A stretch of DNA of 64,000 nt from an uncultured Bacteroidia bacterium. Lineage in GTDB: Bacteria > Bacteroidota > Bacteroidia > Bacteroidales > CAJPTX01. The stretch spans positions 1,776 through 65,775 of the forward strand of contig CAUUCP010000006.1 in NCBI GenBank assembly GCA_963543925.1, in the 5' to 3' direction. How positions within the stretch are numbered: the first letter of the stretch is position 1; each line of letters opens with the position of its first letter. Made by a program: the position numbers and the translations under genes. The notes under the pieces are model-generated. The model was not told the DNA's origin. It worked only from the letters and a program-made list of their open reading frames with translations, and searched no databases. Below are positions 1 through 64,000 of this stretch, piece by piece.

Positions 1-2063
1 ACACCGCGGTATGGCAACCTCTTTATCTCAAGATGATGGAGGATGTCTATCGACAACACAAAGAGGTTACGGGCTTTTGGGATAGTTACGAGTATGCAGC
101 CTATCGTCCAGGGTATACCAAGGATTACGGGCGTACGACGCGTTCCTTGAATGTGGATGAGAACGGGCAGTTTGTGGTTGAGGTTTTGGAACTCTCCTTG
201 GACGGAGACTACGGACCGTATGAGACATTTAAGCAGCGTAATGTTGCCGATATCTGGGATCCGTATCTTGACACGACAACCCAAGGGCACGAACACGGGA
301 TTATGATGACCACCGTAGGGGCGCCCATACAAAAAAATAGTCGCTATGCAGGGTTGGTTGGGTTAGATATCTCGCTCTCTTGGTTGCAAGATCTTATCAA
401 GGGGATTAAGCCTTTTGAGGGGAGTATCCCTTTCCTCTTATCCGGAAAGTCGCGTGTGGCGTCGTACCCGAACGATTCGATGCTGAATAAGAGTATCGAC
501 GACCTCTTTGGTATTGTAGCGAGGAATGAGAATCTCGAGGAGCGGCAGCGCAAGGGGCTCTCTTCCACCTTTGTCTACGAAGACTCTCTCTCGGGGCTCG
601 ATTACTACGTCTATATTGCTCCGATCTCGGTGACTGGGGCACACTCGCATTGGGGGATGGGGATTTGTGTACCTCTGGGGGTTATCACGCACAGTGCCGA
701 TGAAAGTCTGAAGGTCGCCATCTTGGCAGGCTTGATCGGAACGATTTTCCTTATCCTCGCCTTGTGGTGGATAGCGGCGCATATCTCGCGTCCTATACTC
801 CAGATGACCGAGATGCTCAATATCCTAGCCCAAGGAGACCTCGATTCGGAGCAGAATATCAAGATCCACTCGGGTGACGAGCTAGAGTTGATGAGCTTTG
901 CGATGAATCGCTTGCTCAATGGTTTACGACGGATGAACGAGCTCGCCAAGAGTATCGAGAGTGGAGACCTTACACGAGATATTTCGCTCTTGGGACCGAA
1001 GGACTCGCTCGGGAAGTCGCTCATCTCCATGAGGAATAGTCTTCGTGAGGCGCGAGCAGAGGAGGCTAAACGCGAGCAGGAGAATAGTCATCGCGCATGG
1101 GTGAACCGAGGGTTGGCGGAGTTTAGCAAGCTCCTGCGAGAGAATTCCAACAACCTCGATATGTTGTGCGAGAGCTTCCTCTTTCGTATCGCACACTATG
1201 TCAATGCCGAGATGGGGGCGCTCTACCTTCGCGACGACGAACGTTATCAGCGACGGCAGGAGGACGAATATCTCTTGAAAGTCTCCTATGCTTGGGGCGA
1301 GAAACGTTATCTGCAAGGAAAGTTTAAGCGAGGTGAGGGGCTCATCGGTTCGTGTGCTATGGAGAAAAAGCACATTTACCTGACGGAGATCCCGAAGGAC
1401 TTCTCTGTTATCATGGCTGGGGTGGGACAGGCTGCCCCAAAAGGGGTCTTGATCGTACCTATGCTCCATGAAGGGGAAGCGATTGCCGTACTCGAACTGG
1501 CTTCCTTCGAGCCATTCCCCTCCCATGTGATTGACTTTCTGAATAACCTCTCGGTCTATGTTGCGGCGAGTCTTTTCACCGTACAGGTGGGGATGAATAC
1601 ATCGCAACTCTTAGCTCAGTCGCAAGAGCAAGCTGAGGAGTTGAAGGCGCAGGACGAGGAGTTGCGACAGAACCTCGAAGAGCTCAAAGCTACCCAAGAA
1701 GAAGCCGATCGAAAGAGGGAGGAGAACGAGAGTCTTTTTGTAGCTCTCTCCAATACGCTCTACTATGTAGAGTATAATCTAGAGGGCTTTGCCATCAACG
1801 CAAGCAACAACTATCTCGAACGTCTACAGATGACGCGCTCGCAAGTGATACACACCCACTTCTCCGACGGGTGTGAACTTCCCGGATGGGATCGGAAGCG
1901 TTTCGAAGCCTTCTGGAACGAGGTGCGCTCTGGAAAGTCCCGTAGAATAGAAACGAAACAGAGGATAGGCGATACGGAGATCTCTGTACTCGAGTTCTAT
2001 CTCCCGATGAAAGATGCGCAGCAACGAGTATACAAGATATTGAAGCTCTCATTTGAAGTCTAG
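1..2063 (+). CDS. membrane sensor: extracytoplasmic domain-TM-HAMP-GAF-coiled coil-PAS-like, no enzymatic output domain (5' partial)
   Basis: The frame is open to the window edge (codons from nt 3, no upstream stop). [24 protein letters not shown]; HAMP-like [21 protein letters not shown]; GAF-like [17 protein letters not shown]...[17 protein letters not shown]; coiled coil with EELKATQEE. Clear paralog of 39364..41295. Confidence 0.75.
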
Positions 2064-2068
2064 GCGCG

Positions 2069-2938
2069 ATGAAGGGTATCATCTTAGCTGGAGGGAGCGG
2101 CTCGCGACTCTATCCCTTGACATATGCGGTGAGCAAGCAACTCCTACCGATTTACGATAAGCCGATGATCTATTACCCCCTTTCGGTGCTTATGCTGGCG
2201 GGGATTCGCGAGATTTTGCTCATCTCTACGCCGAACGACCTCCCGCTCTTTCAACGCCTCTTGGGCGACGGGAGCGATTACGGTATTCAGCTCTCCTATG
2301 CCGAACAGCCGCGTCCAGAGGGGTTGGCACAGGCTTTTATCATAGGACGGAACTTTGTGGGGCGGGACAGTGTCGCCCTCATCTTGGGAGATAATCTCTT
2401 TTACGGACAAGGTTTTAGTGCAATACTCCGCCAAGCGGTGGAACGTACCAATAAGGGGCTCGCCTCCATCTTCGGCTTTTGGGTCAACGAGCCAGAACGT
2501 TATGGTGTTGCAGAGTTTGACGACAAGGGAAACGTCCTGGGGATTGAGGAAAAACCCATTGTACCGAAAAGCCACTACGCCGTCGTGGGACTCTACTTTT
2601 ATCCGAACTCTGTACTCGACATCGCAGCGGAGGTCACGCCCTCCGCGCGTGGAGAATTGGAGATCACCTCGGTAAACCAAGCCTACGTAGCTCGGGGCGA
2701 ACTCCATTTGACACAACTGGGGCGCGGATTTGCATGGCTCGACACGGGGACACACGACTCTCTCCTCGACGCTGCTGACTTTATTGCTGCTATCCAGCGA
2801 CGACAGGGGCTGATGGTTGCCTGCCTCGAAGAGGTCGCCTACCGACAGGGATGGATCGAGCGAGAACATATCCTGCGGCGTGCAGCGCAGATGACGAACA
2901 ACGCCTATGGGAAATACCTTCTTCAATTGCTAAAGTAA
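2069..2938 (+). CDS. rfbA: glucose-1-phosphate thymidylyltransferase
   Basis: [18 protein letters not shown]...[17 protein letters not shown] is the hallmark RmlA N-terminus. Length is 289 aa. TAATG stop/start overlap with rfbB. Confidence 0.95.
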
Positions 2939-3927
2939 TGCCTACGATCTTCGTGACGGGCGGAGCTGGTTTCATCGGTTCGAACCTCCTGCTGCACCTC
3001 GTGCCTCGTTACCCCGATACGCTGTTTGTGAACCTTGATAAGCTTACCTATGCGGGAAATCTAGACAACCTCCGCGAAGTAGAGCATGCACCAAACTACC
3101 GCTTCGAACAGGTGGATATCTGTGCTCTCGAGGCGCTACGTCGTCTCTTTGCACATTATCAACCCGAGGGGGTGATTCATTTGGCTGCCGAGAGCCACGT
3201 CGATCGCTCGATAGCGTCTCCGTTTGCCTTCGTAGAAACGAATGTCTTTGGGACGCTCAATCTGTTGCAATGTGCGAAGGAGGCGTGGGAAGGTGCTTAT
3301 GAAGGACATCGGTTCTACCACATCTCGACCGACGAGGTCTACGGGGCACTCGCGTTGGATGGTAGCCCCTTCCACGAGCTCAATCGTTACGACCCCCATT
3401 CTCCTTATTCGGCAAGTAAGGCGAGTAGCGACCACTTCGTTCATGCCTATGCCGACACCTATGGGCTTCCTATTCTGATCTCCCACTGTTCCAACAATTA
3501 TGGACCACGGCAGTACCAAGAGAAGTTGATTCCGCTGGTCATAGATCGTATCGTTCACTCGCAACCTATCCCCGTCTATGGAAAGGGGGAGAATATCCGG
3601 GATTGGCTCTTTGTAGAAGATCACGTAAGCGCCATAAAGGCAATTTATACGCACGGAACGGTCGGGGAGGTGTACAATATCGGAGGAGGCTTTGAAACGA
3701 CGAATTTGAGTATTGTACGCACGCTTGTGGGGCTAGTTGATGAGCGTCTGGGACGCCCCGTGGGTACGAGTCTTTCGCTTATCCAGTTCGTCGCCGACCG
3801 TTTGGGGCATGACTTCCGCTATGCGATAGATGCATCGAAGATTCGGAATTGCCTCGGGTGGATGCCAAAAACGTCGTTCGAAGAGGGGATTCGAACCACA
3901 GTAGACTGGTATCTAGCACGACGCTAG
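2938..3927 (+). CDS. rfbB: dTDP-glucose 4,6-dehydratase
   Basis: ATG at 2938 gives [16 protein letters not shown] (Rossmann GxxGxxG). YSASKASSDHFV carries the SDR YxxxK motif. The track ORF start at 2851 lies inside rfbA and is rejected. Confidence 0.93.
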   Translation: MPTIFVTGGAGFIGSNLLLHLVPRYPDTLFVNLDKLTYAGNLDNLREVEHAPNYRFEQVDICALEALRRLFAHYQPEGVIHLAAESHVDRSIASPFAFVETNVFGTLNLLQCAKEAWEGAYEGHRFYHISTDEVYGALALDGSPFHELNRYDPHSPYSASKASSDHFVHAYADTYGLPILISHCSNNYGPRQYQEKLIPLVIDRIVHSQPIPVYGKGENIRDWLFVEDHVSAIKAIYTHGTVGEVYNIGGGFETTNLSIVRTLVGLVDERLGRPVGTSLSLIQFVADRLGHDFRYAIDASKIRNCLGWMPKTSFEEGIRTTVDWYLARR

Positions 3928-3939
3928 GTCGCTAGCTAT

Positions 3940-4623
3940 TTATTCGGCATAGCGCGGTCTGACCTCCTTTTTGGTAGGGAGGTCTACGGTCATCTCCAGG
4001 TCGGTATTGATCTCGGTGGGTTCTATCTCGCGTAGGGTATAGTTTCTGGTCACGACGTAGTTCCCTTGTATGCGCTGGATGTGATCTAGGACTGCCTTGG
4101 CGTGCGAGCGTACGTTGGAGCAGTCGAGAATCTCTATCTGATTCTTGCTGCTATTAAGTCGCTCTTCACATTCTTGAATGAGCGTTGTGAGGTAATCTTC
4201 CTGCATTTGTCGCGTCTGTCGGAGTACAAGGAACGTATCTGCGAACTCTACTTTGTACATCGGTATGAGCGAGAAACAACCTTGGGAGATATAGAGGGTA
4301 TTCCCGCGGATGGTCCAGCGCCCGTCGATCTTATTCCCTGGAATATACCCCCATTTTTCGCGTATGAAGGGGTAATAGCTCATCCGTCCGTCATTTCGGA
4401 AGGAAAAGATGGTATGTGTGGCGGCGTCGCTGGAGAGAAATTTCATACTCTTGGTGTACTCCTCTACGGGAATCCCTTCGACTACTGGGAGACGTTTCGA
4501 AACCCATACCCCGGGGAGTTGATGCCTATATTTTGTCTCGTTGTCCGTATTGTATACGCAGGCGATAACGAAGATACTAAAGCTCGCCATGAGCAAGAGG
4601 TTGGGTAGGTCTAGTTTTTTCAT
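3940..4623 (-). CDS. hypothetical lipoprotein
   Basis: 227-aa ORF with signal peptide and lipobox (SIFVIAC). No recognisable family. Confidence 0.55.
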   Translation of the reverse strand: MKKLDLPNLLLMASFSIFVIACVYNTDNETKYRHQLPGVWVSKRLPVVEGIPVEEYTKSMKFLSSDAATHTIFSFRNDGRMSYYPFIREKWGYIPGNKIDGRWTIRGNTLYISQGCFSLIPMYKVEFADTFLVLRQTRQMQEDYLTTLIQECEERLNSSKNQIEILDCSNVRSHAKAVLDHIQRIQGNYVVTRNYTLREIEPTEINTDLEMTVDLPTKKEVRPRYAE

Positions 4624-4769
4624 CTTTCGTTAGAGTTGGCTCTAACTCCGAAGATGGCGCGACGAAGTCAAGAGAGTTCTTTCTAGCGTATACGAACACC
4701 GAAGGAATTTGTTTTTCTCTTTCCGGTCTGCTTCGCATTTGGAAGCCTAGGGCATACTGCCAGATTCGC

Positions 4770-4777
4770 TACCTTTG
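4770..4777 (+). promoter_or_regulatory. Bacteroidota -7 promoter box TACCTTTG
   Basis: Matches the TAnnTTTG consensus, 28 nt upstream of ATG 4806. Confidence 0.5.
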
Positions 4778-4805
4778 GGGGGAAATATATTAGGAAAGGC
4801 GATAG

Positions 4806-5627
4806 ATGGAGCGCGGAAAAATAGCGGTGGTGATTCACACCTTAAATGCAGAACAGTATCTCGAACGCGTGCTACGTTCTGTAAAGGGATTTGAACAAAT
4901 CGTCGTCTGTGATATGGAGAGCACCGATGCGACCCTTGCTATCGCCCAGCGTTACGGGTGCAAGATCCTAACACACCCCCCTGCGGGGTGCGCTGAGCCA
5001 GCGCGCAATTTCGCCATTCAGAGTGCCGACGCCGAGTGGGTCTTTGTGGTCGATGCCGACGAGTTGGTGCCCCCTGCACTGAGCGCCTATCTTAGGGCAC
5101 ATATACAGAAGGATAATCCAGAGGAAGGGGTGCGTATCCCTCGCAAAAACTATTTCTTGGGCCAATGGATGCACAATGACTACCCGGACTATACGTGTCG
5201 TTTCTTCCGACGCGACTGTGTCTACTGGCCACCCTACGTTAATACGCAACCCGAGATTAAGGGACGTGTCCTCACCATACCCGCTGCCCGCAGAGATCTC
5301 GCCTTTATCCATCTGATCAATCCCTCGGTAAGCTTGCGTTTGCAAAAGATGGATCGCTATACCGACCACGAGGTGGAGCGAAGAAAGCGGGAACGCGTCT
5401 CCTGGTTCAAGCTTCTCTTTGCGCCCTGGTTTCGCTTCTTCAAAGCCTATTGGATGAAAGGAGGATTCCGCGAAGGACGTGCGGGCTATATCCACGCCAA
5501 ACTGCAGGGAATGTACAAGTTCGCTACACTCGCAAAGCTCTACGAGGCGCAGCACACCCTATCCCCAGATCCCGAATTACAAGCTTTTTCCGAAGACTCC
5601 TCGTCGCCAACGGACACTGTCCGCTAA
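4806..5627 (+). CDS. family 2 glycosyltransferase
   Basis: IAVVIHTLNAEQYLERVL...VVCDMESTD..FVVDADE follows the GT-A fold pattern with DxD. Confidence 0.8.
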   Translation: MERGKIAVVIHTLNAEQYLERVLRSVKGFEQIVVCDMESTDATLAIAQRYGCKILTHPPAGCAEPARNFAIQSADAEWVFVVDADELVPPALSAYLRAHIQKDNPEEGVRIPRKNYFLGQWMHNDYPDYTCRFFRRDCVYWPPYVNTQPEIKGRVLTIPAARRDLAFIHLINPSVSLRLQKMDRYTDHEVERRKRERVSWFKLLFAPWFRFFKAYWMKGGFREGRAGYIHAKLQGMYKFATLAKLYEAQHTLSPDPELQAFSEDSSSPTDTVR

Positions 5628-5653
5628 TTCCTTTTTCTTAAGATACGAAAACG

Positions 5654-6730
5654 ATGCCAGAGGAACTCTACGTGGTGATCATGGCGGGCGGGGGCGGGTT
5701 GCGTCTCTGGCCAGCAAGTACAAAGCAACACCCCAAGCAATTCTTGGATCTCTTGGGCGGAGGGCGTACCCTCCTTCAGAGCACCTTTGACCGAGCCGTG
5801 CGCCTCACCCCTGCCACGCAGGTGCTGGTCGTCACTGCAGCGGAGTATGTATCTGCGGTGCATGACCAGCTGCCAGACCTCCCCGAGGCGAATATCTTGG
5901 GAGAGCCACGAAAGTGCAATACTGCCCCCTGTCTGGCACTCGCCGCCTTGTGGATCGAGCAGCGCTTCGGAGCACGCCTCGATAGTGCTACCATGCTTGT
6001 ACTCTCGAGCGACCATCATATCCCCGACCTCGACGCCTTTACACAGAGTGTCCAGCGCGCACTCCAGCATACCACCATACACCCCGAGGCGCTCATTACC
6101 TTTGGATTGCAGCCTACGAGACCCGAAACGGGCTACGGTTACATAGAGGTGACGGGCGGGGGAGAAAACGTGGAAAAAGTACGCTGTTTTAGAGAGAAGC
6201 CTAATTTAGCGACAGCACAAGCCTATTGTGCCGATGGACAACACCTCTGGAATAGTGGGATCTTTGTCTGGCGCGTGGCTGCCCTGTTACACGCCGTAGA
6301 GCGTTTCCTACCACAGGTATACGAGGCATTACTCCCATTACGAAAAAGCGCGCTGTGGACGGAAACGCTCCCCGATGCCTATGCCACTTGCCAAGAGGTC
6401 TCGATAGACACTGGAGTCCTCGAGCGTTCGACAGAGGTCTATGTCGTACGCGCAAGCTTCCCTTGGTCAGATCTCGGGGCATGGAGCTCCATTGCTCACT
6501 ATATGTCAGAAGACGAGACACAGAATGCACGACAGGGAGACCTTCTCCTCCGCGATGCCCACCACAACATCCTTCATATCGAAAAAGGGAAATTCCTAGC
6601 AGCTATCGGGCTCGAGGGCTACGTGGTCGCATGCCATGGAAACGCAATACTCATCTGTCCCGTAGAGCGAGAACAGGAGATCCGAGAGCTGGTAAAGGAG
6701 GTCGAAAAAAGTTACCCCGAGTACGTTTAA
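5654..6730 (+). CDS. manC: mannose-1-phosphate guanylyltransferase (no isomerase domain)
   Basis: YVVIMAGGGGLRLWPAS nucleotidyltransferase motif, then GYGYIE, NSGIFVW, SIDTGVLE. Length is 358 aa. Confidence 0.85.
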   Translation: MPEELYVVIMAGGGGLRLWPASTKQHPKQFLDLLGGGRTLLQSTFDRAVRLTPATQVLVVTAAEYVSAVHDQLPDLPEANILGEPRKCNTAPCLALAALWIEQRFGARLDSATMLVLSSDHHIPDLDAFTQSVQRALQHTTIHPEALITFGLQPTRPETGYGYIEVTGGGENVEKVRCFREKPNLATAQAYCADGQHLWNSGIFVWRVAALLHAVERFLPQVYEALLPLRKSALWTETLPDAYATCQEVSIDTGVLERSTEVYVVRASFPWSDLGAWSSIAHYMSEDETQNARQGDLLLRDAHHNILHIEKGKFLAAIGLEGYVVACHGNAILICPVEREQEIRELVKEVEKSYPEYV

Positions 6731-6760
6731 CCCAAACCTATCATACTAAATTATCGAGCG

Positions 6761-7847
6761 ATGCAGATTACCGCCGACATGGTCGCCGCCCTCGATCAGC
6801 GCGTCCTTGCGCTGGGGAGGCATCTTTGACATCCCTGGAAAACGAGAAGCACTCCTCCGCGAGCGAGAACTGACCACTCTAGACGGATTTTGGGACGATA
6901 GCAAGGCCGCTGAACAACAGCTCCGAAAGGTCGCAGCTATCGATAGTTGGATACAACAATTCGATCGCGTGGCAAAGGCTACCGAAGACTTTAACGTCCT
7001 ATACGACTTCTATAAGGCTGGAGATAGCTCCGAAGAGGAAATAGAAGCCGCATACAACGAAACCGTGCAAGCTATCGAAGAGCTAGAGCTACGTCAAATG
7101 CTCGGAAAAACAGAGGACGCCCTAGGCGCGATCCTCAAGATCAACTCCGGAGCTGGGGGCACCGAAAGCATGGACTGGGCCATGATGCTCATGCGGATGT
7201 ATCAACACTGGGCAGAGCACAACGGATATTCCTACAAAATCGCAGACTTACAGGAGGGAGAAGAAGCGGGGATAAAGTCCGTCACCATGGAAATCGTGGG
7301 GGAAATGGCATACGGATACCTCAAGGGGGAAAACGGTGTACACCGTCTCGTGCGAATCTCCCCCTTCGATGCCAATGCCAGACGACACACCTCCTTCGCT
7401 TCCGTATTTGTCGCACCCGCTATAGACGAGACTATCGAGATCATCGTCAACCCTTCCGAGATTAAGTGGGATACCTACCGATCCTCAGGCGCGGGGGGAC
7501 AGAATGTCAATAAGGTGGAAACGGGCGTACGACTCTACCATATCCCCACGGGGATCGTCGTCGAAAATACCGAGACGCGCTCCCAACTCCAGAACCGAGA
7601 AAATGCCATGCGCCTCTTGAAGTCCCACCTCTACGAACTAGAATTACGCAAGCGTGAGGAAGAAAAACGTAGAATTGAAGGCTCAAAGAAAAAGATTGAA
7701 TGGGGAAGTCAGATCCGAAACTACGTCATGCAACCCTACCGATTGGTAAAGGATCTTCGCACGAATTACGAGACCTCCGATGTACAAGGGGTATTAGACG
7801 GAGGGCTGAACCCATTCATCAAAGAATATCTCTTGCAGGGACTTTGA
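6761..7847 (+). CDS. prfB: peptide chain release factor 2, programmed +1 frameshift at 6824-6830
   Basis: The frame from ATG 6761 ([22 protein letters not shown]) ends at in-frame TGA 6827-6829. The +1 frame continues [10 protein letters not shown]... and contains the SPF and GGQ motifs ([31 protein letters not shown]). Confidence 0.92.
6815..6830 (+). promoter_or_regulatory. RF2 autoregulatory frameshift site
   Basis: Internal SD-like GGGAGG (6815-6820), 3-nt spacer, then slippery CTT TGA C (6824-6830). This is the canonical prfB arrangement. Confidence 0.9.
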
Positions 7848-7854
7848 CAAACAG

Positions 7855-8219
7855 GATACTGTCCTAAAAGAGTGTGTAAGCATCACAGCAACGGGGGAGG
7901 AAAAATTGGGGGAAATACCGCTTTATATTTTCCTCAATTCCTTATCCCCAAATAAGGTATGCTAGGAGTACACCAAGGCTACACTAACGCTACACGTGCT
8001 CTACACGCACTCTACACGTAGCAAATTAGGTAAAATTACCTACTCCAAAATAGCCCATACTCTATACGTATTTCTTTATTCTAGCACTCTATTATTTAGC
8101 TCATCGTATAAAAATAGCGCTTTAGGATTTCCTAAAGTGACAGTAGGCACTATGTGTATAAGGAACGCGCGCTGGGCGGCGAAATAAGCAGCCTGTAACA
8201 CCTTGTTTAGGGCAGTATA
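7855..8219 (+). repeat. MITE-like dispersed element, copy A
   Basis: Left end is GATACTGTCCTAAAAGAGTGTGTAAG. The reverse complement of the right end is TATACTGCCCTAAACAAGGTGTTAC. Internal CTACAC-type 11-12 nt tandem units. Homologous copies at 24070, 55507 and 61554. Confidence 0.8.
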
Positions 8220-8270
8220 CTCCCCATCTGTGGTAGGGACTCCTCCTCCCCTCCCCCCCCACATACACGG

Positions 8271-8308
8271 CAAAAAGAAACGGAGCTGATGCTGCAGCAC
8301 CAACTCCG
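8271..8308 (-). terminator. rho-independent terminator of the RRM gene
   Basis: On the - strand: CGGAGTTGGTGCTGCAGCATCAGCTCCG hairpin followed by TTTCTTTTTG. Confidence 0.6.
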
Positions 8309-8362
8309 TGAAAAATTCCTTGATCAAGAGAGCTTGCACAAGGAAAAATGGAGTACAAAGAC

Positions 8363-8647
8363 CTAGCGGTCGCCGTACCCTCCGCGATGCCCACCTTCGC
8401 GAGGTGCGCGTTCCTGTGCCACGTTCACTACTATCGAGCGACCCATCACGTCCGAACCGTTCAGTTCGTTGATGGCACGTTGCGCCGCCTGATCATCGGG
8501 CATCTCTACGAAACCGTAACCCTTGCTACGACCCGTGAGGCGATCCTTGATGATACGGGCATTCTGCACTTCGCCATAGTTAGAGAACAAAGCGCTCAGT
8601 TCGTCTTCTTGGTAACGATAAGGAAGACTTCCAACAAAAATGTTCAT
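8363..8647 (-). CDS. RRM-type RNA-binding protein
   Basis: NIFVGSLPY (RNP-2) and KGYGFVEM (RNP-1), plus a Gly/Arg tail. Length is 94 aa. Confidence 0.9.
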   Translation of the reverse strand: MNIFVGSLPYRYQEDELSALFSNYGEVQNARIIKDRLTGRSKGYGFVEMPDDQAAQRAINELNGSDVMGRSIVVNVAQERAPREGGHRGGYGDR

Positions 8648-8680
8648 TTCTCAAATAGAACTGTTAATCATACAACGTCC

Positions 8681-8688
8681 CAAATGTA
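8681..8688 (-). promoter_or_regulatory. -7 box TACATTTG (- strand)
   Basis: Reverse complement of CAAATGTA, 33 nt upstream of the RRM gene ATG. Confidence 0.45.
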
Positions 8689-8841
8689 CGACGGTATTTT
8701 GAAACAAACCACAAAGCAGAACACTTTCCTATTACCGAAAGTACAAGGGATATTACTTAAACAGTTAGTTACAAGTTTGTTGTAAAAAGTTAATGCTGTG
8801 AAAGTTTTTCCGCTCCGCTCTGTTTTTAGGCGCTTTTACGC

Positions 8842-8849
8842 TACTTTTG
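8842..8849 (+). promoter_or_regulatory. -7 box TACTTTTG
   Basis: TAnnTTTG match upstream of yggS. Confidence 0.4.
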
Positions 8850-8938
8850 TCTCGGAAACTGTTCGCATTTCTGTGCTATGCACTATGTAAGTGCGCTGTG
8901 TTGCGTTCTGGTACTTTCGTTTTTCAAAATATACCCCG

Positions 8939-9616
8939 ATGATGTCTATAGCTGTTGCCTTAGAAATTTTGCGTAGGGAGATCCCTGCAAACGTGACCCT
9001 CCTTGCGGTTTCCAAGACGCACCCTGTAGAGGCCGTGCGAGAGGCTTACGCTGCGGGGCAGAGAGCGTTTGGTGAAAATAAGGTCCAGGAGCTCGTCACC
9101 AAGGCGCAGACACTCCCCGCAGATATCGAGTGGCACCTGATCGGACACCTACAGACCAACAAGGTCAAAACCCTATTACCATTCGTCAGCTTAATCCACT
9201 CCGTCGATTCCCTAAAGCTCCTACAAGTCATTGAGAGCGAGAGCGCAAAGCTCGGACGTCGTACCCGGGTCTTACTACAGGTACACATCGCACAAGAGGA
9301 TACCAAGTTCGGATTTACCCCAGAGGAGGTCAGAGCCTTTTTCACCACAACCGATTGGAAAGCCTACAGCCACGTAGAGATCGCAGGACTCATGGGAATG
9401 GCATCAAATACTAACGATCGGGAGCAGGTGCGCCGCGAATTTCATTCCCTAAAAAAGCTTTTTGATGAAGTCAAGGGCGCTGGTGGACTCCTAGAGTATA
9501 TCTCCATACTGTCCATGGGGATGTCGGGGGATTATCCCATTGCAATTGCCGAGGGCTCTACCCTCATACGCGTTGGGAGTCGCATCTTTGGGGAACGGAG
9601 TTACACAAAGCACTAA
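8939..9616 (+). CDS. yggS: YggS-family pyridoxal-phosphate homeostasis protein
   Basis: LLAVSKTHP (PLP lysine context), HLIGHLQTNKVK, SMGMSGDY. ATG 8939 is preferred over the track's alternative start at 8891. Confidence 0.88.
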   Translation: MMSIAVALEILRREIPANVTLLAVSKTHPVEAVREAYAAGQRAFGENKVQELVTKAQTLPADIEWHLIGHLQTNKVKTLLPFVSLIHSVDSLKLLQVIESESAKLGRRTRVLLQVHIAQEDTKFGFTPEEVRAFFTTTDWKAYSHVEIAGLMGMASNTNDREQVRREFHSLKKLFDEVKGAGGLLEYISILSMGMSGDYPIAIAEGSTLIRVGSRIFGERSYTKH

Positions 9617-9690
9617 AGATGACTCTTCACAACGAGTTGGGGCGCGATAGTATACACTTGGGGCTTCTGGCGCGTTACTAGGGTATTTCA

Positions 9691-9698
9691 TACCTTTG
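9691..9698 (+). promoter_or_regulatory. -7 box TACCTTTG
   Basis: TAnnTTTG match 7 nt before ATG 9706. The second ATG at 9712 is also possible. Confidence 0.4.
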
Positions 9699-9705
9699 TC
9701 ACACA

Positions 9706-12387
9706 ATGCGGATGTCTACGAAGAGTGCCCAGAGGGGCTGGAAAAGTGGCGTGCTGGTGCTCTGCGCACTGGTGGCGGGGCTAGTGGCGGGCTGTAGTAC
9801 AAAGACAAACAACGCCTACTATCGTTTTTATCACGCATTTACCTCCTATTTCAATTACTACTTCAACGCTGAGGAAGCTTATAAGGCGGGCGTCAAGCAG
9901 GCGACCCAGGCCATGCAGTACGACTATACGCGTCCCCTCCCTTTCTGTATTGCGGGCTTGCCAGATGCAGCACTCAATACGGGGGGAGAGATGGATAGGG
10001 TGCAGACAAAATGTGCCACACTTATCAAGGCGCATTCCATTACTGTGAAGCCTGCTAGAGGAAAGGATGCCCTTACGCCGAAAGAAAAAGCCTTTTACGC
10101 GCAAAATGAGTTCAATGTCTACGCCCGTAGAGCTTGGCTCTTGATCGGGAAGTCGCGTCTCTGGGCGGGAGAGTTTGCACAAGCACGACAGGCGATAGAT
10201 TTTGCGATGAATCAGTTCGCTGGACAAGCCGAGGGTTGGGAAGCGCAACTGTGGAAGGCGCGTATCGAGATGCTCGAAGGCGAAAAACTCGACGCAAAGG
10301 AACGATTGGCGAGCCTGGCCGTCGCGCCCTACCGTCCGAAAGGGAAATTCTATACCTACCTCTTGGAGTCCATCTGGGCAGACCTTCTGGTCGAGGAACA
10401 GGACTATCCAGCGGCTATCCTGCACGGGAAACTGGCGCTGGACTGTGCCCCCTCCCGTATTGACCGTGCACGCTGCCGATTGGCATTGGCGCAACTTTAT
10501 GAGGAAAATAAGAATTACGCCGAAGCCTTCGAGCTCTACAAAAAGGTCGCAGGCAATGCCCCAAGTTACGAGATGAGCTTCAACGCGCTCGTACGCAGCG
10601 CCTCGCTCTCCGCACGAGTACAGGGAAAGGGGATGGAAAAGAGTCTGCGAAACTTAGCCAAGGACGAGAAAAACGCCGACTACCTCGACCAGATCTACTA
10701 CGCCCTCGGCGAGATCGCTTTTGCAAAAGGAGATACCTTGGCAGGGCTAGAGCTTTTCAAGGAGTCCGCACAGCGTAGCGTATCGAACGCAAAGCAAAAG
10801 GGAGCGTCCCACCTCAAGGTCGCTGAGTATTACTTTGCAAAGAGTGATTACTTCCACGCTGCCTCCTCATACGATAGCGCACTAGCTGCCCTACCAGAGA
10901 GCTATCCACGTTACGTCGAGGTGGCAAAACGCGCTGCCGTCTTGGGAAATTTAGCCCAAGCACAGGGCATCGTCTTGCGAGAGGATAGTCTACAGCGCGT
11001 GGCCCGCATGCCAGAGGCTGAGCGCAAGAAGTTCATACAAGACATCATTGCCAAGTTACGAGAAGAGGAACGGCTCGCCAAATTGGAGGAGGAGCGCGAA
11101 CAGATGGATCGCAACTTTGCCCTACAAAACGAGTATCGGCAGGGCTCATCCTCCCAGAACAATGCGAGTGGCTCGGGCAGCGGATGGTACTTTTACAATA
11201 CTTCCACTCTGGCTTTCGGACGTACAGACTTCCGAGGAAAGTGGGGAAATCGAAAGTTGGAAGACAACTGGCGTCGGAAAAATAAAATGGGGGGCGGTTT
11301 TGAAGCCAACGACCCCAACAAGCAGGATTCTATTAAAAATGGAGGAGATAAGTATTCCGAGGCTTTTTACCTAGCCGATCTCCCCATGAACGACTCCATG
11401 CGTGCCGCCTCGGACAATGCCATTCGCTTGGCGCTGGCTGACATGGCCGAGTCCTATCGCAACGACTTCAACGATCCGCAACGTGCCATCGAGACCTACG
11501 ACCAGATACTCCAACGCTACCCACGAGACGAAGGGGCTGCCGAGGCTTGTTTTATGGCATACATGACCGCAGATCGAGCCAACCTCGTCCCACAGCGTGC
11601 GCAGTATAGAGAGAGGCTATTGTCACAGTTCGCCGCTACCCCCTATGCGCGTATCCTCTCCGACCCACAGTATATGGAAAAAGTGCGGGCAGAAAAGGAA
11701 ACGAATGAACAGCTCGCAGACGCCATCCTTCAAGCTATGAAAAGCGGAGACAGAACCGCGGCATATCGACAAGCATCAACTGCCATGGCGGGATCTACGG
11801 CCGATGAGTATAAGGTTCGTTTTGCTCTCCTAGCTGCTTTGAATGCGGGGAATGAACCTGGGGATACGATCCAGGTCGCTGCTCTTCAGAACTTTGCTCA
11901 AAACTACCGAGAATATCCCGAGAGTCGCTATGCCGAGGAGGTACTCACCGCAATCGCCCGACGAGACATCTTGGGCGACGAAGTGCCTCCCCTCATCATC
12001 GGTAACCAAGAGGTCGTCGTACAAAAAACGGAAAAGAAGTACGAGGTATCCAAGGGCCAGCATTACCTCTTGTTGGTCTTTAACCCCAAGGAGAATTTCC
12101 GAGAACTAAAGTTCCAGACCATCAGTTTCGGGGTGGACTACGACGTGAACTTGAATCTAGAGGTCGAGGACTACCCCCTCAACGAGAGCGCTACGCTACT
12201 GGTGATCTCGTCGTTCGAAACCCATGACGAGGCACTTGCCTTCCAAGAGGCGATCGACGAAGCAGAGCCATTCGGAGATACGCATCCCTTCTTTATCATC
12301 ATCTCCCCAGAGAACCTAGAAATTTTGAAGGAGCAAAAGGCATTCCTCCCCTATGTCGATTTCTACAAGAAGAACTACAAGCAATAG
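9706..12387 (+). CDS. TPR-repeat lipoprotein, candidate T9SS PorW/SprE-like
   Basis: Lipobox LVAGCSTK followed by YRFYHAFTSYFNYYFN, with TPR-like helical repeats throughout. 893 aa, similar in size to SprE, and adjacent to porX. The family assignment rests on memory of the N-terminal pattern only. Confidence 0.5.
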   Translation: MRMSTKSAQRGWKSGVLVLCALVAGLVAGCSTKTNNAYYRFYHAFTSYFNYYFNAEEAYKAGVKQATQAMQYDYTRPLPFCIAGLPDAALNTGGEMDRVQTKCATLIKAHSITVKPARGKDALTPKEKAFYAQNEFNVYARRAWLLIGKSRLWAGEFAQARQAIDFAMNQFAGQAEGWEAQLWKARIEMLEGEKLDAKERLASLAVAPYRPKGKFYTYLLESIWADLLVEEQDYPAAILHGKLALDCAPSRIDRARCRLALAQLYEENKNYAEAFELYKKVAGNAPSYEMSFNALVRSASLSARVQGKGMEKSLRNLAKDEKNADYLDQIYYALGEIAFAKGDTLAGLELFKESAQRSVSNAKQKGASHLKVAEYYFAKSDYFHAASSYDSALAALPESYPRYVEVAKRAAVLGNLAQAQGIVLREDSLQRVARMPEAERKKFIQDIIAKLREEERLAKLEEEREQMDRNFALQNEYRQGSSSQNNASGSGSGWYFYNTSTLAFGRTDFRGKWGNRKLEDNWRRKNKMGGGFEANDPNKQDSIKNGGDKYSEAFYLADLPMNDSMRAASDNAIRLALADMAESYRNDFNDPQRAIETYDQILQRYPRDEGAAEACFMAYMTADRANLVPQRAQYRERLLSQFAATPYARILSDPQYMEKVRAEKETNEQLADAILQAMKSGDRTAAYRQASTAMAGSTADEYKVRFALLAALNAGNEPGDTIQVAALQNFAQNYREYPESRYAEEVLTAIARRDILGDEVPPLIIGNQEVVVQKTEKKYEVSKGQHYLLLVFNPKENFRELKFQTISFGVDYDVNLNLEVEDYPLNESATLLVISSFETHDEALAFQEAIDEAEPFGDTHPFFIIISPENLEILKEQKAFLPYVDFYKKNYKQ

Positions 12388-12637
12388 TAGCTCCCGAAGG
12401 GTGGGGGGCAGCGTACGACACTACGAACCTTCGGAAGGCTTGTAAAGAACATCGCCGATTAGGGGAAATGGATTCTAACATACCCCCCCCACACACAGTC
12501 GCCCTAGTCCCCCGTCTAGAGGTGTAAAGACGCTGGCGGATGCTCACCAAAGCGACGATGGGGAAGGAGTTCCTACAACAGAACACGGGAGGAAAACGTT
12601 ACCTTAGGGTAATAGATATACAGGAGAACGTAACACG

Positions 12638-14197
12638 ATGGGCTCTGCTAAAATCCTGTGGGTCGACGACGAGATAGAACTCCTCCGCCCACACATCCTT
12701 TTCCTAGAAAAAAAAGGCTATCAGCTTGCGACCGCCACGAATGCCGATGACGCACTCGATCGGGTCGAACGAGAACCATTCGATCTTATCTTCCTCGACG
12801 AGAATATGCCTGGACTTACGGGACTCGAGGCGCTTGCCCATTTCAAGCGATTGGCCCCCACCGTACCCATCGTCATGGTTACAAAGAGCGAGGAGGAAGA
12901 TATCATGGATCGCGCCGTGGGAGCGAAGATCGCTGACTACTTGATTAAGCCAGTAAATCCAAGCCAGATCCTTATCTCCATCAAAAAGCACGTTCACGAA
13001 CGAGAGCTGGTAACCGTGGGGACGACCTCGGCATACCAGAACAACTATCTCCAGATCGGAGACCTCATCAATTCTGCACAGACTTGGCAGGATTGGACAA
13101 AGATACACCTACAACTCTCCGAGTGGCGCGTGAGCCTACTCTCGGCAAACGCCCCCGAGATGTTGGAACTCCATGCGCAGCTACAGCAACAGGCGAACGT
13201 CGCTTTCGGAAAGTATATCCGTCGTAACTATACCAGCTGGTTCTCCGATTTGGGCAGTGGTCCCGTGACTTCCCCACGCGTGATCCGAGATCAAGTCTTA
13301 CCCTACGTAGATGCTGGAGAGAAGGTCGTCCTATTGGTCATCGATAACCTCCGTTTTGACCAATGGCGCATGCTCCGAGAGAGTATCTCGAAAACTTGGC
13401 GTGTCGAGCAGGAGCAGACCTACTACGCCATCCTACCCACCGTAACGCACTATGCGCGTAATTCCCTCTTTGCTGGATTGATGCCCTTGGAGATCTCACA
13501 ACTACACCCAGACTTGTGGATCGGAGAACAGGACGAGGAGGGCAAGAATATCTACGAGTACGAACTGCTGCGTAGAAACCTACAGAGGCTCGGAAAAAAG
13601 TGTTCTACACTCTACTATAAAGGGGCGACCCTCGACGGTACGCCATTGAAGGATGGAGATTTCCAACAACTATTGGAAACAGACCTCACCGTGGTGGTCT
13701 ATAACTTCATCGATATGCTCTCCCACGCACGCCACGACATGCAGATTATGAAGCAGTTGGCAAATGACGCACACGCCTATCTTTCCCTCACGCAGAGCTG
13801 GTTTAAGCACTCGGACTTGTTCGTCTTTCTTGAAAAGCTAAGCCGCTACCCCGTACGCTTGCTCATTACCACAGATCATGGCTCTATTCAGGTGAAGAAG
13901 GCGCTGAAAGTGATCGGAGATCGAGAAACGTCCAACAATATGCGCTACAAGCTCGGAAAAAGCCTATCTTATAACGATAGAGAGGTCTTCGCCTGTAAGA
14001 ACCCCGCTGAGGTACACCTCCCACAGTCCAGTATGAGCGCGCGTTATATCTTTGCCCTCGGAAACGACTTCCTCATTTATCCCAATAACTTCAATACCTA
14101 TGCTCGCATGTTCAAGGATTCCTTCCAACACGGGGGCGTTTCGCTCGAGGAGATGATCGTGCCATTTATCTCCCTCTCTCCACAGAAGAATAAGTAG
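12638..14197 (+). CDS. porX: T9SS response regulator PorX (receiver + PglZ/alkaline-phosphatase-like domain)
   Basis: CheY-like receiver (ILWVDDE...DLIFLDENMPGLTG...KP) followed by a roughly 380-aa PglZ-like domain (TTDHGS). Length is 519 aa. Confidence 0.8.
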   Translation: MGSAKILWVDDEIELLRPHILFLEKKGYQLATATNADDALDRVEREPFDLIFLDENMPGLTGLEALAHFKRLAPTVPIVMVTKSEEEDIMDRAVGAKIADYLIKPVNPSQILISIKKHVHERELVTVGTTSAYQNNYLQIGDLINSAQTWQDWTKIHLQLSEWRVSLLSANAPEMLELHAQLQQQANVAFGKYIRRNYTSWFSDLGSGPVTSPRVIRDQVLPYVDAGEKVVLLVIDNLRFDQWRMLRESISKTWRVEQEQTYYAILPTVTHYARNSLFAGLMPLEISQLHPDLWIGEQDEEGKNIYEYELLRRNLQRLGKKCSTLYYKGATLDGTPLKDGDFQQLLETDLTVVVYNFIDMLSHARHDMQIMKQLANDAHAYLSLTQSWFKHSDLFVFLEKLSRYPVRLLITTDHGSIQVKKALKVIGDRETSNNMRYKLGKSLSYNDREVFACKNPAEVHLPQSSMSARYIFALGNDFLIYPNNFNTYARMFKDSFQHGGVSLEEMIVPFISLSPQKNK

Positions 14198-14214
14198 GAA
14201 AGCAGCAACGTAGG

Positions 14215-14658
14215 ATGGAAGAATATCAGGTGATCGCGATACCTTCGGAGGAGAGTCAGGATCTACAAAAAGCCGTCGAGGAGTTTCTCCACACGGTGGG
14301 ACGCTTGCGCTGTGTCTGTTTTTGGGGAGGTCTCGGAGCTGGGAAGACCACCTTTATCCGTGCCCTATGTCAACATCTTGGGGTCACCGACGTCGTGACC
14401 AGCCCGACCTTCGCCCTGATCAACGAGTATTATTGCGATGACGGCGCGCCCGTCTATCACTTCGATTTCTATAGATTGAACTCCTTGCGCGAAGCCTTGG
14501 ATATCGGCGTGGAAGATTACCTCTTGTTCAACCGTGGTCTCTGTCTTATCGAGTGGCCTGCACTGGTCGAGTCGCTACTCCCCCCAGAGTCGCTCGACGT
14601 CGCGCTGAGGCTTGCTGATGGCGGAGGACGAGAGCTCATCATAGGGGCGCGGGAATAA
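14215..14658 (+). CDS. tsaE: tRNA t6A37 biosynthesis ATPase TsaE
   Basis: P-loop GGLGAGKTTFIRAL, SPTFALINEY, YHFDFYRL. Confidence 0.88.
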   Translation: MEEYQVIAIPSEESQDLQKAVEEFLHTVGRLRCVCFWGGLGAGKTTFIRALCQHLGVTDVVTSPTFALINEYYCDDGAPVYHFDFYRLNSLREALDIGVEDYLLFNRGLCLIEWPALVESLLPPESLDVALRLADGGGRELIIGARE

Positions 14659-14671
14659 TGTGCGATCATGG

Positions 14672-14679
14672 TATCTTTG
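14672..14679 (+). promoter_or_regulatory. -7 box TATCTTTG
   Basis: TAnnTTTG match 36 nt upstream of ATG 14716. Confidence 0.45.
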
Positions 14680-14715
14680 TGTGCATCACAACCTCTCTCT
14701 CTCTCGTAGTGTAAA

Positions 14716-15984
14716 ATGACCACAGCTCGGAAGATTCTTTATCATTTTTCGCGCCTCCTATTGGGGCTGGTGTTCGTGTTCTCCGGATTTGTCAAGAGTG
14801 TAGACCCACAAGGGTTTGCCTATAAACTGCAGGACTATTTTACTGCGTTCGGACTTGCGGGGCTACATCCGTTGGCCTATGGGCTGGCATTTTTCCTTGT
14901 TTCCCTCGAACTCTATGTCGGGCTCTTGTTGCTCTTCGCTGAGTGGAAAAAGGTCGCGGGGCTGCTGGTCACAGCCTTTATGGGCTTCTTTACGCCCCTG
15001 ACGCTCTATTTAGCCCTTGCCAATCCAGTCTCCGACTGTGGCTGTTTTGGAGATGCCATCAAACTGACCAATTGGGAGACGTTTGGGAAAAACCTCCCAT
15101 TACTCCTAGCGGCGATTTACTGCCTGTGGAGTGTTTTGCGGAAGAAAGACACGCCGCAGAAGGTCTCCTGTACGGGATGCCGTTTCGTCTCGCATGCCCT
15201 CTTCCCGATCCTCCTAGCGCTTTTTTCGCTCTTTCCCGCCTTTTGGGCAACCATCAGTCTACCGATGATCGACTTCCGACCCTACAAAATCGGGGCTAAT
15301 TTGCGCGAAGGGATGGCTATACCCGAAGATGCCCCAAAGGACGAGTTCCAGACCGAGTTCGTTTACGAGAAGGAGGGTGTGCAAAAAACGTTCAGCGAAT
15401 TTGACTATCCATGGGATGATACCACATGGCACTACGTCTCCAGTGAAAATAGATTGATACAGAAGGGATACGAACCACCGATTCATGACTTCGCCCTAGA
15501 GGATCCCCAGAATGTAGACCATGTCCCCGAGCTACTCGATAGGAAGGGGCTCTCCCTCCTGGTAGTAACCCCTTTTCTAGAAAGTTTGTCGCCAGAGGAC
15601 GTCGCCAAGTTGAATGCTTTGCAAGGAAAGACCGAGGCGGGGGAGATTCGTCTCTTTCATGGAACAGCCTCCTCGCCAGCCTTACAACAAGATTTCAACC
15701 AGCGCGGATTGACCACGACGCTCTATACCACCAACGAACGCACCTTGAAGACGATCGTGCGCGCTGCGACGGGGGTTGTGCTCATCGGAGATGGCGTCGT
15801 GCTCAACAAATGGTCACTACATAGTTTGCCAGCAGTAGAGTATTTTGCTACTCTGAAAAATCTACCTACGACACAACTCCGTGGGAGCGGAGCTATCTGG
15901 CTGGTCTATATACTTGGGGGCGTATTGTTGCTACTGGGGGGGCTACGCCTATACATCAAGCGCAAACAGTGTAAGGCGAACTAA
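14716..15984 (+). CDS. DoxX/MauE-like membrane protein with C-terminal extracytoplasmic domain
   Basis: Four N-terminal TM helices with the SDCGCFG motif typical of MauE/DoxX-like proteins, a soluble domain of about 230 aa, then a terminal TM helix. Confidence 0.6.
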   Translation: MTTARKILYHFSRLLLGLVFVFSGFVKSVDPQGFAYKLQDYFTAFGLAGLHPLAYGLAFFLVSLELYVGLLLLFAEWKKVAGLLVTAFMGFFTPLTLYLALANPVSDCGCFGDAIKLTNWETFGKNLPLLLAAIYCLWSVLRKKDTPQKVSCTGCRFVSHALFPILLALFSLFPAFWATISLPMIDFRPYKIGANLREGMAIPEDAPKDEFQTEFVYEKEGVQKTFSEFDYPWDDTTWHYVSSENRLIQKGYEPPIHDFALEDPQNVDHVPELLDRKGLSLLVVTPFLESLSPEDVAKLNALQGKTEAGEIRLFHGTASSPALQQDFNQRGLTTTLYTTNERTLKTIVRAATGVVLIGDGVVLNKWSLHSLPAVEYFATLKNLPTTQLRGSGAIWLVYILGGVLLLLGGLRLYIKRKQCKAN

Positions 15985-16001
15985 ACGGAAGAACGGAGAG
16001 A

Positions 16002-17258
16002 ATGCGCGTGGACATCGATGCTATCAAACGACGATTCAAGATTATCGGAAATAATCCCGATCTCCTACGGGCAGTTGAGGTTGCCTATCAGGTCGCTAAT
16101 ACCGATCTCGCTGTATTGGTGACTGGGGAAAGTGGATCGGGAAAAGAATTCTTCCCACAGATCATCCACCAGTTTGGGCTTCGTAAACATGGACGCTATG
16201 TAGCAGTAAACTGTGCTGCTATCCCTGAGGGGACTATCGATTCCGAACTCTTCGGACATATCAAGGGATCGTTTACAGGAGCCTTGGAGAATCGAGAGGG
16301 CTATTTCGAGGTCGCCGACAAGGGGACGATCTTCCTCGACGAGGTCGGAGAGCTACCCCTCACTACACAGGCTCGTCTCTTACGTATCTTGGAAACCGGA
16401 GAGTTCTATCGAGTTGGCTCCTCCACACCCATCCAGACGGATATCCGCATTGTGGCCGCCACCAACGTCAATCTGGAGATGGCTATCCGAGAAGGAAAGT
16501 TCCGAGAAGACTTGTTCTATCGCCTCTCTACTATCCCGATTCGTATCCCTCCATTGCGGGAACGCGGAGACGATGTCCTGTTACTCTTCCGTTGGTTTGC
16601 CGCCGAGTGTGCTGAAAAATATAACATGCCGCCAATCCAGTTAAAGGACGCCTATGCCGAGGAGGTTTTACTCACCTACCGATGGCCAGGGAATGTGCGT
16701 GAACTCAAAAATATGGCAGAGAGGATTTCGGTCATAGAGACCGAAAGAGAAATCTCGGCACAAATACTCGGACGCTACATACACACCGAGACGCAGCGTC
16801 ACTTACCAGCGATATATCGTGCCAATGATACCATGCCCGAGCAAGAAAAAAAGGTCATCTTGGGCTTGATACACGATCTCCGTACAGAGGTCGACGATCT
16901 CCGACAAGTGGTCGTTAAGCTGATGCAACAAAATGCGTGTGTACTGCCCACGCCTACGACGAATGGAAAAGAGCATAACCACACCCTGAGGACGCTTGCC
17001 GAGTTGAAGACCCACGAAGAGGCTGCACAGGAAACCATCGTCACGCCTCTCTTAGAGACAACAGAAAACGAAGAACCACACGAAGTGCCCCATGCGGTCA
17101 TAGAGGAGACCCCACGATCTATTGCTGATATGGAGGAGGAGATGATTCGCAGAGCCCTCAAGAAAAACAACGGTCTCCGTAAACAGGCGGCGCTCGAATT
17201 GGGGATCTCATTGCGAACTCTCTATCGAAAGCTCCAAGAATATCATATTGAAGATTGA
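16002..17258 (+). CDS. sigma-54-dependent transcriptional activator (AAA+ and Fis-type HTH, no N-terminal sensor/receiver)
   Basis: Walker A GESGSGKE, GSFTGA (GAFTGA loop), Walker B IFLDEVGEL, RWPGNVRELKN, C-terminal HTH LGISLRTLYRKL. The AAA+ domain starts within about 40 aa of Met1. Confidence 0.88.
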   Translation: MRVDIDAIKRRFKIIGNNPDLLRAVEVAYQVANTDLAVLVTGESGSGKEFFPQIIHQFGLRKHGRYVAVNCAAIPEGTIDSELFGHIKGSFTGALENREGYFEVADKGTIFLDEVGELPLTTQARLLRILETGEFYRVGSSTPIQTDIRIVAATNVNLEMAIREGKFREDLFYRLSTIPIRIPPLRERGDDVLLLFRWFAAECAEKYNMPPIQLKDAYAEEVLLTYRWPGNVRELKNMAERISVIETEREISAQILGRYIHTETQRHLPAIYRANDTMPEQEKKVILGLIHDLRTEVDDLRQVVVKLMQQNACVLPTPTTNGKEHNHTLRTLAELKTHEEAAQETIVTPLLETTENEEPHEVPHAVIEETPRSIADMEEEMIRRALKKNNGLRKQAALELGISLRTLYRKLQEYHIED

Positions 17259-17262
17259 GCCT

Positions 17263-17775
17263 ATGGGAAAAAAGATCGGGATATGCCTCCTTCTCCTCCT
17301 CCTCCCGCTGTGCTATTGGGGGTGTAGCATCAAGTACTCCTTTACAGGAGCGAGTATCTCGCCCGAAGTGCGCACTGTGACCATTGCTCAATTCCCAAAC
17401 CTCGCCCCGTTAGTAAACCCGACCCTATCCTCCGCCTTTACCGAGGCATTGAAGGAAAAGTTTGTCACGCAGACGAGTCTTGCATTGCAGAACTTTGGAG
17501 GGGACTTGGACTTTGCGGGGGAAATTACTGCCTACGACGTCGCCCCTGTTGCGATTCAGGGAAATGAAACGGCTGCATTGAATAGGCTCACGATAGCCAT
17601 TCACGTCAAGTTTGTAAATATACGTGACGAAAAAGCGAACTTTGACAGAACATTCTCTGCATACGAAGATTACTCTGCCAACAGACCCTTCTCTGATGTA
17701 GAAGGAGCCTTGGTCGCTACGATCCAAGAAAAATTGGTGGAGGATATCTTCAATGCGGCTGTGGCTAATTGGTAA
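17263..17775 (+). CDS. lptE: LptE-like lipoprotein
   Basis: Lipobox LCYWGC followed by SIKYSFTGASI, the Bacteroidota LptE-family signature. Conserved sigma-54 activator/lptE/secG neighbourhood. ATG 17263 lies after the upstream stop at 17256-17258. Confidence 0.62.
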   Translation: MGKKIGICLLLLLLPLCYWGCSIKYSFTGASISPEVRTVTIAQFPNLAPLVNPTLSSAFTEALKEKFVTQTSLALQNFGGDLDFAGEITAYDVAPVAIQGNETAALNRLTIAIHVKFVNIRDEKANFDRTFSAYEDYSANRPFSDVEGALVATIQEKLVEDIFNAAVANW

Positions 17776-17792
17776 AAGGAGCTGTGGGAGCG

Positions 17793-18776
17793 ATGGATGA
17801 CGTGCAGACTTTTTATTCCTTACTTCGTATTCCACAACGACCTTCGCAGGAAGCGGTGGAACTCCTCGCGGAACTGCAAGAAAAGTACCCTTATTTCCAA
17901 GGGGTACACCTACTCGTAGCCGCAAATGCCGAGGAGATCTATCCTGCGCAGCAGGAACAAAAAAGAGCCGAGGCGGTATTGTCCCTCCCAGATTCGTTCG
18001 CGCTGTTCCGTTACCTCGATGCGCTGCGCCTATACCAATTGCGACAACAGCACGAGGAGGCGGTGCAGCCGATAGACCCATTGTCGCAGGTGTCGGAGAT
18101 AGAAAGCGAATCCCAGATAGAGCCGCTGCAGCAAACGGACTCTTTAGCCAACCAAGGGGAGGAGACGCAGACGCATCTACCAACCCTTGCGCCACGTGTT
18201 TCGGTAACCGCCGCGGTGGCCTCCTTGGCGGGGCTCTCCCCAGAAATCAATCTTTCGGGGGTATTACCCAATTCCATAGAAGAAGTTGCCCCCTTCCCCA
18301 TTGCGCCAATCTATACGCTGGAGTACGACAAGGAGTACAATATCGAGGAACTCTATCATTTTACCGTCACGGTGCTCAACCCCTACTATACCCCTCCAGA
18401 GCCTGTCGCGGCCGACGAAAATGAGGAAGAACTACACCAGTGGCATCCCATCTCTGCCGAGCAGCAGATGGATCTTATCAATAATTTCCTCAAGAACCTC
18501 GACGGAGAAAACGGGATTAAAGCTACCGTACTGCGAAAGGCAGAGGCTGCCCAAAGAGAAGGGAAAAATATAGAGGATTTGGGGAGTGCATCGACCCACG
18601 TCACCAATACTTCGTCAATGGAACGCATTGCGCAGCTCTATGAAACAAGGGGCGAGCTTACCAAGGCGATCGAGGTGTATGAACAACTCGTGCATGATTT
18701 TCCAAAAAAAAGTGCTTACTTTGCCTCCGAAATAGAGCGGTTGCGTGCACTAGACGCGCCGCGTCTTAACAGTTGA
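17793..18776 (+). CDS. hypothetical protein (acidic, C-terminal TPR-like helices)
   Basis: Long ORF with coding-like composition. ATG 17793 is preferred to TTG 17769. No family recognised. Confidence 0.55.
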   Translation: MDDVQTFYSLLRIPQRPSQEAVELLAELQEKYPYFQGVHLLVAANAEEIYPAQQEQKRAEAVLSLPDSFALFRYLDALRLYQLRQQHEEAVQPIDPLSQVSEIESESQIEPLQQTDSLANQGEETQTHLPTLAPRVSVTAAVASLAGLSPEINLSGVLPNSIEEVAPFPIAPIYTLEYDKEYNIEELYHFTVTVLNPYYTPPEPVAADENEEELHQWHPISAEQQMDLINNFLKNLDGENGIKATVLRKAEAAQREGKNIEDLGSASTHVTNTSSMERIAQLYETRGELTKAIEVYEQLVHDFPKKSAYFASEIERLRALDAPRLNS

Positions 18777-18789
18777 CATTTAGAGAATC

Positions 18790-19176
18790 ATGTACAGTCT
18801 TTTTTCAATACTCATCCTGATAGTCTGCTTCTTACTTGTGCTCATCGTCTTGGTACAGAACTCCAAAGGCGGGGGATTGGCGTCTAATTTCTCTGGCGCT
18901 GGGCAGGTCATGGGGGTGCGTAAAACGGCAGATTTCTTGGAAAAATCAACTTGGACACTCGCGATAGCTCTGATCGTTTTTAGTGTTTTCGCGGTAGCGG
19001 CGATCCCTCATTCCAAGGAAGAGGTGCAGCAGTCCAGAATTCAAGAACAGGTACAACGTACTACGGCGGGTTCGATGCCTACCAATTTGCCCGCAGCACC
19101 GACCGAAGGGAGTGAAGCTGCAGCTACACAAGACGCTGCACAACCCACAGGAGAGGCTGCGCCCGCTGAAAAATAG
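18790..19176 (+). CDS. secG: preprotein translocase subunit SecG
   Basis: Two TM helices and LVQNSKGGGLAS motif, with an A/E/T-rich tail. Confidence 0.85.
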   Translation: MYSLFSILILIVCFLLVLIVLVQNSKGGGLASNFSGAGQVMGVRKTADFLEKSTWTLAIALIVFSVFAVAAIPHSKEEVQQSRIQEQVQRTTAGSMPTNLPAAPTEGSEAAATQDAAQPTGEAAPAEK

Positions 19177-19203
19177 CTGGATCTTATAGTTGATATCGTC
19201 AGA

Positions 19204-19239
19204 GGAGACTGCCCCACGCTGGGGAAGTCTCCTTTTTTT
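19204..19239 (+). terminator. rho-independent terminator after secG
   Basis: GGAGACTGCCCCA cgc TGGGGAAGTCTCC followed by T7. Confidence 0.8.
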
Positions 19240-19262
19240 GTGGGCTTCCTTTTTTCGTGGGC

Positions 19263-19310
19263 AGATTGTGTGGCTAGATTGTGTGGCTAAATTGTGTGGC
19301 TAAATTGCAC
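19263..19310. repeat. 13-bp tandem repeat (about 3.5 copies of AGATTGTGTGGCT)
   Basis: agattgtgtggct / agattgtgtggct / aaattgtgtggct / aaattgcac. Followed by CTATTCGCATGC x2 (19322-19346) and two AGATCCGTCG motifs. Confidence 0.85.
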
Positions 19311-19529
19311 GAGATCCGTCGCTATTCGCATGCCCTATTCGCATGCTATAGGATTGAAGAAATAAGACCAAGATCCGTCGTTAGGACTGCCTGCATTGCT
19401 CGTGCTCGTTTTTCTACACAACGGGGGAAAGGTACTCATCTTGTTGAAAGGATTCTATTTAGAGGCTTTCTCTTTTTCACAGTGCCCTCTGGAGAACCGC
19501 TCCCGTTTGTCTATTTGGTTTTATTTTTT

Positions 19530-19537
19530 GAACTTTG
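19530..19537 (+). promoter_or_regulatory. degenerate -7 box GAACTTTG upstream of gdh
   Basis: nnnnTTTG with TTTG motifs 13-24 nt upstream (19506, 19514). Imperfect match to TAnnTTTG. Confidence 0.3.
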
Positions 19538-19593
19538 TAGCAGTAAAACGGGTCAAAGGAGCGTTTTCTTTTGACGAAAAAACATTGAAGGAC

Positions 19594-20934
19594 ATGGACG
19601 TACAACAGATTTTGGCTGATTTGCAGAAGAAGCACCCAGGCGAGCCTCAGTTCCTACAAGCAGTCACAGAGGTTTTGGAATCGGTGAAAGACGTGTACAA
19701 CGAAAACCCCAAGTTCGCACAGAACAAGATCATGGAGCGCATCATCGAGCCTGATCGCGTATTTATGTTCAAGGTGCCCTGGGAAGATGACAAGGGCGAG
19801 ATCCATGTAAACATCGGTTACCGTGTACAGTTCAACGGTGCTATCGGTCCATACAAGGGCGGGATTCGTTTCCAACCCAATGTGACATTGGATACCATGA
19901 AGTTCCTCGGTTTCGAACAAACCTTCAAAAATGCTCTTACGACCCTCCCTATGGGTGGTGGTAAGGGGGGAAGTGATTTCAACCCGACAGGACGTTCGGA
20001 TGCTGAAGTCCGCCGTTTCTGCGAAAAGTTCGTCATGGAGCTCTGGCGTCACATCGGTGCTGAAACCGACGTTCCTGCAGGGGACATGGGCGTAGGTGGA
20101 CGTGAAATCGGATACATGTACGGGATGTACAAAAAGCTCGCGCAGTGCCACACGGGCGTATTCACCGGTAAGGGGATGAACTGGGGTGGATCGAAGATGC
20201 GTCCCGAAGCTACAGGATACGGTGCCGTATTCTTCCTCTGCCATATGCTCGCTGCACACAACGATACGATCAAGGGCAAGCGCGTAGCTGTTTCTGGGTT
20301 CGGTAACGTGGCTTGGGGCGCATGCGAAAAACTCGTACAGTTGGGCGCAAAGGTCGTATGTATCTCGGGGCCTGACGGATACATCCTCGACGAAGCAGGT
20401 ATGACACAAGAAAAGGTCAACTACATGCTCGAACTGCGTGCATCGAACCAGAACGTAGTAGCTCCGTACGAAAAGAAGTTCCCAGGTTCGAAGTTTATCG
20501 CTGGAAAGAAACCGTGGGAAGTTAAGGTGGATATCGCAATGCCTTGCGCTACCCAGAACGAGTTGAGCGCGGACGATGCAAAGGCGTTGATCGCGAACGG
20601 TGTGAAGTACGTAGCCGAAGTATCCAACATGGGATGCCAAGCAGATGCTATCCACGCCTTCATTAACGCACGTATCCCATTCGGTCCTGGTAAGGCAGTG
20701 AACGCTGGTGGGGTCGCTACCTCTGGGTTGGAAATGTCGCAGAATGCATTGAAGCTTAGCTGGTCTGGTGACGAAGTCATCGCTCGCTTGGAGACCATCA
20801 TGCAAGACATCTTCAACGCTGCCGTACAATACGGTAAGGAAAAGGACGGCTACATCAACCTCGTTAAGGGGGCAAACATTGCGGGCTTCATGAAGGTGGC
20901 TAACGCAATGTGCGACCTCGGTCTAGTATACTAA
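19594..20934 (+). CDS. gdh: glutamate dehydrogenase
   Basis: From MDVQQILADLQKKHPGEPQF. Contains PYKGGIRF, LPMGGGKGGSDF, GFGNVAWGA. 446 aa from ATG 19594; the upstream ORF extension is non-coding-like. Confidence 0.93.
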   Translation: MDVQQILADLQKKHPGEPQFLQAVTEVLESVKDVYNENPKFAQNKIMERIIEPDRVFMFKVPWEDDKGEIHVNIGYRVQFNGAIGPYKGGIRFQPNVTLDTMKFLGFEQTFKNALTTLPMGGGKGGSDFNPTGRSDAEVRRFCEKFVMELWRHIGAETDVPAGDMGVGGREIGYMYGMYKKLAQCHTGVFTGKGMNWGGSKMRPEATGYGAVFFLCHMLAAHNDTIKGKRVAVSGFGNVAWGACEKLVQLGAKVVCISGPDGYILDEAGMTQEKVNYMLELRASNQNVVAPYEKKFPGSKFIAGKKPWEVKVDIAMPCATQNELSADDAKALIANGVKYVAEVSNMGCQADAIHAFINARIPFGPGKAVNAGGVATSGLEMSQNALKLSWSGDEVIARLETIMQDIFNAAVQYGKEKDGYINLVKGANIAGFMKVANAMCDLGLVY

Positions 20935-20965
20935 GGCTCTCATTTCTACTTGTTAGATGTAAGGC

Positions 20966-21001
20966 GGACGCCTGAGGGAAACCTCGGGCGTCCTTTTTTT
21001 A
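20966..21001 (+). terminator. rho-independent terminator after gdh
   Basis: GGACGCCTGAGG gaaa CCTCGGGCGTCC followed by T7. Confidence 0.8.
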
Positions 21002-21032
21002 CATCCATGGATAACCAGTAGATGGGATACGA

Positions 21033-21247
21033 GGAAAATCACCCCCCCAGAGAAATCACCCTAAAAGAAATCAACCCCAGAGAAATCACCCTAGGGTGAT
21101 TCTCTGGGAGGGTCGAGCGAGAGGCGCTCTTATTGCCCTCCCTCTCAATTACCGCCCCAATTTCCGCCCCCAGTGCTCCCTCCAATTTCCGCCCCCCGTT
21201 ATAATGGGGAAACGCCATAATGGGGAAATGCCATAATGGAGAAACGC
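21033..21247. repeat. cluster of three short direct-repeat families in a convergent intergenic region
   Basis: AGAAATCACCC x4 plus one inverted copy (GGGTGATTCTCT) at 21033-21105. AATTTCCGCCCC x3 at 21147-21197. ATAATGGGGAAAYGCC x3 at 21201-21247. Confidence 0.8.
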
Positions 21248-21278
21248 TAGGTGCGCAAGGACGACCGCCCCCTCCCCC

Positions 21279-23933
21279 CTAGTCGTCTTCCCAAGTGATG
21301 GTAGGTTTTTCCTTTTTAGGCTCGGGAGACGGAGATTGTGCGCGTTTCGGTGCCGGAGTGGCGGATGTGCGATGCGTGCTGTCAACCTCTTCCCATTCGA
21401 TGTGGTAATGAGCGTCGGGCGACGACGGGCGAGGCGTGCGCATAGAGTCTGACGACGGACGAAGACCAAACTCATCGTTGAAGAGGTCACGTAACGCTGC
21501 CTTTTCGCTAGCTACCCGTTCGCGATAACGATCGGCAAGCGCCTTACGGTCATAGGAAACACGAACACCCGCAGAATCGCCCTGTAAGAGCAAATAAAGC
21601 ACGCCTCCCTCCTTACCCTCCTCTTGGTAAGACTCATCATCTATATCGCGCGATTTTGACCGCATTCGGTGAAATAACAGATCCGAAAGCGAGAGCTGTA
21701 GACGGTACTGAAAACGAGAGTCGAAATATTGTTCTCCTTGGAAGCGGAGACTCAACGCTGAAGAGTTGATCTGCATCTGAGGCACCGTAATCTTCTCTTG
21801 GAGGATGGAAATCTCATTGCTCAGGGTTGAGAAACGAATGTGTCGCAACTCCTCCAGACGAATAAAGGTCGACAGAGCCTCAAGCCCTTCAATCTCATTG
21901 AGCTCGCCGTTCTGTACCGTCACGCGGGAGCGAAGCTGTAGATCCGGGAAATAAGGCTTCCCCTGAAAAAAGGGAAGATGTAGGCTCAATGAGCCAGAGA
22001 GTAAACCCGACAGATTCTTGTGCCCGAAGTTGGTGAGTCCAAAATCATCGTAGCGAAGAAAAAGCTCGTGAAGGTCAAGACGTTCTGGAAATAGGTTCGC
22101 GTGCAACAGCGAATTCCTCTCACCCTCCGACTGGAAAAGAAGGTCGCCATGAAGACGACCACCCAATAGTTGCGCTTTTTGTAAATCGATTTGGATGCGG
22201 TCGCGGTTCGCCACGACCCGAGCCTGTACCGAATCGATGGGAGAGTCCCGATAGGTGCAGGAAGAAAGGCGCACGTCGCCGCGGAACGTACCGAGACGAG
22301 ACCAGAGATCCTCCACGGGGCTCGGCGCGACGGAATCCCGCTTGGAGGGAGACGCATCAGGATTCCATACTGGCAAACCATCGCTCGGGATCTTCCACTG
22401 AGAAAGGTGTGCATTGATCGTCCACTGGGGTAAAGCGCCCTTTCGGAAAAGAGAAAAAACGTTCTGAACATTGATCCCAAGGTCGAACGGAGAGCCGTTC
22501 CACTTCCCTCGTATTGCTCCCTTGATGAGATCCTCGTTATTGAGGGTCAGCGCTCCCTCTACATTGGTAAAAATCTGGTACGGATTGGGCAAGAGGCGAT
22601 CGACACTAAAGTCAAGATCGAAGCGTAATTTCGGATCGATAAGGGTCTCGGGGGTCACGTGACCCAGATCCTGTAGAGAGGTGACACACTCCCCAGAGCC
22701 ACGCAAGAAGCTATAACGCTCGAGGTAGGGAGTGAGGAAGGGTAGTTGAACCTCATTATTCACCAACGCGAAACCTACCTGTGCATAGAGGTGCGGGTGA
22801 TCGAGATTGGTCATACGAAACTTCCCCGTGAGGGTCGAGTTCCGATGGACGATCTCGCAACGGGAAATGGAAAACGAGGTGGCGGCACGAGAACCCTCTG
22901 CGCCGTTACTAAAATGACCTTGTAGAACCCGAAGGGTGTAATGCTCTCCAGCATACCGAAGGCCGAGACGTTCCCCATACAAGTTCATTTCTATACTCAG
23001 GGGGCGATCAAGAACCCCCTTCAGTTGAAGGTCGGCATTCAGTTTCCCCTCTAGTTCTACGCTCGGGGGGAGCTGCCATTTGTATTGCGAGGCAAAGGCG
23101 AGAAGCGTACGTAGGTCGAGATTTTTCCCACGAATATCCCACTCGGTCGTGTGATCGGAAAGGTGGAGAAAGCCCGCGACTTCCAACTCGTTGCGGTCGA
23201 GCTGCAGGCTCGTGCTTACTGTTTCCAAACGTTGATCTTCGATTTGGAGGTGGCTCGACAGTTCGAAATGTTGTTTCTGTGCAAAAATGAAATCCCCCTG
23301 CCGAGCATGTTCCACGAGCCCCTCGGCGCGTACGCGGAAGTAAGAGTTGCCACCAACCAAAGAAAACTGAGCTCGGAGCTTGGGGAGGATCAGACGTGTC
23401 GAGAAAAGGGCCTGAGCATCTCGGAACTGAGTCACCATCTGGTCGAGGCGCATCTCGCGGATGTCCAGTGTGATGGGGGAAACCGCCGCCTCCTCCCCCT
23501 GCGGGGGCGTCTCCTCTTGGCGGGGACGTAGCAGGTCGTAGTTACGGATGCCCTCTTTGCTGTGCCGTAGATTGAGGTAGCCGTGAACTATCCGAAAAGA
23601 CTCTACGCGCCCCTTGCCTCTGAGGAGTTCAAAAGGGTTTAGGGTGAGAAAGACACTCTTGGCGACCAGCAGCGTATCCTCCTTTCCAAATACCTCGGGG
23701 TGCGCAGAGGGGATCGTCACGTCCCGCAGGTGTAGCGAGGCGTGCGGAAAGTTGGCAAAAAAGGTAAACTCCACTCCCGAGGTGGACACCGGAACGGAGA
23801 GGGATTCGTTCAGCGTACTCAAGCTCTGTTGCACGATGTATTCGCCCCATCGTTTTTCGAGAAAAAAGAGAAGGGCAAAAAGAAGCCCCACGATGCCCAA
23901 GAGCACCAGCAGTATATTGCGAAGGATGCGCAA
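21279..23933 (-). CDS. AsmA-family outer-membrane biogenesis protein
   Basis: N-terminal TM anchor (ILLVLLGIVGLLFALLFF), a long beta-rich body of about 800 aa typical of AsmA/TamB-like proteins, and a basic/Pro-rich tail. Confidence 0.6.
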   Translation of the reverse strand: MRILRNILLVLLGIVGLLFALLFFLEKRWGEYIVQQSLSTLNESLSVPVSTSGVEFTFFANFPHASLHLRDVTIPSAHPEVFGKEDTLLVAKSVFLTLNPFELLRGKGRVESFRIVHGYLNLRHSKEGIRNYDLLRPRQEETPPQGEEAAVSPITLDIREMRLDQMVTQFRDAQALFSTRLILPKLRAQFSLVGGNSYFRVRAEGLVEHARQGDFIFAQKQHFELSSHLQIEDQRLETVSTSLQLDRNELEVAGFLHLSDHTTEWDIRGKNLDLRTLLAFASQYKWQLPPSVELEGKLNADLQLKGVLDRPLSIEMNLYGERLGLRYAGEHYTLRVLQGHFSNGAEGSRAATSFSISRCEIVHRNSTLTGKFRMTNLDHPHLYAQVGFALVNNEVQLPFLTPYLERYSFLRGSGECVTSLQDLGHVTPETLIDPKLRFDLDFSVDRLLPNPYQIFTNVEGALTLNNEDLIKGAIRGKWNGSPFDLGINVQNVFSLFRKGALPQWTINAHLSQWKIPSDGLPVWNPDASPSKRDSVAPSPVEDLWSRLGTFRGDVRLSSCTYRDSPIDSVQARVVANRDRIQIDLQKAQLLGGRLHGDLLFQSEGERNSLLHANLFPERLDLHELFLRYDDFGLTNFGHKNLSGLLSGSLSLHLPFFQGKPYFPDLQLRSRVTVQNGELNEIEGLEALSTFIRLEELRHIRFSTLSNEISILQEKITVPQMQINSSALSLRFQGEQYFDSRFQYRLQLSLSDLLFHRMRSKSRDIDDESYQEEGKEGGVLYLLLQGDSAGVRVSYDRKALADRYRERVASEKAALRDLFNDEFGLRPSSDSMRTPRPSSPDAHYHIEWEEVDSTHRTSATPAPKRAQSPSPEPKKEKPTITWEDD

Positions 23934-24069
23934 AACGATGTCTAATTGAATGGTTATCGCAAGAGTAACGTCTAAAGTGCAGAGAAAGATACGAAGAGCG
24001 CCAGGAATGCGAGAGGAATGCGAGAGGAAAGACGAGGAGAAAAATGAGGAGAAAGATGATTGAAAAAAG

Positions 24070-24432
24070 GTAGTGTTCGTAAAAGTGTGTAATAGGGCTG
24101 CCTATTTCTCCGCCTATTGCTCACTCTTTGTACACACAGTGCAGAGTACTACTTTAGAAATTCATAAACCAATATTTCTATACGTGTTTATAAATAATAT
24201 AGTGTAGAAATAATGAAATATATTATGCGAATGGCTATTTTTCTGCAGAATAGGCAGGGGGAAACACGCCCAGAACACGCCCGGAATACGCCCAGAACAC
24301 GTAGGCTACACCTGCTCTACCCTATCTCACCACGTAGGGGAGGGGTAGTATATTTATGAATATATAAAGTTTTATAAGCTCACTATCGCCGACCCGCTCT
24401 CACCCACTTACACACTCTTCTAGGACAGTATC
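24070..24432 (-). repeat. MITE-like dispersed element, copy D (inverted, diverged)
   Basis: Starts GTAGTGTTCGTAAAAGTGTGTAATAGGGCTGCCTATTTCTCCGCC, which matches the reverse complement of the right ends of A and B. Ends CTTACACACTCTTCTAGGACAGTATC, the reverse complement of the left TIR. Flanked by GAAAAAAG / GAAAAATG. Confidence 0.75.
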
Positions 24433-24697
24433 GAAAAATGGGAGGGGCATCAGACAACCGAGGGTGTATCTGGAGATCCCCCCCCCCTCACTTTCCTTCC
24501 CGAATCGATATTGACAAATCGGATCTTTTCATGGGAGATATTGATGCTTTTAGGGGGTCATAGGGCATAATTTTGGGTTCATTGGTGGCAATGCCGAGGA
24601 TTTTCTCATAGGACTTTAAGGCTGTTGTAGGCGGGGCTGTGCGAAAAATGGAGAAAAAAGAACAGGTGGGGGAGAACATTGTTGAAATAAAAGGTTG

Positions 24698-24705
24698 TAC
24701 ATTTG
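24698..24705 (+). promoter_or_regulatory. -7 box TACATTTG
   Basis: TAnnTTTG match with TTG motifs about 20 nt upstream, 51 nt before ATG 24757. Confidence 0.5.
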
Positions 24706-24756
24706 CAGTGCTTCGTACGTGGTGTACGGGGTCTAACTCACTAAAACAAAATAGGA

Positions 24757-26781
24757 ATGAGAAAAATTTTGTTGAATGCAGCGATGCTTCTCGGAGCATT
24801 GTTGCTGTTCGTGCCGCTGAGCAAGGCGCAATTGCAGGATCCCACTGCTATTACCATTGATCCTGCAACTGTTGAGCTGAAGAAAGGCGAAACTAAGGAG
24901 ATCACTCTTAAGTTCGTACCTGAAACCAATGTAGATAAGGAAGCTACTGTTGTTGCAGAACCAGCAGACAAGCTTACTGTAAGTGTAGCGAACGGAGTCT
25001 TGAAGCTCGTTGCAGATAAGGATATCACAGCAGAAACAGCAGTTAAAGTGACTGTGACTAGCACGAAAGTTTCTACTATTAAGGCAGTTTGCAATGTAAC
25101 TCTGAAGCCTGCTCCTGCTTTGCAGAATCCCACTGCTATTACCATTGATCCTGCAACTGTTGAGCTGAAGAAAGGCGAAACTAAGGAGATCACTCTTAAG
25201 TTCGTACCTGAAACCAATGTAGATAAGGAAGCTACTGTTGTTGCAGAACCAGCAGACAAGCTTACTGTAAGTGTAGCGAACGGAGTCTTGAAGCTCGTTG
25301 CAGATAAGGATATCACAGCAGAAACAGCAGTTAAAGTGACTGTGACTAGCACGAAAGTTTCTACTATTAAGGCAGTTTGCAATGTAACTCTGAAGCCTGC
25401 TGCTCTCTTTACCCTGAAGAACGAAGGTAAGGCTACAGTAAAGGTGGAAAAGAAGGGTACTGATGGTCAGTATACTACAGTTACAGAAGCTGATTATAGT
25501 AAGTTGGCAGCTAACGACGAGATCAAGGTTACTGTAGAAGCTCCAGCTGGTAAGGAAATTGAAAAGGTAACTGTAAAGGTTGGTACAGGTGCTGAAGAAG
25601 CATTGACGGCTACAGAAAAGAAGTACATCAGGGAATTGAAGTTGGAAGCAGGCAAGCCAGTTGTTGTAACTGTAACAATGAAGACACCTGCTAAGGTTAC
25701 CTTGACTGTAACGAACGATAAATCTATTAAGGCAGACGCTTACACGACAACTCCTGCACTTGCTACTGGTAAGGTTGAGGTTGATAAGGATGCTAAGGTA
25801 ACATTTACGTTCAAGGCTGCTCCTGAAAAGGGTAAGATGTATCAAATCAAGGCTAAGGAAGCTGATGCAGCTAATGTTACTGTTGGTGCTTACGATGCAA
25901 CCAAGAAGACGATCGAAGTTACTGTAAAGGGTAATGCTGAAGTAACTGTAGCTCTTGTACCTGCAGCTCCCGCTGCTTCAATCGTAGACCTCGCTGGTAA
26001 TGCTAAGGAAGATGCTGAAGTAAAGGCATTCACCAAGGCTGATGATGGTAAGTTCACGAAGGAAACGAAACTCGAAGATTTGAAGGCTAACGAAGAGTTT
26101 GTACTCCAGATCACTGCTAAGGAAGGTAAGAAGATTACCAAGGTAGAAGTGAAGGTTGGCGATGCTGAAGCTAAGCCTCTTGAACTTAAGGACAACAAAT
26201 ATACCACCGAGCCTATCAAGGTTGAGGCTGGTAAGAAGGTTGTTGTTACGGTAACTACCGAAGAACCTCCTGCTGCTGCTCTTCTCGAAGTAAAAGCTGA
26301 TCAGGGTGTTACTGTAAAGGTAGAAGTTGCTGGTAAGGAAGTTACAGACTTCTCTAAGATTAAGGCTGGTGATGATTTGACTATCACTGTTACAGCTCCT
26401 GCTAATAAGCCTGTTGTTACGGTAACTGTAACCGAAGAAGGTGGTCAGCCCAAGACACTCGAACTGAAGGATGGCAAGTACACCCATAAGATGGGTACTA
26501 AGAAGACCGTGTTGACTGTAACGGCAAAAACTCCTGCAGAAGATGCTGTATTGGCTGCTGTAGCTGTATACCCGAACCCATTCGTAGGTCAACTCTTCGT
26601 GGCTAACACCGCAGAAGTAGCTAAGGTGGCTTTGGTTAACGCTCAGGGTGTAGTTGTACGTACGGTATTGCCCGCTGGTGCAAACGAACTCAACATCGCT
26701 GTTGAAGACTTGCCCGCTGGTGTATACGTATTGGTACTCGAGCGCGAAGGCGCACGCAAGGCTATCCGCCTCGTGAAGTAA
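24757..26781 (+). CDS. T9SS-secreted repetitive surface protein (two Big_2-like domains, divergent beta modules, C-terminal sorting domain)
   Basis: Signal peptide MRKILLNAAMLLGALLLFVPLSKA. ITIDPATVELKKGETKEITLKFVPE resembles Big_2. The C-terminus VYPNPFVGQLFV...LPAGVYVLVLE...IRLVK is a T9SS CTD. Confidence 0.85.
   Translation: MRKILLNAAMLLGALLLFVPLSKAQLQDPTAITIDPATVELKKGETKEITLKFVPETNVDKEATVVAEPADKLTVSVANGVLKLVADKDITAETAVKVTVTSTKVSTIKAVCNVTLKPAPALQNPTAITIDPATVELKKGETKEITLKFVPETNVDKEATVVAEPADKLTVSVANGVLKLVADKDITAETAVKVTVTSTKVSTIKAVCNVTLKPAALFTLKNEGKATVKVEKKGTDGQYTTVTEADYSKLAANDEIKVTVEAPAGKEIEKVTVKVGTGAEEALTATEKKYIRELKLEAGKPVVVTVTMKTPAKVTLTVTNDKSIKADAYTTTPALATGKVEVDKDAKVTFTFKAAPEKGKMYQIKAKEADAANVTVGAYDATKKTIEVTVKGNAEVTVALVPAAPAASIVDLAGNAKEDAEVKAFTKADDGKFTKETKLEDLKANEEFVLQITAKEGKKITKVEVKVGDAEAKPLELKDNKYTTEPIKVEAGKKVVVTVTTEEPPAAALLEVKADQGVTVKVEVAGKEVTDFSKIKAGDDLTITVTAPANKPVVTVTVTEEGGQPKTLELKDGKYTHKMGTKKTVLTVTAKTPAEDAVLAAVAVYPNPFVGQLFVANTAEVAKVALVNAQGVVVRTVLPAGANELNIAVEDLPAGVYVLVLEREGARKAIRLVK
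24832..25401 (+). repeat. in-frame tandem duplication, period 288 bp (96 aa)
   Basis: 24832-25113 and 25120-25401 appear identical except for G/A at 24838. Both antisense frames also translate identically across the two copies. Confidence 0.9.
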
Positions 26782-26814
26782 TTAGGGTAGTCCCTTAATT
26801 AGGAATCTCTTAGG

Positions 26815-26850
26815 GGGAGTCCTCTCGGAAACGGGAGGACTCCCTTTTTC
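26815..26850 (+). terminator. rho-independent terminator after the T9SS cargo gene
   Basis: GGGAGTCCTC tcggaaacgg GAGGACTCCC followed by T5. Confidence 0.8.
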
Positions 26851-27001
26851 TATCTCTCCATTGCCGAGAGGCGTATTGCCCCCCCCTTAGGGTGAAACGA
26901 TGGTTTACTATTTACTCTCTTTCCTCTATTTCTTGGGGACAGGACGCTGGGTGTGGGGTGTGCTTCGCCTCTTTTTTCCTTCTACGTTCTACGATTTTTT
27001 G

Positions 27002-27009
27002 TAACTTTG
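27002..27009 (+). promoter_or_regulatory. -7 box TAACTTTG
   Basis: TAnnTTTG match 80 nt upstream of ATG 27090. Confidence 0.45.
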
Positions 27010-27089
27010 TAGAACGGTGTGTGGTCTTGCACAGACTGTTTTCTTTGGTAACTTGGGTCTATCATGGATCTTCTAAATTATCTCGCATC

Positions 27090-27983
27090 ATGCTTCGATC
27101 GATGACTGGTTTTGGAAAGGCGGTGGTCTCTGGCGAGCGGTTGTCCCTCTCGGTGGAACTGAAGTCTGTGAATAGCAAGGTCTTGGATCTCGGAGGACTT
27201 CGTCTCCCCTTTCGCTATCGGAGTCAGGAAGCATGGGTACGCAACGAGCTCGCCGAGGGACTCGAGCGCGGAAAGGTCGACTTGCAGGTGACGCTCTCCT
27301 GGCTCGAAGGATGCGAACCATTCGCAACGGGATTGAATACAGCACAGTTCTCGCACGTGGTGCGACTCCTGAAAAGTGCTAGCCAGGCAGAGGGACTCCA
27401 CTGTTCCGACGACGTCATCTTTTCTACCGCCATGCAGTCCGATGGGGTATGGCATCAAGAGGAGGAAGAACCTGATGAACAGGAGTTTCTCCTCCTTGCC
27501 CAAGCCGTCGACGAGGCTATTGCTGCGCTGAATGCTTTTCGTATCAAAGAGGCAGAGGCTACTTTGCGTGATTTCCGAGAACAGTTGCGGGTCATCCGCG
27601 CGGCGGCGGCTCGTGTCGATGAGATTAAAGATGCCCGTCCCGAGGTCTTCCGTCTCCGTTTCGAAGAGGAATTGGCGCGTCTCAAAGCCAAGGAAGCGAT
27701 AGTGGTAGACGAAGGGCGATTGGCGCAAGAACTCTTTTATCACATTCAACGCTTGGACGTGAACGAGGAACTGAAACGCCTCGCACAGCACTGTGTGGTC
27801 TTTGAAGAAACGATGGAACATGAGTCCTCACAAGGGAGAAAACTCAATTTTATTGCCCAAGAAATGGGGCGAGAAATGAATACCTTGGGCTCCAAGGCCT
27901 GCGATCAGGAGATACAGCACTGGGTCGTGCTAATGAAGGATGCGCTTGAAAAGATTAAGGAACAGGTCTTGAATATCTTGTAG
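27090..27983 (+). CDS. yicC: YicC-family stress-induced protein
   Basis: MLRSMTGFGKA... N-terminus and C-terminal RLDVNEELKRL / GRKLNFIAQEMGREMNTLGSK motifs. The upstream ORF extension is rejected. Confidence 0.88.
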   Translation: MLRSMTGFGKAVVSGERLSLSVELKSVNSKVLDLGGLRLPFRYRSQEAWVRNELAEGLERGKVDLQVTLSWLEGCEPFATGLNTAQFSHVVRLLKSASQAEGLHCSDDVIFSTAMQSDGVWHQEEEEPDEQEFLLLAQAVDEAIAALNAFRIKEAEATLRDFREQLRVIRAAAARVDEIKDARPEVFRLRFEEELARLKAKEAIVVDEGRLAQELFYHIQRLDVNEELKRLAQHCVVFEETMEHESSQGRKLNFIAQEMGREMNTLGSKACDQEIQHWVVLMKDALEKIKEQVLNIL

Positions 27984-27985
27984 AA

Positions 27986-28585
27986 ATGTCGGATACTGTA
28001 GCAACTACTCTCGGGCAGGCGCTCATCTTTTCTGCCCCATCGGGCGCTGGCAAGACGACGCTGATCTCTCATTTGTGTAAGGTCTTTCCCAATCTCAGAT
28101 TCTCCATCTCGGCATGTAGTCGTTCGCCACGGGAAAACGAGCGTGATGGGGTCGATTATTATTTCCTCTCCGAGCCAGAGTTCCGCAGGCGTATCGAACG
28201 CGGAGATTTCCTCGAATGGGAAGAGGTCTATGCGGGAAGTTTCTATGGAACGCTGCGTGGCGAGGTACAGCGCCTCTGGGCGCGCCATGAGGTGGTGCTC
28301 TTTGATGTGGATGTCAAGGGGGCGCTCAATCTCAAACGCGCTTTAGGAGAGTTTGCCTTGACGATCTTTATTGCTCCGCCCTCCAGAGAAGCCCTGCGGG
28401 AGCGTCTTGTAGCCCGTGGAACAGAGAGCGAGGAGTCTCTTGCAAAGCGGTTGGCTCGCTACGATCTCGAAATGTCCCAGAGTCAGAGCTTTGATCGCAT
28501 CGTAATAAATGACCAACTGGAACGAGCAGAGCACGAACTCGAACAGATCGTAGGCGAGTTCCTAGCCTTGCTCCCAAGACCATAG
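27986..28585 (+). CDS. gmk: guanylate kinase
   Basis: P-loop SAPSGAGKTTL, SACSRSPRENERDGVDYYF, EWEEVYAGSFYGT. Confidence 0.92.
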   Translation: MSDTVATTLGQALIFSAPSGAGKTTLISHLCKVFPNLRFSISACSRSPRENERDGVDYYFLSEPEFRRRIERGDFLEWEEVYAGSFYGTLRGEVQRLWARHEVVLFDVDVKGALNLKRALGEFALTIFIAPPSREALRERLVARGTESEESLAKRLARYDLEMSQSQSFDRIVINDQLERAEHELEQIVGEFLALLPRP

Positions 28586-28601
28586 TCCACCTTCTCCCGA
28601 A

Positions 28602-29156
28602 ATGGAAGTGGCACTCTTTTTCGGCACGTTTGATCCCCTCCACGTGGGACATGTCGCGATTATGGGGCACGTCCTCAATGCGGGGTTGGTAGACGAGCTC
28701 TGGTTGATCCCATCGCCGCACAACCCATTGAAAAACTATAACGAGATAACACCATACGCCGAACGTGTGGCGGCGCTTCGAGCCTCGCTGGCATACTATG
28801 CCGATGCGCGTCTGCGCCTCTCGGAAGTAGAAAAAGAGATGCCGCGCCCCTCCTACACTATCCTCACGCTAGAGCGGTTGCGAGCCCTCTATCCCGAGCA
28901 TAAGTTTTCACTCTTAATCGGTGGAGATTCCTTGGAAACCTTACCGAATTGGTATCGTGGGACGGAGATCTTGGAAAATTATCGGATTTTGGTCTATCCG
29001 CGTGCAGAGGTGCGTTCCTTGCCAGCCTCCTTGTCGCAGCAAGGAAATATCCATTTCTTGGATGCGCCTTTGCTCAATATCAGCGCTACCTACATCCGTG
29101 CTGGGCGTCGCGCTGGGCTGAATATGCGCTTCTTTGAGGCTGGACGCCTGCAGTGA
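28602..29156 (+). CDS. nadD: nicotinate-nucleotide adenylyltransferase
   Basis: FFGTFDPLHVGH (HxGH motif), PSPHNPLK, ISATYIR. Confidence 0.88.
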   Translation: MEVALFFGTFDPLHVGHVAIMGHVLNAGLVDELWLIPSPHNPLKNYNEITPYAERVAALRASLAYYADARLRLSEVEKEMPRPSYTILTLERLRALYPEHKFSLLIGGDSLETLPNWYRGTEILENYRILVYPRAEVRSLPASLSQQGNIHFLDAPLLNISATYIRAGRRAGLNMRFFEAGRLQ

Positions 29157-29212
29157 CGATGTCTCTGAAGGGAGCAATAGACATTTTTTTTGTGTAGTTT
29201 GGTAAAACTTCT

Positions 29213-29220
29213 TATCTTTG
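29213..29220 (+). promoter_or_regulatory. -7 box TATCTTTG with -33 TTTG (29189-29192)
   Basis: Both Bacteroidota promoter elements are present at about 21-nt spacing, upstream of rplS. Confidence 0.55.
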
Positions 29221-29281
29221 CCTCGAATTTGAGTGGGCGCGTTTTGCGCAGCCTAGCAGTAAAGAAGTGCGAGCAGTAACG

Positions 29282-29707
29282 ATGGAGCAGTTGATTAATA
29301 TAGCCGAGCAGGCATGCGCACAGGGCGCGGCACAGATCCCTTATTTTACAAGCGGTGATACTGTGAATGTTTCTTACAGGATTAAAGAAGGTAACAAGGA
29401 GCGTATCCAGCAGTATGCGGGCGTGGTGATTCAGGTGCGTGGCGAGGGGATGAACAAGCGTTTTACGGTTCGTAAGAATAGCTGTAAAGGGTTCTTCGTA
29501 GAACGTATCTTCCCCATGAATTCCCCATTTATTGCTAGTGTTGAAGTACTGAGGATTGGGGACGTACGTCGTTCACGTGTATACTACGTTCGCAACATGA
29601 AGGGGAAGAAGCGTCTGAGCGAACGCCTCCGTCGTCGTCCTACAAAGAAGGCCTTGGCTGCTGCTGCACAGATGGCACAGCAACTCGCCGCAGCTCCCGA
29701 AGCATAG
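29282..29707 (+). CDS. rplS: 50S ribosomal protein L19 (with basic/Ala-rich C-terminal extension)
   Basis: GDTVNVSYRIKEGNKERIQQYAGVVIQVRG...FTVRK...GVERIFP pattern. Confidence 0.92.
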   Translation: MEQLINIAEQACAQGAAQIPYFTSGDTVNVSYRIKEGNKERIQQYAGVVIQVRGEGMNKRFTVRKNSCKGFFVERIFPMNSPFIASVEVLRIGDVRRSRVYYVRNMKGKKRLSERLRRRPTKKALAAAAQMAQQLAAAPEA

Positions 29708-29810
29708 TGCTATTTTGGAGGAAGGTTCGTTTACTAAGTAGTAAAACCTTACGGTAAAAGAAAAAAAGCACGACATAGGATAAAAGGGGTATTTTTCTAA
29801 GAAAAAGTAT

Positions 29811-29818
29811 TACCTTTG
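29811..29818 (+). promoter_or_regulatory. -7 box TACCTTTG
   Basis: 16 nt upstream of the mature 5' end of the tRNA. Confidence 0.55.
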
Positions 29819-29834
29819 TGTCGTGAAAGAAAGG

Positions 29835-29908
29835 GGCTCCGTAGCATAACTGAATAGTGCACCTGACTACGGATCAGGAGGTTCCAGGTTTGAATCCTGG
29901 CGGAGTCA
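29835..29908 (+). tRNA. tRNA-Arg (anticodon ACG)
   Basis: Hand-folded cloverleaf. Acceptor GGCTCCG/CGGAGTC (one G-U); D stem GCAT/GTGC; anticodon stem CCTGA/TCAGG with loop CT-ACG-GA; variable loop AGGTT; T stem CCAGG/CCTGG with loop TTTGAAT; discriminator A. No encoded CCA. Confidence 0.85.
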
Positions 29909-29915
29909 CGAAAGG

Positions 29916-29944
29916 GAGGAACGCGTAAGTGTTCCTCTTTTTTT
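29916..29944 (+). terminator. rho-independent terminator after the tRNA
   Basis: GAGGAAC gcgtaagt GTTCCTC followed by T7. Confidence 0.75.
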
Positions 29945-30053
29945 ATAGCCACCGCTTTGTGGCTTATTTTTGTAAAGCCATGCTCAGGCATACCCCCTAC
30001 TTGGGGGGGCGTACTGATAATCCCATGACGTAGCAGGTTGTTGAAATAATTAC

Positions 30054-30061
30054 TACCTTTG
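30054..30061 (+). promoter_or_regulatory. -7 box TACCTTTG
   Basis: Upstream of the rimP-nusA-infB operon. Confidence 0.5.
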
Positions 30062-30141
30062 TACTGTTGAATGTGTGGGGTGGGGCGGGATGCCCCTTTT
30101 TTTGTAGAGAAAACCTAGAGAAGAATTTCTGTTTCGTGAGT

Positions 30142-30615
30142 ATGGGGATCGATTTGTCACAGGTGAGGGCTTGGCTGGCAGAATATGTGTCCAAGGACGC
30201 TACGCTTTTCTTTGTCGACGTGCGAAGCGAAGAGGGAGGCGAAGCGCTCGTCGTGGAAGCCGATACCGAGGCGGGAATCTCCTCGGATGAGTGCGGGGCG
30301 CTCTGTTCCTATCTCGGTACGTGTTGCGAGACAGCTGGTTGGGACGTGGCGATCATGGTCTCTTCACCAGGCTTGACCTCGCCACTGAGACACCCGCGTC
30401 AGTACGAAAAAAATATAGGACAGACGGTCGAGGTGCTGGATCAAGGGGTAAAGCTGGTGGGAAAAATCACCTCGGTGACCCAAGAGGGTTTTATACTTAC
30501 CTATGAGGTAAAGGTGCACGAAGAGGGGAAAAAACGTCCAGTTTTGGTGCAGCAGACGCAAGAATATTTGTTTAGCGGCTCGCAGAAGGTGACTATTAAG
30601 TTGGGGAAAAGGTAG
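30142..30615 (+). CDS. rimP: ribosome maturation factor RimP
   Basis: Position directly before nusA-infB, about 157 aa, with VSSPGL..PL motif (MVSSPGLTSPLRHPRQY). Confidence 0.85.
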   Translation: MGIDLSQVRAWLAEYVSKDATLFFVDVRSEEGGEALVVEADTEAGISSDECGALCSYLGTCCETAGWDVAIMVSSPGLTSPLRHPRQYEKNIGQTVEVLDQGVKLVGKITSVTQEGFILTYEVKVHEEGKKRPVLVQQTQEYLFSGSQKVTIKLGKR

Positions 30616-30617
30616 AT

Positions 30618-31859
30618 ATGAAGAGCTCGGATTTAATCCAGTCGTTTGCAGAGTTTAAGGAGCAGAAAAACATCGATCGGGAGACCATGAAGGCGATCCT
30701 CGAAGATGTTTTCCGTGCGATATTGGTTAAGAATTACGGGTCGGATGAGAACTACGAACTGATCATCAATGTCGACAAGGGGGACTTTGAGATCTATCGT
30801 CTCTTGGAAGTGGTGGCAGACGAGGACTACACCGATGAAAATCGCCAAATCCCCCTCTCCAAGGCGCGTCTCGCTGCCGACGATTACGAGGTCGGCGAGG
30901 AGTATACCGAAGAAATTAAGATCGAGCAGTTTGCAAGACGAAATATATTGGCTATCCGTCAGAACCTCGCATCGAGGATTACGGAGATGGAGCGTAGCAA
31001 TCTCTACGAACGTTATCAAAAGCGTCTAGGATTGCTCGTGACGGCGGAGGTCTACCAGATACGTAAGAGAGAGATCGTCTTGCGAGACGATGAAGATAAC
31101 GAGCTCTATCTGCCGAAGACTGAGCAAATCCCATCAGATCACTTCCGAAAGGGAGATTCCGTACGTGCCGTGGTAGATCGCGTCGAGGTCGGACGAAGCT
31201 CACCGCTGGTCTTCGTGTCGAGAACCTCACCGCGTTTCTTGGAGTGTCTTATGGAACTAGAGGTCCCAGAGATCTTCGACGGACTGATCACAATCAAAAA
31301 AGTGGTGCGTATCCCTGGTGAGCGTGCAAAGGTGGCCGTCGAGTCCTATGACGACCGCGTAGATCCTGTAGGGGCATGTGTCGGGATGAAGGGCTCGCGT
31401 ATTCATGGGATTGTACGTGAGTTGCGAAACGAGAACATCGACGTCATCTGTTATTCGTCCGATCCACGCGCTTATGTGACGCGTGCACTCAGTCCTGCAA
31501 AATTGACACGTCTCGAGCTTAAGGATGATGACCATACGATCGAGGTCTTTCTCAAGCCCGATCAGGTCTCCTTGGCAATTGGAAAAAATGGTTACAACAT
31601 CCGTTTAGCGAGCGAGCTTACGGGGTATAAGATCGACGTCTTCCGAGACTCCGATCAGGAGACCGAGGAAGATTACAATCTCGAGGAGTTTGCCGACGAG
31701 ATCGAACCTTGGATTATCGATGTCCTGAAGGGGGTCGGTTGCGATACGGCACGCAGTGTTTTGAAGATGACCCCTGAGTTCCTTATCCAGCGTACCGATC
31801 TGGAAGAGGAAACCATTAGCGAGGTCTTGCAGATCTTGCAACGAGAATTTGATGAATAG
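30618..31859 (+). CDS. nusA: transcription termination/antitermination factor NusA
   Basis: S1 and KH domains (GACVGMKGSRI, AIGKNGYNIRLA). Length is 413 aa. Confidence 0.95.
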   Translation: MKSSDLIQSFAEFKEQKNIDRETMKAILEDVFRAILVKNYGSDENYELIINVDKGDFEIYRLLEVVADEDYTDENRQIPLSKARLAADDYEVGEEYTEEIKIEQFARRNILAIRQNLASRITEMERSNLYERYQKRLGLLVTAEVYQIRKREIVLRDDEDNELYLPKTEQIPSDHFRKGDSVRAVVDRVEVGRSSPLVFVSRTSPRFLECLMELEVPEIFDGLITIKKVVRIPGERAKVAVESYDDRVDPVGACVGMKGSRIHGIVRELRNENIDVICYSSDPRAYVTRALSPAKLTRLELKDDDHTIEVFLKPDQVSLAIGKNGYNIRLASELTGYKIDVFRDSDQETEEDYNLEEFADEIEPWIIDVLKGVGCDTARSVLKMTPEFLIQRTDLEEETISEVLQILQREFDE

Positions 31860-31917
31860 TGCCAACGTAAGTTGTCCGGAAGAGTTTTTTTGGTAGGAGC
31901 TTTATTTAGAGCGTTGT

Positions 31918-34900
31918 ATGACAGAGAAGAAGAAAAGTCTGCGGCTTAGTTCCCTTATGCGCGATTTTGGTGTCGGCAGAGCTACGTTGGTTGACATTTT
32001 AGAGAAGAATGGGTTTCATGTGGAAGATAGCCCAAGCGCAAAGATCGACGAAGCTGCTTATGAAGTGATTGTTAAGGAATTGGGGATTCCTAACAAGAAG
32101 AAGGGAGCAGAGGTGGATAAGGGGACGCCTGCGCCGCGTACGTCTAAGACGACGACCGCTAAGACGGTCAAAAAGTCTTCGGCGACGGCACAGACTGCTG
32201 AGCAGCCATCTGCAGAGTCTGTGATTGAAACCAAGATCCCCAAGATCGCCGTGACCGTGACGGGAAAGGTCGATCTCGATAATGCCGCCACCGCGGAGGA
32301 ACAGACGAACCTCCCCGAGGTGGAGGGGAAGCAGCAGGAGCTCTCGGTAAAGAAAAAAGTAGAGGAGTCGGTAGCCGAAGCGCAGAAGCCTGAAAAGTTG
32401 GAGACAAAGACGACGGTAAAGAAGTCGTTGCATATAAGTGAAACACAAGACGCTCAAGCGCTAGAAGAAAAAGAAGCGCTTCCCTCCAAGGTAGAAAAGG
32501 AGGAAAAGAAGGAAAAAGCTCCTGATGTGCCCACCGCCAAGGTGTCTCAACAGGAGGGTAAGGTCTCTGACGGGCAGGGGGTGGAAAAGATCGAAACTTC
32601 CGAACAGAAGAAGGGCGAGGTCGCCGCTACAAAGCAGGAGGCTGAGGCTCTACCCGCCGAGGTGGCAACATCCAAGGAACAAGAGCCAGAGCTTATCGAG
32701 ACTAAGATCCCGCATGTGCAACAGCCCAAAGTCTTGGGAACGGTCGTCTTGACAGAACAAACCTCCCGCAACGGGAAGCGCAAGCAATATGAAGCAAAGG
32801 TGGAAATGCCGCCTGCGACGCCAGTCGCCGTTACTACCGAGGAAGAGAAGAAAGAGACCCCAGCTGTTGCGGAAACTGCCACACCCGCTAACCCGTCTAC
32901 GGAGACCACAGAGGTTTTCCGAACGAATGTTGCAAAGTTGGCGGGAACGACCGTAGTCGGAAAGATCGACCTCGCTTCATTTGAAGAGAAAACGCGTCGG
33001 AAACCAGAGGCCAGTGCAACCCCAGGGGGCGCGATGCAGAAACGTCGCCGACGAAAGAAAATCGGGAGTGGAGACGAACCCTATGCATCCTCTTCTACGC
33101 CCTCGCAGCAAGGAGGCGGAGGGCATACCTCGCAACAAAATACGAAGAATAATCAGCCACAACAGCGGGATAATGATCGCCGCAATAAAAAGAAAGTGGC
33201 GAAAAAGCCTGAGCCGCAGCAGGAGATTACCAGAGATGTGATCGAGGAACGCTACAAGGAGACGAGGGCGAGAATTACGGCGCGAGAAAACGCTCGATCG
33301 AAAGTCGCTAAGTTGCGTAAAGAGAAGCGAAGCTTGTTAGAAGTTCGTCGAGAGGAAGAAAACTTGCGTAATGAGGAAGCGCGTAAGACATTGCAAGTAA
33401 GCGAATTCGTATCTGTAAACGAATTGGCGGGGATGATGGAAGTCCCCGTGACAGAGGTCATCGATGCTTGCATGAGTCTCGACTTGATGGTCTCCATCAA
33501 TCAACGTCTCGACGGTGAGGCGCTTGTCTTGGTGGCGGATGAGTTCGGCTTTAAGGTTGAGTTTGTAGGACCTACCTTAGAGGAAGAGTTGAGTGCTGAG
33601 GAGGACGATCCTGCGGATCTCGTACCGAGAGTCCCGATTTTTACGGTCTTCGGACACGTAGATCATGGCAAAACGTCGCTCTGTAACTATATTACCAAGC
33701 GTGCAAAGCAGGAAGAAGGGGGGATTACCCAGAGCATTACCGCCGATATTGTTACTCTCCCAGGCGGAGAACGTATGGTGCTTGTCGATACTCCAGGGCA
33801 CGAGGCATTTACGGCAATGCGTTCGCGTGGAGCGAAGATTGCGGACGTCGCTATTATTGTCATCTCTGCGGTCGAAGGGGTGCAACCACAGACGGTGGAA
33901 GTAATGAACCACGCCGCAAGCAACGGGGTGCACATGGTCTTCGCGATCAACAAGATCGATATGCCCGAGGCAAATCCACGCCGTGTGATGGACGAATTGG
34001 CAAACATGAACTACCTCGTCGAGGAGTACGGAGGGAAGTATCAGTGTCAGGAAATCTCGGCGCGTCAGGGAACCAATGTCGATAAGTTGTTGGAGAAGGT
34101 GCTCCTTGAGGCGAGTCTCATGGAATTGAAAGCCAATCCCAAGCGTCACGCAGATGCCGTGGTATTGGAAGTTACTCAGAAGCTGGGCTTGGGCGCTTGT
34201 GTCAACGTCATCGTGCGTAACGGTACCCTGCATAAGGGGGATCGTATCGTGGCGGGACAGTATTACGGGCGTGTGCGTTCGTTGCACCTACCGACAGATT
34301 CTGACAATAGTCGCGGCATTTTGGAGGCCGAACCCTCTATCCCAGTCATGGTAATTGGGTTGAATGGAAAACCGCAGGCGGGTGACCATCTCTTGGTAGT
34401 CGACACGGACAAGCAGGCGCGGGATATGGCCACGAAGATCGGGCGTATTCGTCGTCTACAAAAGATGAATTCCGAAAAACCGATAACGCTAGACGAGCTA
34501 GGGCGTCGAATTGCATTGGGAGACTTCAAGGAGTTGAAGCTGATTATCAAGGCAGATGTCGATGGCTCGGTAGAGGCGCTCGCAGATGCACTCCTCAAGC
34601 TCTCTACGCCAGAAATTAACGTGAATGTTATTTATAAGGGCGTGGGACAGATTACCGAAACTGACGTCTCGTTGGCAAAATCTTCCGATGCGGTGATTGT
34701 GGGATTCCAAGTCCGCCCCAACATGGAAGCAAAGAGAGCTGCTAGTGATAATGGGATTGATATTCATCTTTATTCCGTGATCTACGATGCGATCGAGGAG
34801 GTGCAGCAGGCCATGGAAGGAATGTTAGCGCCAGAAGTCAAGGAAGAAATCCTTGGTACTGCCGAAGTCAAGGAGATTTTTCACATCTCCAAAGTGGGTA

Positions 34901-35142
34901 CGATTGCTGGATGTATGGTGCGCGAGGGTAAGATCCTTCGTGGTAGCAAGGTGCGTGTGATTCGCGATGGGATTGTCGTTTATTCGAGCGAGCTCTTAAC
35001 TCTCAAACACTACAAGGACGAGGCGAAGGAAGTCACTCTCGGACAGGAGTGTGGGATGAGTGTCAAAAATTACAATGATATCAAGGTCGGGGATCTCATC
35101 GAGGCATATCGAGAAACGGAAGTAAAACGCTCGTTGGCTTAA
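31918..35142 (+). CDS. infB: translation initiation factor IF-2
   Basis: GTPase motifs GHVDHGKTS, DTPGHEAF and NKID. Long K/E/A/T-rich N-terminal region. Length is 1074 aa. Confidence 0.96.
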   Translation: MTEKKKSLRLSSLMRDFGVGRATLVDILEKNGFHVEDSPSAKIDEAAYEVIVKELGIPNKKKGAEVDKGTPAPRTSKTTTAKTVKKSSATAQTAEQPSAESVIETKIPKIAVTVTGKVDLDNAATAEEQTNLPEVEGKQQELSVKKKVEESVAEAQKPEKLETKTTVKKSLHISETQDAQALEEKEALPSKVEKEEKKEKAPDVPTAKVSQQEGKVSDGQGVEKIETSEQKKGEVAATKQEAEALPAEVATSKEQEPELIETKIPHVQQPKVLGTVVLTEQTSRNGKRKQYEAKVEMPPATPVAVTTEEEKKETPAVAETATPANPSTETTEVFRTNVAKLAGTTVVGKIDLASFEEKTRRKPEASATPGGAMQKRRRRKKIGSGDEPYASSSTPSQQGGGGHTSQQNTKNNQPQQRDNDRRNKKKVAKKPEPQQEITRDVIEERYKETRARITARENARSKVAKLRKEKRSLLEVRREEENLRNEEARKTLQVSEFVSVNELAGMMEVPVTEVIDACMSLDLMVSINQRLDGEALVLVADEFGFKVEFVGPTLEEELSAEEDDPADLVPRVPIFTVFGHVDHGKTSLCNYITKRAKQEEGGITQSITADIVTLPGGERMVLVDTPGHEAFTAMRSRGAKIADVAIIVISAVEGVQPQTVEVMNHAASNGVHMVFAINKIDMPEANPRRVMDELANMNYLVEEYGGKYQCQEISARQGTNVDKLLEKVLLEASLMELKANPKRHADAVVLEVTQKLGLGACVNVIVRNGTLHKGDRIVAGQYYGRVRSLHLPTDSDNSRGILEAEPSIPVMVIGLNGKPQAGDHLLVVDTDKQARDMATKIGRIRRLQKMNSEKPITLDELGRRIALGDFKELKLIIKADVDGSVEALADALLKLSTPEINVNVIYKGVGQITETDVSLAKSSDAVIVGFQVRPNMEAKRAASDNGIDIHLYSVIYDAIEEVQQAMEGMLAPEVKEEILGTAEVKEIFHISKVGTIAGCMVREGKILRGSKVRVIRDGIVVYSSELLTLKHYKDEAKEVTLGQECGMSVKNYNDIKVGDLIEAYRETEVKRSLA

Positions 35143-35227
35143 TTTTGAACCGCTATTGTAGAGGGATCGCGACGTATAGAGGGGGACAAATCAAAAAGCC
35201 CTAGGACGAGGAAATAGAGTACGAAAT

Positions 35228-36604
35228 ATGGATAGTGTAGCCTTGCATGCCCTCTCTCCACTAGATGGGCGTTATGAGTCTAAAACGAGTGCGCTGCGGG
35301 AGTATTTCTCCGAGTACGCCTTGATCCGCTATCGGCTAATTGTGGAAGTCGAATATTTCATAGCGCTTTGTGAATTGCCACTGCCTGAGCTGCAGGATTT
35401 TCCAAGTTCGGCTTTTGATGACTTACGAGCCTTATACCAAGATTTTGATGATAAGCAAGCGCTCTTAATCAAAGCGATCGAGACACAGACCAACCACGAT
35501 GTGAAGTCCGTTGAGTATTACCTGCGGGATAAGTTTGCCGAGCAAGGATGGGAACGTTTTGCCGAGTTTATACATTTTGGTCTCACGAGTCAAGATATCA
35601 ACAATACGGCTTTCCCATGTATGCTCAAGGAGGCTATCCAGCAGGTCTATTATCCTCAGTTGACAGAGTTCTTGCAACGTCTAGAGACCTTGGTTGAGAC
35701 CTGGAGTAATGTCCCCATGTTGGCGCGTACACATGGACAACCAGCCTCGCCGACGGTGCTCGGAAAGGAAATGGGGGTCTTTGCATCACGCCTCAAGGTA
35801 CAGCTCCAACAGCTCCGTGGGATTCCTGCCTCTGCAAAGTTTGGAGGTGCTACAGGGAATTTCAATGCGCACCATGCTGCCTATCCCGAGATCGATTGGG
35901 AGGATTTCGCAGAGCGTTTCGTCAACGAACGTCTCGGTCTTTCGAGATCCGAGGTCACCACGCAGATAGACAATTATGACAATCTCGCTGCGATATTTGA
36001 TGCCTTGCGACGCATCAATACCATCCTTATTGATTTTGCGCGAGATATGTGGATGTATATCTCGATGGATTATTTCCGACAGACAATTGTGGCTAACGAA
36101 GTCGGTTCCTCGGCAATGCCTCATAAGGTCAATCCTATTGATTTTGAGAATGCTGAGGGAAATCTCGGGGTGGCGAATGCCGTTTTTGAACATCTGGCTT
36201 CAAAGCTCCCTGTCAGTCGACTCCAGCGAGATTTGACCGATAGTACTGTGATTCGCAATATCGGTGTCCCTCTGGGACATACATTGATAGCGCTCTTGTC
36301 GCTTAAAAAGGGATTGGGACGTATCTCGTTGCACAGAGAGGTGATCGATCGTGATCTTGAAATGCATTGGGAGGTCGTAGCAGAGGGCTTGCAAGTTATT
36401 CTGCGCAGGGCGGGAGTCCCAGATGCTTACGAGCTTTTGAAGAATCTCTCGCGTCGTGAAGTACGACCCAATCGGGAAACGATTGCGGCATTTATTGATA
36501 CGCTGGAGGTGTCGCAGAAAGTGAAAGACGAGTTGCGAGCCCTGACTCCATTTACCTATACGGGCATCTTGCCGCGTTCGCTCTCTTCGGATCTTGAACA
36601 TTAA
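35228..36604 (+). CDS. purB: adenylosuccinate lyase
   Basis: LSPLDGRY N-terminus and fumarate-lyase signature GSSAMPHKVNP. Confidence 0.94.
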   Translation: MDSVALHALSPLDGRYESKTSALREYFSEYALIRYRLIVEVEYFIALCELPLPELQDFPSSAFDDLRALYQDFDDKQALLIKAIETQTNHDVKSVEYYLRDKFAEQGWERFAEFIHFGLTSQDINNTAFPCMLKEAIQQVYYPQLTEFLQRLETLVETWSNVPMLARTHGQPASPTVLGKEMGVFASRLKVQLQQLRGIPASAKFGGATGNFNAHHAAYPEIDWEDFAERFVNERLGLSRSEVTTQIDNYDNLAAIFDALRRINTILIDFARDMWMYISMDYFRQTIVANEVGSSAMPHKVNPIDFENAEGNLGVANAVFEHLASKLPVSRLQRDLTDSTVIRNIGVPLGHTLIALLSLKKGLGRISLHREVIDRDLEMHWEVVAEGLQVILRRAGVPDAYELLKNLSRREVRPNRETIAAFIDTLEVSQKVKDELRALTPFTYTGILPRSLSSDLEH

Positions 36605-38424
36605 TGAAGGATATTAAGCGTCTCCTCCGATATGTCCTGCCATACAAATGGCGGGCGATTGCCAATATCGTTTGCAATCTCCTCGGGGCGTTTTTCTCCC
36701 TATTCTCTCTCTCCTTGATGATCCCCTTTCTGGGGGTTCTCTTTGGAACGTTGCCGCTCGTAGATCAGTGTCCTGAGTTTCAGTTTGATTTGGATGCTGT
36801 TACGGGGATTATCTACTATAACATTAGTGAGATTATTCGAGAGAGTGGTCGAGGTTGGGCATTATTTGTGGTAATTGCCTTTGTGTCGTTCAACGCCTTG
36901 TTGAAGAATCTATTCAACTATCTCGCTTCGTGGAATTTAGCGCCGATCCGGTTGGGGATTGTCCGAGATATTCGAAACGAGCTTTTTCATAAAATATTGA
37001 ATCTCCCATTGGGGTATTACTCAGAAGAACGTAAGGGGGATATCATGAGTCGGATGTCTAACGACGTGGGAGAGATCGAATACTCCATTATGCGTTCGAT
37101 GGATATGCTCTTTAAGCAGCCGATTATTATCCTTGTGCACATTATCGGTTTGCTTATCGTGAGTGTGAAGCTGACGCTCTTTGTTTTCATACTGCTTCCC
37201 ATTTCAGGCTTTATTATCGGACGTATTGGTAAAAACTTAAAGCAAAGCTCCTCCTTGACACAGCAAAGTCTGGGGATGTTGTTTACTATTATTGAAGAAA
37301 CTCTAGGAGGGTTGCGGATTGTAAAGGCCTTTAATGCAGAAAAACGTACCTACGAGCGATTTAAGAAGGAGAATAACTATTATACCCGTCTGGCATTGTT
37401 TATCAATCGTAGACAAGACCTTGCGAGCCCCCTGAGTGAGTTCTTGGGAACGGCGGTTATGGGGGGCGTTTTGTGGTATGGCGGTAGTTTAGTCTTTGCG
37501 CCCGAGGAAGGTGGATTAAGCCCTGAGGCTTTGATCGGTTACATGGGGCTTTTTTATATGATTTTGAACCCTGCCAAATCCTTCTCATCTGCGTATTTTA
37601 GCCTTCTGAAAGGATTTGCTTCTGCCGAGCGAATAGATTCTGTGCTATTGGCACAAAACCCAATCAAGTCGCCAGAAAAGCCTCTTCCTGCTCCGATTTT
37701 CTCGCAAGAGATAGAGTATCGCGATGTCCATTTCTCCTACGATCAGCGGGAGATTCTGCATGGCGTCTCGCTGAAAATAAAGCGTGGGATGACGGTCGCA
37801 CTCGTCGGACAATCAGGGGCGGGAAAGACGACCTTCGTAGACTTATTACCCCGTTTTTACGATGTTACGGGGGGAGCAATTTTCTTGGATGGAGCTGATA
37901 TTCGAGAGTACAATGTCGAGGATTTACGAGCCCTGATGGGGAATGTTAATCAAGAGCCTATCTTGTTCAATGATACGTTTTACAACAATATCACCTTTGG
38001 CGTAGAACATGCCACGATGGAGGAGGTGCAGCATGCCGCAAAAATTGCCAATGCGCATGATTTCATCATGGAAACCGAACAAGGTTATGATACGAGAATC
38101 GGAGATCGGGGAGGGCGTCTCTCGGGGGGACAACGACAACGCTTGAGTATTGCGCGTGCGATTCTTAAAAATCCGCCGATTATGATCTTGGATGAGGCAA
38201 CCTCATCGCTAGATACTGCCTCGGAACGCTTGGTACAAGAGGCGTTGGAGCATCTTATGGAAAATAGAACCTCTATTGTGATTGCGCATCGATTATCTAC
38301 TATAAAGCGTGCAGATCTTATCTGTGTGATGGAAGAGGGACGTATTATCGAGATGGGGAAACATCAAGAACTCTTGGAGCGTGGAGAGGCTTATGCGCGT
38401 CTCTATAATATGCAGATCTGGTAG
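36604..38424 (+). CDS. ABC transporter permease/ATPase, MsbA-like exporter
   Basis: Six-TM domain then NBD: GQSGAGKTT, LSGGQRQRLSIARA, ILDEATSSLD. TAATG overlap with purB. Confidence 0.88.
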   Translation: MKDIKRLLRYVLPYKWRAIANIVCNLLGAFFSLFSLSLMIPFLGVLFGTLPLVDQCPEFQFDLDAVTGIIYYNISEIIRESGRGWALFVVIAFVSFNALLKNLFNYLASWNLAPIRLGIVRDIRNELFHKILNLPLGYYSEERKGDIMSRMSNDVGEIEYSIMRSMDMLFKQPIIILVHIIGLLIVSVKLTLFVFILLPISGFIIGRIGKNLKQSSSLTQQSLGMLFTIIEETLGGLRIVKAFNAEKRTYERFKKENNYYTRLALFINRRQDLASPLSEFLGTAVMGGVLWYGGSLVFAPEEGGLSPEALIGYMGLFYMILNPAKSFSSAYFSLLKGFASAERIDSVLLAQNPIKSPEKPLPAPIFSQEIEYRDVHFSYDQREILHGVSLKIKRGMTVALVGQSGAGKTTFVDLLPRFYDVTGGAIFLDGADIREYNVEDLRALMGNVNQEPILFNDTFYNNITFGVEHATMEEVQHAAKIANAHDFIMETEQGYDTRIGDRGGRLSGGQRQRLSIARAILKNPPIMILDEATSSLDTASERLVQEALEHLMENRTSIVIAHRLSTIKRADLICVMEEGRIIEMGKHQELLERGEAYARLYNMQIW

Positions 38425-38469
38425 CCGCAGGTCTAAGAGTCAAGACTCTGCCAGCTGGTAATATTTTCT

Positions 38470-38477
38470 TAACTTTG
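38470..38477 (+). promoter_or_regulatory. -7 box TAACTTTG
   Basis: 33 nt upstream of the first gene of the CheR/GAF/PP2C block. Confidence 0.5.
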
Positions 38478-38510
38478 TTTCCGTAGATTCTAGAGAGGTA
38501 GGACAAAATA

Positions 38511-39359
38511 TTGTTGGTGGTGGAAAATCCGGATGATTTGTCGCGCTTTGTGACGGCTCTTCGTGCCCATACGACGTATGATCTGAGTGATTACTCGGAT
38601 CGTTCGTTGCTACGCCGACTTTATAAAGTGCTCGAAGATGAGCGACTAACGCTAGATGAGCTTCTGGCACGTATCGCACAGGATGCAGCATACGGAGAGC
38701 ATATTGTACAGGCGATCACGGTCAACACCAGTGAGCTCTTTCGAGATCCCTCTGTATGGCTCTTGTTACGTTCTCGTATTTATCCGAGATTTAAGGCTCA
38801 AAACTATCTGAATATCTGGCATGCGGGTTGCTCTATGGGGCAGGAGGTTTATTCCAATCTGATGTTGCTCACCGAGCTCGGTCTTTATGAAAAGGCGAGG
38901 GTTTATGCCAGTGACATCAATATGAGGATTCTTGAGGCTGCACAGCTCGGGGAATATCGTTATCGGTTCAATCTGTCCTATCTTGACAATTTCGATCTGG
39001 TGATTAACACCAATCCCTTGAACTACGAAGAAAAGCTCTCTGTGCCCTATTCCAAGTATTTTGAAATTGACGAGGTTAAGGATTTGATTCGGATCAATGA
39101 ATCGCTGAGAAAAAAGCCTACATTCCGTGTCAATGATTTGGTTAAGGGGGTGAATCCCTTCTTTGTGCGTTACGATGTGATCTTTTGCCGTAACGTCTTG
39201 ATTTATTTCAACGCAGCCTTGCAGAATAAGCTCTTCGAGGTCTTCTATCGGAATCTCTATCCCGGAGGAATCCTTGTGCTAGGTGCTCATGAATCTATAT
39301 TGGGCTCGTGGGCGGATCGTTTTGAGAGGATTTCGCAGGTCTATGTGCGTAAGGATTAA
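38511..39359 (+). CDS. cheR: CheR-type protein-glutamate O-methyltransferase
   Basis: NTSELFRDP, IWHAGCSMGQEVYS (SAM-binding GxGxG-type), ASDINMRILEAA, VIFCRNVLIYF. Uses a TTG/GTG start; there is no nearby ATG. Confidence 0.85.
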   Translation: MLVVENPDDLSRFVTALRAHTTYDLSDYSDRSLLRRLYKVLEDERLTLDELLARIAQDAAYGEHIVQAITVNTSELFRDPSVWLLLRSRIYPRFKAQNYLNIWHAGCSMGQEVYSNLMLLTELGLYEKARVYASDINMRILEAAQLGEYRYRFNLSYLDNFDLVINTNPLNYEEKLSVPYSKYFEIDEVKDLIRINESLRKKPTFRVNDLVKGVNPFFVRYDVIFCRNVLIYFNAALQNKLFEVFYRNLYPGGILVLGAHESILGSWADRFERISQVYVRKD

Positions 39360-39363
39360 CGAA

Positions 39364-41295
39364 ATGAAAGAGTTCTTTTTACGTATTGTCAAGGCGTTGT
39401 ATGGGCGTTGGAGAGAGGTCAGATCGCGTGTCCTGACCATGGGGAGTCTCATTGTCTTCCTCGGCGTGTGTTTTTTTATCTTCGGACGTCTGGTACATAT
39501 GGAGTCTTACAAACAGTTGTCGCGAACGTTGGAGAGCTTTTCCCAGAAGTTCGCACAGACGCTTGAAATGCTAGATCTGGATGTGAAGCGGCTTGACTCT
39601 GCAAAGTATGAGGAACTCAGAATTTTGTTCCGAGACCCCATGTTTGGCAATACGGGCTATCCGTTTGTCTTACAGACGACGGGACAAATCAATTTCCATT
39701 TCTTCCGAGACGGGGACAGGCTTTCTAGAGAGGTCCTCGACCAGATGGCTTCTACACCAGGACGTCGCGGAAGAATCCGAATTAACTTCGGAACAACAGA
39801 AGAAATGGAGAGAGAAATTGTCTTCTGTTTTAGTCGCGATTTGGATTGCTTTCTCGCTATTGAGGTCTCGGACAAGGTCTTTGAGGCTACTTTGAATGGG
39901 CTTCGCATTTATAGCTGGTTACTCTTCTTGGCTGGATGTTTACTGGTCTGGTTCTTCTTTAATTATAATACGAGGAAGTCTGTGGCCTTTTATACGATCT
40001 TGCAGAAAAACTTGTCAGATTTGGCTGTCGGGATCTTGCCTCCTCCTTTCCCTACGGAGAAGGAAGAACGTCCTGAAATGGAGCTAATCGCGAAGAAGTT
40101 TAATCAAGTTATTGGAAATCTGGAGACAACAACTTCTTTTGTACAACGCATGGCTGATAACGATTTGACATCGGAGTATCAACCCTTAGGTCTGAGAGAT
40201 GAGTTGGGGAACACGCTTCTTGCATTGCGAGAGAATCTGCAAAAACAAGAGAGTGAAGCCGCACACATTAAAGAAGAAGAGCGTATACGAAGCTGGAGTA
40301 ATGAGGGATTGGCTGAGTTCGCAAAACTCTTGAGAGAGAATAGTAATGACATCTCGCAGTTGGCAGACATCGTATTGCAACGAATTGTCAATTATCTCGA
40401 TGCTACGCAGGGGGGACTCTTTATCGCAGAAATGCATGATAATGAGACTGTATTGCGTTTAGCCGCGGCCTTCGCTTACAATCGAAAGAAATATTTGGAG
40501 CAGGAACTACGTCTGGGCGAGGGCTTGGTGGGAACATGTGCTATCGAGCGTGAGATTGTACATATTGATGTCTTACCTCCCGAGTATTGTGACATCACGT
40601 CTGGGATTGGAAATGTGCCGCCAAAGGAATTGTTGATTGTGCCATTGAAAACCGATGATGCGCTACTGGGGGTATTGGAATTGGCTTCCTTAAAGGGCTT
40701 TGCGCCGTACATGGTCAATTTCGCACAGCGCCTCTCTGTGAGTATCGCGCAAACATTACAACAGGTACAGAGTACGCAGCGCACGGAAGAGCTTTTGCGA
40801 CAGTCACAAGAACAGCGGGAGGCGATGCGTTCGCAGGAAGAGGAAATGCGTCAGAATCTCGAGGAAATGCAAGCGACCCAAGAGGAGATGACGCGTAGAA
40901 CGCAAGAATTTGAAGTCTTGCAGCACGTGATCGACACATCACTCTTTTATGCAGAATTCTCAGAAAGTGGTAACTATTTACACGGCAATCCGCGTCTAGA
41001 GGATTATCTTCATCAGTTGGGATTTGCAGACTTCGCAACTCTTGATTTCTTCAAATTAATTCACGTGATCCAGAGTCAAGAAGGGCATTCCGAATCATTG
41101 GAGACGCTATGGAAGCAGATCGTAGGCGGGAGTGTGCGGACGCGCCTGCTCGCGATGAATGTCGCACAATCAGAGCTCCTCTATTGTTCTTTCTCCGTAT
41201 TGTCTCCCGATGGAGTGAATCGAGTTTATATGATAGCGCAGAATATCTCGTCCGTCGTGATGGATTCCATGTTAGCATACAACCAGAATTCGTAA
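39364..41295 (+). CDS. membrane sensor TM-periplasmic-TM-HAMP-GAF-coiled coil-PAS-like, no output domain (candidate methyl-accepting protein)
   Basis: TM1 LIVFLGVCFFIFG, TM2 [37 protein letters not shown]...GEGLVGTCAIEREIVHI, coil RSQEEEMRQNLEEMQATQEEM. Paralog of 1..2063. Confidence 0.8.
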   Translation: MKEFFLRIVKALYGRWREVRSRVLTMGSLIVFLGVCFFIFGRLVHMESYKQLSRTLESFSQKFAQTLEMLDLDVKRLDSAKYEELRILFRDPMFGNTGYPFVLQTTGQINFHFFRDGDRLSREVLDQMASTPGRRGRIRINFGTTEEMEREIVFCFSRDLDCFLAIEVSDKVFEATLNGLRIYSWLLFLAGCLLVWFFFNYNTRKSVAFYTILQKNLSDLAVGILPPPFPTEKEERPEMELIAKKFNQVIGNLETTTSFVQRMADNDLTSEYQPLGLRDELGNTLLALRENLQKQESEAAHIKEEERIRSWSNEGLAEFAKLLRENSNDISQLADIVLQRIVNYLDATQGGLFIAEMHDNETVLRLAAAFAYNRKKYLEQELRLGEGLVGTCAIEREIVHIDVLPPEYCDITSGIGNVPPKELLIVPLKTDDALLGVLELASLKGFAPYMVNFAQRLSVSIAQTLQQVQSTQRTEELLRQSQEQREAMRSQEEEMRQNLEEMQATQEEMTRRTQEFEVLQHVIDTSLFYAEFSESGNYLHGNPRLEDYLHQLGFADFATLDFFKLIHVIQSQEGHSESLETLWKQIVGGSVRTRLLAMNVAQSELLYCSFSVLSPDGVNRVYMIAQNISSVVMDSMLAYNQNS

Positions 41296-41296
41296 A

Positions 41297-42136
41297 ATGT
41301 ACGTTCCAGAATTTCAGGATCTAGGGATCAAGGAGACGCGAATGGTTGTTGCAGCGATTCGTGCAGGGCACAATGACGATTTTACGGATTTCAATCTCGG
41401 AATCTTGAGTCGCCGTTTTGCAATGGTGATGAATAGACTTGGAGTGCGTCAGGTTGATGGGTTATGCAATGTGCTCGCTTCGGGCGATGATGTGTTTTAT
41501 AACCGTTTCTTAGCAGAGTTGATCCCTCCAACGACCGAGCTCTTTCGTGATCCCTCCTTCTGGAAATTCCTGAAAGAGGAGGTGCTTCCCTTATTGTTGC
41601 GTCAATTTGGGGAGTTACGTGTGCTACAAGCTGCTTGTGGATCGGGCGAAGAGCTCTATTCGTTGTTGATACTTTTACATCTCCTCAAAATTCGAGAACA
41701 GGTAGAGGTCACATGTACGTATTGCTGTGAGCAAAATCTGTCGCAGATTCGCGGGGGGGGGATGCCAGTTAGGAGACGAGAGCTTGACGAGAATAATTTC
41801 CATGTGATCGAGGCGCAGGGGGAGTATGAACAATTTGTTTCCGCAGAGAATGAGTCTCCTGTATTTCGTCAAGAATTTTTAGAGGAGGTTCGTTTTTTCA
41901 GACAGACACCAGAGTTTAACTTGCAGAAAGAGGGGACGTTTCATCTTATCTTGTGTCGAAATCAGTTCCTCTATTTTAATCCTCAACTCGGGATTCGAAA
42001 TATGGAAGTGTTGTTCCGATCACTTGTCGTAGGGGGCGTTTTAGCGCTGGGAACAAAAGAGCACTTGGAAAGTTATCAGAATGGTAGTACATTTACAGTA
42101 CTAAACGGGGACGAGAGTCTTTATAGAAGGAAGTAG
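41297..42136 (+). CDS. divergent CheR-like methyltransferase
   Basis: TTELFRDPSFW, LQAACGSGEELYS, LILCRNQFLYFN. The motif order is as in CheR, but the central region has diverged. Confidence 0.72.
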   Translation: MYVPEFQDLGIKETRMVVAAIRAGHNDDFTDFNLGILSRRFAMVMNRLGVRQVDGLCNVLASGDDVFYNRFLAELIPPTTELFRDPSFWKFLKEEVLPLLLRQFGELRVLQAACGSGEELYSLLILLHLLKIREQVEVTCTYCCEQNLSQIRGGGMPVRRRELDENNFHVIEAQGEYEQFVSAENESPVFRQEFLEEVRFFRQTPEFNLQKEGTFHLILCRNQFLYFNPQLGIRNMEVLFRSLVVGGVLALGTKEHLESYQNGSTFTVLNGDESLYRRK

Positions 42137-42138
42137 TA

Positions 42139-42708
42139 GTGGCAACTCGTTACAAAGTGGTGGTTATTGGCGGTTCGGCTGGTAGTTTTCAGGTGGTGGT
42201 ACGCATCTTGCAATCGCTGCCCAGCACTTTTTCATTGCCAATTATCTTGTGTCTGCACCGTCTCAAGCACGTCCGGTCTGGTTTTGAGGAGGCTCTCTCT
42301 TTGCGATCTGCAATCCCCGTGATGGAGCCATTTGACAAGGAAAATATCCGGGCGAGAGTGGCTTATTTGGCTCCCTCCAACTATCATTTATTTGTCGAAT
42401 TGGGAAATCGCTTCTGTCTCTCCACAGAGGAGGTCGTAAATCATTCACGTCCGTCAATTGATTTAACCTTTTTCTCCGTGGCGCGTGTATATAGAGAACA
42501 TGCACTCGGTATCATCCTCTCGGGAGCGAATCGAGATGGCGCCATGGGGTTGGCGCGCTTAAAAAAGATGGGCGGTACAGCGCTTGTTCAGAATCCGCTC
42601 GAATGTGAGGTGAGGACTATGACCGAAGCCTCTTTACAATTGACGCCAGTCGATGGAGTACTCTCTACCGATGGGATTATTCAGTACCTGAAAGATTTGT
42701 GTGTGTAA
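42139..42708 (+). CDS. cheB: CheB methylesterase catalytic domain (no receiver domain)
   Basis: VVVIGGSAGSFQ (Ser), ILCLHR (His), SGANRDGAMG (Asp) in canonical order. Length is 189 aa. GTG start 2 nt after the cheR2 stop. Confidence 0.82.
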   Translation: MATRYKVVVIGGSAGSFQVVVRILQSLPSTFSLPIILCLHRLKHVRSGFEEALSLRSAIPVMEPFDKENIRARVAYLAPSNYHLFVELGNRFCLSTEEVVNHSRPSIDLTFFSVARVYREHALGIILSGANRDGAMGLARLKKMGGTALVQNPLECEVRTMTEASLQLTPVDGVLSTDGIIQYLKDLCV

Positions 42709-42711
42709 GTC

Positions 42712-43503
42712 ATGGGAAAGAGTGAAGTGAAGCGACTGCGTAGTTTGCGCCAATATCTGCTGATTAGCCTTTCTTTTCTCTTTAGTGGGGGGGTAATCTT
42801 GTTGTCTTTTAGACCAGAAGAGGGGTTGGCGATGCGCTATTGGGCTGTGGTGCTCTTGAGTATTGCGTTGGTGGCGGTCTTGGTATATCAGATTCGAGTG
42901 ATTCAGGGGGAGATTGAACGACGTGAGGAGGGGGAGGCTATTATCCAAAGCTTGTTGGGAGAAAAAGAGGAGTTGGAATATCAGTTACAACAATTGCAAG
43001 ACGCGCAGACTCAGAGTGTACAGGATACCAGAGATCGAGATCAGCAACTCTCTGATCTTGTCAATGCTGTGAGCGGAGAATCGCGTGATTCTTTCCTTGA
43101 TTCTTATTTCCGGCAGGTGGGCTATCATTGGGGGTTGATGCAAGGGCTCTTGTTCGAGGTGCAAGAGGATGAGGTGTATCGAGTAACGGCGCGTTATGCT
43201 TATTTTAGTTCTGCGGCAGATTTGGAGTTCCGAGTCGGAGAAACTCTTTTGGGGCAGGTGGTAAAAGACAAACAACCACTTTTCTTAGAAAACGTTGAGA
43301 GTGAGACTATTATCGTGGCCTCTGGAACAGGAAGTTCCAAACCATGTAGCTTGTATATGATCCCCGTTATGGCTGGTGGAGATGGAAAGTCTGCATTAGG
43401 GATCTTTGAATTGGCTTTTGTGAAAGAGTTGGACTTGGGCGCTCGGGATATGTTGTTGCGTTTTACCGATCGCATTGTCCAAGAGATTGAAAAGAGGTTC
43501 TAA
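42712..43503 (+). CDS. membrane-anchored coiled-coil GAF-domain protein
   Basis: Two TM helices, a coiled coil (EELEYQLQQLQDAQ), and a GAF-like C-terminus (VGETLLGQVVKDKQPLFLENV...IPVMAGG). Confidence 0.65.
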   Translation: MGKSEVKRLRSLRQYLLISLSFLFSGGVILLSFRPEEGLAMRYWAVVLLSIALVAVLVYQIRVIQGEIERREEGEAIIQSLLGEKEELEYQLQQLQDAQTQSVQDTRDRDQQLSDLVNAVSGESRDSFLDSYFRQVGYHWGLMQGLLFEVQEDEVYRVTARYAYFSSAADLEFRVGETLLGQVVKDKQPLFLENVESETIIVASGTGSSKPCSLYMIPVMAGGDGKSALGIFELAFVKELDLGARDMLLRFTDRIVQEIEKRF

Positions 43504-46133
43504 TGGATAAGGTTACGGTCTCCTCTGTGCTCAAGTTCTGGAAGTGGCATTTGAGATCTCGCGATATCGGGATCGCGATGCTGCTCTTTTGCGTCAGTAT
43601 CTTTTTGCTGGCGATGTGTTGGGTCTTGGCCGCCGCCACCCTTAACGGAGAATTCAGTTTCTCCACTCTCCTTTCATTGCATGAAAAACAGCCCTTGCTT
43701 TTCTTGATAGATCTTTTCCCGTTTGCTGTCGCGTTGGGATTTCTCTTTGTACAGTCGAGAAACGCCCAGCAGATTTATCTTTTAGAAAAACAAAATGCCG
43801 AGCAGAGGCTTAGTATTGAGGAAAAAGCGGATTTTGCAACGGCTATCGGAGATGGTAAGTACGACGCCTCCCTTGAGCTACAGGGGGGGGAAGATCGCCT
43901 AGGAACTTCGTTATTGCGCATGCGAGACAATCTCCTTGCTAATACGCAAAAGGAGAATGAACACTCTTGGGTGGCGCGAGGAAAGGAGGATATCGCGTAC
44001 GTTCTTCGTATGTACACCAATTTACAAGAGTTGGGGTATGAGGTCTTGAAGAAGCTGGTCGCTTACATTAATGTCGTGCAGGGGGGACTCTTCTTGTATG
44101 ATGAAGAGAAAGAACGTTTATTTGGTTTGGCAACCTATGCTTATAACAGAGAAAAGTTGAATCATCTCGAATTTGCACTAGGTGAGGGGCTTGTCGGGCA
44201 GTGTGCTTATGAGCGTGGTATCATTTATCGCACAGAGATCCCAGAGGACTATGTGACGATTACCTCTGGAGTCTTGGGAGATGCAAGACCCAAAAGTATT
44301 CTCCTCGTGCCCTTGATTACCGATGAACGATTACAGGGGGTTATTGAATTTGCTTCGATTCAGGAGGCGTTTAGCGAACGCGATATTCGTTTCTTGGAAG
44401 AGGTCGGAGAAACCATCGCTAGGGTGGTCTTCAACCTCCGAATTAGTCAAAAAACAGAAGCGCTGTTGCACGAGGCGCAACAGATGACGATCGAGCTCCG
44501 TGCGAATGAAGATCTTCTGCGTCAAAATGCAGAGGAAATGCAGAAAACGCATGAAGAGTTGGAACGTTCGAATATCCAACTTGAGGCTAAGATAAAGGAG
44601 GCTGAGAATGCTCAAAAACGTCTCCATTCTCTTCTGGAGAATGCGAGCGAGGTTATCACCATTTATAACAAGGAGCAAAATATTACCTACATCAGTCCAT
44701 CTGTTACTACGATCTTGGGGTATACGCCACAGGAGATGATGGATGGAAAGGATCGGGAACGTTTGACTCAGGAGGGGGTACGGATTTTGGATAAGATGTT
44801 TGCAAGTCTCATCTCTACCCCGCATGAAGCGGTAACATGCCAGTACATCTTTATGAAGAAGGATGGTGTGAAGGTCTTTATGGAGGTGACTGGGCGTAAT
44901 CTGTTGGAAGATCCTGCAATTCGTGGACTTATATTAAACTCTCGAGATATTACCGAACGACTCCGAGCAGAAAAAGAGGAACGCATGAAGAGCAAGATGC
45001 AATCCCTTTCGGAGAATTCGGTGGACATGATTATCCGTCTGAATCCCGACGGGCAGTTCTTCTATGCCAATCCTATTGTGGCTCGTTTCTTTGGAGTCCC
45101 AGTGACTGAGGTGGTTGATAGAAATCTTTTCGAAGTTAATATGCCCGAGATCCTCCGGGAGAGTATCGCACATTCTATACAAACTGTAGTCTCTACGCAA
45201 GCAAAATGGGAACAGGAGGTCTCTATTGAGCGTGAGAATGAACGTTTAATTCTGAAATTGTTAGCTATTCCAGAATTTGATGAAGGGCAGTTGGAGACGA
45301 TTCTTTTAGTAGGGCATGATGTGACCGAAGCTAAGAGGATTGAGAACGAAATTCAGGAGAAGAGTCATAAGATTCAGGAAAGTATTAATTATGCTAAGAG
45401 GATTCAGTCGTCCATTCTGCCCGATATGAAGTTGATACAACAGTACTTCCCAAAATCATTTATGTATTATCGACCACGGGATGTGGTCAGTGGCGATTTC
45501 CCTTGGATCTTTGTAAAAGGGGATAATATCTTTATTGCGGCCGTTGACTGTACGGGGCACGGAGTGCCAGGAGCGCTTTTGTCGTTTATTGGCTTCTTTA
45601 CGCTTAATAACGTTGTCGATCACGATGCCTCTTATAGCGCAGGGAAGGTTCTCGATTTGTTGCATGCAGGGGTTCGTAAAACTCTGCGTCAGGAACGAGC
45701 GGATGCCGATGCGCGAGATGGGATGGATATCGCTCTTTGTAAGATCGATTTGAAGCACATGCATATGGAGTATGCGGGGGCACATCGTCCTCTCTATTTT
45801 GTCCGTGGAAATACGCTGGAGGAATACAAGGGCGATCGGAGAGCAATCGGAGGAATTCCGAATGCTCGTAAGCCAGAAGGAGAGTTTACAAATTATAGCT
45901 TGGATTTAGAGGCAGGGGATAGAATCTTCTTTTTCTCCGATGGTTTACCAGACCAACAAGGGGGAGAGAGTGGACAGAAAAAGTACAGCCCACAGCATAT
46001 TCGGGAAGTATTAGTTGAACAGCGAGAACTCTCGATGGCTCGTTTAGCGCAATTTATCGAAGAAGATTTCTTGCGTCATCGGGGGCTTTGGAAACAAATG
46101 GATGATGTCTTGCTGATAGGTATAGAGTTCTAA
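43503..46133 (+). CDS. TM-GAF-coiled coil-PAS-PAS-PP2C (SpoIIE/RsbU/SiaA-like) Ser/Thr phosphatase
   Basis: GAF GEGLVGQCAYERGIIY, coil LRQNAEEMQKTHEEL, two PAS-like modules, and a PP2C domain with VSGDFPW...AAVDCTGHGVPGALLS...FFFSDGLPDQ. TAATG overlap with the upstream gene. Confidence 0.85.
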   Translation: MDKVTVSSVLKFWKWHLRSRDIGIAMLLFCVSIFLLAMCWVLAAATLNGEFSFSTLLSLHEKQPLLFLIDLFPFAVALGFLFVQSRNAQQIYLLEKQNAEQRLSIEEKADFATAIGDGKYDASLELQGGEDRLGTSLLRMRDNLLANTQKENEHSWVARGKEDIAYVLRMYTNLQELGYEVLKKLVAYINVVQGGLFLYDEEKERLFGLATYAYNREKLNHLEFALGEGLVGQCAYERGIIYRTEIPEDYVTITSGVLGDARPKSILLVPLITDERLQGVIEFASIQEAFSERDIRFLEEVGETIARVVFNLRISQKTEALLHEAQQMTIELRANEDLLRQNAEEMQKTHEELERSNIQLEAKIKEAENAQKRLHSLLENASEVITIYNKEQNITYISPSVTTILGYTPQEMMDGKDRERLTQEGVRILDKMFASLISTPHEAVTCQYIFMKKDGVKVFMEVTGRNLLEDPAIRGLILNSRDITERLRAEKEERMKSKMQSLSENSVDMIIRLNPDGQFFYANPIVARFFGVPVTEVVDRNLFEVNMPEILRESIAHSIQTVVSTQAKWEQEVSIERENERLILKLLAIPEFDEGQLETILLVGHDVTEAKRIENEIQEKSHKIQESINYAKRIQSSILPDMKLIQQYFPKSFMYYRPRDVVSGDFPWIFVKGDNIFIAAVDCTGHGVPGALLSFIGFFTLNNVVDHDASYSAGKVLDLLHAGVRKTLRQERADADARDGMDIALCKIDLKHMHMEYAGAHRPLYFVRGNTLEEYKGDRRAIGGIPNARKPEGEFTNYSLDLEAGDRIFFFSDGLPDQQGGESGQKKYSPQHIREVLVEQRELSMARLAQFIEEDFLRHRGLWKQMDDVLLIGIEF

Positions 46134-46164
46134 TTACCTTTGATGCGGAAAAAGAGGAGTGGTC

Positions 46165-46740
46165 ATGTCGCAAGTGAATACAGATAACTATCTTGAGTTC
46201 GTAGAGCAAGAGTATCACAAACTCGGAGGTGGAGAAGTTATGCTCGCCTATGAAGGTGAGGTCTCGCAGTCGTTGATTCTCGCTTTAACAGGCTTGATTG
46301 AGTTGGAAATTGTTAAAGCTGGTGAGGAAGCAAAGTTGCAAAAACAGCTTTTTCATACACTAGTTGAAGGGTTGCAGAATATCATGAAACATGCCGATCC
46401 GCTGGAGGGTGAGAGATCCTCTATGTTCAGTGGGCGTGGTGTGCTAATGTTGGTGCGTACACAGGAGGCTTATCATGTCCTCGTTGGTAACATAGTCTTG
46501 GGTTCGCGCGTTGCTGATATGCGGGGGAGACTTGATGCCTTGATTGCAGCGAATGATGAAGAGCTTAAGGCGATGCACCGGGCTAGTTTGAGAGGAAATG
46601 AAATATCGGACAAGGGAGGGGCTGGGCTTGGACTCATTGATATGGCGAGGAAGGCAAGTTCGATAGCCTATCTCTTTGAGAAAATAAATGATGAACGTCA
46701 GTTCTATTTGTTACAGGTGAAATTATTGCGTAAGATATAA
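46165..46740 (+). CDS. SiaB/RsbW-like GHKL Ser/Thr protein kinase
   Basis: N-box VEGLQNIMKHA and G-box DKGGAGLGLIDMA. About 190 aa and placed between the PP2C and DUF1987 genes. The alternative GTG start at 46159 is also possible. Confidence 0.7.
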   Translation: MSQVNTDNYLEFVEQEYHKLGGGEVMLAYEGEVSQSLILALTGLIELEIVKAGEEAKLQKQLFHTLVEGLQNIMKHADPLEGERSSMFSGRGVLMLVRTQEAYHVLVGNIVLGSRVADMRGRLDALIAANDEELKAMHRASLRGNEISDKGGAGLGLIDMARKASSIAYLFEKINDERQFYLLQVKLLRKI

Positions 46741-46759
46741 ACGAAAGGAGTAGGAGAAA

Positions 46760-47143
46760 ATGGAGGTTATCAAAATTCAGGGTACGGACGATACCCCAAC
46801 CGTGACGTTGGAGGCAGATAAGGGACTGTTTGAGATCTCGGGTCGCTCTTTGCCAGAAGACGTAACGGCCTTTTATGCCCCCATATTAAGTTGGTTGGAT
46901 GATTATGCAGGAAGTCCAAATCCGAAGACGGTCTTTACGTTTAAGCTTGTCTATTTCAATACGGCGAGTTCGAAACTTTTGCTCGATATCTTAGTGAAAC
47001 TTGAAAAGATCCACGAGGATGGGCATGACGTCTTGGTGAAGTGGTGTTATCCAGAAGACGACGAGGATATGAAGGACGCGGGAGAAGAGTATTCCGAGAT
47101 TGTGGATATCCCATTCGAACAAGTTTCTTATGATATTGCTTAG
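46760..47143 (+). CDS. SiaC-like DUF1987 regulatory phosphoprotein
   Basis: TPTVTLEADKGLFEISGRSLPEDVTAFYAPILSWLDDY...FKLVYFNTASSKLLLDIL matches the DUF1987 pattern as recalled. Length is 127 aa. Confidence 0.75.
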   Translation: MEVIKIQGTDDTPTVTLEADKGLFEISGRSLPEDVTAFYAPILSWLDDYAGSPNPKTVFTFKLVYFNTASSKLLLDILVKLEKIHEDGHDVLVKWCYPEDDEDMKDAGEEYSEIVDIPFEQVSYDIA

Positions 47144-47223
47144 CCGTCGTCCTTGTGTTCGTGTCTAGCTTTTTCCAGTAGGTGTCCTATCTAATCGCGG
47201 CTTTTATTTGAGAGTCTTATTGC

Positions 47224-50200
47224 ATGAGTGAGGAAATATTAAAAGCGCTAATGCAACTTTTTGCCATTATTGCCAAGCAGGACGAAGGGCTGGGCGATAG
47301 TGAGCGGGAGTATGTAGAGGTGTTCCTCAAACAACAGATTAGCGCAGAAGCGGTAGCGGAGTATCTCGCGTTGTTTGATGGTTATGTCAATGACGATAAG
47401 GGGGGGAATAGTAAACTTACCTCGGTGAGGGATTCTGTACGAATTCTCGGAATCTGCAAAAAAATCAATAAGACCTTGACGCAGAAGCAGAAGGTGGTCG
47501 TGTTGGTACGTTTGTTTGAACTTGTGAGTGTTGAGGGCAAGTTTAGTGAACAACGAATGGCGATTATCAATACTGTCTCTGAAGTCTTTAAAGTAGAGCC
47601 CGAGGAGTTTGAGGATATTGAGGCTTTTGTCTTAAGCAAGGAGTTGACGGCTCTTACCCGTTCCACGATATTGCTCATTCATGCTGCCAAACACGAGACT
47701 CATAGTGATGAGGAAGGTGCGGTGTGTAAAGAAATTCATGTAGAGTCGCTGGATAGACCACTTGCCATTTTGCGTATCCGTTCGGAGGATCTTTATTTTC
47801 TCCGTTATGTCGGGAGTGAAGATCTCTATCTCAATGGTTTACCGATTCATAATCGAAGGATTTACCTCTTCGCCAGTGGAAGTAGTATAAAGCTACCTAA
47901 GGGGAAGCCGATTTATTATACCGATGTCGTTTCCCACTTCATGGCAGATCTTAGCCTGACGCCGATCTCGTACGTGGTGGATGATATCTCCTATAAGTTT
48001 CCAAATGGTGCTCTAGGTCTTCGGAATATCTCTTTCTCGGAAGAACATGGTCGTCTCGTTGGTATTATGGGGGCGAGCGGAGCAGGGAAGACTACGCTAT
48101 TGAATGTTTTGTCTGGCTCGTCTATGCCGTCTGGGGGGCAGGTCAGGATCAATGGACTTGATTTGTACAAGGATGCGGATAGGCTCGAAGGAACTATCGG
48201 GGTAATTCCACAAGACGACCTCTTGATAGAGGAATTGACGGTATTCCAGAATTTGTATTACAGTGCGAAGCTTTGCTTTCGGGATAAAGAAGAGAAGGAA
48301 CTTTGCGAGCTTGTAGATAAAACATTGGCAAGTCTTGGGCTTCTAGAGCGTAAGGATTTGAAGGTAGGTTCGCCTCTCAATAAGATGATCTCTGGGGGGC
48401 AGCGTAAACGTTTGAATATCGCCTTGGAGTTGATTCGAGAACCATCGATCCTCTTTGTCGATGAACCAACTTCGGGGTTGTCATCACGAGACTCCGAGAA
48501 TGTTATGGACTTACTCCGAGAGTTGACTCTGAAGGGGAAACTCATTTTTGTCGTGATACACCAGCCGTCGTCGGAGATCTATAAGATGTTTGACGATATG
48601 CTTATCTTGGATACGGGCGGTTATCTCGTCTACTGGGGTAATCCTGTAGAAGCCGTGATGTATTTTAAGAAGGCTGATGCGCAGGTGAATAGCGATGTAG
48701 GGGAGTGTCCTACGTGTGGAAATGTTAATCCCGAGTTGATATTCAATATCATCGAGTCGCACGTGGTGGATGAGTTCGGACGTTACACCCCTAATCGGAA
48801 GGTACAGCCGCAACGCTGGGAAGAGATCTTTCGAGAACAAAAGCCTAAGGTGCACGTGATGGAGGAGTCTGTCCCTCCACCAAAGTCATTGAATATCCCG
48901 TCCAAACTCAAACAGTTCTTGATTTATACTGCACGTGATTTCCGCTCGAAAATTAGCAATACGCAGTATATCGTGTTGAATCTGTTGGAGACGCCTGTAC
49001 TTGCGTTCATCTTGGCGTATGTGATACGGTATATTCCAGATCCGAATTCATCGGTATATATCTTTAGAGAGAATGAGAATATCCCGATCTATATTTTTAT
49101 GTCGCTGATCGTTGCGCTTTTTATTGGGCTTACGGTGAGCGCAGAAGAAATTTTCAAAGACCGGAAGATTCTTAAGCGAGAGCAGTACCTCAATCTGAGT
49201 AGGACATCTTACCTCTTTAGTAAGATCTTTATCCTATTAGTTTTGTCTGCGATACAAACATTGTCGTTTGTCCTGATTGCGAATAGTATCCTTAGCTTGA
49301 GAGGGTTGAATCTTGAATATTGGTTGATTCTTTTCTCTACCTCGGTTTGTGCTAATCTTATAGGGTTAAATATTTCGGCTACGTTCAATAGTGCGGTCAC
49401 TATTTATATTGTTATCCCATTATTGATGATCCCGATGATGGTGCTCTCTGGTGCAATGTTCTCTTTTGAAAAGTTGAACCGAGCGGTAGGAAGTTTTGAC
49501 AGAGTCCCCTTAATCGCAGAGTTCATGCCTACGAAGTGGGGGTACGAGTCTCTGGTCGTCTTACAGTTTAAGGATAATGAGTTCCAGCGTCATTTCTATG
49601 AACTAGAGAAGGCTGAGCGAAATGCCAATTACAAGACGGTTTACCTCTTGCCAGAGTTACAGAAGCGAATCGAATTTTGTATTGAGAACTGGGATAAGCG
49701 CGACTCGCTGGAGATCGAGCTAAAGTTGCGAGATGCGCTAGGGGTTTTGCATCGGAGTTTGAAACGAGAGCATGAGGTGGAGGCGGCAGAGATACCGTAT
49801 ACCTGTCTCTCTGGCTTGAATTACGATAGTGTGACCGAGGAGGCACTCTACGAAACGGTAGGTTATATAGATCAGTTGCAGGAAAAGTATGCCAAGATCT
49901 TCGGTGAAAAGAATAAGCAGCGGGATGCTATCGTATCTCACTTGATAACGACCAATCCTCAATTGTACGAGGCTAAGCGTGCTGCTTATCATAATGAAAG
50001 TGTGGCGGATCTTGCTCAGAAGGTATTTGAAAAAAATAAGATTCTTCAATTCAAGGATCAGTTGGTACAACAGTATGATCCTGTCTATCGAGACCCGATC
50101 CCTACTTCTGCTTTTGATATCGGATCGCACTTTCTTGCTCCTCGAAAGCATTTTATGGGACATTATTTCGATACCTATTGGTTCGATTTGGTCATCCTTT

Positions 50201-50298
50201 GGCTAATGAGTGCTTTCCTGTACTTGTCTCTACATTTCGAACTGTTAAGACGTATAGGCACTCTTTTTGCCTTTATACAGCGCTTGGTGAAACGATAA
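47224..50298 (+). CDS. ABC-G/ABC-2 type exporter fused to an N-terminal TerB-like domain and an uncharacterised beta-rich domain
   Basis: N-terminal 140 aa are helical and TerB-like (LFAIIAKQDEGLGDSEREYV...). NBD: GASGAGKTTLLNVLSG, ISGGQRKRLNIALEL, LFVDEPTSGLS. Six-TM ABC-2 domain at about aa 590-760, then a soluble tail of about 250 aa and a final TM helix. Confidence 0.8.
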   Translation: MSEEILKALMQLFAIIAKQDEGLGDSEREYVEVFLKQQISAEAVAEYLALFDGYVNDDKGGNSKLTSVRDSVRILGICKKINKTLTQKQKVVVLVRLFELVSVEGKFSEQRMAIINTVSEVFKVEPEEFEDIEAFVLSKELTALTRSTILLIHAAKHETHSDEEGAVCKEIHVESLDRPLAILRIRSEDLYFLRYVGSEDLYLNGLPIHNRRIYLFASGSSIKLPKGKPIYYTDVVSHFMADLSLTPISYVVDDISYKFPNGALGLRNISFSEEHGRLVGIMGASGAGKTTLLNVLSGSSMPSGGQVRINGLDLYKDADRLEGTIGVIPQDDLLIEELTVFQNLYYSAKLCFRDKEEKELCELVDKTLASLGLLERKDLKVGSPLNKMISGGQRKRLNIALELIREPSILFVDEPTSGLSSRDSENVMDLLRELTLKGKLIFVVIHQPSSEIYKMFDDMLILDTGGYLVYWGNPVEAVMYFKKADAQVNSDVGECPTCGNVNPELIFNIIESHVVDEFGRYTPNRKVQPQRWEEIFREQKPKVHVMEESVPPPKSLNIPSKLKQFLIYTARDFRSKISNTQYIVLNLLETPVLAFILAYVIRYIPDPNSSVYIFRENENIPIYIFMSLIVALFIGLTVSAEEIFKDRKILKREQYLNLSRTSYLFSKIFILLVLSAIQTLSFVLIANSILSLRGLNLEYWLILFSTSVCANLIGLNISATFNSAVTIYIVIPLLMIPMMVLSGAMFSFEKLNRAVGSFDRVPLIAEFMPTKWGYESLVVLQFKDNEFQRHFYELEKAERNANYKTVYLLPELQKRIEFCIENWDKRDSLEIELKLRDALGVLHRSLKREHEVEAAEIPYTCLSGLNYDSVTEEALYETVGYIDQLQEKYAKIFGEKNKQRDAIVSHLITTNPQLYEAKRAAYHNESVADLAQKVFEKNKILQFKDQLVQQYDPVYRDPIPTSAFDIGSHFLAPRKHFMGHYFDTYWFDLVILWLMSAFLYLSLHFELLRRIGTLFAFIQRLVKR

Positions 50299-50351
50299 AT
50301 AAGTCTAGGGAATTGTCTCATCTACCTAGCAGTCTAAATAGATTTTACACT

Positions 50352-51278
50352 ATGAGAGTAGAAAGGGTTATGCTGATGGCTTTCGTACTAGCAGGTTTCC
50401 TGCTGGGGGGATGCCAGTGTTCGAGAACGGGACCAGATGTCTCACAAGAGTTTAATATTCCTGATTCTCTAAAAGACCAACCAGAAGTGGAATTGTCGGA
50501 AACGGTGACAGAAAAGATGGTGGAGAATATCTCTTCGCCAGTAGAGACCGCCGCCTTAATAAAGAGGCTTAAAGTGCCCTTTAATAAAGATTTTTTGATT
50601 TCCACGGATGTCGCAGACCACTTGAATACGAACTTTGAGAAGGCGCTTGGATTGGGGCTTTACGGGACGGACTTGGGGTATTTGAACATGTATGAGAAGA
50701 CGTCTTCTGTCTTGAATTACATCTCTTCTGTGAAATCGTTGGCGGATGGAATACAGGTCGGGCAATTCTTTGATTTCTCGACGCTTAAGCGTCTTGCTTC
50801 TAACAATGAGAATTTAGACTCCTTGATCTTTATTTCACAACAAAGCTATAATAAGATAGATCGTTATCTTCGTTCTACGAACCGTGCTTCGCTGAGTGTG
50901 GTGATTATTACGGGGGTATGGATTGAGGGGATGTATCTCTCTACGAGGGTGTCGCAGATTACTAAGAATCGTCGAATGGAGGAAAGTGTAGCTGATCAGA
51001 AGGTCGTGTTAGCAACACTGATCCCGATTCTTCGCGTGTATGAACGAGACCAAGATATCAAAGCCCTTGCAGATCGCTTGGAAAAATTGCGTGTTTACTA
51101 CGATGATATCCGGATTACCTATGAACAAGGAACGCCTGAAACGAAAGTCGTAGATGGAAAGTTGGTGGTAGAACAAAAGGATAAGCAAATTGTAGATTAC
51201 ACACCAGAACTTATGCAGCAGTTGATGAGCGAGATTGTTGCCATTCGAACCGAACTAATAACTTACAAGGGTAACTAA
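50352..51278 (+). CDS. hypothetical helical lipoprotein
   Basis: Lipobox FLLGGC at ATG 50352. The upstream ORF extension overlaps the ABC gene and is rejected. Confidence 0.6.
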   Translation: MRVERVMLMAFVLAGFLLGGCQCSRTGPDVSQEFNIPDSLKDQPEVELSETVTEKMVENISSPVETAALIKRLKVPFNKDFLISTDVADHLNTNFEKALGLGLYGTDLGYLNMYEKTSSVLNYISSVKSLADGIQVGQFFDFSTLKRLASNNENLDSLIFISQQSYNKIDRYLRSTNRASLSVVIITGVWIEGMYLSTRVSQITKNRRMEESVADQKVVLATLIPILRVYERDQDIKALADRLEKLRVYYDDIRITYEQGTPETKVVDGKLVVEQKDKQIVDYTPELMQQLMSEIVAIRTELITYKGN

Positions 51279-51282
51279 CATT

Positions 51283-51726
51283 ATGAAACGCGTTCTATTA
51301 GTGGCAATCGTGCTACTCTCTTTAATATTTGCACCAGGGTTGGCTTTCGGACAATCAGAAGACGAGCTTTTGGATATTTGTGGTGCTTTGGCGGGGTCAG
51401 AGGCTACCTATCTTCGGGATTTCAAGATCCGTTTGGATGCAGCTGATCCAGCTCCTATTCAGCGTTATCCAGTGGTTTTGAAAAAGGGAAATCGCTATCG
51501 TTTTTCTATTGCTAGTTCCAAGGATTTGGAAGGTATTATGAAGTTAGAACTTTTTGATAGCAACCGACTCATGGCGACGACAAACAATCCCGCTACGGGG
51601 GCAGATTACCCGAGTTTCGATTATATCTGTACTAAGACAGGAGCTTATCACCTTTTCTTCTCATTTAAGGATGGAAAGAGTGGTATGGGGGTTGGTGTTC
51701 TTTCGCTTTTAGACGGCGAGAATTGA
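51283..51726 (+). CDS. small secreted hypothetical protein
   Basis: Signal peptide ...APGLAFGQ, beta-rich, 147 aa. Starts 4 nt after the upstream gene. Confidence 0.6.
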   Translation: MKRVLLVAIVLLSLIFAPGLAFGQSEDELLDICGALAGSEATYLRDFKIRLDAADPAPIQRYPVVLKKGNRYRFSIASSKDLEGIMKLELFDSNRLMATTNNPATGADYPSFDYICTKTGAYHLFFSFKDGKSGMGVGVLSLLDGEN

Positions 51727-51751
51727 CCTTGATTTTTATTATTCTACTCCA

Positions 51752-51782
51752 AGCCCTCCGCTTTTAGCGGGGGGCTTTTTTG
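51752..51782 (+). terminator. rho-independent terminator closing the 38.5-51.7 kb block
   Basis: AGCCCTCCGC tttta GCGGGGGGCT followed by T6. Confidence 0.75.
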
Positions 51783-51899
51783 TGGCTTGTTACGCCGTTA
51801 CAATAAGCGAGTTGCGAACGATATGCTATTTAGATAGGATGGGAACATTGCGCAAACACCTCGTATCTTCCCACCCCTCTTTTGGAGTCATTTTTTTTG

Positions 51900-53200
51900 A
51901 AAAATAGACTAGCCCACTAAGAAAAGCTCCTCCTTTTGTGGAGGTTTCTACCTCTCATGAGACCTTTTTCGTAGCTTTTTTCCAAAAAAGGCACAATATG
52001 CTCATTAAATATCTAGCGGAATACGTAGCATCCGTTTCATGTTGTAAGCTAAAGCCTCTAAAATCCCCTGTGTATGTGTGCGTTCCACACCAACATAACG
52101 TGCTCTCCCGCCACCAAACCCTCCACAAAGTAAAGTTGAATACCGCCCGACGTGTGCTCTACAAAACAGCGACGCTTACTAATGGCACGATTCCGAATAC
52201 GTTCCCTTTTAGAAAATTCCTTCCCTTTCACCTTACGACGCATAATCCCATCTCGTAACTTATGTTCTTTCAAACAATTCCGATTAGAAGCACTATCATA
52301 CCCCTTGTCTGCCAGAACGCGTGTCCCCGCGGGAAGTGAGACTTTTTCTAGCAATTTGGGGAATTCTTTGGTATCACTCTGATTGGCTGGTGTCGTGTTC
52401 AGAGCCACCACAAGTCCTCGTTTGTCCGTAAGCACGTGATGCTTATAACCGAAATAATGCTTATTTCCCTTTTTCACGAAGCGTGCTTCATGATCGATTC
52501 CAGAATCGGTGTAACGAAGCTGTTGATAATAGTCACTCTCTTGTTGCTTTTGCGCCTCCGAGCGTTCATCTTCGCGATCTCCTGCTATTTCTAAAACTTT
52601 GGGACAATGGGGTTTACGAGGTGAATTAACAATCGTCGCATCGACTAATGCGTCTGCTTTGATTTGCAAAATGCCGTGCTCCGCGAGCTGTCTATTTAAG
52701 GCATCGAGAAGTTCGTCCCAAAGCTTTAACTGGCTGAGCTCGTTTCGGAAACGACAAATGGTGCTATGATCAGGAGCAGGAGCGCTTAAATCGAGCTCTA
52801 TGAAAGTACTGAATAGGAAAGAGTCGTTGATGCGCTCTTCAGCTTGATAATCACTCAGATGATACCACTCTTCCAAGAGTAGAATCTTGAATAGCAAGAT
52901 GGGGTCGTAGGCGGGATTCCCAATGGCGTTTTTATTCTTTTTGTAGCGTTTGGTGATCGTTTTTCGGAGCTTATCCCAATCGACGCTCTTGTCTATTTTA
53001 TAAAGGAAGTGGTGCGCGAGTTTCTCTCGTCTTTTTTGTGTGCATATTTCCACAAATCCTATTTCTTTCGCTGACTTTGCCTTCATCTTAGCGCCTTTAA
53101 TTATAGCGCTAAGTTACTAAAAATCATTGACATAAACGGTATTTACCGTGCAATAATCCCAGCGGGGGCTATTGGGCGAGGCGCAGCTAGTTGTGATTTG
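51900..53200 (-). mobile_element. IS5-family insertion sequence (ends not resolved)
   Basis: Contains the DDE transposase gene. I could not identify convincing terminal inverted repeats by eye, so the coordinates are approximate. Confidence 0.5.
52058..53086 (-). CDS. IS5-family DDE transposase, C-terminal frameshift (possible pseudogene)
   Basis: AYDPILLFKILLLEEWYHLSD...PDHSTICRFRNEL (InsH-like N-terminus), DATIV, ADKGYDS, RCFVEHT. After about nt 52125 the family-typical C-terminus GGFGGGRARYVGVERTHTQGILEALAYNMKRMLRIPLDI* is readable only in another frame, ending at 52005. Confidence 0.8.
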   Translation of the reverse strand: MKAKSAKEIGFVEICTQKRREKLAHHFLYKIDKSVDWDKLRKTITKRYKKNKNAIGNPAYDPILLFKILLLEEWYHLSDYQAEERINDSFLFSTFIELDLSAPAPDHSTICRFRNELSQLKLWDELLDALNRQLAEHGILQIKADALVDATIVNSPRKPHCPKVLEIAGDREDERSEAQKQQESDYYQQLRYTDSGIDHEARFVKKGNKHYFGYKHHVLTDKRGLVVALNTTPANQSDTKEFPKLLEKVSLPAGTRVLADKGYDSASNRNCLKEHKLRDGIMRRKVKGKEFSKRERIRNRAISKRRCFVEHTSGGIQLYFVEGLVAGEHVMLVWNAHIHRGF

Positions 53201-53247
53201 TAAGAGATTGATAAGGAGAGACTTTGTTCGTAAAATGGTATAAGGTT

Positions 53248-53895
53248 ATGAGAAGTTTTGGACGTCTTTGGGTTATGGTGATGTGTATCATCATTGCGTT
53301 GTCTGCCTGTACAGATGATAAGCAGATTGAGAAGGTTAGAAAAGCAAAGAAAGAGCTAGAGCAAATTGAGGCACAAAAGCGGCAGGAAGAGGAGAAGAAA
53401 AAGGAAGAAGAGCGTAAGAAGCGTGAAGAAGAAGAGAAGAAGCAGAAGGAAGAGCGTAAGAAAAAAGAAGAAGAGGAACGTAAGAAGCGTGAGGAAGAAG
53501 AACAGAAGAAAAAAGAAGAGGAAGAACGCAAGAAGCGCGAAGAAGAAGACAAGAAGAAAGAAGAAGAGGCGAAGTTTAAAGTTCTAGAAGGGGTATACTC
53601 TGGAAAACGGACGTCTACAAGTAAGTACCCGATGGATGAGGTCTTTAATGTAAAGATTGGCTATTCAAAAGAGGATAAGGAGTGGAATGTTACTTTCTCG
53701 TCGGTTGAGATTGAGAAGACTGCAGCCTTAATTACCCAAGAGGAGGATAAACTGATTTTTTATGTGGAGTGGCGGTATAATTATCGTGATTATTCTGCAA
53801 CCCTTCTCTTTACACCGTCCTTGAAAAAATTGAAAATTACAGTGATGTGTAGTGATTCCTATTACAGCTGGACTTACGAAGGTACAAAACAGTAA
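53248..53895 (+). CDS. lipoprotein with long E/K/R-rich predicted single-alpha-helix stalk and C-terminal beta domain
   Basis: Lipobox ALSAC followed by TDD. About 87 aa are almost purely E/K/R/Q (KKEEERKKREEEEKKQKEERKKKEEEERKKREEEEQKKKEEEERKKREEEDKKKEEEAK). Globular C-terminal domain of about 105 aa. Confidence 0.75.
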   Translation: MRSFGRLWVMVMCIIIALSACTDDKQIEKVRKAKKELEQIEAQKRQEEEKKKEEERKKREEEEKKQKEERKKKEEEERKKREEEEQKKKEEEERKKREEEDKKKEEEAKFKVLEGVYSGKRTSTSKYPMDEVFNVKIGYSKEDKEWNVTFSSVEIEKTAALITQEEDKLIFYVEWRYNYRDYSATLLFTPSLKKLKITVMCSDSYYSWTYEGTKQ

Positions 53896-53914
53896 CCCCT
53901 AACACTTTATCACA

Positions 53915-54484
53915 ATGAGAATTTCTTGTAGTTTTTGGTATATCGTAGTTAGTCTCTTGGTATTATTGGCTTCTTGCGATGATAGTAAGAAAGTTGATAG
54001 ACTCATAGAAAAGGAAAAACAAGAGGCGAGACAAAGAGAAGAGGAGCGTAAGAAGCGTGAAGAAGAAGAGAAGAAGCAGAAGGAAGAGCGTAAGAAGAAA
54101 GAGGAAGAGGAACGCAAGAAGCGCGAAGAAGAACAGAAGAAAAAAGAAGAGGAAGAGGTGAAGTTTAAAGTTCTAGAAGGGGTATACTCTGGAAAACGGA
54201 CGTATACAAGAAATCAGTACCAGATAGATGAGGTCTTTAATGTAAAGATTAGCTATCCAGAAGAGGATAAGAAGTGGTATGTTACTTTCTCGTCGGTTAA
54301 GATTGAGCAGACTGCAGCCCTAATTACCCAAGAGGAGGATAAACTGATTTTCTATGTGGAGTGGTATGATCATGGTAAGTATTCAGCAACCCTTCTCTTT
54401 ACACCGTCCTCGAAAAAGTTGAAAATTACAACGACGTGTAGTAGTTCCGATTACAACTGGACTTACGAAGGTACAAAACAGTAA
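53915..54484 (+). CDS. paralogous E/K/R-stalk lipoprotein
   Basis: Lipobox LLASC followed by DDS, and a stalk of about 62 aa. The C-terminal domain is near-identical to 53248..53895 (FKVLEGVYSGKRT...LIFYVEW...NWTYEGTKQ). Confidence 0.75.
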   Translation: MRISCSFWYIVVSLLVLLASCDDSKKVDRLIEKEKQEARQREEERKKREEEEKKQKEERKKKEEEERKKREEEQKKKEEEEVKFKVLEGVYSGKRTYTRNQYQIDEVFNVKISYPEEDKKWYVTFSSVKIEQTAALITQEEDKLIFYVEWYDHGKYSATLLFTPSSKKLKITTTCSSSDYNWTYEGTKQ

Positions 54485-54501
54485 CGTGCAATTTACAATA
54501 A

Positions 54502-54783
54502 ATGAGGAGTTTCATACTCCTATTTTGTATCGCCGCTGGTCTCTTGTTCTTGAATGCTTGTAGTGGAGATAAGGAAATAGAGAAGCTGCGAAAGAATAAA
54601 GAAGAGAAAGAACAGAGACAGAATGAGCAGTGGGAGCGCTTACAATCCCTTAATGAGACGAATAGTAGTGACAGTGCTGTCTTTAGTGCAGATAATGGCA
54701 TCTCTGTTACATGTAAATATTCTTCGGGTATACTGCTCGTATCATCTACTAAGGGGTGGATATTTGAAGGTTCAAAATCTTAA
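54502..54783 (+). CDS. short paralog-like lipoprotein with about 30-aa charged helix
   Basis: Lipobox FLNAC followed by SGDKEIEKLRKNKEEKEQRQNEQWERL. The ending WIFEGSKS echoes WTYEGTKQ. Confidence 0.55.
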   Translation: MRSFILLFCIAAGLLFLNACSGDKEIEKLRKNKEEKEQRQNEQWERLQSLNETNSSDSAVFSADNGISVTCKYSSGILLVSSTKGWIFEGSKS

Positions 54784-54900
54784 CCCCTGTTCATGAGCTA
54801 GAAAGTTCATGCCGAACGAAATAATGGAAAGCGTTTTCAAAAAGGACGTTCTAAGATAGGCGTCCCAGCAGGATAATATTAACTTAATGCAGGTAGAATA

Positions 54901-55614
54901 ATGAGGTATATCAAATTGGGAGTCTTGGCAGCCTTCGCTGCTGTGTTCATGGGGAGCTGCGCCCCTCGAGTCGTAGAACGGATCGTCGAAGTCCCAGCGC
55001 CGCAGACGACTAACAATTCGCGTCGTGGTGCAGATGCGATGGAAGGAATGAGTATCGCAGATCAGGTGGAAGCTGAGGAGCGGCGTCAAGGAGCTGAAAA
55101 GTCGGAAGATTTGAAACGAGAGGGATGGAAGATCGACGATCCCTCAAGAACCCTTCGTATGGCGATCTTACAACACCAAAAAGCTCGGAAAGAAAATCCA
55201 CGCCTCATAGAAATTGTGGGCAATGCCTCCAATTGCAAGACCCTTAATGTCTGCCAAGCGACAGCGCGTCAGAACGCGCAGCTCAACTATGTAGAAAATA
55301 TCTCTGCCAAAATCGAGGGGGGAAGTGTGGGACATATCTTTAGTAAGCAGACGAACGATACCCCAACGGACTCCGAACAAACTACAGATCTTTTTAAGCG
55401 CAAATTTGGTGAAGAGATCGGACGTGCAATGAAGATCAGCTATGGGGTTTATAAGGAAGAACTCGATCAAGACAAGGGGATTCGCTACCAGATTGTCTAC
55501 CTTATCGATCCAGTCCTAAAAAAGTGTCTAAGAATCACTGCAACTGGGGTGAAAAACGTGGAAATACTGCTTTATAATTTCCTTAATTCCCTATCCCAAA
55601 ACAAGCCATGCTAG
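54901..55614 (+). CDS. hypothetical lipoprotein (3' end runs into MITE copy B)
   Basis: Lipobox VFMGSC. The last 36 or so codons (from 55507) are encoded by the repeat element. Confidence 0.6.
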   Translation: MRYIKLGVLAAFAAVFMGSCAPRVVERIVEVPAPQTTNNSRRGADAMEGMSIADQVEAEERRQGAEKSEDLKREGWKIDDPSRTLRMAILQHQKARKENPRLIEIVGNASNCKTLNVCQATARQNAQLNYVENISAKIEGGSVGHIFSKQTNDTPTDSEQTTDLFKRKFGEEIGRAMKISYGVYKEELDQDKGIRYQIVYLIDPVLKKCLRITATGVKNVEILLYNFLNSLSQNKPC

Positions 55615-55855
55615 GAGTATACCAATGCTACACCGACTCTACACCGACGATACACCGAGGGAATTAGGCAAAATTACCTACCCCAAAATAGCCCATATTC
55701 TATGCGTATTGCTTTATTCCGTCACTCTATTATTTAGCCTATCGTATAAAAAAGAGCTTTAGGATTTCCTAAGGTGGAGTAGGCATTATGTGTATAAAGA
55801 ACTGGCGTTGGGCGGCGAAATAGGCAGCCTCGTACACACTTTTACGGACAATATC
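55507..55855 (+). repeat. MITE-like dispersed element, copy B
   Basis: Left end GATCCAGTCCTAAAAAAGTGTCTAAG. The right end reverse-complements to GATATTGTCCGTAAAAGTGTGTACGAGG. Collinear with copy A throughout. Confidence 0.8.
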
Positions 55856-55928
55856 ATATTTGCGCTTCGGTATGGTTTTTGTGCCCACTCTTTATCACTA
55901 ATATGCGACTAATTCGTAACTTATTGGG

Positions 55929-57245
55929 ATGAGGGGAAGATCTATACATTGGACTCTATTACTTATCGCGACCTCTGTTTGTCAAGCTCTCCACGCAGCA
56001 CCCACCGATACCCTCCAACTTTCCCTCCCTGATGCCATTGCGCGGGCACAACAAGCGAACCTGCAACTCCGCTCCACCACCGAGGGGGTCAAGCAAGCTT
56101 CCCTCGGTGTACAAGAAGCTTATGGTGCGCTCCTCCCATCAATTGATGCCGTCGGAGGATATAATCGACATCTCAAAAAGCCTGTCATGTTCCTCCCTCC
56201 AGGTTCCCCCATGGGCGATGTCCTCGAACTAGGAGCCGACAACAGTTTCCAAGCTTCCGTCTCCGCAAAACTTCCACTACTCGCCTTACCCCTCTACCAA
56301 CAGATTGGAGTGGCAAAGACGGATCTCTCTATCGCTAAAGAGACCGAACGTGGGGCGCGTATTAACCTCGATGCCGATGTGCGCCTCGCCTTTGCCAATG
56401 CCCTCCTCGCAAACGCATCAAAAAACGTTGTCGAACAAAGCCTGCTGCGCGCAGAAGCAACCCTATTGCGTATAAAGAATCTCGCACAGCAGGGGATGGC
56501 CGCCGACTACGATCGCATCCGAGCAGAAGTGCAGGTCGCCAACCTCCGTCCTATCATCCTTCAAGCCAATGCTGGCGCTGAGGTGGCGCTACTCTCTCTC
56601 CGTACATTGGTCGGACTCCCAGACTCTATCCCTATTGCCCTTGTTGGCTCACTCGATTCGATGTTACAAGGGTTAGATACTACCCCCATCCTCGCAGGAA
56701 CGATGGATAACTCCTCCCTCCGACTCCTCTCTCTACAAGCCAATAAGCTCGATCTACAACGAAAGCTTATCCACTCTTCTCACTTCCCTATGTTGGTCGC
56801 CGTCGCTAGCTATCAGTGGCAAACGCAAGCTAATGATTTCGAGTTTAGTAAATACCGCTGGGTAGATATCTCTCTGATTGGGCTACAGCTCTCTATCCCT
56901 ATCTTCGCCGGTTTTACCAAATATCACCAAGAACAAAAGCTGCGCGTTGGCGTGCAAAGGATGCTCTTCCAACGAGAATACACCACACTCCAGCTGCAGA
57001 ATCAACGTCATGTCCTCGCTGAGCAAATGAACGCTGCTCGTGCCTCTATGGAGGCAAATCTTGCTGCGCAAGCTCTTGCAGAACAAGGCGTCGCCATCGC
57101 TCGCGGACGCTACCAAGTGGGAACCGCTACACTCCTCGAGCTCAATGACGCCGAGATGGCGCTCACTCAAGCCGCTCTAAACTATCTGAAAGCTGAGTTC
57201 GACTACATCAAGCTGCGTCTCGATTTGGAAAAGATAACTCGTTAA
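55929..57245 (+). CDS. TolC-family outer membrane efflux protein
   Basis: Signal peptide, two-repeat TolC architecture, first gene of a TolC-MFP-RND operon. Length is 438 aa. Confidence 0.85.
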   Translation: MRGRSIHWTLLLIATSVCQALHAAPTDTLQLSLPDAIARAQQANLQLRSTTEGVKQASLGVQEAYGALLPSIDAVGGYNRHLKKPVMFLPPGSPMGDVLELGADNSFQASVSAKLPLLALPLYQQIGVAKTDLSIAKETERGARINLDADVRLAFANALLANASKNVVEQSLLRAEATLLRIKNLAQQGMAADYDRIRAEVQVANLRPIILQANAGAEVALLSLRTLVGLPDSIPIALVGSLDSMLQGLDTTPILAGTMDNSSLRLLSLQANKLDLQRKLIHSSHFPMLVAVASYQWQTQANDFEFSKYRWVDISLIGLQLSIPIFAGFTKYHQEQKLRVGVQRMLFQREYTTLQLQNQRHVLAEQMNAARASMEANLAAQALAEQGVAIARGRYQVGTATLLELNDAEMALTQAALNYLKAEFDYIKLRLDLEKITR

Positions 57246-58291
57246 TGAGAAAAAAATACTTTCCCGCCCTCCTCGCAGCAGGGCTTTTTTCCCTCCTCGT
57301 CGCCTGCAACAGTAGGACGTCACAACAAGCACCTAGCGAAGTGGAACAAGCCCTCGAAGTGCGCGTTGCTCCTACCACCTCAGCTCGTGTGCAAGACACA
57401 GAGACCTTCGCCGCATCGGTTAATGCCTTCGAGGTTAACCATGTCTGCCCGGCGATTGCTGGACGGATCGAGGCCGTCTTGGTGGATGTGGGCGACCTCG
57501 TGTCGGAGGGACAAAAACTCGTGCAGATGGACGAAACGCAGCTCCTTACAGCACGCGCCCAACTTGTCTCGCTAGAGCGCGACCTCGCGCGACTCGATAC
57601 GCTTCGTACCCTCGGCAGTGTCACACAACAACAGTACGATCAGCTACATACACAAGTCGAGGTCGCCCGTGCTCAAGTTGCTAATTTGCAAAAGAATACT
57701 AGACTTACTGCTCCGATTGCGGGTATCGTTACCGGACGTTATTTCCAGCCAGGCGAGCTCTTTACAATGTCCCCTACTCCAGAGTCTGCAGGACGCTCTG
57801 CGATTGTCACCCTTATGCAGATGAACCCCATCAAGGTGAAGTTTAATCTCCCCGAGGAACGTCTCGGAGCTCTAAAGGTCGGACAGGCTGTGGATGTCAC
57901 CCTCGATGCCTATCCCAACGAACACTTCCAAGGGGCGATTTATCGTCTAGCCCCTACCGTACACGCCCTTTCGCACACTCTAGAGGTTGAGGTAAAGGTG
58001 CCCAATCCCCAACTCCGTCTTAAGCCTGGAATGTTTGCGCGGATTAACCTCTCTTTTGGTGAGGTCGAGCGACTCCTCGTCCCCGACCTCGCTATCGTAC
58101 AGCAACGAGGTACAAACGATCGTGCCGTCTTCGTTGCACAGCAAGGTAGGGCGCGACGAAAGGTGGTGAAGCTTGGAAATCGGCAGGGTGACAAAATCGA
58201 GGTGCTCGAAGGACTCGCCCTCACCGACTCGGTGATCACCACTGGACTGCGTTTCTTACAGGACGGACACGCCATTCGTGTAGTACATTAA
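57245..58291 (+). CDS. RND efflux periplasmic adaptor (MFP) lipoprotein
   Basis: Lipobox LLVAC, a HlyD-like lipoyl/coiled-coil/beta-barrel layout, and TAATG overlap with the TolC gene. Confidence 0.88.
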   Translation: MRKKYFPALLAAGLFSLLVACNSRTSQQAPSEVEQALEVRVAPTTSARVQDTETFAASVNAFEVNHVCPAIAGRIEAVLVDVGDLVSEGQKLVQMDETQLLTARAQLVSLERDLARLDTLRTLGSVTQQQYDQLHTQVEVARAQVANLQKNTRLTAPIAGIVTGRYFQPGELFTMSPTPESAGRSAIVTLMQMNPIKVKFNLPEERLGALKVGQAVDVTLDAYPNEHFQGAIYRLAPTVHALSHTLEVEVKVPNPQLRLKPGMFARINLSFGEVERLLVPDLAIVQQRGTNDRAVFVAQQGRARRKVVKLGNRQGDKIEVLEGLALTDSVITTGLRFLQDGHAIRVVH

Positions 58292-58306
58292 AATGGGTAT
58301 CTACTC

Positions 58307-61300
58307 ATGAAGCTCTACGAATCCGCTGTCAGAAAGCCTATTACAACCCTCCTCCTCTTTGTTGCAGTTATCCTCTTCGGTCTCTTCTCCTACAACCGAT
58401 TGGCTGTCGACCTCTACCCAGAGATCGATCCACCCTACATCTCTATCTTCACCTTTTACCAAGGGGCAAATGCCGAGGATATCGAAACCAACATCTCCCG
58501 ACTGCTCGAAGATAACCTCAATACTGTGGCAAACCTCAAGAAGCTAACTTCCTCCTCTTACGAGAACTATTCGCTCCTTGTACTAGAGTTCGAATGGGGC
58601 GCAAACCTCGATGAGGCCACAAATAATATCCGAGACGCCCTCAGTCGTATCACAAAGAAGCTCCCCTCAGGTGTCGAGACGCCGATCATCTTCAAGTTCA
58701 ACACCAATATGATTCCAATCCTCGAATTCTCGGTCACCGCCAGAGAAAGCACACCCGCACTTGCCGAGATTATCGAGGACGTTATCGTCAATCCCCTCAA
58801 CCGTATCGACGGCGTCGGGGCGATCTCTATCACGGGAGGAGAAAAACGTGAGATTATGGTCGACGTCGACCCCAAGCGACTCGAAGGCTATAACCTCACG
58901 GTCGAACAGATCGGAGCTGCCATTACGCGCGAAAACATCAATATCCCCGCGGGAAACCTCTCTACGGGTAATATGAGTCTAGCCATGCGGGTCCAGGGTG
59001 AATTTGACGCCTCACAGCGCCTAAATAGCCTCGTCGTGGGACAGTTCCAAGGAAGGAATATAAGACTCGACGAGGTGGCGCGTGTCAACGATTCCCTCGC
59101 AGAGGCCACCCTCGTCGTCCGACGCAACGGACAAAGAGCTCTCCGTTTTTCTGTACAAAAACAGTCCGGGGCTAACGCCGTCAAGGTCGTGAAAGAGGTG
59201 ATGGCCATGCTACCCGAGCTCAAAAGAAACCTACCACAAGACGTCGAAATTGCCACCCTCTTCAACACCTCAGAGTTCATCGAGAATAGCATTAACTCCC
59301 TCACAGAGACTGTCCTCTACGCCGCCCTTTTCGTTACACTCGTTATCCTATTTTTCCTAGGACGTTGGCGCGCAACATTCATTATCATCATCACCATCCC
59401 CGTCTCACTCATCGCAGCCTTTATCTACCTATTTGTCTCGGGAAACTCTATCAACATCATCTCCCTGAGCTCCCTCTCTATAGCCATCGGGATGGTCGTC
59501 GACGACGCGATCGTGGTCCTCGAAAACGTCACCACGCATCTCGAGCGGGGAAGCTCTCCACGCGAAGCTGCCGTCTACGGAACCAACGAGGTCGCCCTCT
59601 CCGTCATCGCAGCAACCCTCACCGTGGTCGCCGTCTTCTTACCTCTGACCATGATTAGCGGACTCAGCGGTATTATGTTTCGACAGCTAGGTGCCTCGGT
59701 TTCTATAGTGATTGTCATTTCCGTGATGGCCGCCCTCTCACTCACCCCGATGCTCTCCTCTCGAATCCTCAAGTTTCGTGAGAAAAAGGTTTCTACGAAG
59801 AGGAATCGTATACAACAAGCGATCGAGACCATACTACGATCGCTCGACAACGTCTATGCACGTACCCTTATCTGGACTACCCAGCACCGTACCTTCATGA
59901 TTATCGCCACCTTCCTCATTTTCATCGGGAGTATGATGCTCATCCCTCGCCTCCGTACAGAGTTTATGCCACAGTCCGATAACTCGCGTATTAGCGTTAC
60001 CGCAAAGCTCGCTACTGGCGTGCGTGTCGAGTATACAGGACACATCGTAGATACGATAGAGCGCTTGCTCAACCTACAAAACCCAGAGATCACACTCCTC
60101 GCCTCCACCTATGGCGCAGCCTCCAGCGACAACCTCTTTGCTGCATTCAATGGTAGTGGGAATAATATCATCTCCCTCGATATCCGTCTCGTAAAACCCG
60201 ACAAACGCGCACGTTCCATGTTTACCATCAGTGACTCCGTACGTGCCATGCTACGACGATTCCCTGAAATTGAATCCCTTACCGTCAAACCCGGAGGAAA
60301 CCAAGGGGGCATGGGAGGTGCCCCAACCATCGATGTCAACGTCTTCGGATACGACCTCGACCGTACCACACCCATCGCCGAGCAACTCGCAGAGGCTATG
60401 CGAGACATCCCAGGTACCAGAGACGTACAGGTCAAACGAGACCCCTTTAAGCAGGAGTATAATATCGAGTTCGACCGAGAAAAGCTCGCGATGCACGGTC
60501 TCAATACTGCCACCGCGGCCGCCTATGTGCGTAATCGGATGAACGGGCTTATCGCCTCTAAATTCCGAGAGGGGGGAAAAGAATACGATATCCGAGTCCG
60601 TTACGCAAAGCCCTACCGAGAGTCCCTCGCCGATGTACAGAATATCACCCTATACTCCAACACAGGAGTCCCATTTAAGCTCAAAGAGGTCGCCAAAATC
60701 TCCGAATTCTACGCGCCACCCTACATTAGTCGAGAGAACCGGCAGCGCACGATTACCGTCTCCACGGGGTTACACAATGCCTCCCTCTCTGCCGTCGTAG
60801 ATGAGATCTGGAAGGTGGTCGAACGCATGGAACTCCCCTCCGATATCTCCATCGGAATCGGGGGAACCGCCAAGGAACAACAAGACTCTCAACAGGACAT
60901 GGGGCTACTCCTCATCCTCGTGCTCCTATTGGTATACATCGTTATGGCATCCCAGTTCGAATCCTTCAAATCCCCATTCATTATCATGCTCTCCCTCCCC
61001 TTCGCCTTTAGTGGGGTCGTGCTCGCACTCCTCGTTACTGGAGAGGCGCTAAGTCTCATCTCCATGATCGGTGCGATTATGCTCGTCGGCATTGCGGTGA
61101 AAAATGGGATTGTACTCGTCGATTATACCAACCTCTTGCGTGAAAGAGGTTACTCTACATTCCGTGCCGTAATCGAGGGGGGAAAATCCCGTCTCCGACC
61201 TGTGCTTATGACCTCCCTCACTACAATCCTTGGCATGGTCCCCCTTGCCCTAAGCTCTGGAGAAGGCTCTGAAGTATGGCGTCCGATGGGCGTTGCCGTG

Positions 61301-61420
61301 ATTGGAGGACTCACCTTCTCTACCCTACTGACCCTACTGATCGTACCAGCCGTTTATGCCGCTTTTGCGGGAAGAGAAATGGTTAGTAAGCGGAAAAAGC
61401 GCTTGCGTGCAAGCCAATAA
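58307..61420 (+). CDS. RND (AcrB/HAE1-type) efflux permease
   Basis: 1037 aa, 12-TM pattern with two large periplasmic loops, and N-terminus AVRKPITTLLLFVAVILFG typical of AcrB-family proteins. Confidence 0.93.
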   Translation: MKLYESAVRKPITTLLLFVAVILFGLFSYNRLAVDLYPEIDPPYISIFTFYQGANAEDIETNISRLLEDNLNTVANLKKLTSSSYENYSLLVLEFEWGANLDEATNNIRDALSRITKKLPSGVETPIIFKFNTNMIPILEFSVTARESTPALAEIIEDVIVNPLNRIDGVGAISITGGEKREIMVDVDPKRLEGYNLTVEQIGAAITRENINIPAGNLSTGNMSLAMRVQGEFDASQRLNSLVVGQFQGRNIRLDEVARVNDSLAEATLVVRRNGQRALRFSVQKQSGANAVKVVKEVMAMLPELKRNLPQDVEIATLFNTSEFIENSINSLTETVLYAALFVTLVILFFLGRWRATFIIIITIPVSLIAAFIYLFVSGNSINIISLSSLSIAIGMVVDDAIVVLENVTTHLERGSSPREAAVYGTNEVALSVIAATLTVVAVFLPLTMISGLSGIMFRQLGASVSIVIVISVMAALSLTPMLSSRILKFREKKVSTKRNRIQQAIETILRSLDNVYARTLIWTTQHRTFMIIATFLIFIGSMMLIPRLRTEFMPQSDNSRISVTAKLATGVRVEYTGHIVDTIERLLNLQNPEITLLASTYGAASSDNLFAAFNGSGNNIISLDIRLVKPDKRARSMFTISDSVRAMLRRFPEIESLTVKPGGNQGGMGGAPTIDVNVFGYDLDRTTPIAEQLAEAMRDIPGTRDVQVKRDPFKQEYNIEFDREKLAMHGLNTATAAAYVRNRMNGLIASKFREGGKEYDIRVRYAKPYRESLADVQNITLYSNTGVPFKLKEVAKISEFYAPPYISRENRQRTITVSTGLHNASLSAVVDEIWKVVERMELPSDISIGIGGTAKEQQDSQQDMGLLLILVLLLVYIVMASQFESFKSPFIIMLSLPFAFSGVVLALLVTGEALSLISMIGAIMLVGIAVKNGIVLVDYTNLLRERGYSTFRAVIEGGKSRLRPVLMTSLTTILGMVPLALSSGEGSEVWRPMGVAVIGGLTFSTLLTLLIVPAVYAAFAGREMVSKRKKRLRASQ

Positions 61421-61456
61421 ACTCGAAAAATCAACTCCTAAAGATGAACTGATTCG

Positions 61457-61490
61457 CATAGGGGGGAGTGAATCTCCCCTATGTTATTTT
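61457..61490 (+). terminator. rho-independent terminator after the RND operon
   Basis: CATAGGGGGGAG tgaat CTCCCCTATG followed by TTATTTT. Confidence 0.7.
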
Positions 61491-61553
61491 GGAAGGGGAG
61501 ACTCTAATAATAGCTAAAAAAGCCCTCGCGATACGATCCGTAAAAGTGAGGAA

Positions 61554-61903
61554 GATACTGTCCTAAAAGAGTGTGTAAATGTCGCAGCTACTGGGGAGAA
61601 AAACAGGGAAATACCGCTTTATGTTTTCATCAATTCCTTATCCCCAAACAAGGCATGTTCGGAGTACACCAACGCTACACGCCCGCTACACGCCCTCTAC
61701 ACGGAAGGAATTAGGTAAAATTACCTACTCCAAAATAGCCCATACTCTATACGTATTTCTTTATTTCGTCACGCTATTAGTTAGCTTATTGTATAAAAAT
61801 AGAGCTTTAGAATTTCCTGAAGTGGTAGTGTACACTATGCGTATAAAAACAGTCGTAGACCTGAGGGGAGACAGGGGCTTTATACCCTTTTACGCGCACT
61901 ACC
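61554..61903 (+). repeat. MITE-like dispersed element, copy C (right end degenerate)
   Basis: The left end GATACTGTCCTAAAAGAGTGTGTAA is identical to copy A. The interior is collinear with A and B. The right TIR is only partly recognisable (CCCTTTTACGCGCACTACC). Confidence 0.7.
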
Positions 61904-61961
61904 AACAGATCTCGTTTTTTACATTCTCTCGTCTCGATTTTGCTAGTTAGAGCCTTCTTTG

Positions 61962-61969
61962 TACTTTTG
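61962..61969 (+). promoter_or_regulatory. -7 box TACTTTTG
   Basis: 36 nt upstream of ATG 62006. Confidence 0.45.
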
Positions 61970-62005
61970 GTAAACGAACTAACCAATACAAAGTACTAGC
62001 ATACC

Positions 62006-62800
62006 ATGAATAGTTCTTTTAGGCTGGCAATCCTACTGCTTTTGGGCTCTCTTCTTCTAATAACTTTTCCCACCCTAGCTGCGAACGACGGAAAAGATTT
62101 TACCCAAAAAGAACGCGAGGACGCAAACGTCGCTGCAAATACCCCAGGGCTTTCCAAGCTCGAGAAAGAGGTCTACTACTACCTGAACCTCGCTCGAATT
62201 GCTCCGAAGACCTTCGCCAACAAATACGTAAAAGATTATAAAGGTGAAGGGTATATGTTCGCCGAGAGACAAGAGTCACTCTACCAGCAACTTCTGGAAA
62301 TGAAGCCGCTCGGGCGTCTAAAGCCCGACCAAAAGCTCATAGAAACCGCCGTATGTTTTGCTACCCAAGCTGGAAAGGCTGGGATTATGGGACACTCAAG
62401 AGCGGGGACTTCCTGCAAGGAAGAGTACGAAGGTGAATGCTGCGCTTACGGAAAAATGAGCGCCCTAGCAAACGTGGTCGAATTGCTGGTAGATCCTGGG
62501 GAAGGAAACGAATCTCTAGGACATCGAAAGATTATGCTCTCTGGAAAATACCACTTCATGGGATGCGCAGAACGAGATCACAAACAGTTCGAAAAGAATC
62601 TAGTCCTCGATTTCGGATCGGCAAGTAATGGTGAACTACACCAAGGCGAAGAGCCTCAAGAAGGTGGAAGATGCCCCTATGAAGAAGATGAGAAGGAAGT
62701 CCAGCAAATCGTCGACGATGCCTGCGGCTCTAGCTGTCCAGAAACAGATGACGACTCGGACGACGATGATGATCTCGGTGATGATGAAGATTCCGAGTAG
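62006..62800 (+). CDS. secreted CAP/SCP (YkwD-like) domain protein with poly-acidic tail
   Basis: Signal peptide; YYLNLARIAP, IMGHSRAG, ESLGHRKIML..YHFMGCA; C-terminus DDDSDDDDDLGDDEDSE. Confidence 0.7.
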   Translation: MNSSFRLAILLLLGSLLLITFPTLAANDGKDFTQKEREDANVAANTPGLSKLEKEVYYYLNLARIAPKTFANKYVKDYKGEGYMFAERQESLYQQLLEMKPLGRLKPDQKLIETAVCFATQAGKAGIMGHSRAGTSCKEEYEGECCAYGKMSALANVVELLVDPGEGNESLGHRKIMLSGKYHFMGCAERDHKQFEKNLVLDFGSASNGELHQGEEPQEGGRCPYEEDEKEVQQIVDDACGSSCPETDDDSDDDDDLGDDEDSE

Positions 62801-62815
62801 GGCGTTAACGCTGCT

Positions 62816-63094
62816 TTGTACCATACCATGGGATGTGCGGAACGTGAGCATCGAGAGTACAGCAAGAACCTTGTCATGGACTTCGGGATAGGATCTAACG
62901 ACGACGATGACCTACTACTAGGCGACGACGGAGCGCCAGAAGATGATTTGTCGAAACAAGCGGATGTCCGCACTGACAAAAGAAATTCGTGCGAGAAACT
63001 GGCAGACGAAATAGAGGAAAATATGAACAAAATTGGGGAAGGTTGCGAAGACATAGATGCCGAGGCTGATGCCGAGATCGAGGCCGACCTCTAG
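62816..63094 (+). pseudogene. fragment duplicating the last CAP-domain strand plus an acidic tail, in frame with the upstream gene after its TAG
   Basis: YHTMGCAEREHREYSKNLVMDFGIGS aligns with the upstream YHFMGCAERDHKQFEKNLVLDFGSAS. No signal peptide or N-terminal CAP region. Same reading frame as 62006..62800. Confidence 0.55.
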
Positions 63095-63134
63095 TACCGA
63101 CCGATCCTCCTAACAACAGATTGTAACTAGTACC

Positions 63135-64000
63135 ATGAATAGAAAACTTTTTCTACTACTCTTTTGGCTGATAGGCTTTTGTAGCCTCTCCGCGCTAGCA
63201 CAAAGCTACTACGAGTTTTCCTATAAAGATAAGGCGGGAAAACTCTGCTACGGATTCATGATTTATGAATCCGACGACAACTGCTCTATGCGTATCGTGC
63301 AGCTTACAAACAATCAAGAGGTGACTGCTGCCGAGGAAATCAAATACGTCGGACAGCAGGGCGTGGAAAACGGACAACAGTACACTGCCCTCTGTCCAGA
63401 GAAAGAACAAGCGAACGCCCCCAATATCGTCTTCTTTTGGAATAAGCTCAAGGGATCCAAGAATCTAGAGATCGTCCCCGCCCTCTGCTTTGATCTCGAA
63501 AAGGACGATTTCCAAGATCCAGAATCTTTTACCGAGGTCGGATTATCGGACATTACAACAGACTATTTGCAACAGTTTTACTCCCCAGAAGAGGAAACGT
63601 ATAAGTCCATTTTCAGAGCCCAAAAGGAGATAGTAAAACAACGAGAACAGATCGCGAAAAATCTCGGTGACGGTTCCGATATCTTCCGAGCCGTCATGGA
63701 TTTCCTCGCAGAAAATGGCGTAAAAGTCGATGTATCTACACCGCCAGCAACGACACAGCAAAACAATGGCGAAGCAAACGTCGCCAACGAAGGAGGCAAT
63801 TGCGCTAACGTTGACAATAGCAACGCTTCTGATAATAACGATGGAAATGGAAACCGCGCAGACGACGCTGAAGAGGACGACGATAACGACCAAGGGGGAA
63901 GCGCTGACAACGATGCAGACGATGACGATAACGATGCAAGCGACTACAATCAGGGAAATAACCTAGCCTCCACAACTCCCAACGCCGCAGGCGTTACGCT
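63135..64000 (+). CDS. secreted hypothetical protein with N/D-rich acidic tail (3' partial; not in the ORF track)
   Basis: Hand translation from ATG 63135 (MNRKLFLLLFWLIGFCSLSALAQSYYEF...) meets no stop before the window end. It has a signal peptide and a coding-like first 190 aa, then NNGEANVANEGGN...DDAEEDDDNDQGGSADNDADDDDND. Confidence 0.65.
   Translation, partial: MNRKLFLLLFWLIGFCSLSALAQSYYEFSYKDKAGKLCYGFMIYESDDNCSMRIVQLTNNQEVTAAEEIKYVGQQGVENGQQYTALCPEKEQANAPNIVFFWNKLKGSKNLEIVPALCFDLEKDDFQDPESFTEVGLSDITTDYLQQFYSPEEETYKSIFRAQKEIVKQREQIAKNLGDGSDIFRAVMDFLAENGVKVDVSTPPATTQQNNGEANVANEGGNCANVDNSNASDNNDGNGNRADDAEEDDDNDQGGSADNDADDDDNDASDYNQGNNLASTTPNAAGVT

Follow-up and report, generated by a model that had tools for sequence, protein, structure and literature searches.

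Several described systems resemble parts of the locus considered here. In Pseudomonas aeruginosa, the SiaA/SiaB/SiaC system has been characterised (PMC8457831, PMC7647112), and the study reporting the SiaC-SiaD structure proposes a modulating role for DUF1987 proteins on the protein adjacent to them (PMC8457831). In Bacillus cereus, the orphan CheR-type methyltransferase RsbM methylates RsbK on the signalling helix after its GAF domain; RsbK is a hybrid histidine kinase that controls the PP2C phosphatase RsbY and the RsbV/RsbW/sigmaB switch (PMC4574943). Alternative-function chemosensory pathways, such as Wsp, have CheR and CheB acting on MCPs. Finally, the ABC-G exporter Rv1747 of Mycobacterium tuberculosis carries FHA domains, a phosphothreonine-reader fold, at its N-terminus and is regulated by Ser/Thr phosphorylation.

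In the window (the whole 64-kb stretch of DNA that was analysed), eleven + strand genes form an operon-like block at 38511-51726. The features of this block, and of an unlinked paralogous sensor, are as follows:

33-2063, +: unlinked paralogous output-less sensor (Pfam dCache_1, HAMP, GAF, weak PAS)
38470-38477, +: promoter-like box TAACTTTG of the Bacteroidota -7 type, intergenic, 5' of CheR1
38511-39359, +: CheR1, protein-glutamate O-methyltransferase (Pfam CheR 1.6e-34, CheR_N 5.2e-5)
39364-41295, +: output-less membrane sensor, 643 aa (GAF_2 7.1e-13)
40834-40890, +: candidate methyl-accepting helix of the sensor, QEEEMRQNLEEMQATQEEM (translation)
41297-42136, +: CheR2, a second and more divergent CheR (Pfam CheR 2.9e-19)
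42139-42708, +: CheB methylesterase/deamidase, receiver-less, 189 aa (CheB_methylest 1.7e-43)
42712-43503, +: membrane-anchored GAF protein, 263 aa (weak GAF_2 2.7e-5)
43503-46133, +: SiaA-like PP2C phosphatase (Pfam GAF-PAS-PAS-SpoIIE)
44505-44561, +: candidate methyl-accepting helix of SiaA, NEDLLRQNAEEMQKTHEEL (family consensus NEEELRQNAEEMRATQEEL; translation)
46159-46740, +: SiaB-family protein kinase (DUF6272 3.9e-30)
46760-47143, +: SiaC (DUF1987) phosphoprotein, the switch protein (Pfam SiaC 2.7e-41)
47224-50298, +: ABC-G (White-type) exporter (ABC_tran 1.1e-30, ABC2_membrane 1.3e-23, TerB 5e-9)
47230-47913, +: exporter N-terminal module, modelled as a TerB-like bundle (residues 3-137) and an FHA-like β-sandwich (149-230)
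50352-51278, +: lipoprotein, 308 aa, signal peptide ending in LGGC (sequence)
51283-51726, +: small secreted protein, 147 aa, signal peptide (sequence)
51751-51777, +: intrinsic terminator-like hairpin (12-pair stem, 8 G-C), then a T-run

The ORF coordinates agree with the eleven genes and the junctions described in the initial annotation, and its domain calls are all borne out. The weak GAF_2 match of the 263-aa GAF protein is clearer in one orthologue (locus L028; GAF_2 3.5e-12). CheR1, whose start codon is not ATG (TTG/GTG at 38511-38520; orthologue length 279 aa), ends 4 nt before the sensor. The sensor stops at 41295 and CheR2 starts at 41297, CheR2 stops at 42136 and CheB starts at 42139, and CheB stops at 42708 with the GAF protein starting at 42712; the latter overlaps the PP2C gene by a TAATG at 43503. 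Gaps downstream of the PP2C gene are, in order, 25, 19, 80, 53, and 4 nt. The hairpin and T-run noted at the block end form the sole strong terminator in 38-52 kb. As TAnnTTTG occurs 32 times in the window against 30.5 expected, and thus is not enriched, the box at 38470 is positional evidence only. A second TAnnTTTG copy of the TAACTTTG type, at 46135 in the gap that separates siaA from siaB, could allow separate transcription of siaB, siaC, and the exporter gene.

The block is a real, conserved, and widespread module, in keeping with the operon-like unit first proposed. Of 80 Bacteroidales loci sampled at species level, 51 have the complete cluster in the same order, most of the others being truncated by contig ends, and the flanking genes differ between genomes while the order is kept. 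Tenuifilum thalassicum has the same gene order amid other flanking genes, and Fulvivirga maritima (Cytophagales) possesses the cluster with one CheR. Median gaps are 4-6 nt at the CheR2-CheB, CheB-GAF, GAF-SiaA, and lipoprotein-147-aa protein junctions. In one sister lineage, CheD, an MCP deamidase and hence another MCP-modifying enzyme, replaces CheR and precedes the same sensor/CheB/GAF/Sia core, and a hybrid histidine kinase replaces the exporter. One MAG (locus L077) harbors CheR-CheR-CheB-GAF alone, with no SiaA or sensor nearby.

The PP2C-kinase-DUF1987 trio, initially read as an anonymous partner switch, matches P. aeruginosa SiaA/SiaB/SiaC in Pfam, NCBIfam, and the PDB and, judging from these matches, is that switch without the SiaD cyclase. 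The SiaA-like protein comprises two TM segments, a HAMP-like region, GAF, a Glu-pair helix, two PAS domains, and SpoIIE. Its residues 611-874 match NCBIfam prot_phos_SiaA (9.7e-50), short of the equivalog cut-off owing to a different N-terminus, which is GAF-helix-PAS-PAS instead of the Pseudomonas sensor part. The SiaB-like protein scores 129.9 bits against SiaB_fam_kinase, over the 85-bit cut-off, and matches PDB 6KKO_A (5.5e-8). SiaC matches 6KKO/6KKP/7E6G (2e-15), and its Thr68 (NT[AS]S motif) aligns to the phospho-acceptor Thr of P. aeruginosa SiaC. The gene order is also that of SiaABCD, and in both cases the presumed target of SiaC is what the neighbouring gene encodes. In contrast with SiaABCD, the position of the SiaD diguanylate cyclase after SiaC is occupied by the exporter or, in the sister lineage, the hybrid kinase, and the cluster adds CheR, CheB, the membrane GAF protein, and accessory sensors.

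The exporter matches TIGR00955 (3.8e-72); it begins with a regulatory module in the cytoplasm and is extended at its C-terminus. The N-terminus, predicted by AlphaFold2 with a 48-sequence alignment (pLDDT 90.1, pTM 0.84), models as a TerB-like bundle followed by an FHA-like domain. In Foldseek searches of the PDB, nearly all matches of the β domain are FHA domains (5YYX, 1G6G, 4JON, 6HC1; probability 0.9-1.0, E 0.03-0.5), and the matches of the helical part are 2H5N and 2OU3. Pfam FHA is negative on this N-terminus, and the FHA-like domain does not evidently have the Arg/His contacts to phosphothreonine that are canonical. As in Rv1747, an NBD-TMD ABC-G exporter follows a cytoplasmic FHA-type module in a context of Ser/Thr phospho-signalling; unlike Rv1747, it has a single FHA-like domain in which the canonical residues for phosphothreonine binding are not clear, a TerB-like bundle before it, and, as presumed regulator, the SiaC partner switch and not a Hanks kinase. 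The last two proteins of the block have no Pfam match. The lipoprotein, always 3' of the exporter, has 1747 homologues, all unnamed, and its AlphaFold2 model (pLDDT 78.6) has no credible match in the PDB. The 147-aa secreted protein, also unmatched in the PDB, directly follows the lipoprotein in 59 loci (median gap 4 nt).

The modification enzymes retain their catalytic residues and look active. CheR1 (7e-23 against PDB 5FTW) retains the catalytic Arg (ELFRDP), Tyr (LIYF), and SAM motif; CheR2 (8.3e-13 against 5FTW) retains the Arg (ELFRDP) and Tyr (FLYF). CheB matches PDB 3SFT (9.6e-22), and in the alignment its Ser (GGSAGS), His (CLH), and Asp (NRDG) fall on the catalytic triad; Pfam finds no receiver domain in its 189 residues. 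Among its 3676 homologues, the best 120 are all of ~186 aa and consist of the esterase domain alone.

The best substrate candidate for these enzymes would be a helix following the GAF domain in both the sensor and SiaA. The sensor is built of a TM segment, a periplasmic region, a second TM segment, a HAMP-like region, GAF, the helix, and a PAS-like C-terminus; Pfam detects GAF alone, and not HAMP or the C-terminal PAS, in the window protein (643/670-aa sensor), while all three are detected in the Tenuifilum orthologue. It is optional, being missing from 16 of the 51 complete clusters. The paralogous sensor at 33-2063 carries the same helix at 1650-1706 (motif scan and translation). The near-invariant stretch common to the sensor and SiaA reads QEEEMRQNxEE[LM]QATQEE. 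Of 53 sensor orthologues, at least 49 share the same residue at 15 of the 19 helix positions; the sensors are just 33% identical overall, the helix being their best-conserved stretch and invariant between them. In SiaA, LRQNAEEM is retained in 68-72 of 72 orthologues, and conservation extends from Bacteroidales to Cytophagales (Fulvivirga). Glu pairs lie at i, i+7, and i+14, and in most orthologues also at i+21. Together with an EE-x-x-A-T core, these heptad Glu pairs are reminiscent of the ASSIEELSAT site found in a true MCP from Bacteroidales, and of the classical MCP consensus.

The helix may also be merely a structural signalling linker. It belongs to a large family in Bacteroidota (3414 clusters at E<=1e-3; up to nine copies per protein), some members of which, including a SiaA-SiaB-SiaC locus, have no CheR/CheB within 10 kb, and no CheR or CheB domain is fused to it in the 150 best helix-bearing proteins. 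Glu/Gln alternation is typical of MCP sites; here the pairs are invariant Glu, except for a single position in SiaA with 43 Glu and 23 Gln. The designation of the GAF/helix proteins as the most plausible methylation substrates stands, the same sensors being paired with CheD in the sister variant. The claim of three coiled-coil substrates was overstated: only the sensor and SiaA carry the conserved Glu-pair helix, while the linker of the 263-aa GAF protein varies in sequence between orthologues and is D/S/N-rich in Fulvivirga.

The reading to which we give an even chance is that of an operon, in non-flagellated Bacteroidota, built on a Sia Thr-phosphorylation switch, whose input is tuned by CheR/CheB methylation of post-GAF helices. 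Gene content, module conservation, catalytic residues, SiaC Thr68, the helix, and the fold at the exporter N-terminus come from computation; all enzyme-substrate and protein-protein relations in this reading are ones that we infer. The SiaA-like membrane PP2C and the SiaB-like kinase would set the phosphorylation of SiaC Thr68, and SiaC would control the product of the neighbouring gene: here the exporter, working with the lipoprotein and the small secreted protein, elsewhere the hybrid histidine kinase (sister lineage) or SiaD (Pseudomonas). Input would come from the GAF/PAS modules of SiaA and from optional output-less sensors (periplasmic/dCache, HAMP, GAF, helix, PAS). CheR1 and CheR2 would methylate helix glutamates in SiaA and the sensors, and the receiver-less CheB would demethylate or deamidate the same residues, its presence making the modification reversible. 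Methylation would set phosphatase gain or adaptation, as that by RsbM does on the RsbK helix, and the membrane GAF protein, proposed as an adaptor or hub, would use GAF-GAF contacts to anchor CheR/CheB at the sensor complex or bridge them to it.

Such a methylation-adapted partner switch had been thought uncharacterised, but RsbM/RsbK/RsbY is a precedent (PMC4574943). There too, a CheR-type gene adjoins that of a sensor which is not an MCP but has HAMP, GAF, and a signalling helix, and methylation of the post-GAF helix modulates a pathway of PP2C phosphatase and partner switch. In contrast, RsbY is a separate REC-PP2C whereas the window PP2C is fused to the sensor, and RsbM has no methylesterase whereas the cluster has two CheRs and CheB (CheD and CheB in the variant); methylation here is predicted. 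The new elements are the pairing with a dedicated CheB, which would make methylation reversible, a switch of the Sia type, and an exporter as the likely target of that switch.

It is unlikely that CheR/CheB serve canonical MCPs encoded elsewhere, with or without CheA/CheW, the Sia adjacency reflecting co-regulation or history. MCPs have been reported in Bacteroidetes (PMC7390727), and a true MCP (MCPsignal 8.1e-28, the ASSIEELSAT protein) lies 5.3 kb upstream of the L077 CheR-CheR-CheB-GAF module, so that MCPs elsewhere in the present genome are possible. However, 1.6 Mb around 92 loci yielded just one MCP and no CheW (with hand-entered query sequences), the gene order with its 1-6 nt junctions or overlaps is kept across two Bacteroidota classes, and the uniformly receiver-less CheB family implies no CheA input. 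Pfam scans of all window ORFs, including the 42 outside the block, found no CheA, CheW, CheY, or MCP signalling domain, as first stated; the sole receiver domain outside the block belongs to a REC-PglZ (PorX-like) protein. Also in the window, the protein at 24757-26781 carries a T9SS C-terminal sorting domain.

Quite unlikely is that the membrane GAF protein (two TM segments, acidic linker, GAF) is itself the methyl-accepting hub, modified by CheR/CheB on its linker or GAF and regulating SiaA and the sensors by heteromerising through homologous GAF domains. It is the only non-enzyme component of every variant, including the L077 minimal module and the CheD variant, it always follows CheB (75 loci, median gap 6 nt), and its linker is Glu-rich in many orthologues. 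CheR enzymes, however, normally recognise a defined helical site, whereas this linker has no conserved motif and is almost Glu-free in Fulvivirga, and the Glu-pair helix is absent from the L077, L028, and L002 orthologues.

Very unlikely is that CheR/CheB modify acidic segments of SiaC, SiaB, or the exporter TerB/FHA module, or that CheB is a one-way maturation deamidase with no adaptation: the CheD variant has no CheR gene within 19 kb, a hint that deamidation may be enough by itself, and CheB has no receiver for feedback, but two CheRs with intact catalytic residues are kept in nearly all clusters, and SiaB, SiaC, the N-terminus of the exporter, and the other Fulvivirga cluster proteins showed no conserved site of the MCP kind.

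The preferred reading, a Sia switch tuned by helix methylation, shares with chemosensory pathways such as Wsp the CheR and CheB catalytic domains with intact active sites, receptor-like sensors with dCache/periplasmic and HAMP domains, and heptad-spaced Glu-pair candidate sites. Unlike them, the window and the conserved cluster have no CheA, CheW, CheY, or MCP signalling hairpin, CheB has no receiver, and the output would be Thr phosphorylation and not His-Asp phosphotransfer. The apparent lack of a CheA kinase suggests that receptor methylation tunes another type of signalling pathway.

The cluster consists of eleven genes of the + strand, between positions 38511 and 51726. The domain assignments proposed for it in the initial annotation are borne out by Pfam profiles, as follows:

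38511-39359, + strand: CheR_N and CheR domains (CheR1)
39364-41295, + strand: GAF-containing sensor of 643 residues
41297-42136, + strand: second CheR (CheR2)
42139-42708, + strand: CheB esterase of 189 residues, devoid of a receiver domain
42712-43503, + strand: small membrane protein of 263 residues with a weak GAF match
43503-46133, + strand: GAF-PAS-PAS-SpoIIE protein (SiaA-like)
46159-46740, + strand: DUF6272 protein (SiaB family)
46760-47143, + strand: SiaC/DUF1987 protein
47224-50298, + strand: exporter with TerB, ABC_tran and ABC2_membrane domains

A lipoprotein and a secreted protein of 147 residues, P147, complete the set. The tight packing of the eleven reading frames is also as first described: the first gaps measure 4, 1, 2 and 3 nt, a TAATG overlap lies at 43503, and the later gaps are 25, 19, 80, 53 and 4 nt. 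The hairpin and T-run claimed 3' of the operon are present at 51751-51777, and form the sole strong terminator of the region. The promoter box fares less well: TAACTTTG does occur at 38470, but with 32 occurrences in the window vs 30.5 expected, the TAnnTTTG motif shows no enrichment. A second TAnnTTTG box, TACCTTTG, at 46135-46142 (+), falls in the 25 nt that separate the stop of SiaA from the start of SiaB, and could act as an internal promoter for siaB, siaC and the exporter. A sigma-70 promoter scan, the model of which does not apply to Bacteroidota, returned fewer sites than shuffled controls.

The G+C content is 0.42-0.47 at 36001-56000 vs ~0.49-0.54 in most of the remaining window, and this low-G+C stretch reaches past the operon on both sides. 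Just past the terminator, an IS-type DDE transposase (DUF772 and DDE_Tnp_1, 52058-53086, -) is encoded, at the place where two closely related loci (L003 and L004) have a serpin gene directly 3' of the operon; this border looks like a recent insertion or rearrangement. Two adjacent ORFs follow at 53224-53895 and 53915-54484 (+), of 223 and 189 residues; their only Pfam matches, common to the two and below cut-off (CAF1A acidic region, PFF1_TM), hint at low-complexity sequence rich in charged residues.

Whether this gene order is conserved across Bacteroidota had been raised initially as a point to check; it is. When one genome per GTDB species was scanned, relatives of the window CheB turned up in at least 519, and the best 80 loci were analysed by tblastn/blastp with the eleven window proteins as queries. 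The complete set occurs in the same order in 51 of these 80, most of the remainder being truncated at contig ends or broken by frameshifts. The median gap is 5 nt between CheR2 and CheB, 6 nt between CheB and the GAF protein, 6 nt between the latter and SiaA, and 4 nt between the lipoprotein and P147. In Tenuifilum thalassicum, whose CheB is 66% identical, all eleven genes recur in this order, flanked by unrelated genes; closer relatives have the window's upstream genes in common. In Fulvivirga maritima (Cytophagales), the order is largely kept (sensor, CheR, CheB, GAF, SiaA, SiaB, SiaC, TerB-ABC, a 299-aa gene and a 143-aa gene), so that the module is found in two classes of Bacteroidota. Chance juxtaposition of the genes is rejected, because their order is conserved between different flanking genes. 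It can be held with high confidence that the block is a functional unit.

Methylation by CheR and demethylation by CheB constitute the textbook adaptation mechanism of chemotaxis, almost always discussed alongside MCPs and CheA. Both CheR1 and CheR2 retain the catalytic Arg and Tyr, and CheB retains its Ser-His-Asp triad. In Pfam, the latter is an esterase domain alone, with no N-terminal receiver for CheA feedback; it has 3676 homologues, the best 120 of which are all ~186 residues long and made of the esterase domain alone. The reported absence of CheA, CheW, CheY and MCP signalling domains from the 64 kb holds in Pfam for the 53 window ORFs scanned. Furthermore, no CheW-like match is found in 1.6 Mb of related loci, and the MCP signalling domain PF00015, absent from the window, occurs near a related module only once, at 97-1452 of locus L077 (see below). 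The cluster hence has CheR and CheB in common with Che pathways, but not CheA, CheW or MCPs in the sequence examined. The sole receiver domain of the window (Pfam) belongs to a REC-PglZ response regulator (PorX-like, 12638-14197, +); this protein and one bearing a C-terminal T9SS sorting domain (24757-26781, +) are consistent with a T9SS-bearing member of the Bacteroidota.

The trio of PP2C, kinase and DUF1987 proteins constitutes a SiaA/SiaB/SiaC system. SiaC matches the Pfam SiaC family at 2.7e-41 and aligns at 2e-15 to Pseudomonas aeruginosa SiaC (6KKO/6KKP/7E6G), Thr68 lying opposite the Thr of the LNTSS motif; Thr68 is the known SiaC phospho-site. Its NCBIfam SiaC score of 89 bits is under the equivalog cut-off of 150. 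SiaB scores 129.9 bits with NCBIfam SiaB_fam_kinase, above the cut-off of 85, and matches DUF6272 (3.9e-30) and PDB 6KKO_A (5.5e-8). SiaA harbors a SpoIIE domain (Pfam, 8.3e-19), and the NCBIfam SiaA model, matching the PP2C part only (9.7e-50), gives 170 bits, under the equivalog cut-off of 700. The siaA-siaB-siaC gene order is preserved, and the partner switch of the cluster is very probably of the Sia type. It appears to work as SiaABCD does, but without the defining SiaD target: no GGDEF domain (SiaD cyclase) was detected among the ORFs of cluster and window, and the neighbour of siaC is the ABC-G exporter.

The exporter is of the White/ABC-G type with fused NBD and TMD (TIGR00955 at 3.8e-72, ABC2_membrane and ABC2_membrane_7). 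Its first 262 residues, modelled by AlphaFold2 with a pLDDT of 90.1 (48-sequence alignment), fold as a TerB-like helical bundle followed by a beta-sandwich. Foldseek matches of this sandwich in the PDB are almost exclusively FHA domains, from MEK1, Rad53 FHA1, CEP170, KIF1A and Bdellovibrio DgcB, with probabilities of 0.9-1.0, E-values of 0.03-0.5 and a TM-score of ~0.45 normalised to the target. Ser187 and Asn204-Gly205 are conserved, with no clear Gly-Arg or His. As the Pfam FHA search of the N-terminus is negative and the canonical Arg/His contacts are not evident, the domain is termed FHA-like only. The exporter recalls FHA-regulated ABC-G pumps such as Rv1747. There is a slight preference for a control of the exporter by SiaC. 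After the ABC-2 membrane domain, residues ~791-1024 (49594-50298) form a C-terminal extension of ~230 residues with no family match, the hydrophobic end of which may be a further transmembrane helix. On one long contig (L088, 10001-14518), a TerB-ABC exporter, fragmented by frameshifts, and a 144-aa gene are present with no Sia or Che genes near, which shows that the exporter can also exist apart from the switch. The lipoprotein and P147 match no family in Pfam, NCBIfam or PDB sequence searches, and the AlphaFold2 model of the lipoprotein gives no credible Foldseek match.

Several variants of the cluster have been observed. CheR1 is directly followed by CheR2 in 16 of the 51 complete clusters, and the 643-aa sensor is therefore optional. 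In three loci (L028, L051 and L071), the sensor(s), CheB, GAF, SiaA, SiaB and SiaC genes precede a PAS-HisKA-HATPase-REC hybrid kinase, the exporter trio is absent and no CheR is encoded on the contig; by implication, a two-component kinase can serve as a SiaC target. The first of these, L028 (6897-18234), encodes a dCache-HAMP-GAF-helix-PAS sensor preceded by CheD, an MCP deamidase. Locus L077, from a MAG labelled Paludibacter, carries CheR-CheR-CheB-GAF only (6776-9901), followed by glycosyltransferases. Across the variants, CheB and the small membrane GAF protein are constant, the SiaABC genes are nearly so, and the gene after siaC differs. DUF1987 proteins have been proposed to regulate their genomic neighbour (PMC8457831), a proposal that fits this exchangeable position. 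A metagenome contig (L085, 10001-18817) carries another Sia-type locus, with two phosphatases, two SiaC genes and no Che genes near, in the order Y_Y_Y-PAS-SpoIIE, SiaB, SiaC, TPR-SpoIIE, SiaC; it encodes a protein of the same 90% cluster as a SpoIIE-family phosphatase of Eisenibacter elegans.

A candidate substrate of the two enzymes was sought in alignments of proteins from the loci (53 sensors, 72 SiaA and 80 small GAF proteins). The most conserved stretch is a helix immediately after the GAF domain, reading QEEEMRQNxEE[LM]QATQEE in the sensors (49-53 of 53 identical at most positions) and NEEELRQNAEEMRATQEEL in SiaA. It is invariant between sensors only 33% identical overall, is retained in Fulvivirga, and displays Glu pairs spaced every seven residues. 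Its EE-x-x-A-T core resembles the ASSIEELSAT site of the sole true Bacteroidales MCP found, and is also like the classical MCP methylation consensus. The small GAF protein has an acidic linker that is not conserved (D/S/N-rich in Fulvivirga), and its coil is for this reason rejected as a specific methylation site. Relaxed-threshold Pfam searches of the periplasmic and C-terminal parts of the sensor, the SiaA N-terminus and the exporter linker returned no match. A second output-less sensor is encoded at 33-2063 (+), 37 kb from the cluster and directly upstream of rmlA/rmlB-like sugar-nucleotide genes; it comprises dCache_1, HAMP, GAF, the helix and a weak PAS. Receptor-like sensors thus occur in this genome as several paralogues, in the manner of MCPs.

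A precedent comes from Bacillus cereus, in which RsbK, a sensor kinase of CHASE3-HAMP-GAF architecture, governs both the PP2C RsbY and the RsbV/RsbW/sigmaB partner switch. The signalling helix after the GAF domain of RsbK is methylated by the orphan CheR-type RsbM, for which no cognate esterase is known (PMC4574943). The cluster likewise has a CheR-type gene beside a HAMP-GAF-helix sensor, with a gap of 4 nt between CheR1 and the sensor, HAMP and GAF having been detected in a sensor orthologue and in the window paralogue. RsbK, however, is a hybrid histidine kinase (HK-CA-REC), whereas the cluster sensor has no output domain and the PP2C is carried by SiaA. The cluster would work in a similar way, but with no kinase output and with a dedicated esterase. 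By sequence resemblance, the helix is a candidate for glutamate methylation of the RsbK kind.

The breadth of the helix family, the near-absence of Glu/Gln alternation at the Glu pairs in the locus alignments and the MCP of L077 nevertheless leave room for two other readings. According to the first, the helix may be a signalling linker of general use. A profile built from the three window helices, run as a Rosetta-stone test against 1.84 billion representative proteins, retrieves 3414 protein clusters at E<=1e-3 and 890 at E<=1e-10, some of which contain as many as nine copies, and the named members are all Bacteroidota. Locus-built HMMs detect no fused CheR or CheB domain among the best 150 helix-bearing proteins, so that fusions bring no evidence for the helix as a substrate. 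CheB-CheR fusion kinases may carry similar EELQSTNEEL heptads. In a sample of 48 of the best matches, most are sensor-(HAMP)-GAF-[helix-PAS]n proteins with no output domain (PAS in 42, GAF in 40, SpoIIE in 4). Neither of the two helix-family contexts inspected, L085 and L086, has CheR or CheB within 10 kb. The tandem GAF-[helix-PAS]n proteins thus retrieved form a large, mostly output-less Bacteroidota family with up to nine helix copies, as exemplified by P0121 of Chondrinema litorale (locus L086), a GAF-[helix-PAS]9 protein of 1989 residues adjoining a small kinase; no description of this repeat unit was found. According to the second reading, the enzymes may serve MCPs located elsewhere in the genome. 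A genuine MCP (MCPsignal 8.1e-28), multi-TM with a short cytoplasmic domain and the ASSIEELSAT site, is encoded in L077 (97-1452), 5.3 kb upstream of the CheR-CheR-CheB-GAF module; no CheA or CheW is found on this 20.7-kb contig, and a metagenome scan with this MCP returned one distant, uninformative locus. On balance, CheR and CheB rather probably act on cluster-encoded proteins, and the Glu-pair helix is, from its sequence, a plausible methylation site, although somewhat short of a probable one.

With methylation of the helix retained as the working reading, the following scheme can be proposed. Signals would reach the SiaA phosphatase via its own GAF/PAS modules and via optional receptor-like sensors of the same design. 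CheR1 and CheR2 would methylate the Glu pairs of the post-GAF helix, CheB (or CheD) would demethylate or deamidate them, and the phosphatase output would shift; as CheB lacks a receiver domain, any feedback must arise from substrate conformation. The membrane GAF protein would tether the enzymes to the complex. SiaB would phosphorylate SiaC at Thr68 and SiaA would take the phosphate off, one form of SiaC binding the TerB/FHA-like module of the exporter and gating the transport of a substrate that the lipoprotein and P147 might handle. More broadly, we tentatively propose, with less confidence than for the helix itself, a CheA- and MCP-independent methylation-adaptation system in Bacteroidota, tuning a SiaB/SiaC switch, the phospho-state of SiaC being read by the FHA-like/TerB module of the exporter. 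An equally tentative part of this proposal concerns methyl-accepting receptors of a new class (sensor domain, HAMP, GAF, Glu-pair helix and PAS, with several paralogues per genome) that would be reversibly methylated by CheR/CheB together with the helix-bearing SiaA.

Literature searches yielded no link of CheR/CheB to SiaABC or of SiaC to an ABC exporter, and no description of the combination of CheR/CheB, Sia switch and exporter. The operon, still uncharacterised, is widely distributed and lends itself to experiment. In this phylum, whose members move by gliding and not by swimming, CheR and CheB enzymes that look active from their sequences appear to be connected to a Ser/Thr partner switch and to an exporter. 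The operon is conserved from Bacteroidales to Cytophagales, CheB relatives being present in at least 519 species-level genomes, and its cultured carriers Tenuifilum thalassicum and Fulvivirga maritima make the system directly testable. If the helix is the substrate, a large family of GAF/PAS sensors would join the methyl-accepting proteins, an explanation would be at hand for the many genes annotated as "orphan chemotaxis" in Bacteroidota, and SiaC-type switches would gain new kinds of targets, an ABC exporter and a histidine kinase. Should the broader proposal be true, methylation-based adaptation would be coupled in these bacteria to Ser/Thr signalling and export, and not to His-Asp signalling and motility.

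What the first reader, a model, noticed from the sequence alone, without database searches (positions are those of the whole stretch)
40780..40900. Conserved EE-x-x-A/K-T coiled-coil motif in all three GAF sensors matches the MCP methylation-site consensus
Directly after the GAF domain, the three paralogs share one heptad-like segment. P1 (DNA about 1612-1730) reads [31 protein letters not shown]2 (about 40795-40895) reads QSQEQREAMRSQEEEMRQNLEEMQATQEEM. P3 (about 44470-44560) reads EAQQMTIELRANEDLLRQNAEEMQKTHEEL. EELKAT and EEMQAT fit the classical chemoreceptor methyl-acceptor consensus Glx-Glx-x-x-Ala-Ser/Thr. These are the most conserved residues outside the GAF core. This gives a concrete candidate substrate site for the adjacent CheR/CheB enzymes in proteins that lack an MCP signalling domain.
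Basis: partly seen in the sequence, partly recalled or inferred. Interest (0 to 1): 0.7.

Follow-up and report, generated by a model that had tools for sequence, protein, structure and literature searches.

The report
Candidate methyl-accepting helix outside chemoreceptors
Three sensor proteins share an almost invariant glutamate-pair helix that always travels with the receptor-methylating enzymes CheR and CheB in Bacteroidota, so it is a strong but unproven candidate for methylation-based adaptation without classical chemoreceptors.

Summary
The three segments sit at 1617-1706, 40801-40890 and 44472-44561. They belong to a gapless 45-residue, four-heptad module. Its core, QEEEMRQN[ML]EE[LM]QATQEE, is the best-conserved 18-residue stretch of the P2-type family, above the GAF core. 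The Glx-Glx-x-x-[AS]-[ST] hexamer holds in 75%.

AlphaFold puts the module inside one long helix running from GAF to PAS. The Glu pairs fall at heptad positions b and c.

A CheB-anchored, module-blind metagenome scan found the GAF-module-PAS-PP2C gene downstream in 38 of 38 loci long enough to show it. No CheA, CheW or MCP lies in these operons. The conserved order is CheR, (receptor), CheR, CheB, small GAF, PP2C sensor, SiaB-like kinase, SiaC, TerB-ABC transporter.

CheB/CheR-fusion sensors of other bacteria carry an in-register NEELQS heptad array between CheR and a PAS domain.

Caveats remain. Methylation is untested. The module has no significant similarity to E. coli Tar or Tap. The full 10-residue MCP consensus is not met. 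Acidic b/c positions are common in signalling helices.

Verdict: well-supported candidate, new variant of a known kind.

The parts
40774..40908 (+). P2 copy of the 45-residue Glu-pair module (aa 498-542 of the 39283 ORF). The invariant core is aa 518-535, DNA 40834-40887. EEMQAT is aa 527-532.
   Evidence: Gapless alignment. Position-by-position conservation. Lies inside the continuous helix 475-553 of the AlphaFold model, pLDDT 83-96. Heptad register.
1590..1724 (+). P1 copy of the module (aa 520-564). EELKAT is aa 549-554.
44445..44579 (+). P3 copy of the module (aa 315-359). It is a divergent copy: EEMQKT and NEDLL, where orthologues have EEMRAT and NEEEL.
   Evidence: Lies in helix 292-353 of the AlphaFold model.
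33..2063 (+). P1: dCache-like sensor, HAMP, GAF, module, weak PAS-like end. No output domain. It lies away from the operon.
   Evidence: Pfam
38511..39359 (+). CheR1: CheR-type methyltransferase with SAM-binding motifs intact.
   Evidence: Pfam CheR 119.5 bits. Alignment to B. subtilis CheR 5FTW. Orthologue consensus keeps ELFRDP, WHAGCSxGQEVYS, A.D.N and CRNVIIYF.
39364..41295 (+). P2: membrane sensor, HAMP-like helices, GAF, module, PAS-like fold. No output domain. The ORF opens at GTG 39283, but the likely start is ATG 39364 (643 aa).
   Evidence: The 98%-identical P0001 is 643 aa.
41297..42136 (+). CheR2: divergent CheR paralogue. Its orthologues lack the motif-II acidic residue.
   Evidence: Pfam CheR 69.7 bits..
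42139..42708 (+). CheB: methylesterase domain only, no receiver domain. Catalytic Ser13, His40 and Asp133 are invariant in orthologues.
42712..43503 (+). Small membrane-anchored GAF protein. It lies between CheB and P3 in most operons.
43503..46133 (+). P3: two TM helices, GAF, module, PAS, PAS, PP2C (SpoIIE/SiaA-like) phosphatase. It is the invariant partner of CheB.
46159..46740 (+). SiaB-family protein kinase (DUF6272).
   Evidence: Pfam. NCBIfam NF038262, 129.8 bits against a cut-off of 85.
46760..47143 (+). SiaC-family phosphoprotein.
   Evidence: Pfam PF09345, 140.4 bits..
47224..50298 (+). TerB, ABC ATPase and ABC-2 permease fusion. It follows SiaC in most full-length loci.

Best explanation
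The segment is one copy of a portable 45-residue, four-heptad helical module. It links a GAF domain to a PAS domain in a large family of Bacteroidota receptor-like proteins.

I propose that its Glu pairs, which sit at exposed b/c positions and recur every seven residues, are the methyl-accepting sites of the operon's own CheR and CheB.

Proposed chain:
1. Inputs reach the GAF-module-PAS proteins. This step is shown only at the level of domain architecture.
2. The P3-type member carries a PP2C phosphatase. This works against a SiaB-family kinase on a SiaC-type phosphoprotein. This step is inferred from homology to the Pseudomonas Sia system.
3. SiaC then acts on a target, probably the TerB-ABC transporter encoded next. 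This step is inferred from synteny only.
4. CheR1 methylates the Glu pairs, and the receiver-less CheB demethylates them or deamidates Gln. Neutralising charge on a marginally stable coiled coil would shift helix packing and reset phosphatase output. The coil is marginal because only position d is reliably hydrophobic, while a is R/A, E, M/L and Q. This would be the same logic as in chemoreceptor adaptation, but without MCP, CheA or CheW. This step is entirely inferred.
For: - Conservation: the core 518-535 is the best-conserved 18-mer of the P2-type family (0.95 against 0.70 for GAF). EE occurs at 30/31 in 95% and at 23/24 in 91% of 774 unique instances. Positions b, c and f are as fixed as a and d. 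Selection acts on the protein, since 16 of 25 identical residues between P1 and P2 use different codons.
- Structure: one continuous helix runs from GAF to the PAS-like fold. The Glu pairs lie at b/c of the best register.
- Synteny, anchored on CheB and blind to the module: 38 of 38 loci with at least 3 kb downstream carry the module-PP2C gene. 19 of 29 with at least 3.5 kb upstream carry a module receptor. The operon also occurs in Tenuifilaceae and Cytophagales genomes and in the isolate Tenuifilum thalassicum.
- No alternative classical substrate nearby: no CheA, CheW, MCP-signalling or CheD match in the window or in any of the loci scanned other than L072.
- Enzymes look active: the CheB triad is invariant and the CheR1 SAM motifs are kept.
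- Independent association: sensors with a CheR domain carry NEELQST-NEELETS-KEELQSx-NEEL between CheR and PAS_10. This aligns in register with the module (hhalign probability 74%, E 2.7e-5). Reversed and column-shuffled controls give probabilities of 0.4% or less.
- Copy number varies like a site array: 2-9 copies per protein, and tandem arrays with no domain in between.
- Glx-specific variation at outer pairs: EQ in 12% at pair 16/17, and Q in 23% at position 24 of P3-type copies, with almost no Asp.
- The hexamer resembles the E. coli Tar Q309 site, EQLTAT (sequence read).
Against: - No biochemical evidence exists.
- The module profile gives no significant match to E. coli Tar or Tap (best 0.8 bits).
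- The 10-residue MCP consensus is absent from P1-P3.
- The two central Glu pairs show no E/Q alternation.
- Acidic b/c residues are typical of signalling helices in general.
- The whole-surface invariance fits any shared binding partner, not only CheR/CheB.
- None of the 149 best module proteins has CheR or CheB fused.
- Most module genes lie far from cheR/cheB: 65 of 80 P2-anchored loci. Their link to the enzymes rests on action in trans.
- The window's own P3 copy has lost the Ala of the hexamer and one Glu pair.
- CheR2 may be inactive.
- Genome-wide co-occurrence of module and CheR/CheB could not be measured.
Confidence: 0.55

Rival explanations
1. The module is a signalling coiled coil of the S-helix kind. 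It is also the N-terminal flanking helix of a PAS subfamily. It transmits conformational change from GAF to PAS/PP2C and mediates homo- or hetero-oligomerisation among the many output-less receptors and the P3 phosphatase. It is not methylated. CheR and CheB act elsewhere in these proteins or on another operon product.
For: - It lies between two signalling domains as one long helix.
- It recurs before each PAS in GAF-[module-PAS]n proteins with a period of about 165 residues.
- Signalling helices typically have acidic b/c positions and polar residues in the interface.
- Near-invariance across paralogues is what a shared docking surface would give.
- There is no sequence similarity to MCP methylation helices.
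- A second, less conserved EE pair (AxxEExxRK) exists in the HAMP-GAF linker of P1/P2-type proteins (consensus).
Against: - The defining ERT signature of the S-helix is absent. Positions c, d, e read E-M-R and E-M/L-Q.
- In S-helices, b, c and f are 4-5 times less conserved than a, d, e and g. Here they are equally fixed.
- Tandem arrays occur without any PAS between copies (P0180 and P0202).
- This reading leaves the 38 of 38 link to CheB and the CheR-adjacent NEELQS arrays unexplained.
Confidence: 0.3
2. The CheR and CheB enzymes of this operon modify a different protein and the module is a bystander. The target could be SiaC, the SiaB-like kinase, the small GAF protein, the TerB domain of the transporter, or classical MCPs encoded elsewhere in the genome.
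For: - Synteny shows partnership with the operon, not the site.
- CheR has been reported to methylate a non-chemoreceptor, PhoP, in Salmonella (PMC8546571).
- At least one Bacteroidales MAG has a full CheA-CheW-MCP-CheR-CheD-CheB cluster (L072), so classical MCPs are not absent from the order.
Against: - No MCP, CheA or CheW lies within 10 kb of any operon of this type.
- The small GAF protein has no conserved Glu-pair motif, and its N-terminal half is not conserved.
- The only helical, Glu-pair-rich, ultra-conserved element shared by the invariant partner P3 and by the receptors is the module.
- In L072 the gene directly after cheB is again a GAF-module-PAS protein.
Confidence: 0.1
3. The resemblance to a methylation site is a by-product of a Glu-rich heptad repeat. 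The CheR/CheB-like genes are degenerate or have a non-catalytic scaffolding role.
For: - The hexamer alone is expected about 0.2 times per protein.
- CheR2 orthologues lack the motif-II acidic residue.
- CheB has no receiver domain.
Against: - The CheB catalytic triad is invariant across 14 orthologues.
- The CheR1 motifs are intact.
- The genes are kept in tight operon order across orders of Bacteroidota.
Confidence: 0.05

Closest known systems
Methylation helices of methyl-accepting chemotaxis proteins (E. coli Tar/Tsr) with CheR and CheB
   Same: Glu/Gln pairs recur every seven residues on a long helix downstream of a HAMP domain. The hexamers EEMQAT and EELKAT resemble the Tar Q309 site EQLTAT. 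Dedicated CheR and CheB genes sit alongside. Many receptor paralogues are scattered in the genome around one enzyme operon.
   Different: There is no MCP signalling domain, CheA or CheW. There is no significant sequence similarity. The 10-residue consensus is not met. AlphaFold shows a single continuous GAF-to-PAS helix rather than an antiparallel hairpin bundle. The segment is far more conserved than I recall MCP methylation regions being (own knowledge, not tested here). The output is a PP2C phosphatase.
CheB/CheR-fusion PAS sensor proteins (KEGG K13924, 'two-component system CheB/CheR fusion protein')
   Same: Four to five heptads of x-N-E-E-L-Q-S lie directly before a PAS domain and align in register with the module. 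Both are physically tied to CheR. The hexamer EELQST fits Glx-Glx-x-x-[AS]-[ST].
   Different: In those proteins the enzymes are fused in cis, and the output is a histidine kinase or GGDEF/EAL. Here the enzymes are separate genes and no module protein examined has them fused. I found no report on the function of that motif in the searchable library.
SiaA/SiaB/SiaC/SiaD partner-switching system of Pseudomonas aeruginosa
   Same: The same order of PP2C sensor phosphatase, SiaB-family kinase and SiaC phosphoprotein.
   Different: There is no SiaD-type diguanylate cyclase. A TerB-ABC transporter follows instead. The phosphatase carries GAF, the module and two PAS domains. CheR, CheR and CheB are added upstream.
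Signalling helix (S-helix; Anantharaman, Balaji and Aravind 2006, PMC1592074)
   Same: A helix of about 40-45 residues between two signalling domains, with acidic b/c positions and polar residues in the interface.
   Different: There is no ERT signature. The b/c/f positions are as conserved as the core. It can occur as tandem arrays.
Chemosensory pathways with alternative cellular functions, such as Wsp (recalled from my own knowledge, not examined here)
   Same: CheR/CheB-type adaptation is coupled to a non-motility output.
   Different: Those pathways keep an MCP, CheA and CheW. This operon has none.

Membership tests
Methyl-accepting chemotaxis protein (MCP) | MCP signalling domain (Pfam PF00015) with a kinase-control hairpin | tested here: not met
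   No PF00015 hit in P1, P2 or P3, even at E up to 10 for the C-terminal parts. tblastn with an MCP from L072 finds nothing in the window.
Methyl-accepting chemotaxis protein (MCP) | Methylation-site consensus | tested here: inconclusive
   The classical hexamer Glx-Glx-x-x-[AS]-[ST] is met in P1 and P2, not in the window's P3, and in 75% of 774 module instances. The 10-residue consensus [ASTG][ASTG]xx[EQ][EQ]xx[ASTG][ASTG] (PMC6391922) is not met in P1-P3.
Methyl-accepting chemotaxis protein (MCP) | Works with CheA and CheW | tested here: not met
   No CheA, CheW or CheD match in the 64-kb window or in any of the loci scanned other than L072. The whole genome could not be searched.
Methyl-accepting chemotaxis protein (MCP) | Reversible Glu methylation by CheR/CheB | not testable with these tools
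   Requires biochemistry or mass spectrometry.
CheR protein-glutamate methyltransferase | CheR SAM-binding domain with conserved motifs | tested here: met
   CheR1 scores 119.5 bits for PF01739 and keeps the motifs seen in 5FTW. CheR2 scores 69.7 bits, but its motif-II acidic residue is not conserved.
CheB protein-glutamate methylesterase | Methylesterase domain with a Ser-His-Asp triad; receiver domain in the canonical enzyme | tested here: met
   PF01339 scores 148.8 bits. S13, H40 and D133 are invariant in 14 orthologues. The receiver domain is absent. Receiver-less CheB is known from the F3 chemosensory class (PMC9239204).
Sia-type partner switch (SiaA/B/C/D) | PP2C phosphatase, SiaB-family kinase and SiaC phosphoprotein encoded together | tested here: met
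   SpoIIE/PP2C 68.7 bits. The SiaA model matches residues 611-874 but scores below the equivalog cut-off. SiaB_fam_kinase scores 129.8 against a cut-off of 85. Pfam SiaC scores 140.4 bits.
Sia-type partner switch (SiaA/B/C/D) | SiaD-type diguanylate cyclase as the target | tested here: not met
   The gene after SiaC is a TerB-ABC transporter here and in the related loci.
Signalling helix (S-helix) | ERT signature at c, d, e of the central heptad | tested here: not met
   The module reads E-M-R and E-[ML]-Q at c, d, e. Definition from PMC1592074.
Signalling helix (S-helix) | A helix of about 40 residues between two signalling domains, with a, d, e, g much better conserved than b, c, f | tested here: inconclusive
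   The location and helical state are met. The conservation pattern is not met, because b, c and f are at least 90% conserved. Parallel pairing was not tested, since only monomer models were available.
CheB/CheR-fusion sensors (K13924 type) | CheB and/or CheR domain fused to the sensor | tested here: not met
   No CheR or CheB match in P1-P3 or in the 149 best module proteins.
CheB/CheR-fusion sensors (K13924 type) | EE-[LM] heptad array directly before a PAS domain | tested here: met
   Profile-profile alignment is in register over four heptads, probability 74%, with controls at 0.4% or less.

The most novel reading that the evidence does not exclude
The four-heptad Glu-pair helix is a portable methyl-accepting unit that works without MCP, CheA or CheW. 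Thousands of Bacteroidota receptor-like proteins use it in trans, and CheB/CheR-fusion sensors of other bacteria use it in cis. CheR/CheB-type adaptation would then be a general add-on for PAS/GAF sensors. In this operon it would tune a PP2C partner switch that controls an ABC transporter. The many output-less receptors would feed one phosphatase much as chemoreceptors feed one kinase.
Probability: 0.4. Interest if true: 0.85.

Novelty: new variant of a known kind. Interest (0 to 1): 0.74.

Why it matters
Reversible glutamate methylation by CheR and CheB is the textbook memory device of bacterial chemotaxis. It is thought to act almost only on chemoreceptors. Many Bacteroidota and many CheB/CheR-fusion proteins carry these enzymes without an obvious chemoreceptor partner.

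If this helix is the substrate, adaptation by methylation extends to a second, very large class of sensors: 3,120 clusters at 50% identity match the module. It would also extend to a serine/threonine phosphatase partner switch. The site would be defined to the residue and could be mutated. The complete operon is present in a cultured isolate, Tenuifilum thalassicum (CP041345.1).

If it is not the substrate, the module is still an undescribed element. It is among the most conserved in these proteins, has no Pfam model, and has an unknown partner.

Tried and rejected
- Full-text searches for the motif strings, for CheB/CheR fusions, for CheR with GAF, PP2C or SiaC, and for non-MCP CheR substrates found nothing on this module or operon. 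The library misses most subscription journals, so prior description cannot be excluded.
- Alexander and Zhulin 2007 is not held. Its consensus was taken from PMC6391922.
- A PDB sequence search with P2 found only a GAF domain.
- Pfam and NCBIfam have no model for the module.
- The module profile against E. coli Tar and Tap gave no significant match. The weak best alignments near Tar 482-503 are not evidence.
- A peptide query of the protein database returned only fragments under 90 residues. It confirmed the NEELQS motif and its annotation but gave no full-length fusion proteins. Two frameshifted loci gave the domain order instead.
- The cluster look-up gave no names or taxonomy for close relatives, so the window's organism remains an unnamed Bacteroidota member.
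- Gene conversion as the cause of paralogue similarity was rejected on synonymous differences.
- The small GAF protein as carrier of a matching motif was rejected.
Full report
**What is there**

The window encodes three paralogous sensors.
- P1 (33-2063) has a dCache-like domain, HAMP, GAF, then a helix and a weak PAS-like end.
- P2 (ORF 39283-41295) has a likely start at ATG 39364, because the 98%-identical P0001 is 643 aa. Its order is membrane sensor, HAMP-like helices, GAF, helix, PAS-like fold.
- P3 (43503-46133) has two TM helices, GAF, helix, two PAS domains and a PP2C phosphatase.

P2 and P3 sit in a tightly packed plus-strand operon. Its order is CheR1, P2, CheR2, a CheB that is a methylesterase domain only, a small GAF protein, P3, a SiaB-family kinase, a SiaC-family phosphoprotein, and a TerB-ABC transporter fusion.

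**Is it more than chance?**

The hexamer alone is not. Glx-Glx-x-x-[AS]-[ST] occurs 5 times in 17,497 residues of the window's genes. P3 reads EEMQKT and fails it.

Conservation is the real signal. P2 relatives that are only 28-40% identical overall all carry an almost unchanged segment directly after GAF. It aligns without gaps over 45 residues. In 228 unique copies, every position of the stretch QEEEMRQN[ML]EE[LM]QATQEE has its commonest residue, or its two hydrophobic alternatives, in 85-99% of copies. The stretch 518-535 is the best-conserved 18-mer of the whole family, at 0.95 against 0.70 for the GAF domain.

Over 774 unique copies, EE stands at pair 30/31 in 95%. EE stands at pair 23/24 in 91%, at 37/38 in 67% and at 16/17 in 54%. 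The hexamer holds in 75%. P1 and P2 use different codons at 16 of their 25 identical residues, so selection is on the protein.

P3 orthologues normally read EEMRAT, with A in 82% and T in 100%. The window's P3 is an outlier.

**Anatomy**

AlphaFold models place the module inside one continuous helix. In P2 this is 475-553, with pLDDT 83-96, running from the last GAF helix into a PAS-like fold. In P3 it is 292-353.

The best heptad register puts M/L at every d position. The a positions are R/A, E, M/L and Q. The four Glu pairs fall at b and c, the exposed face of a two-stranded coiled coil. The pairs are spaced seven residues apart, like Tar sites 295, 302 and 309. The hexamer EEMQAT resembles the Tar Q309 site EQLTAT.

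**The module is a unit**

A profile built from the three window copies finds 3,120 cluster representatives at E of 0.001 or less among 1.84 billion proteins. The best 149 carry 2-9 copies each. Most are GAF-[module-PAS]n with a period of about 165 residues. Some are pure tandem arrays of 63 or 70 residues with nothing in between (P0180, P0202). Ten that I scanned have no enzymatic output domain. No Pfam or NCBIfam model and no solved structure covers the module.

**Link to CheR and CheB**

The whole nine-gene operon recurs in several places.
- It occurs in a Tenuifilaceae genome where the P2 orthologue is only 29% identical.
- Operon genes recur in 15 of 80 genome loci retrieved with P2. Twelve of these extend through SiaB, SiaC and the ABC gene, including Cytophagales.
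- It occurs in the cultured isolate Tenuifilum thalassicum.

Because those loci were chosen through the module protein, I ran a scan that is blind to the module. Eighty metagenome loci were anchored on CheB alone. All 38 loci with at least 3 kb downstream of CheB have the module-PP2C gene there. Of 29 loci with at least 3.5 kb upstream, 19 have a module receptor upstream. In most of the other ten, CheR1 and CheR2 are adjacent with no receptor between them. The invariant partner of CheR/CheB is therefore the P3-type phosphatase.

No CheA, CheW, MCP-signalling or CheD match exists in the window or in any scanned locus but one.

The enzymes look functional. The CheB triad is invariant and CheR1 keeps its SAM motifs. 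CheR2 orthologues lack the motif-II acidic residue and may not bind SAM.

**A second, independent association**

I recalled that CheB/CheR-fusion sensors carry EELQS repeats, and I tested this. A peptide query returned fragments named 'CheB/CheR fusion protein', several with PAS_10 hits. Their sequences read NEELQST-NEELETS-KEELQSx-NEEL. Two loci show the order CheR, motif, PAS_10, then histidine kinase or GGDEF/EAL.

Profile-profile comparison aligns the module and this motif in register over four heptads (probability 74%, E 2.7e-5). Reversed and ten column-shuffled controls give probabilities of 0.4% or less.

A third context is L072. There a classical CheA-CheW-MCP-CheR-CheD-CheB cluster is followed directly by a GAF-module-PAS gene.

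**Against the methylation reading**

- Nothing here shows methylation.
- The module profile has no significant match in E. coli Tar or Tap.
- The 10-residue MCP consensus is not met.
- The two central pairs never alternate with Gln. E/Q variation is confined to outer positions. Position 17 is E74/Q11. In P3-type copies position 16 is E45/Q23 and position 24 is E68/Q23, with almost no Asp.
- Signalling helices in general have acidic b/c positions.

However, the S-helix is defined by an ERT signature, and by b, c and f being 4-5 times less conserved than the interface. Neither holds here. The whole-surface invariance argues for a shared partner that reads the helix. That partner could be CheR/CheB, but it could also be P3, the small GAF protein or something unknown.

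**Most likely mechanism**

The module glutamates are the substrate of the operon's CheR and CheB. Charge neutralisation on a marginal coiled coil would reset the PP2C output of P3. P3 opposes the SiaB-like kinase on SiaC. SiaC would then act on the neighbouring TerB-ABC transporter.

The domain architecture, the synteny and the state of the enzymes' active sites are shown. The Sia-like phosphorylation cycle follows from homology. Methylation, its effect and the transporter target are inferred. I put this reading at 0.55, the unmethylated signalling or docking helix at 0.30, another substrate at 0.10, and a mere resemblance at 0.05.

**Novelty**

I found no description of the module, of the operon, or of a function for the CheR-adjacent heptads in the searchable library. 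The only non-chemoreceptor CheR substrate that surfaced is Salmonella PhoP. The library is incomplete, so this is absence of evidence.

Relative to known systems, this is a new variant of CheR/CheB adaptation. It has a new substrate class and a new pathway, with no MCP, CheA or CheW.

Noticed in passing
window 41297-42136 (CheR2): CheR2 and its 64 orthologues lack the motif-II acidic residue. CheR1 keeps 'A.D.N' where CheR2 has 'as..s'. CheR2 also lacks an insert of about 11 residues. It may be a non-catalytic paralogue, yet it is the CheR gene found directly upstream of CheB in most CheB-anchored loci.
   Followed up: partly
window 47224-50298, and the same position in L001, L164 and the full-length operon loci: A TerB domain fused to an ABC ATPase and an ABC-2 permease follows SiaC in most full-length loci. 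This is where Pseudomonas has the cyclase SiaD. It is a possible new target of a SiaC-type partner switch.
   Followed up: partly
window 39283-39363: The P2 ORF opens at GTG 39283 and overlaps CheR1 by 77 nt. Orthologue length (643 aa) points to ATG 39364, 4 nt after the CheR1 stop. The operon genes from CheR1 to P3 are separated by 0-4 nt or overlap, which suggests translational coupling.
   Followed up: partly
window 44445-44579 (P3 module): The window's P3 copy deviates from 44 orthologues at normally fixed positions. It has K for A at module position 34 and E-D-L for E-E-E at positions 22-24. It has lost one Glu pair and the hexamer match.
   Followed up: yes
L072 1542-11929: A Bacteroidales MAG has a classical CheA-CheW-MCP-CheR-HATPase-CheD-(REC)CheB cluster, followed directly by a GAF-module-PAS gene. 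Classical chemosensory genes are therefore not absent from the order, and the module again neighbours cheB.
   Followed up: partly
P0180 (aa 471-925), P0202 (aa 771-1085), P0181: Some proteins are little more than GAF plus tandem arrays of the module. There are 5-6 copies with 63- or 70-residue periods. Others have up to 9-10 module-PAS units in proteins of about 2,000 residues. None of the ten scanned has a catalytic output domain.
   Followed up: partly
L100, L105, L126, L128, L138, L148, L152, L161: This operon variant has CheR1 and CheR2 adjacent, with no P2-type receptor between them. The in-operon receptor is therefore optional.
   Followed up: no
window 12638-14197: A receiver domain fused to a PglZ domain. 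From memory this resembles the PorX-type regulator of type IX secretion. A protein with a type IX C-terminal sorting domain lies at 24757-26781.
   Followed up: no
window 39283 ORF aa 325-340; P1 aa about 343-352: A second, less conserved Glu pair (family consensus AxxEExxRK) lies in the helix between the HAMP-like region and GAF of P1/P2-type proteins. It is absent from P3. It is an alternative candidate site.
   Followed up: no
L163 (E. coli Tar 482-503, Tap 480-503): The best alignments of the module profile to Tar and Tap are far from significant. Both fall on the second methylation helix around site E491 (LVQES against the module's LLEQS). This is recorded as a curiosity, not as evidence.
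   Followed up: yes
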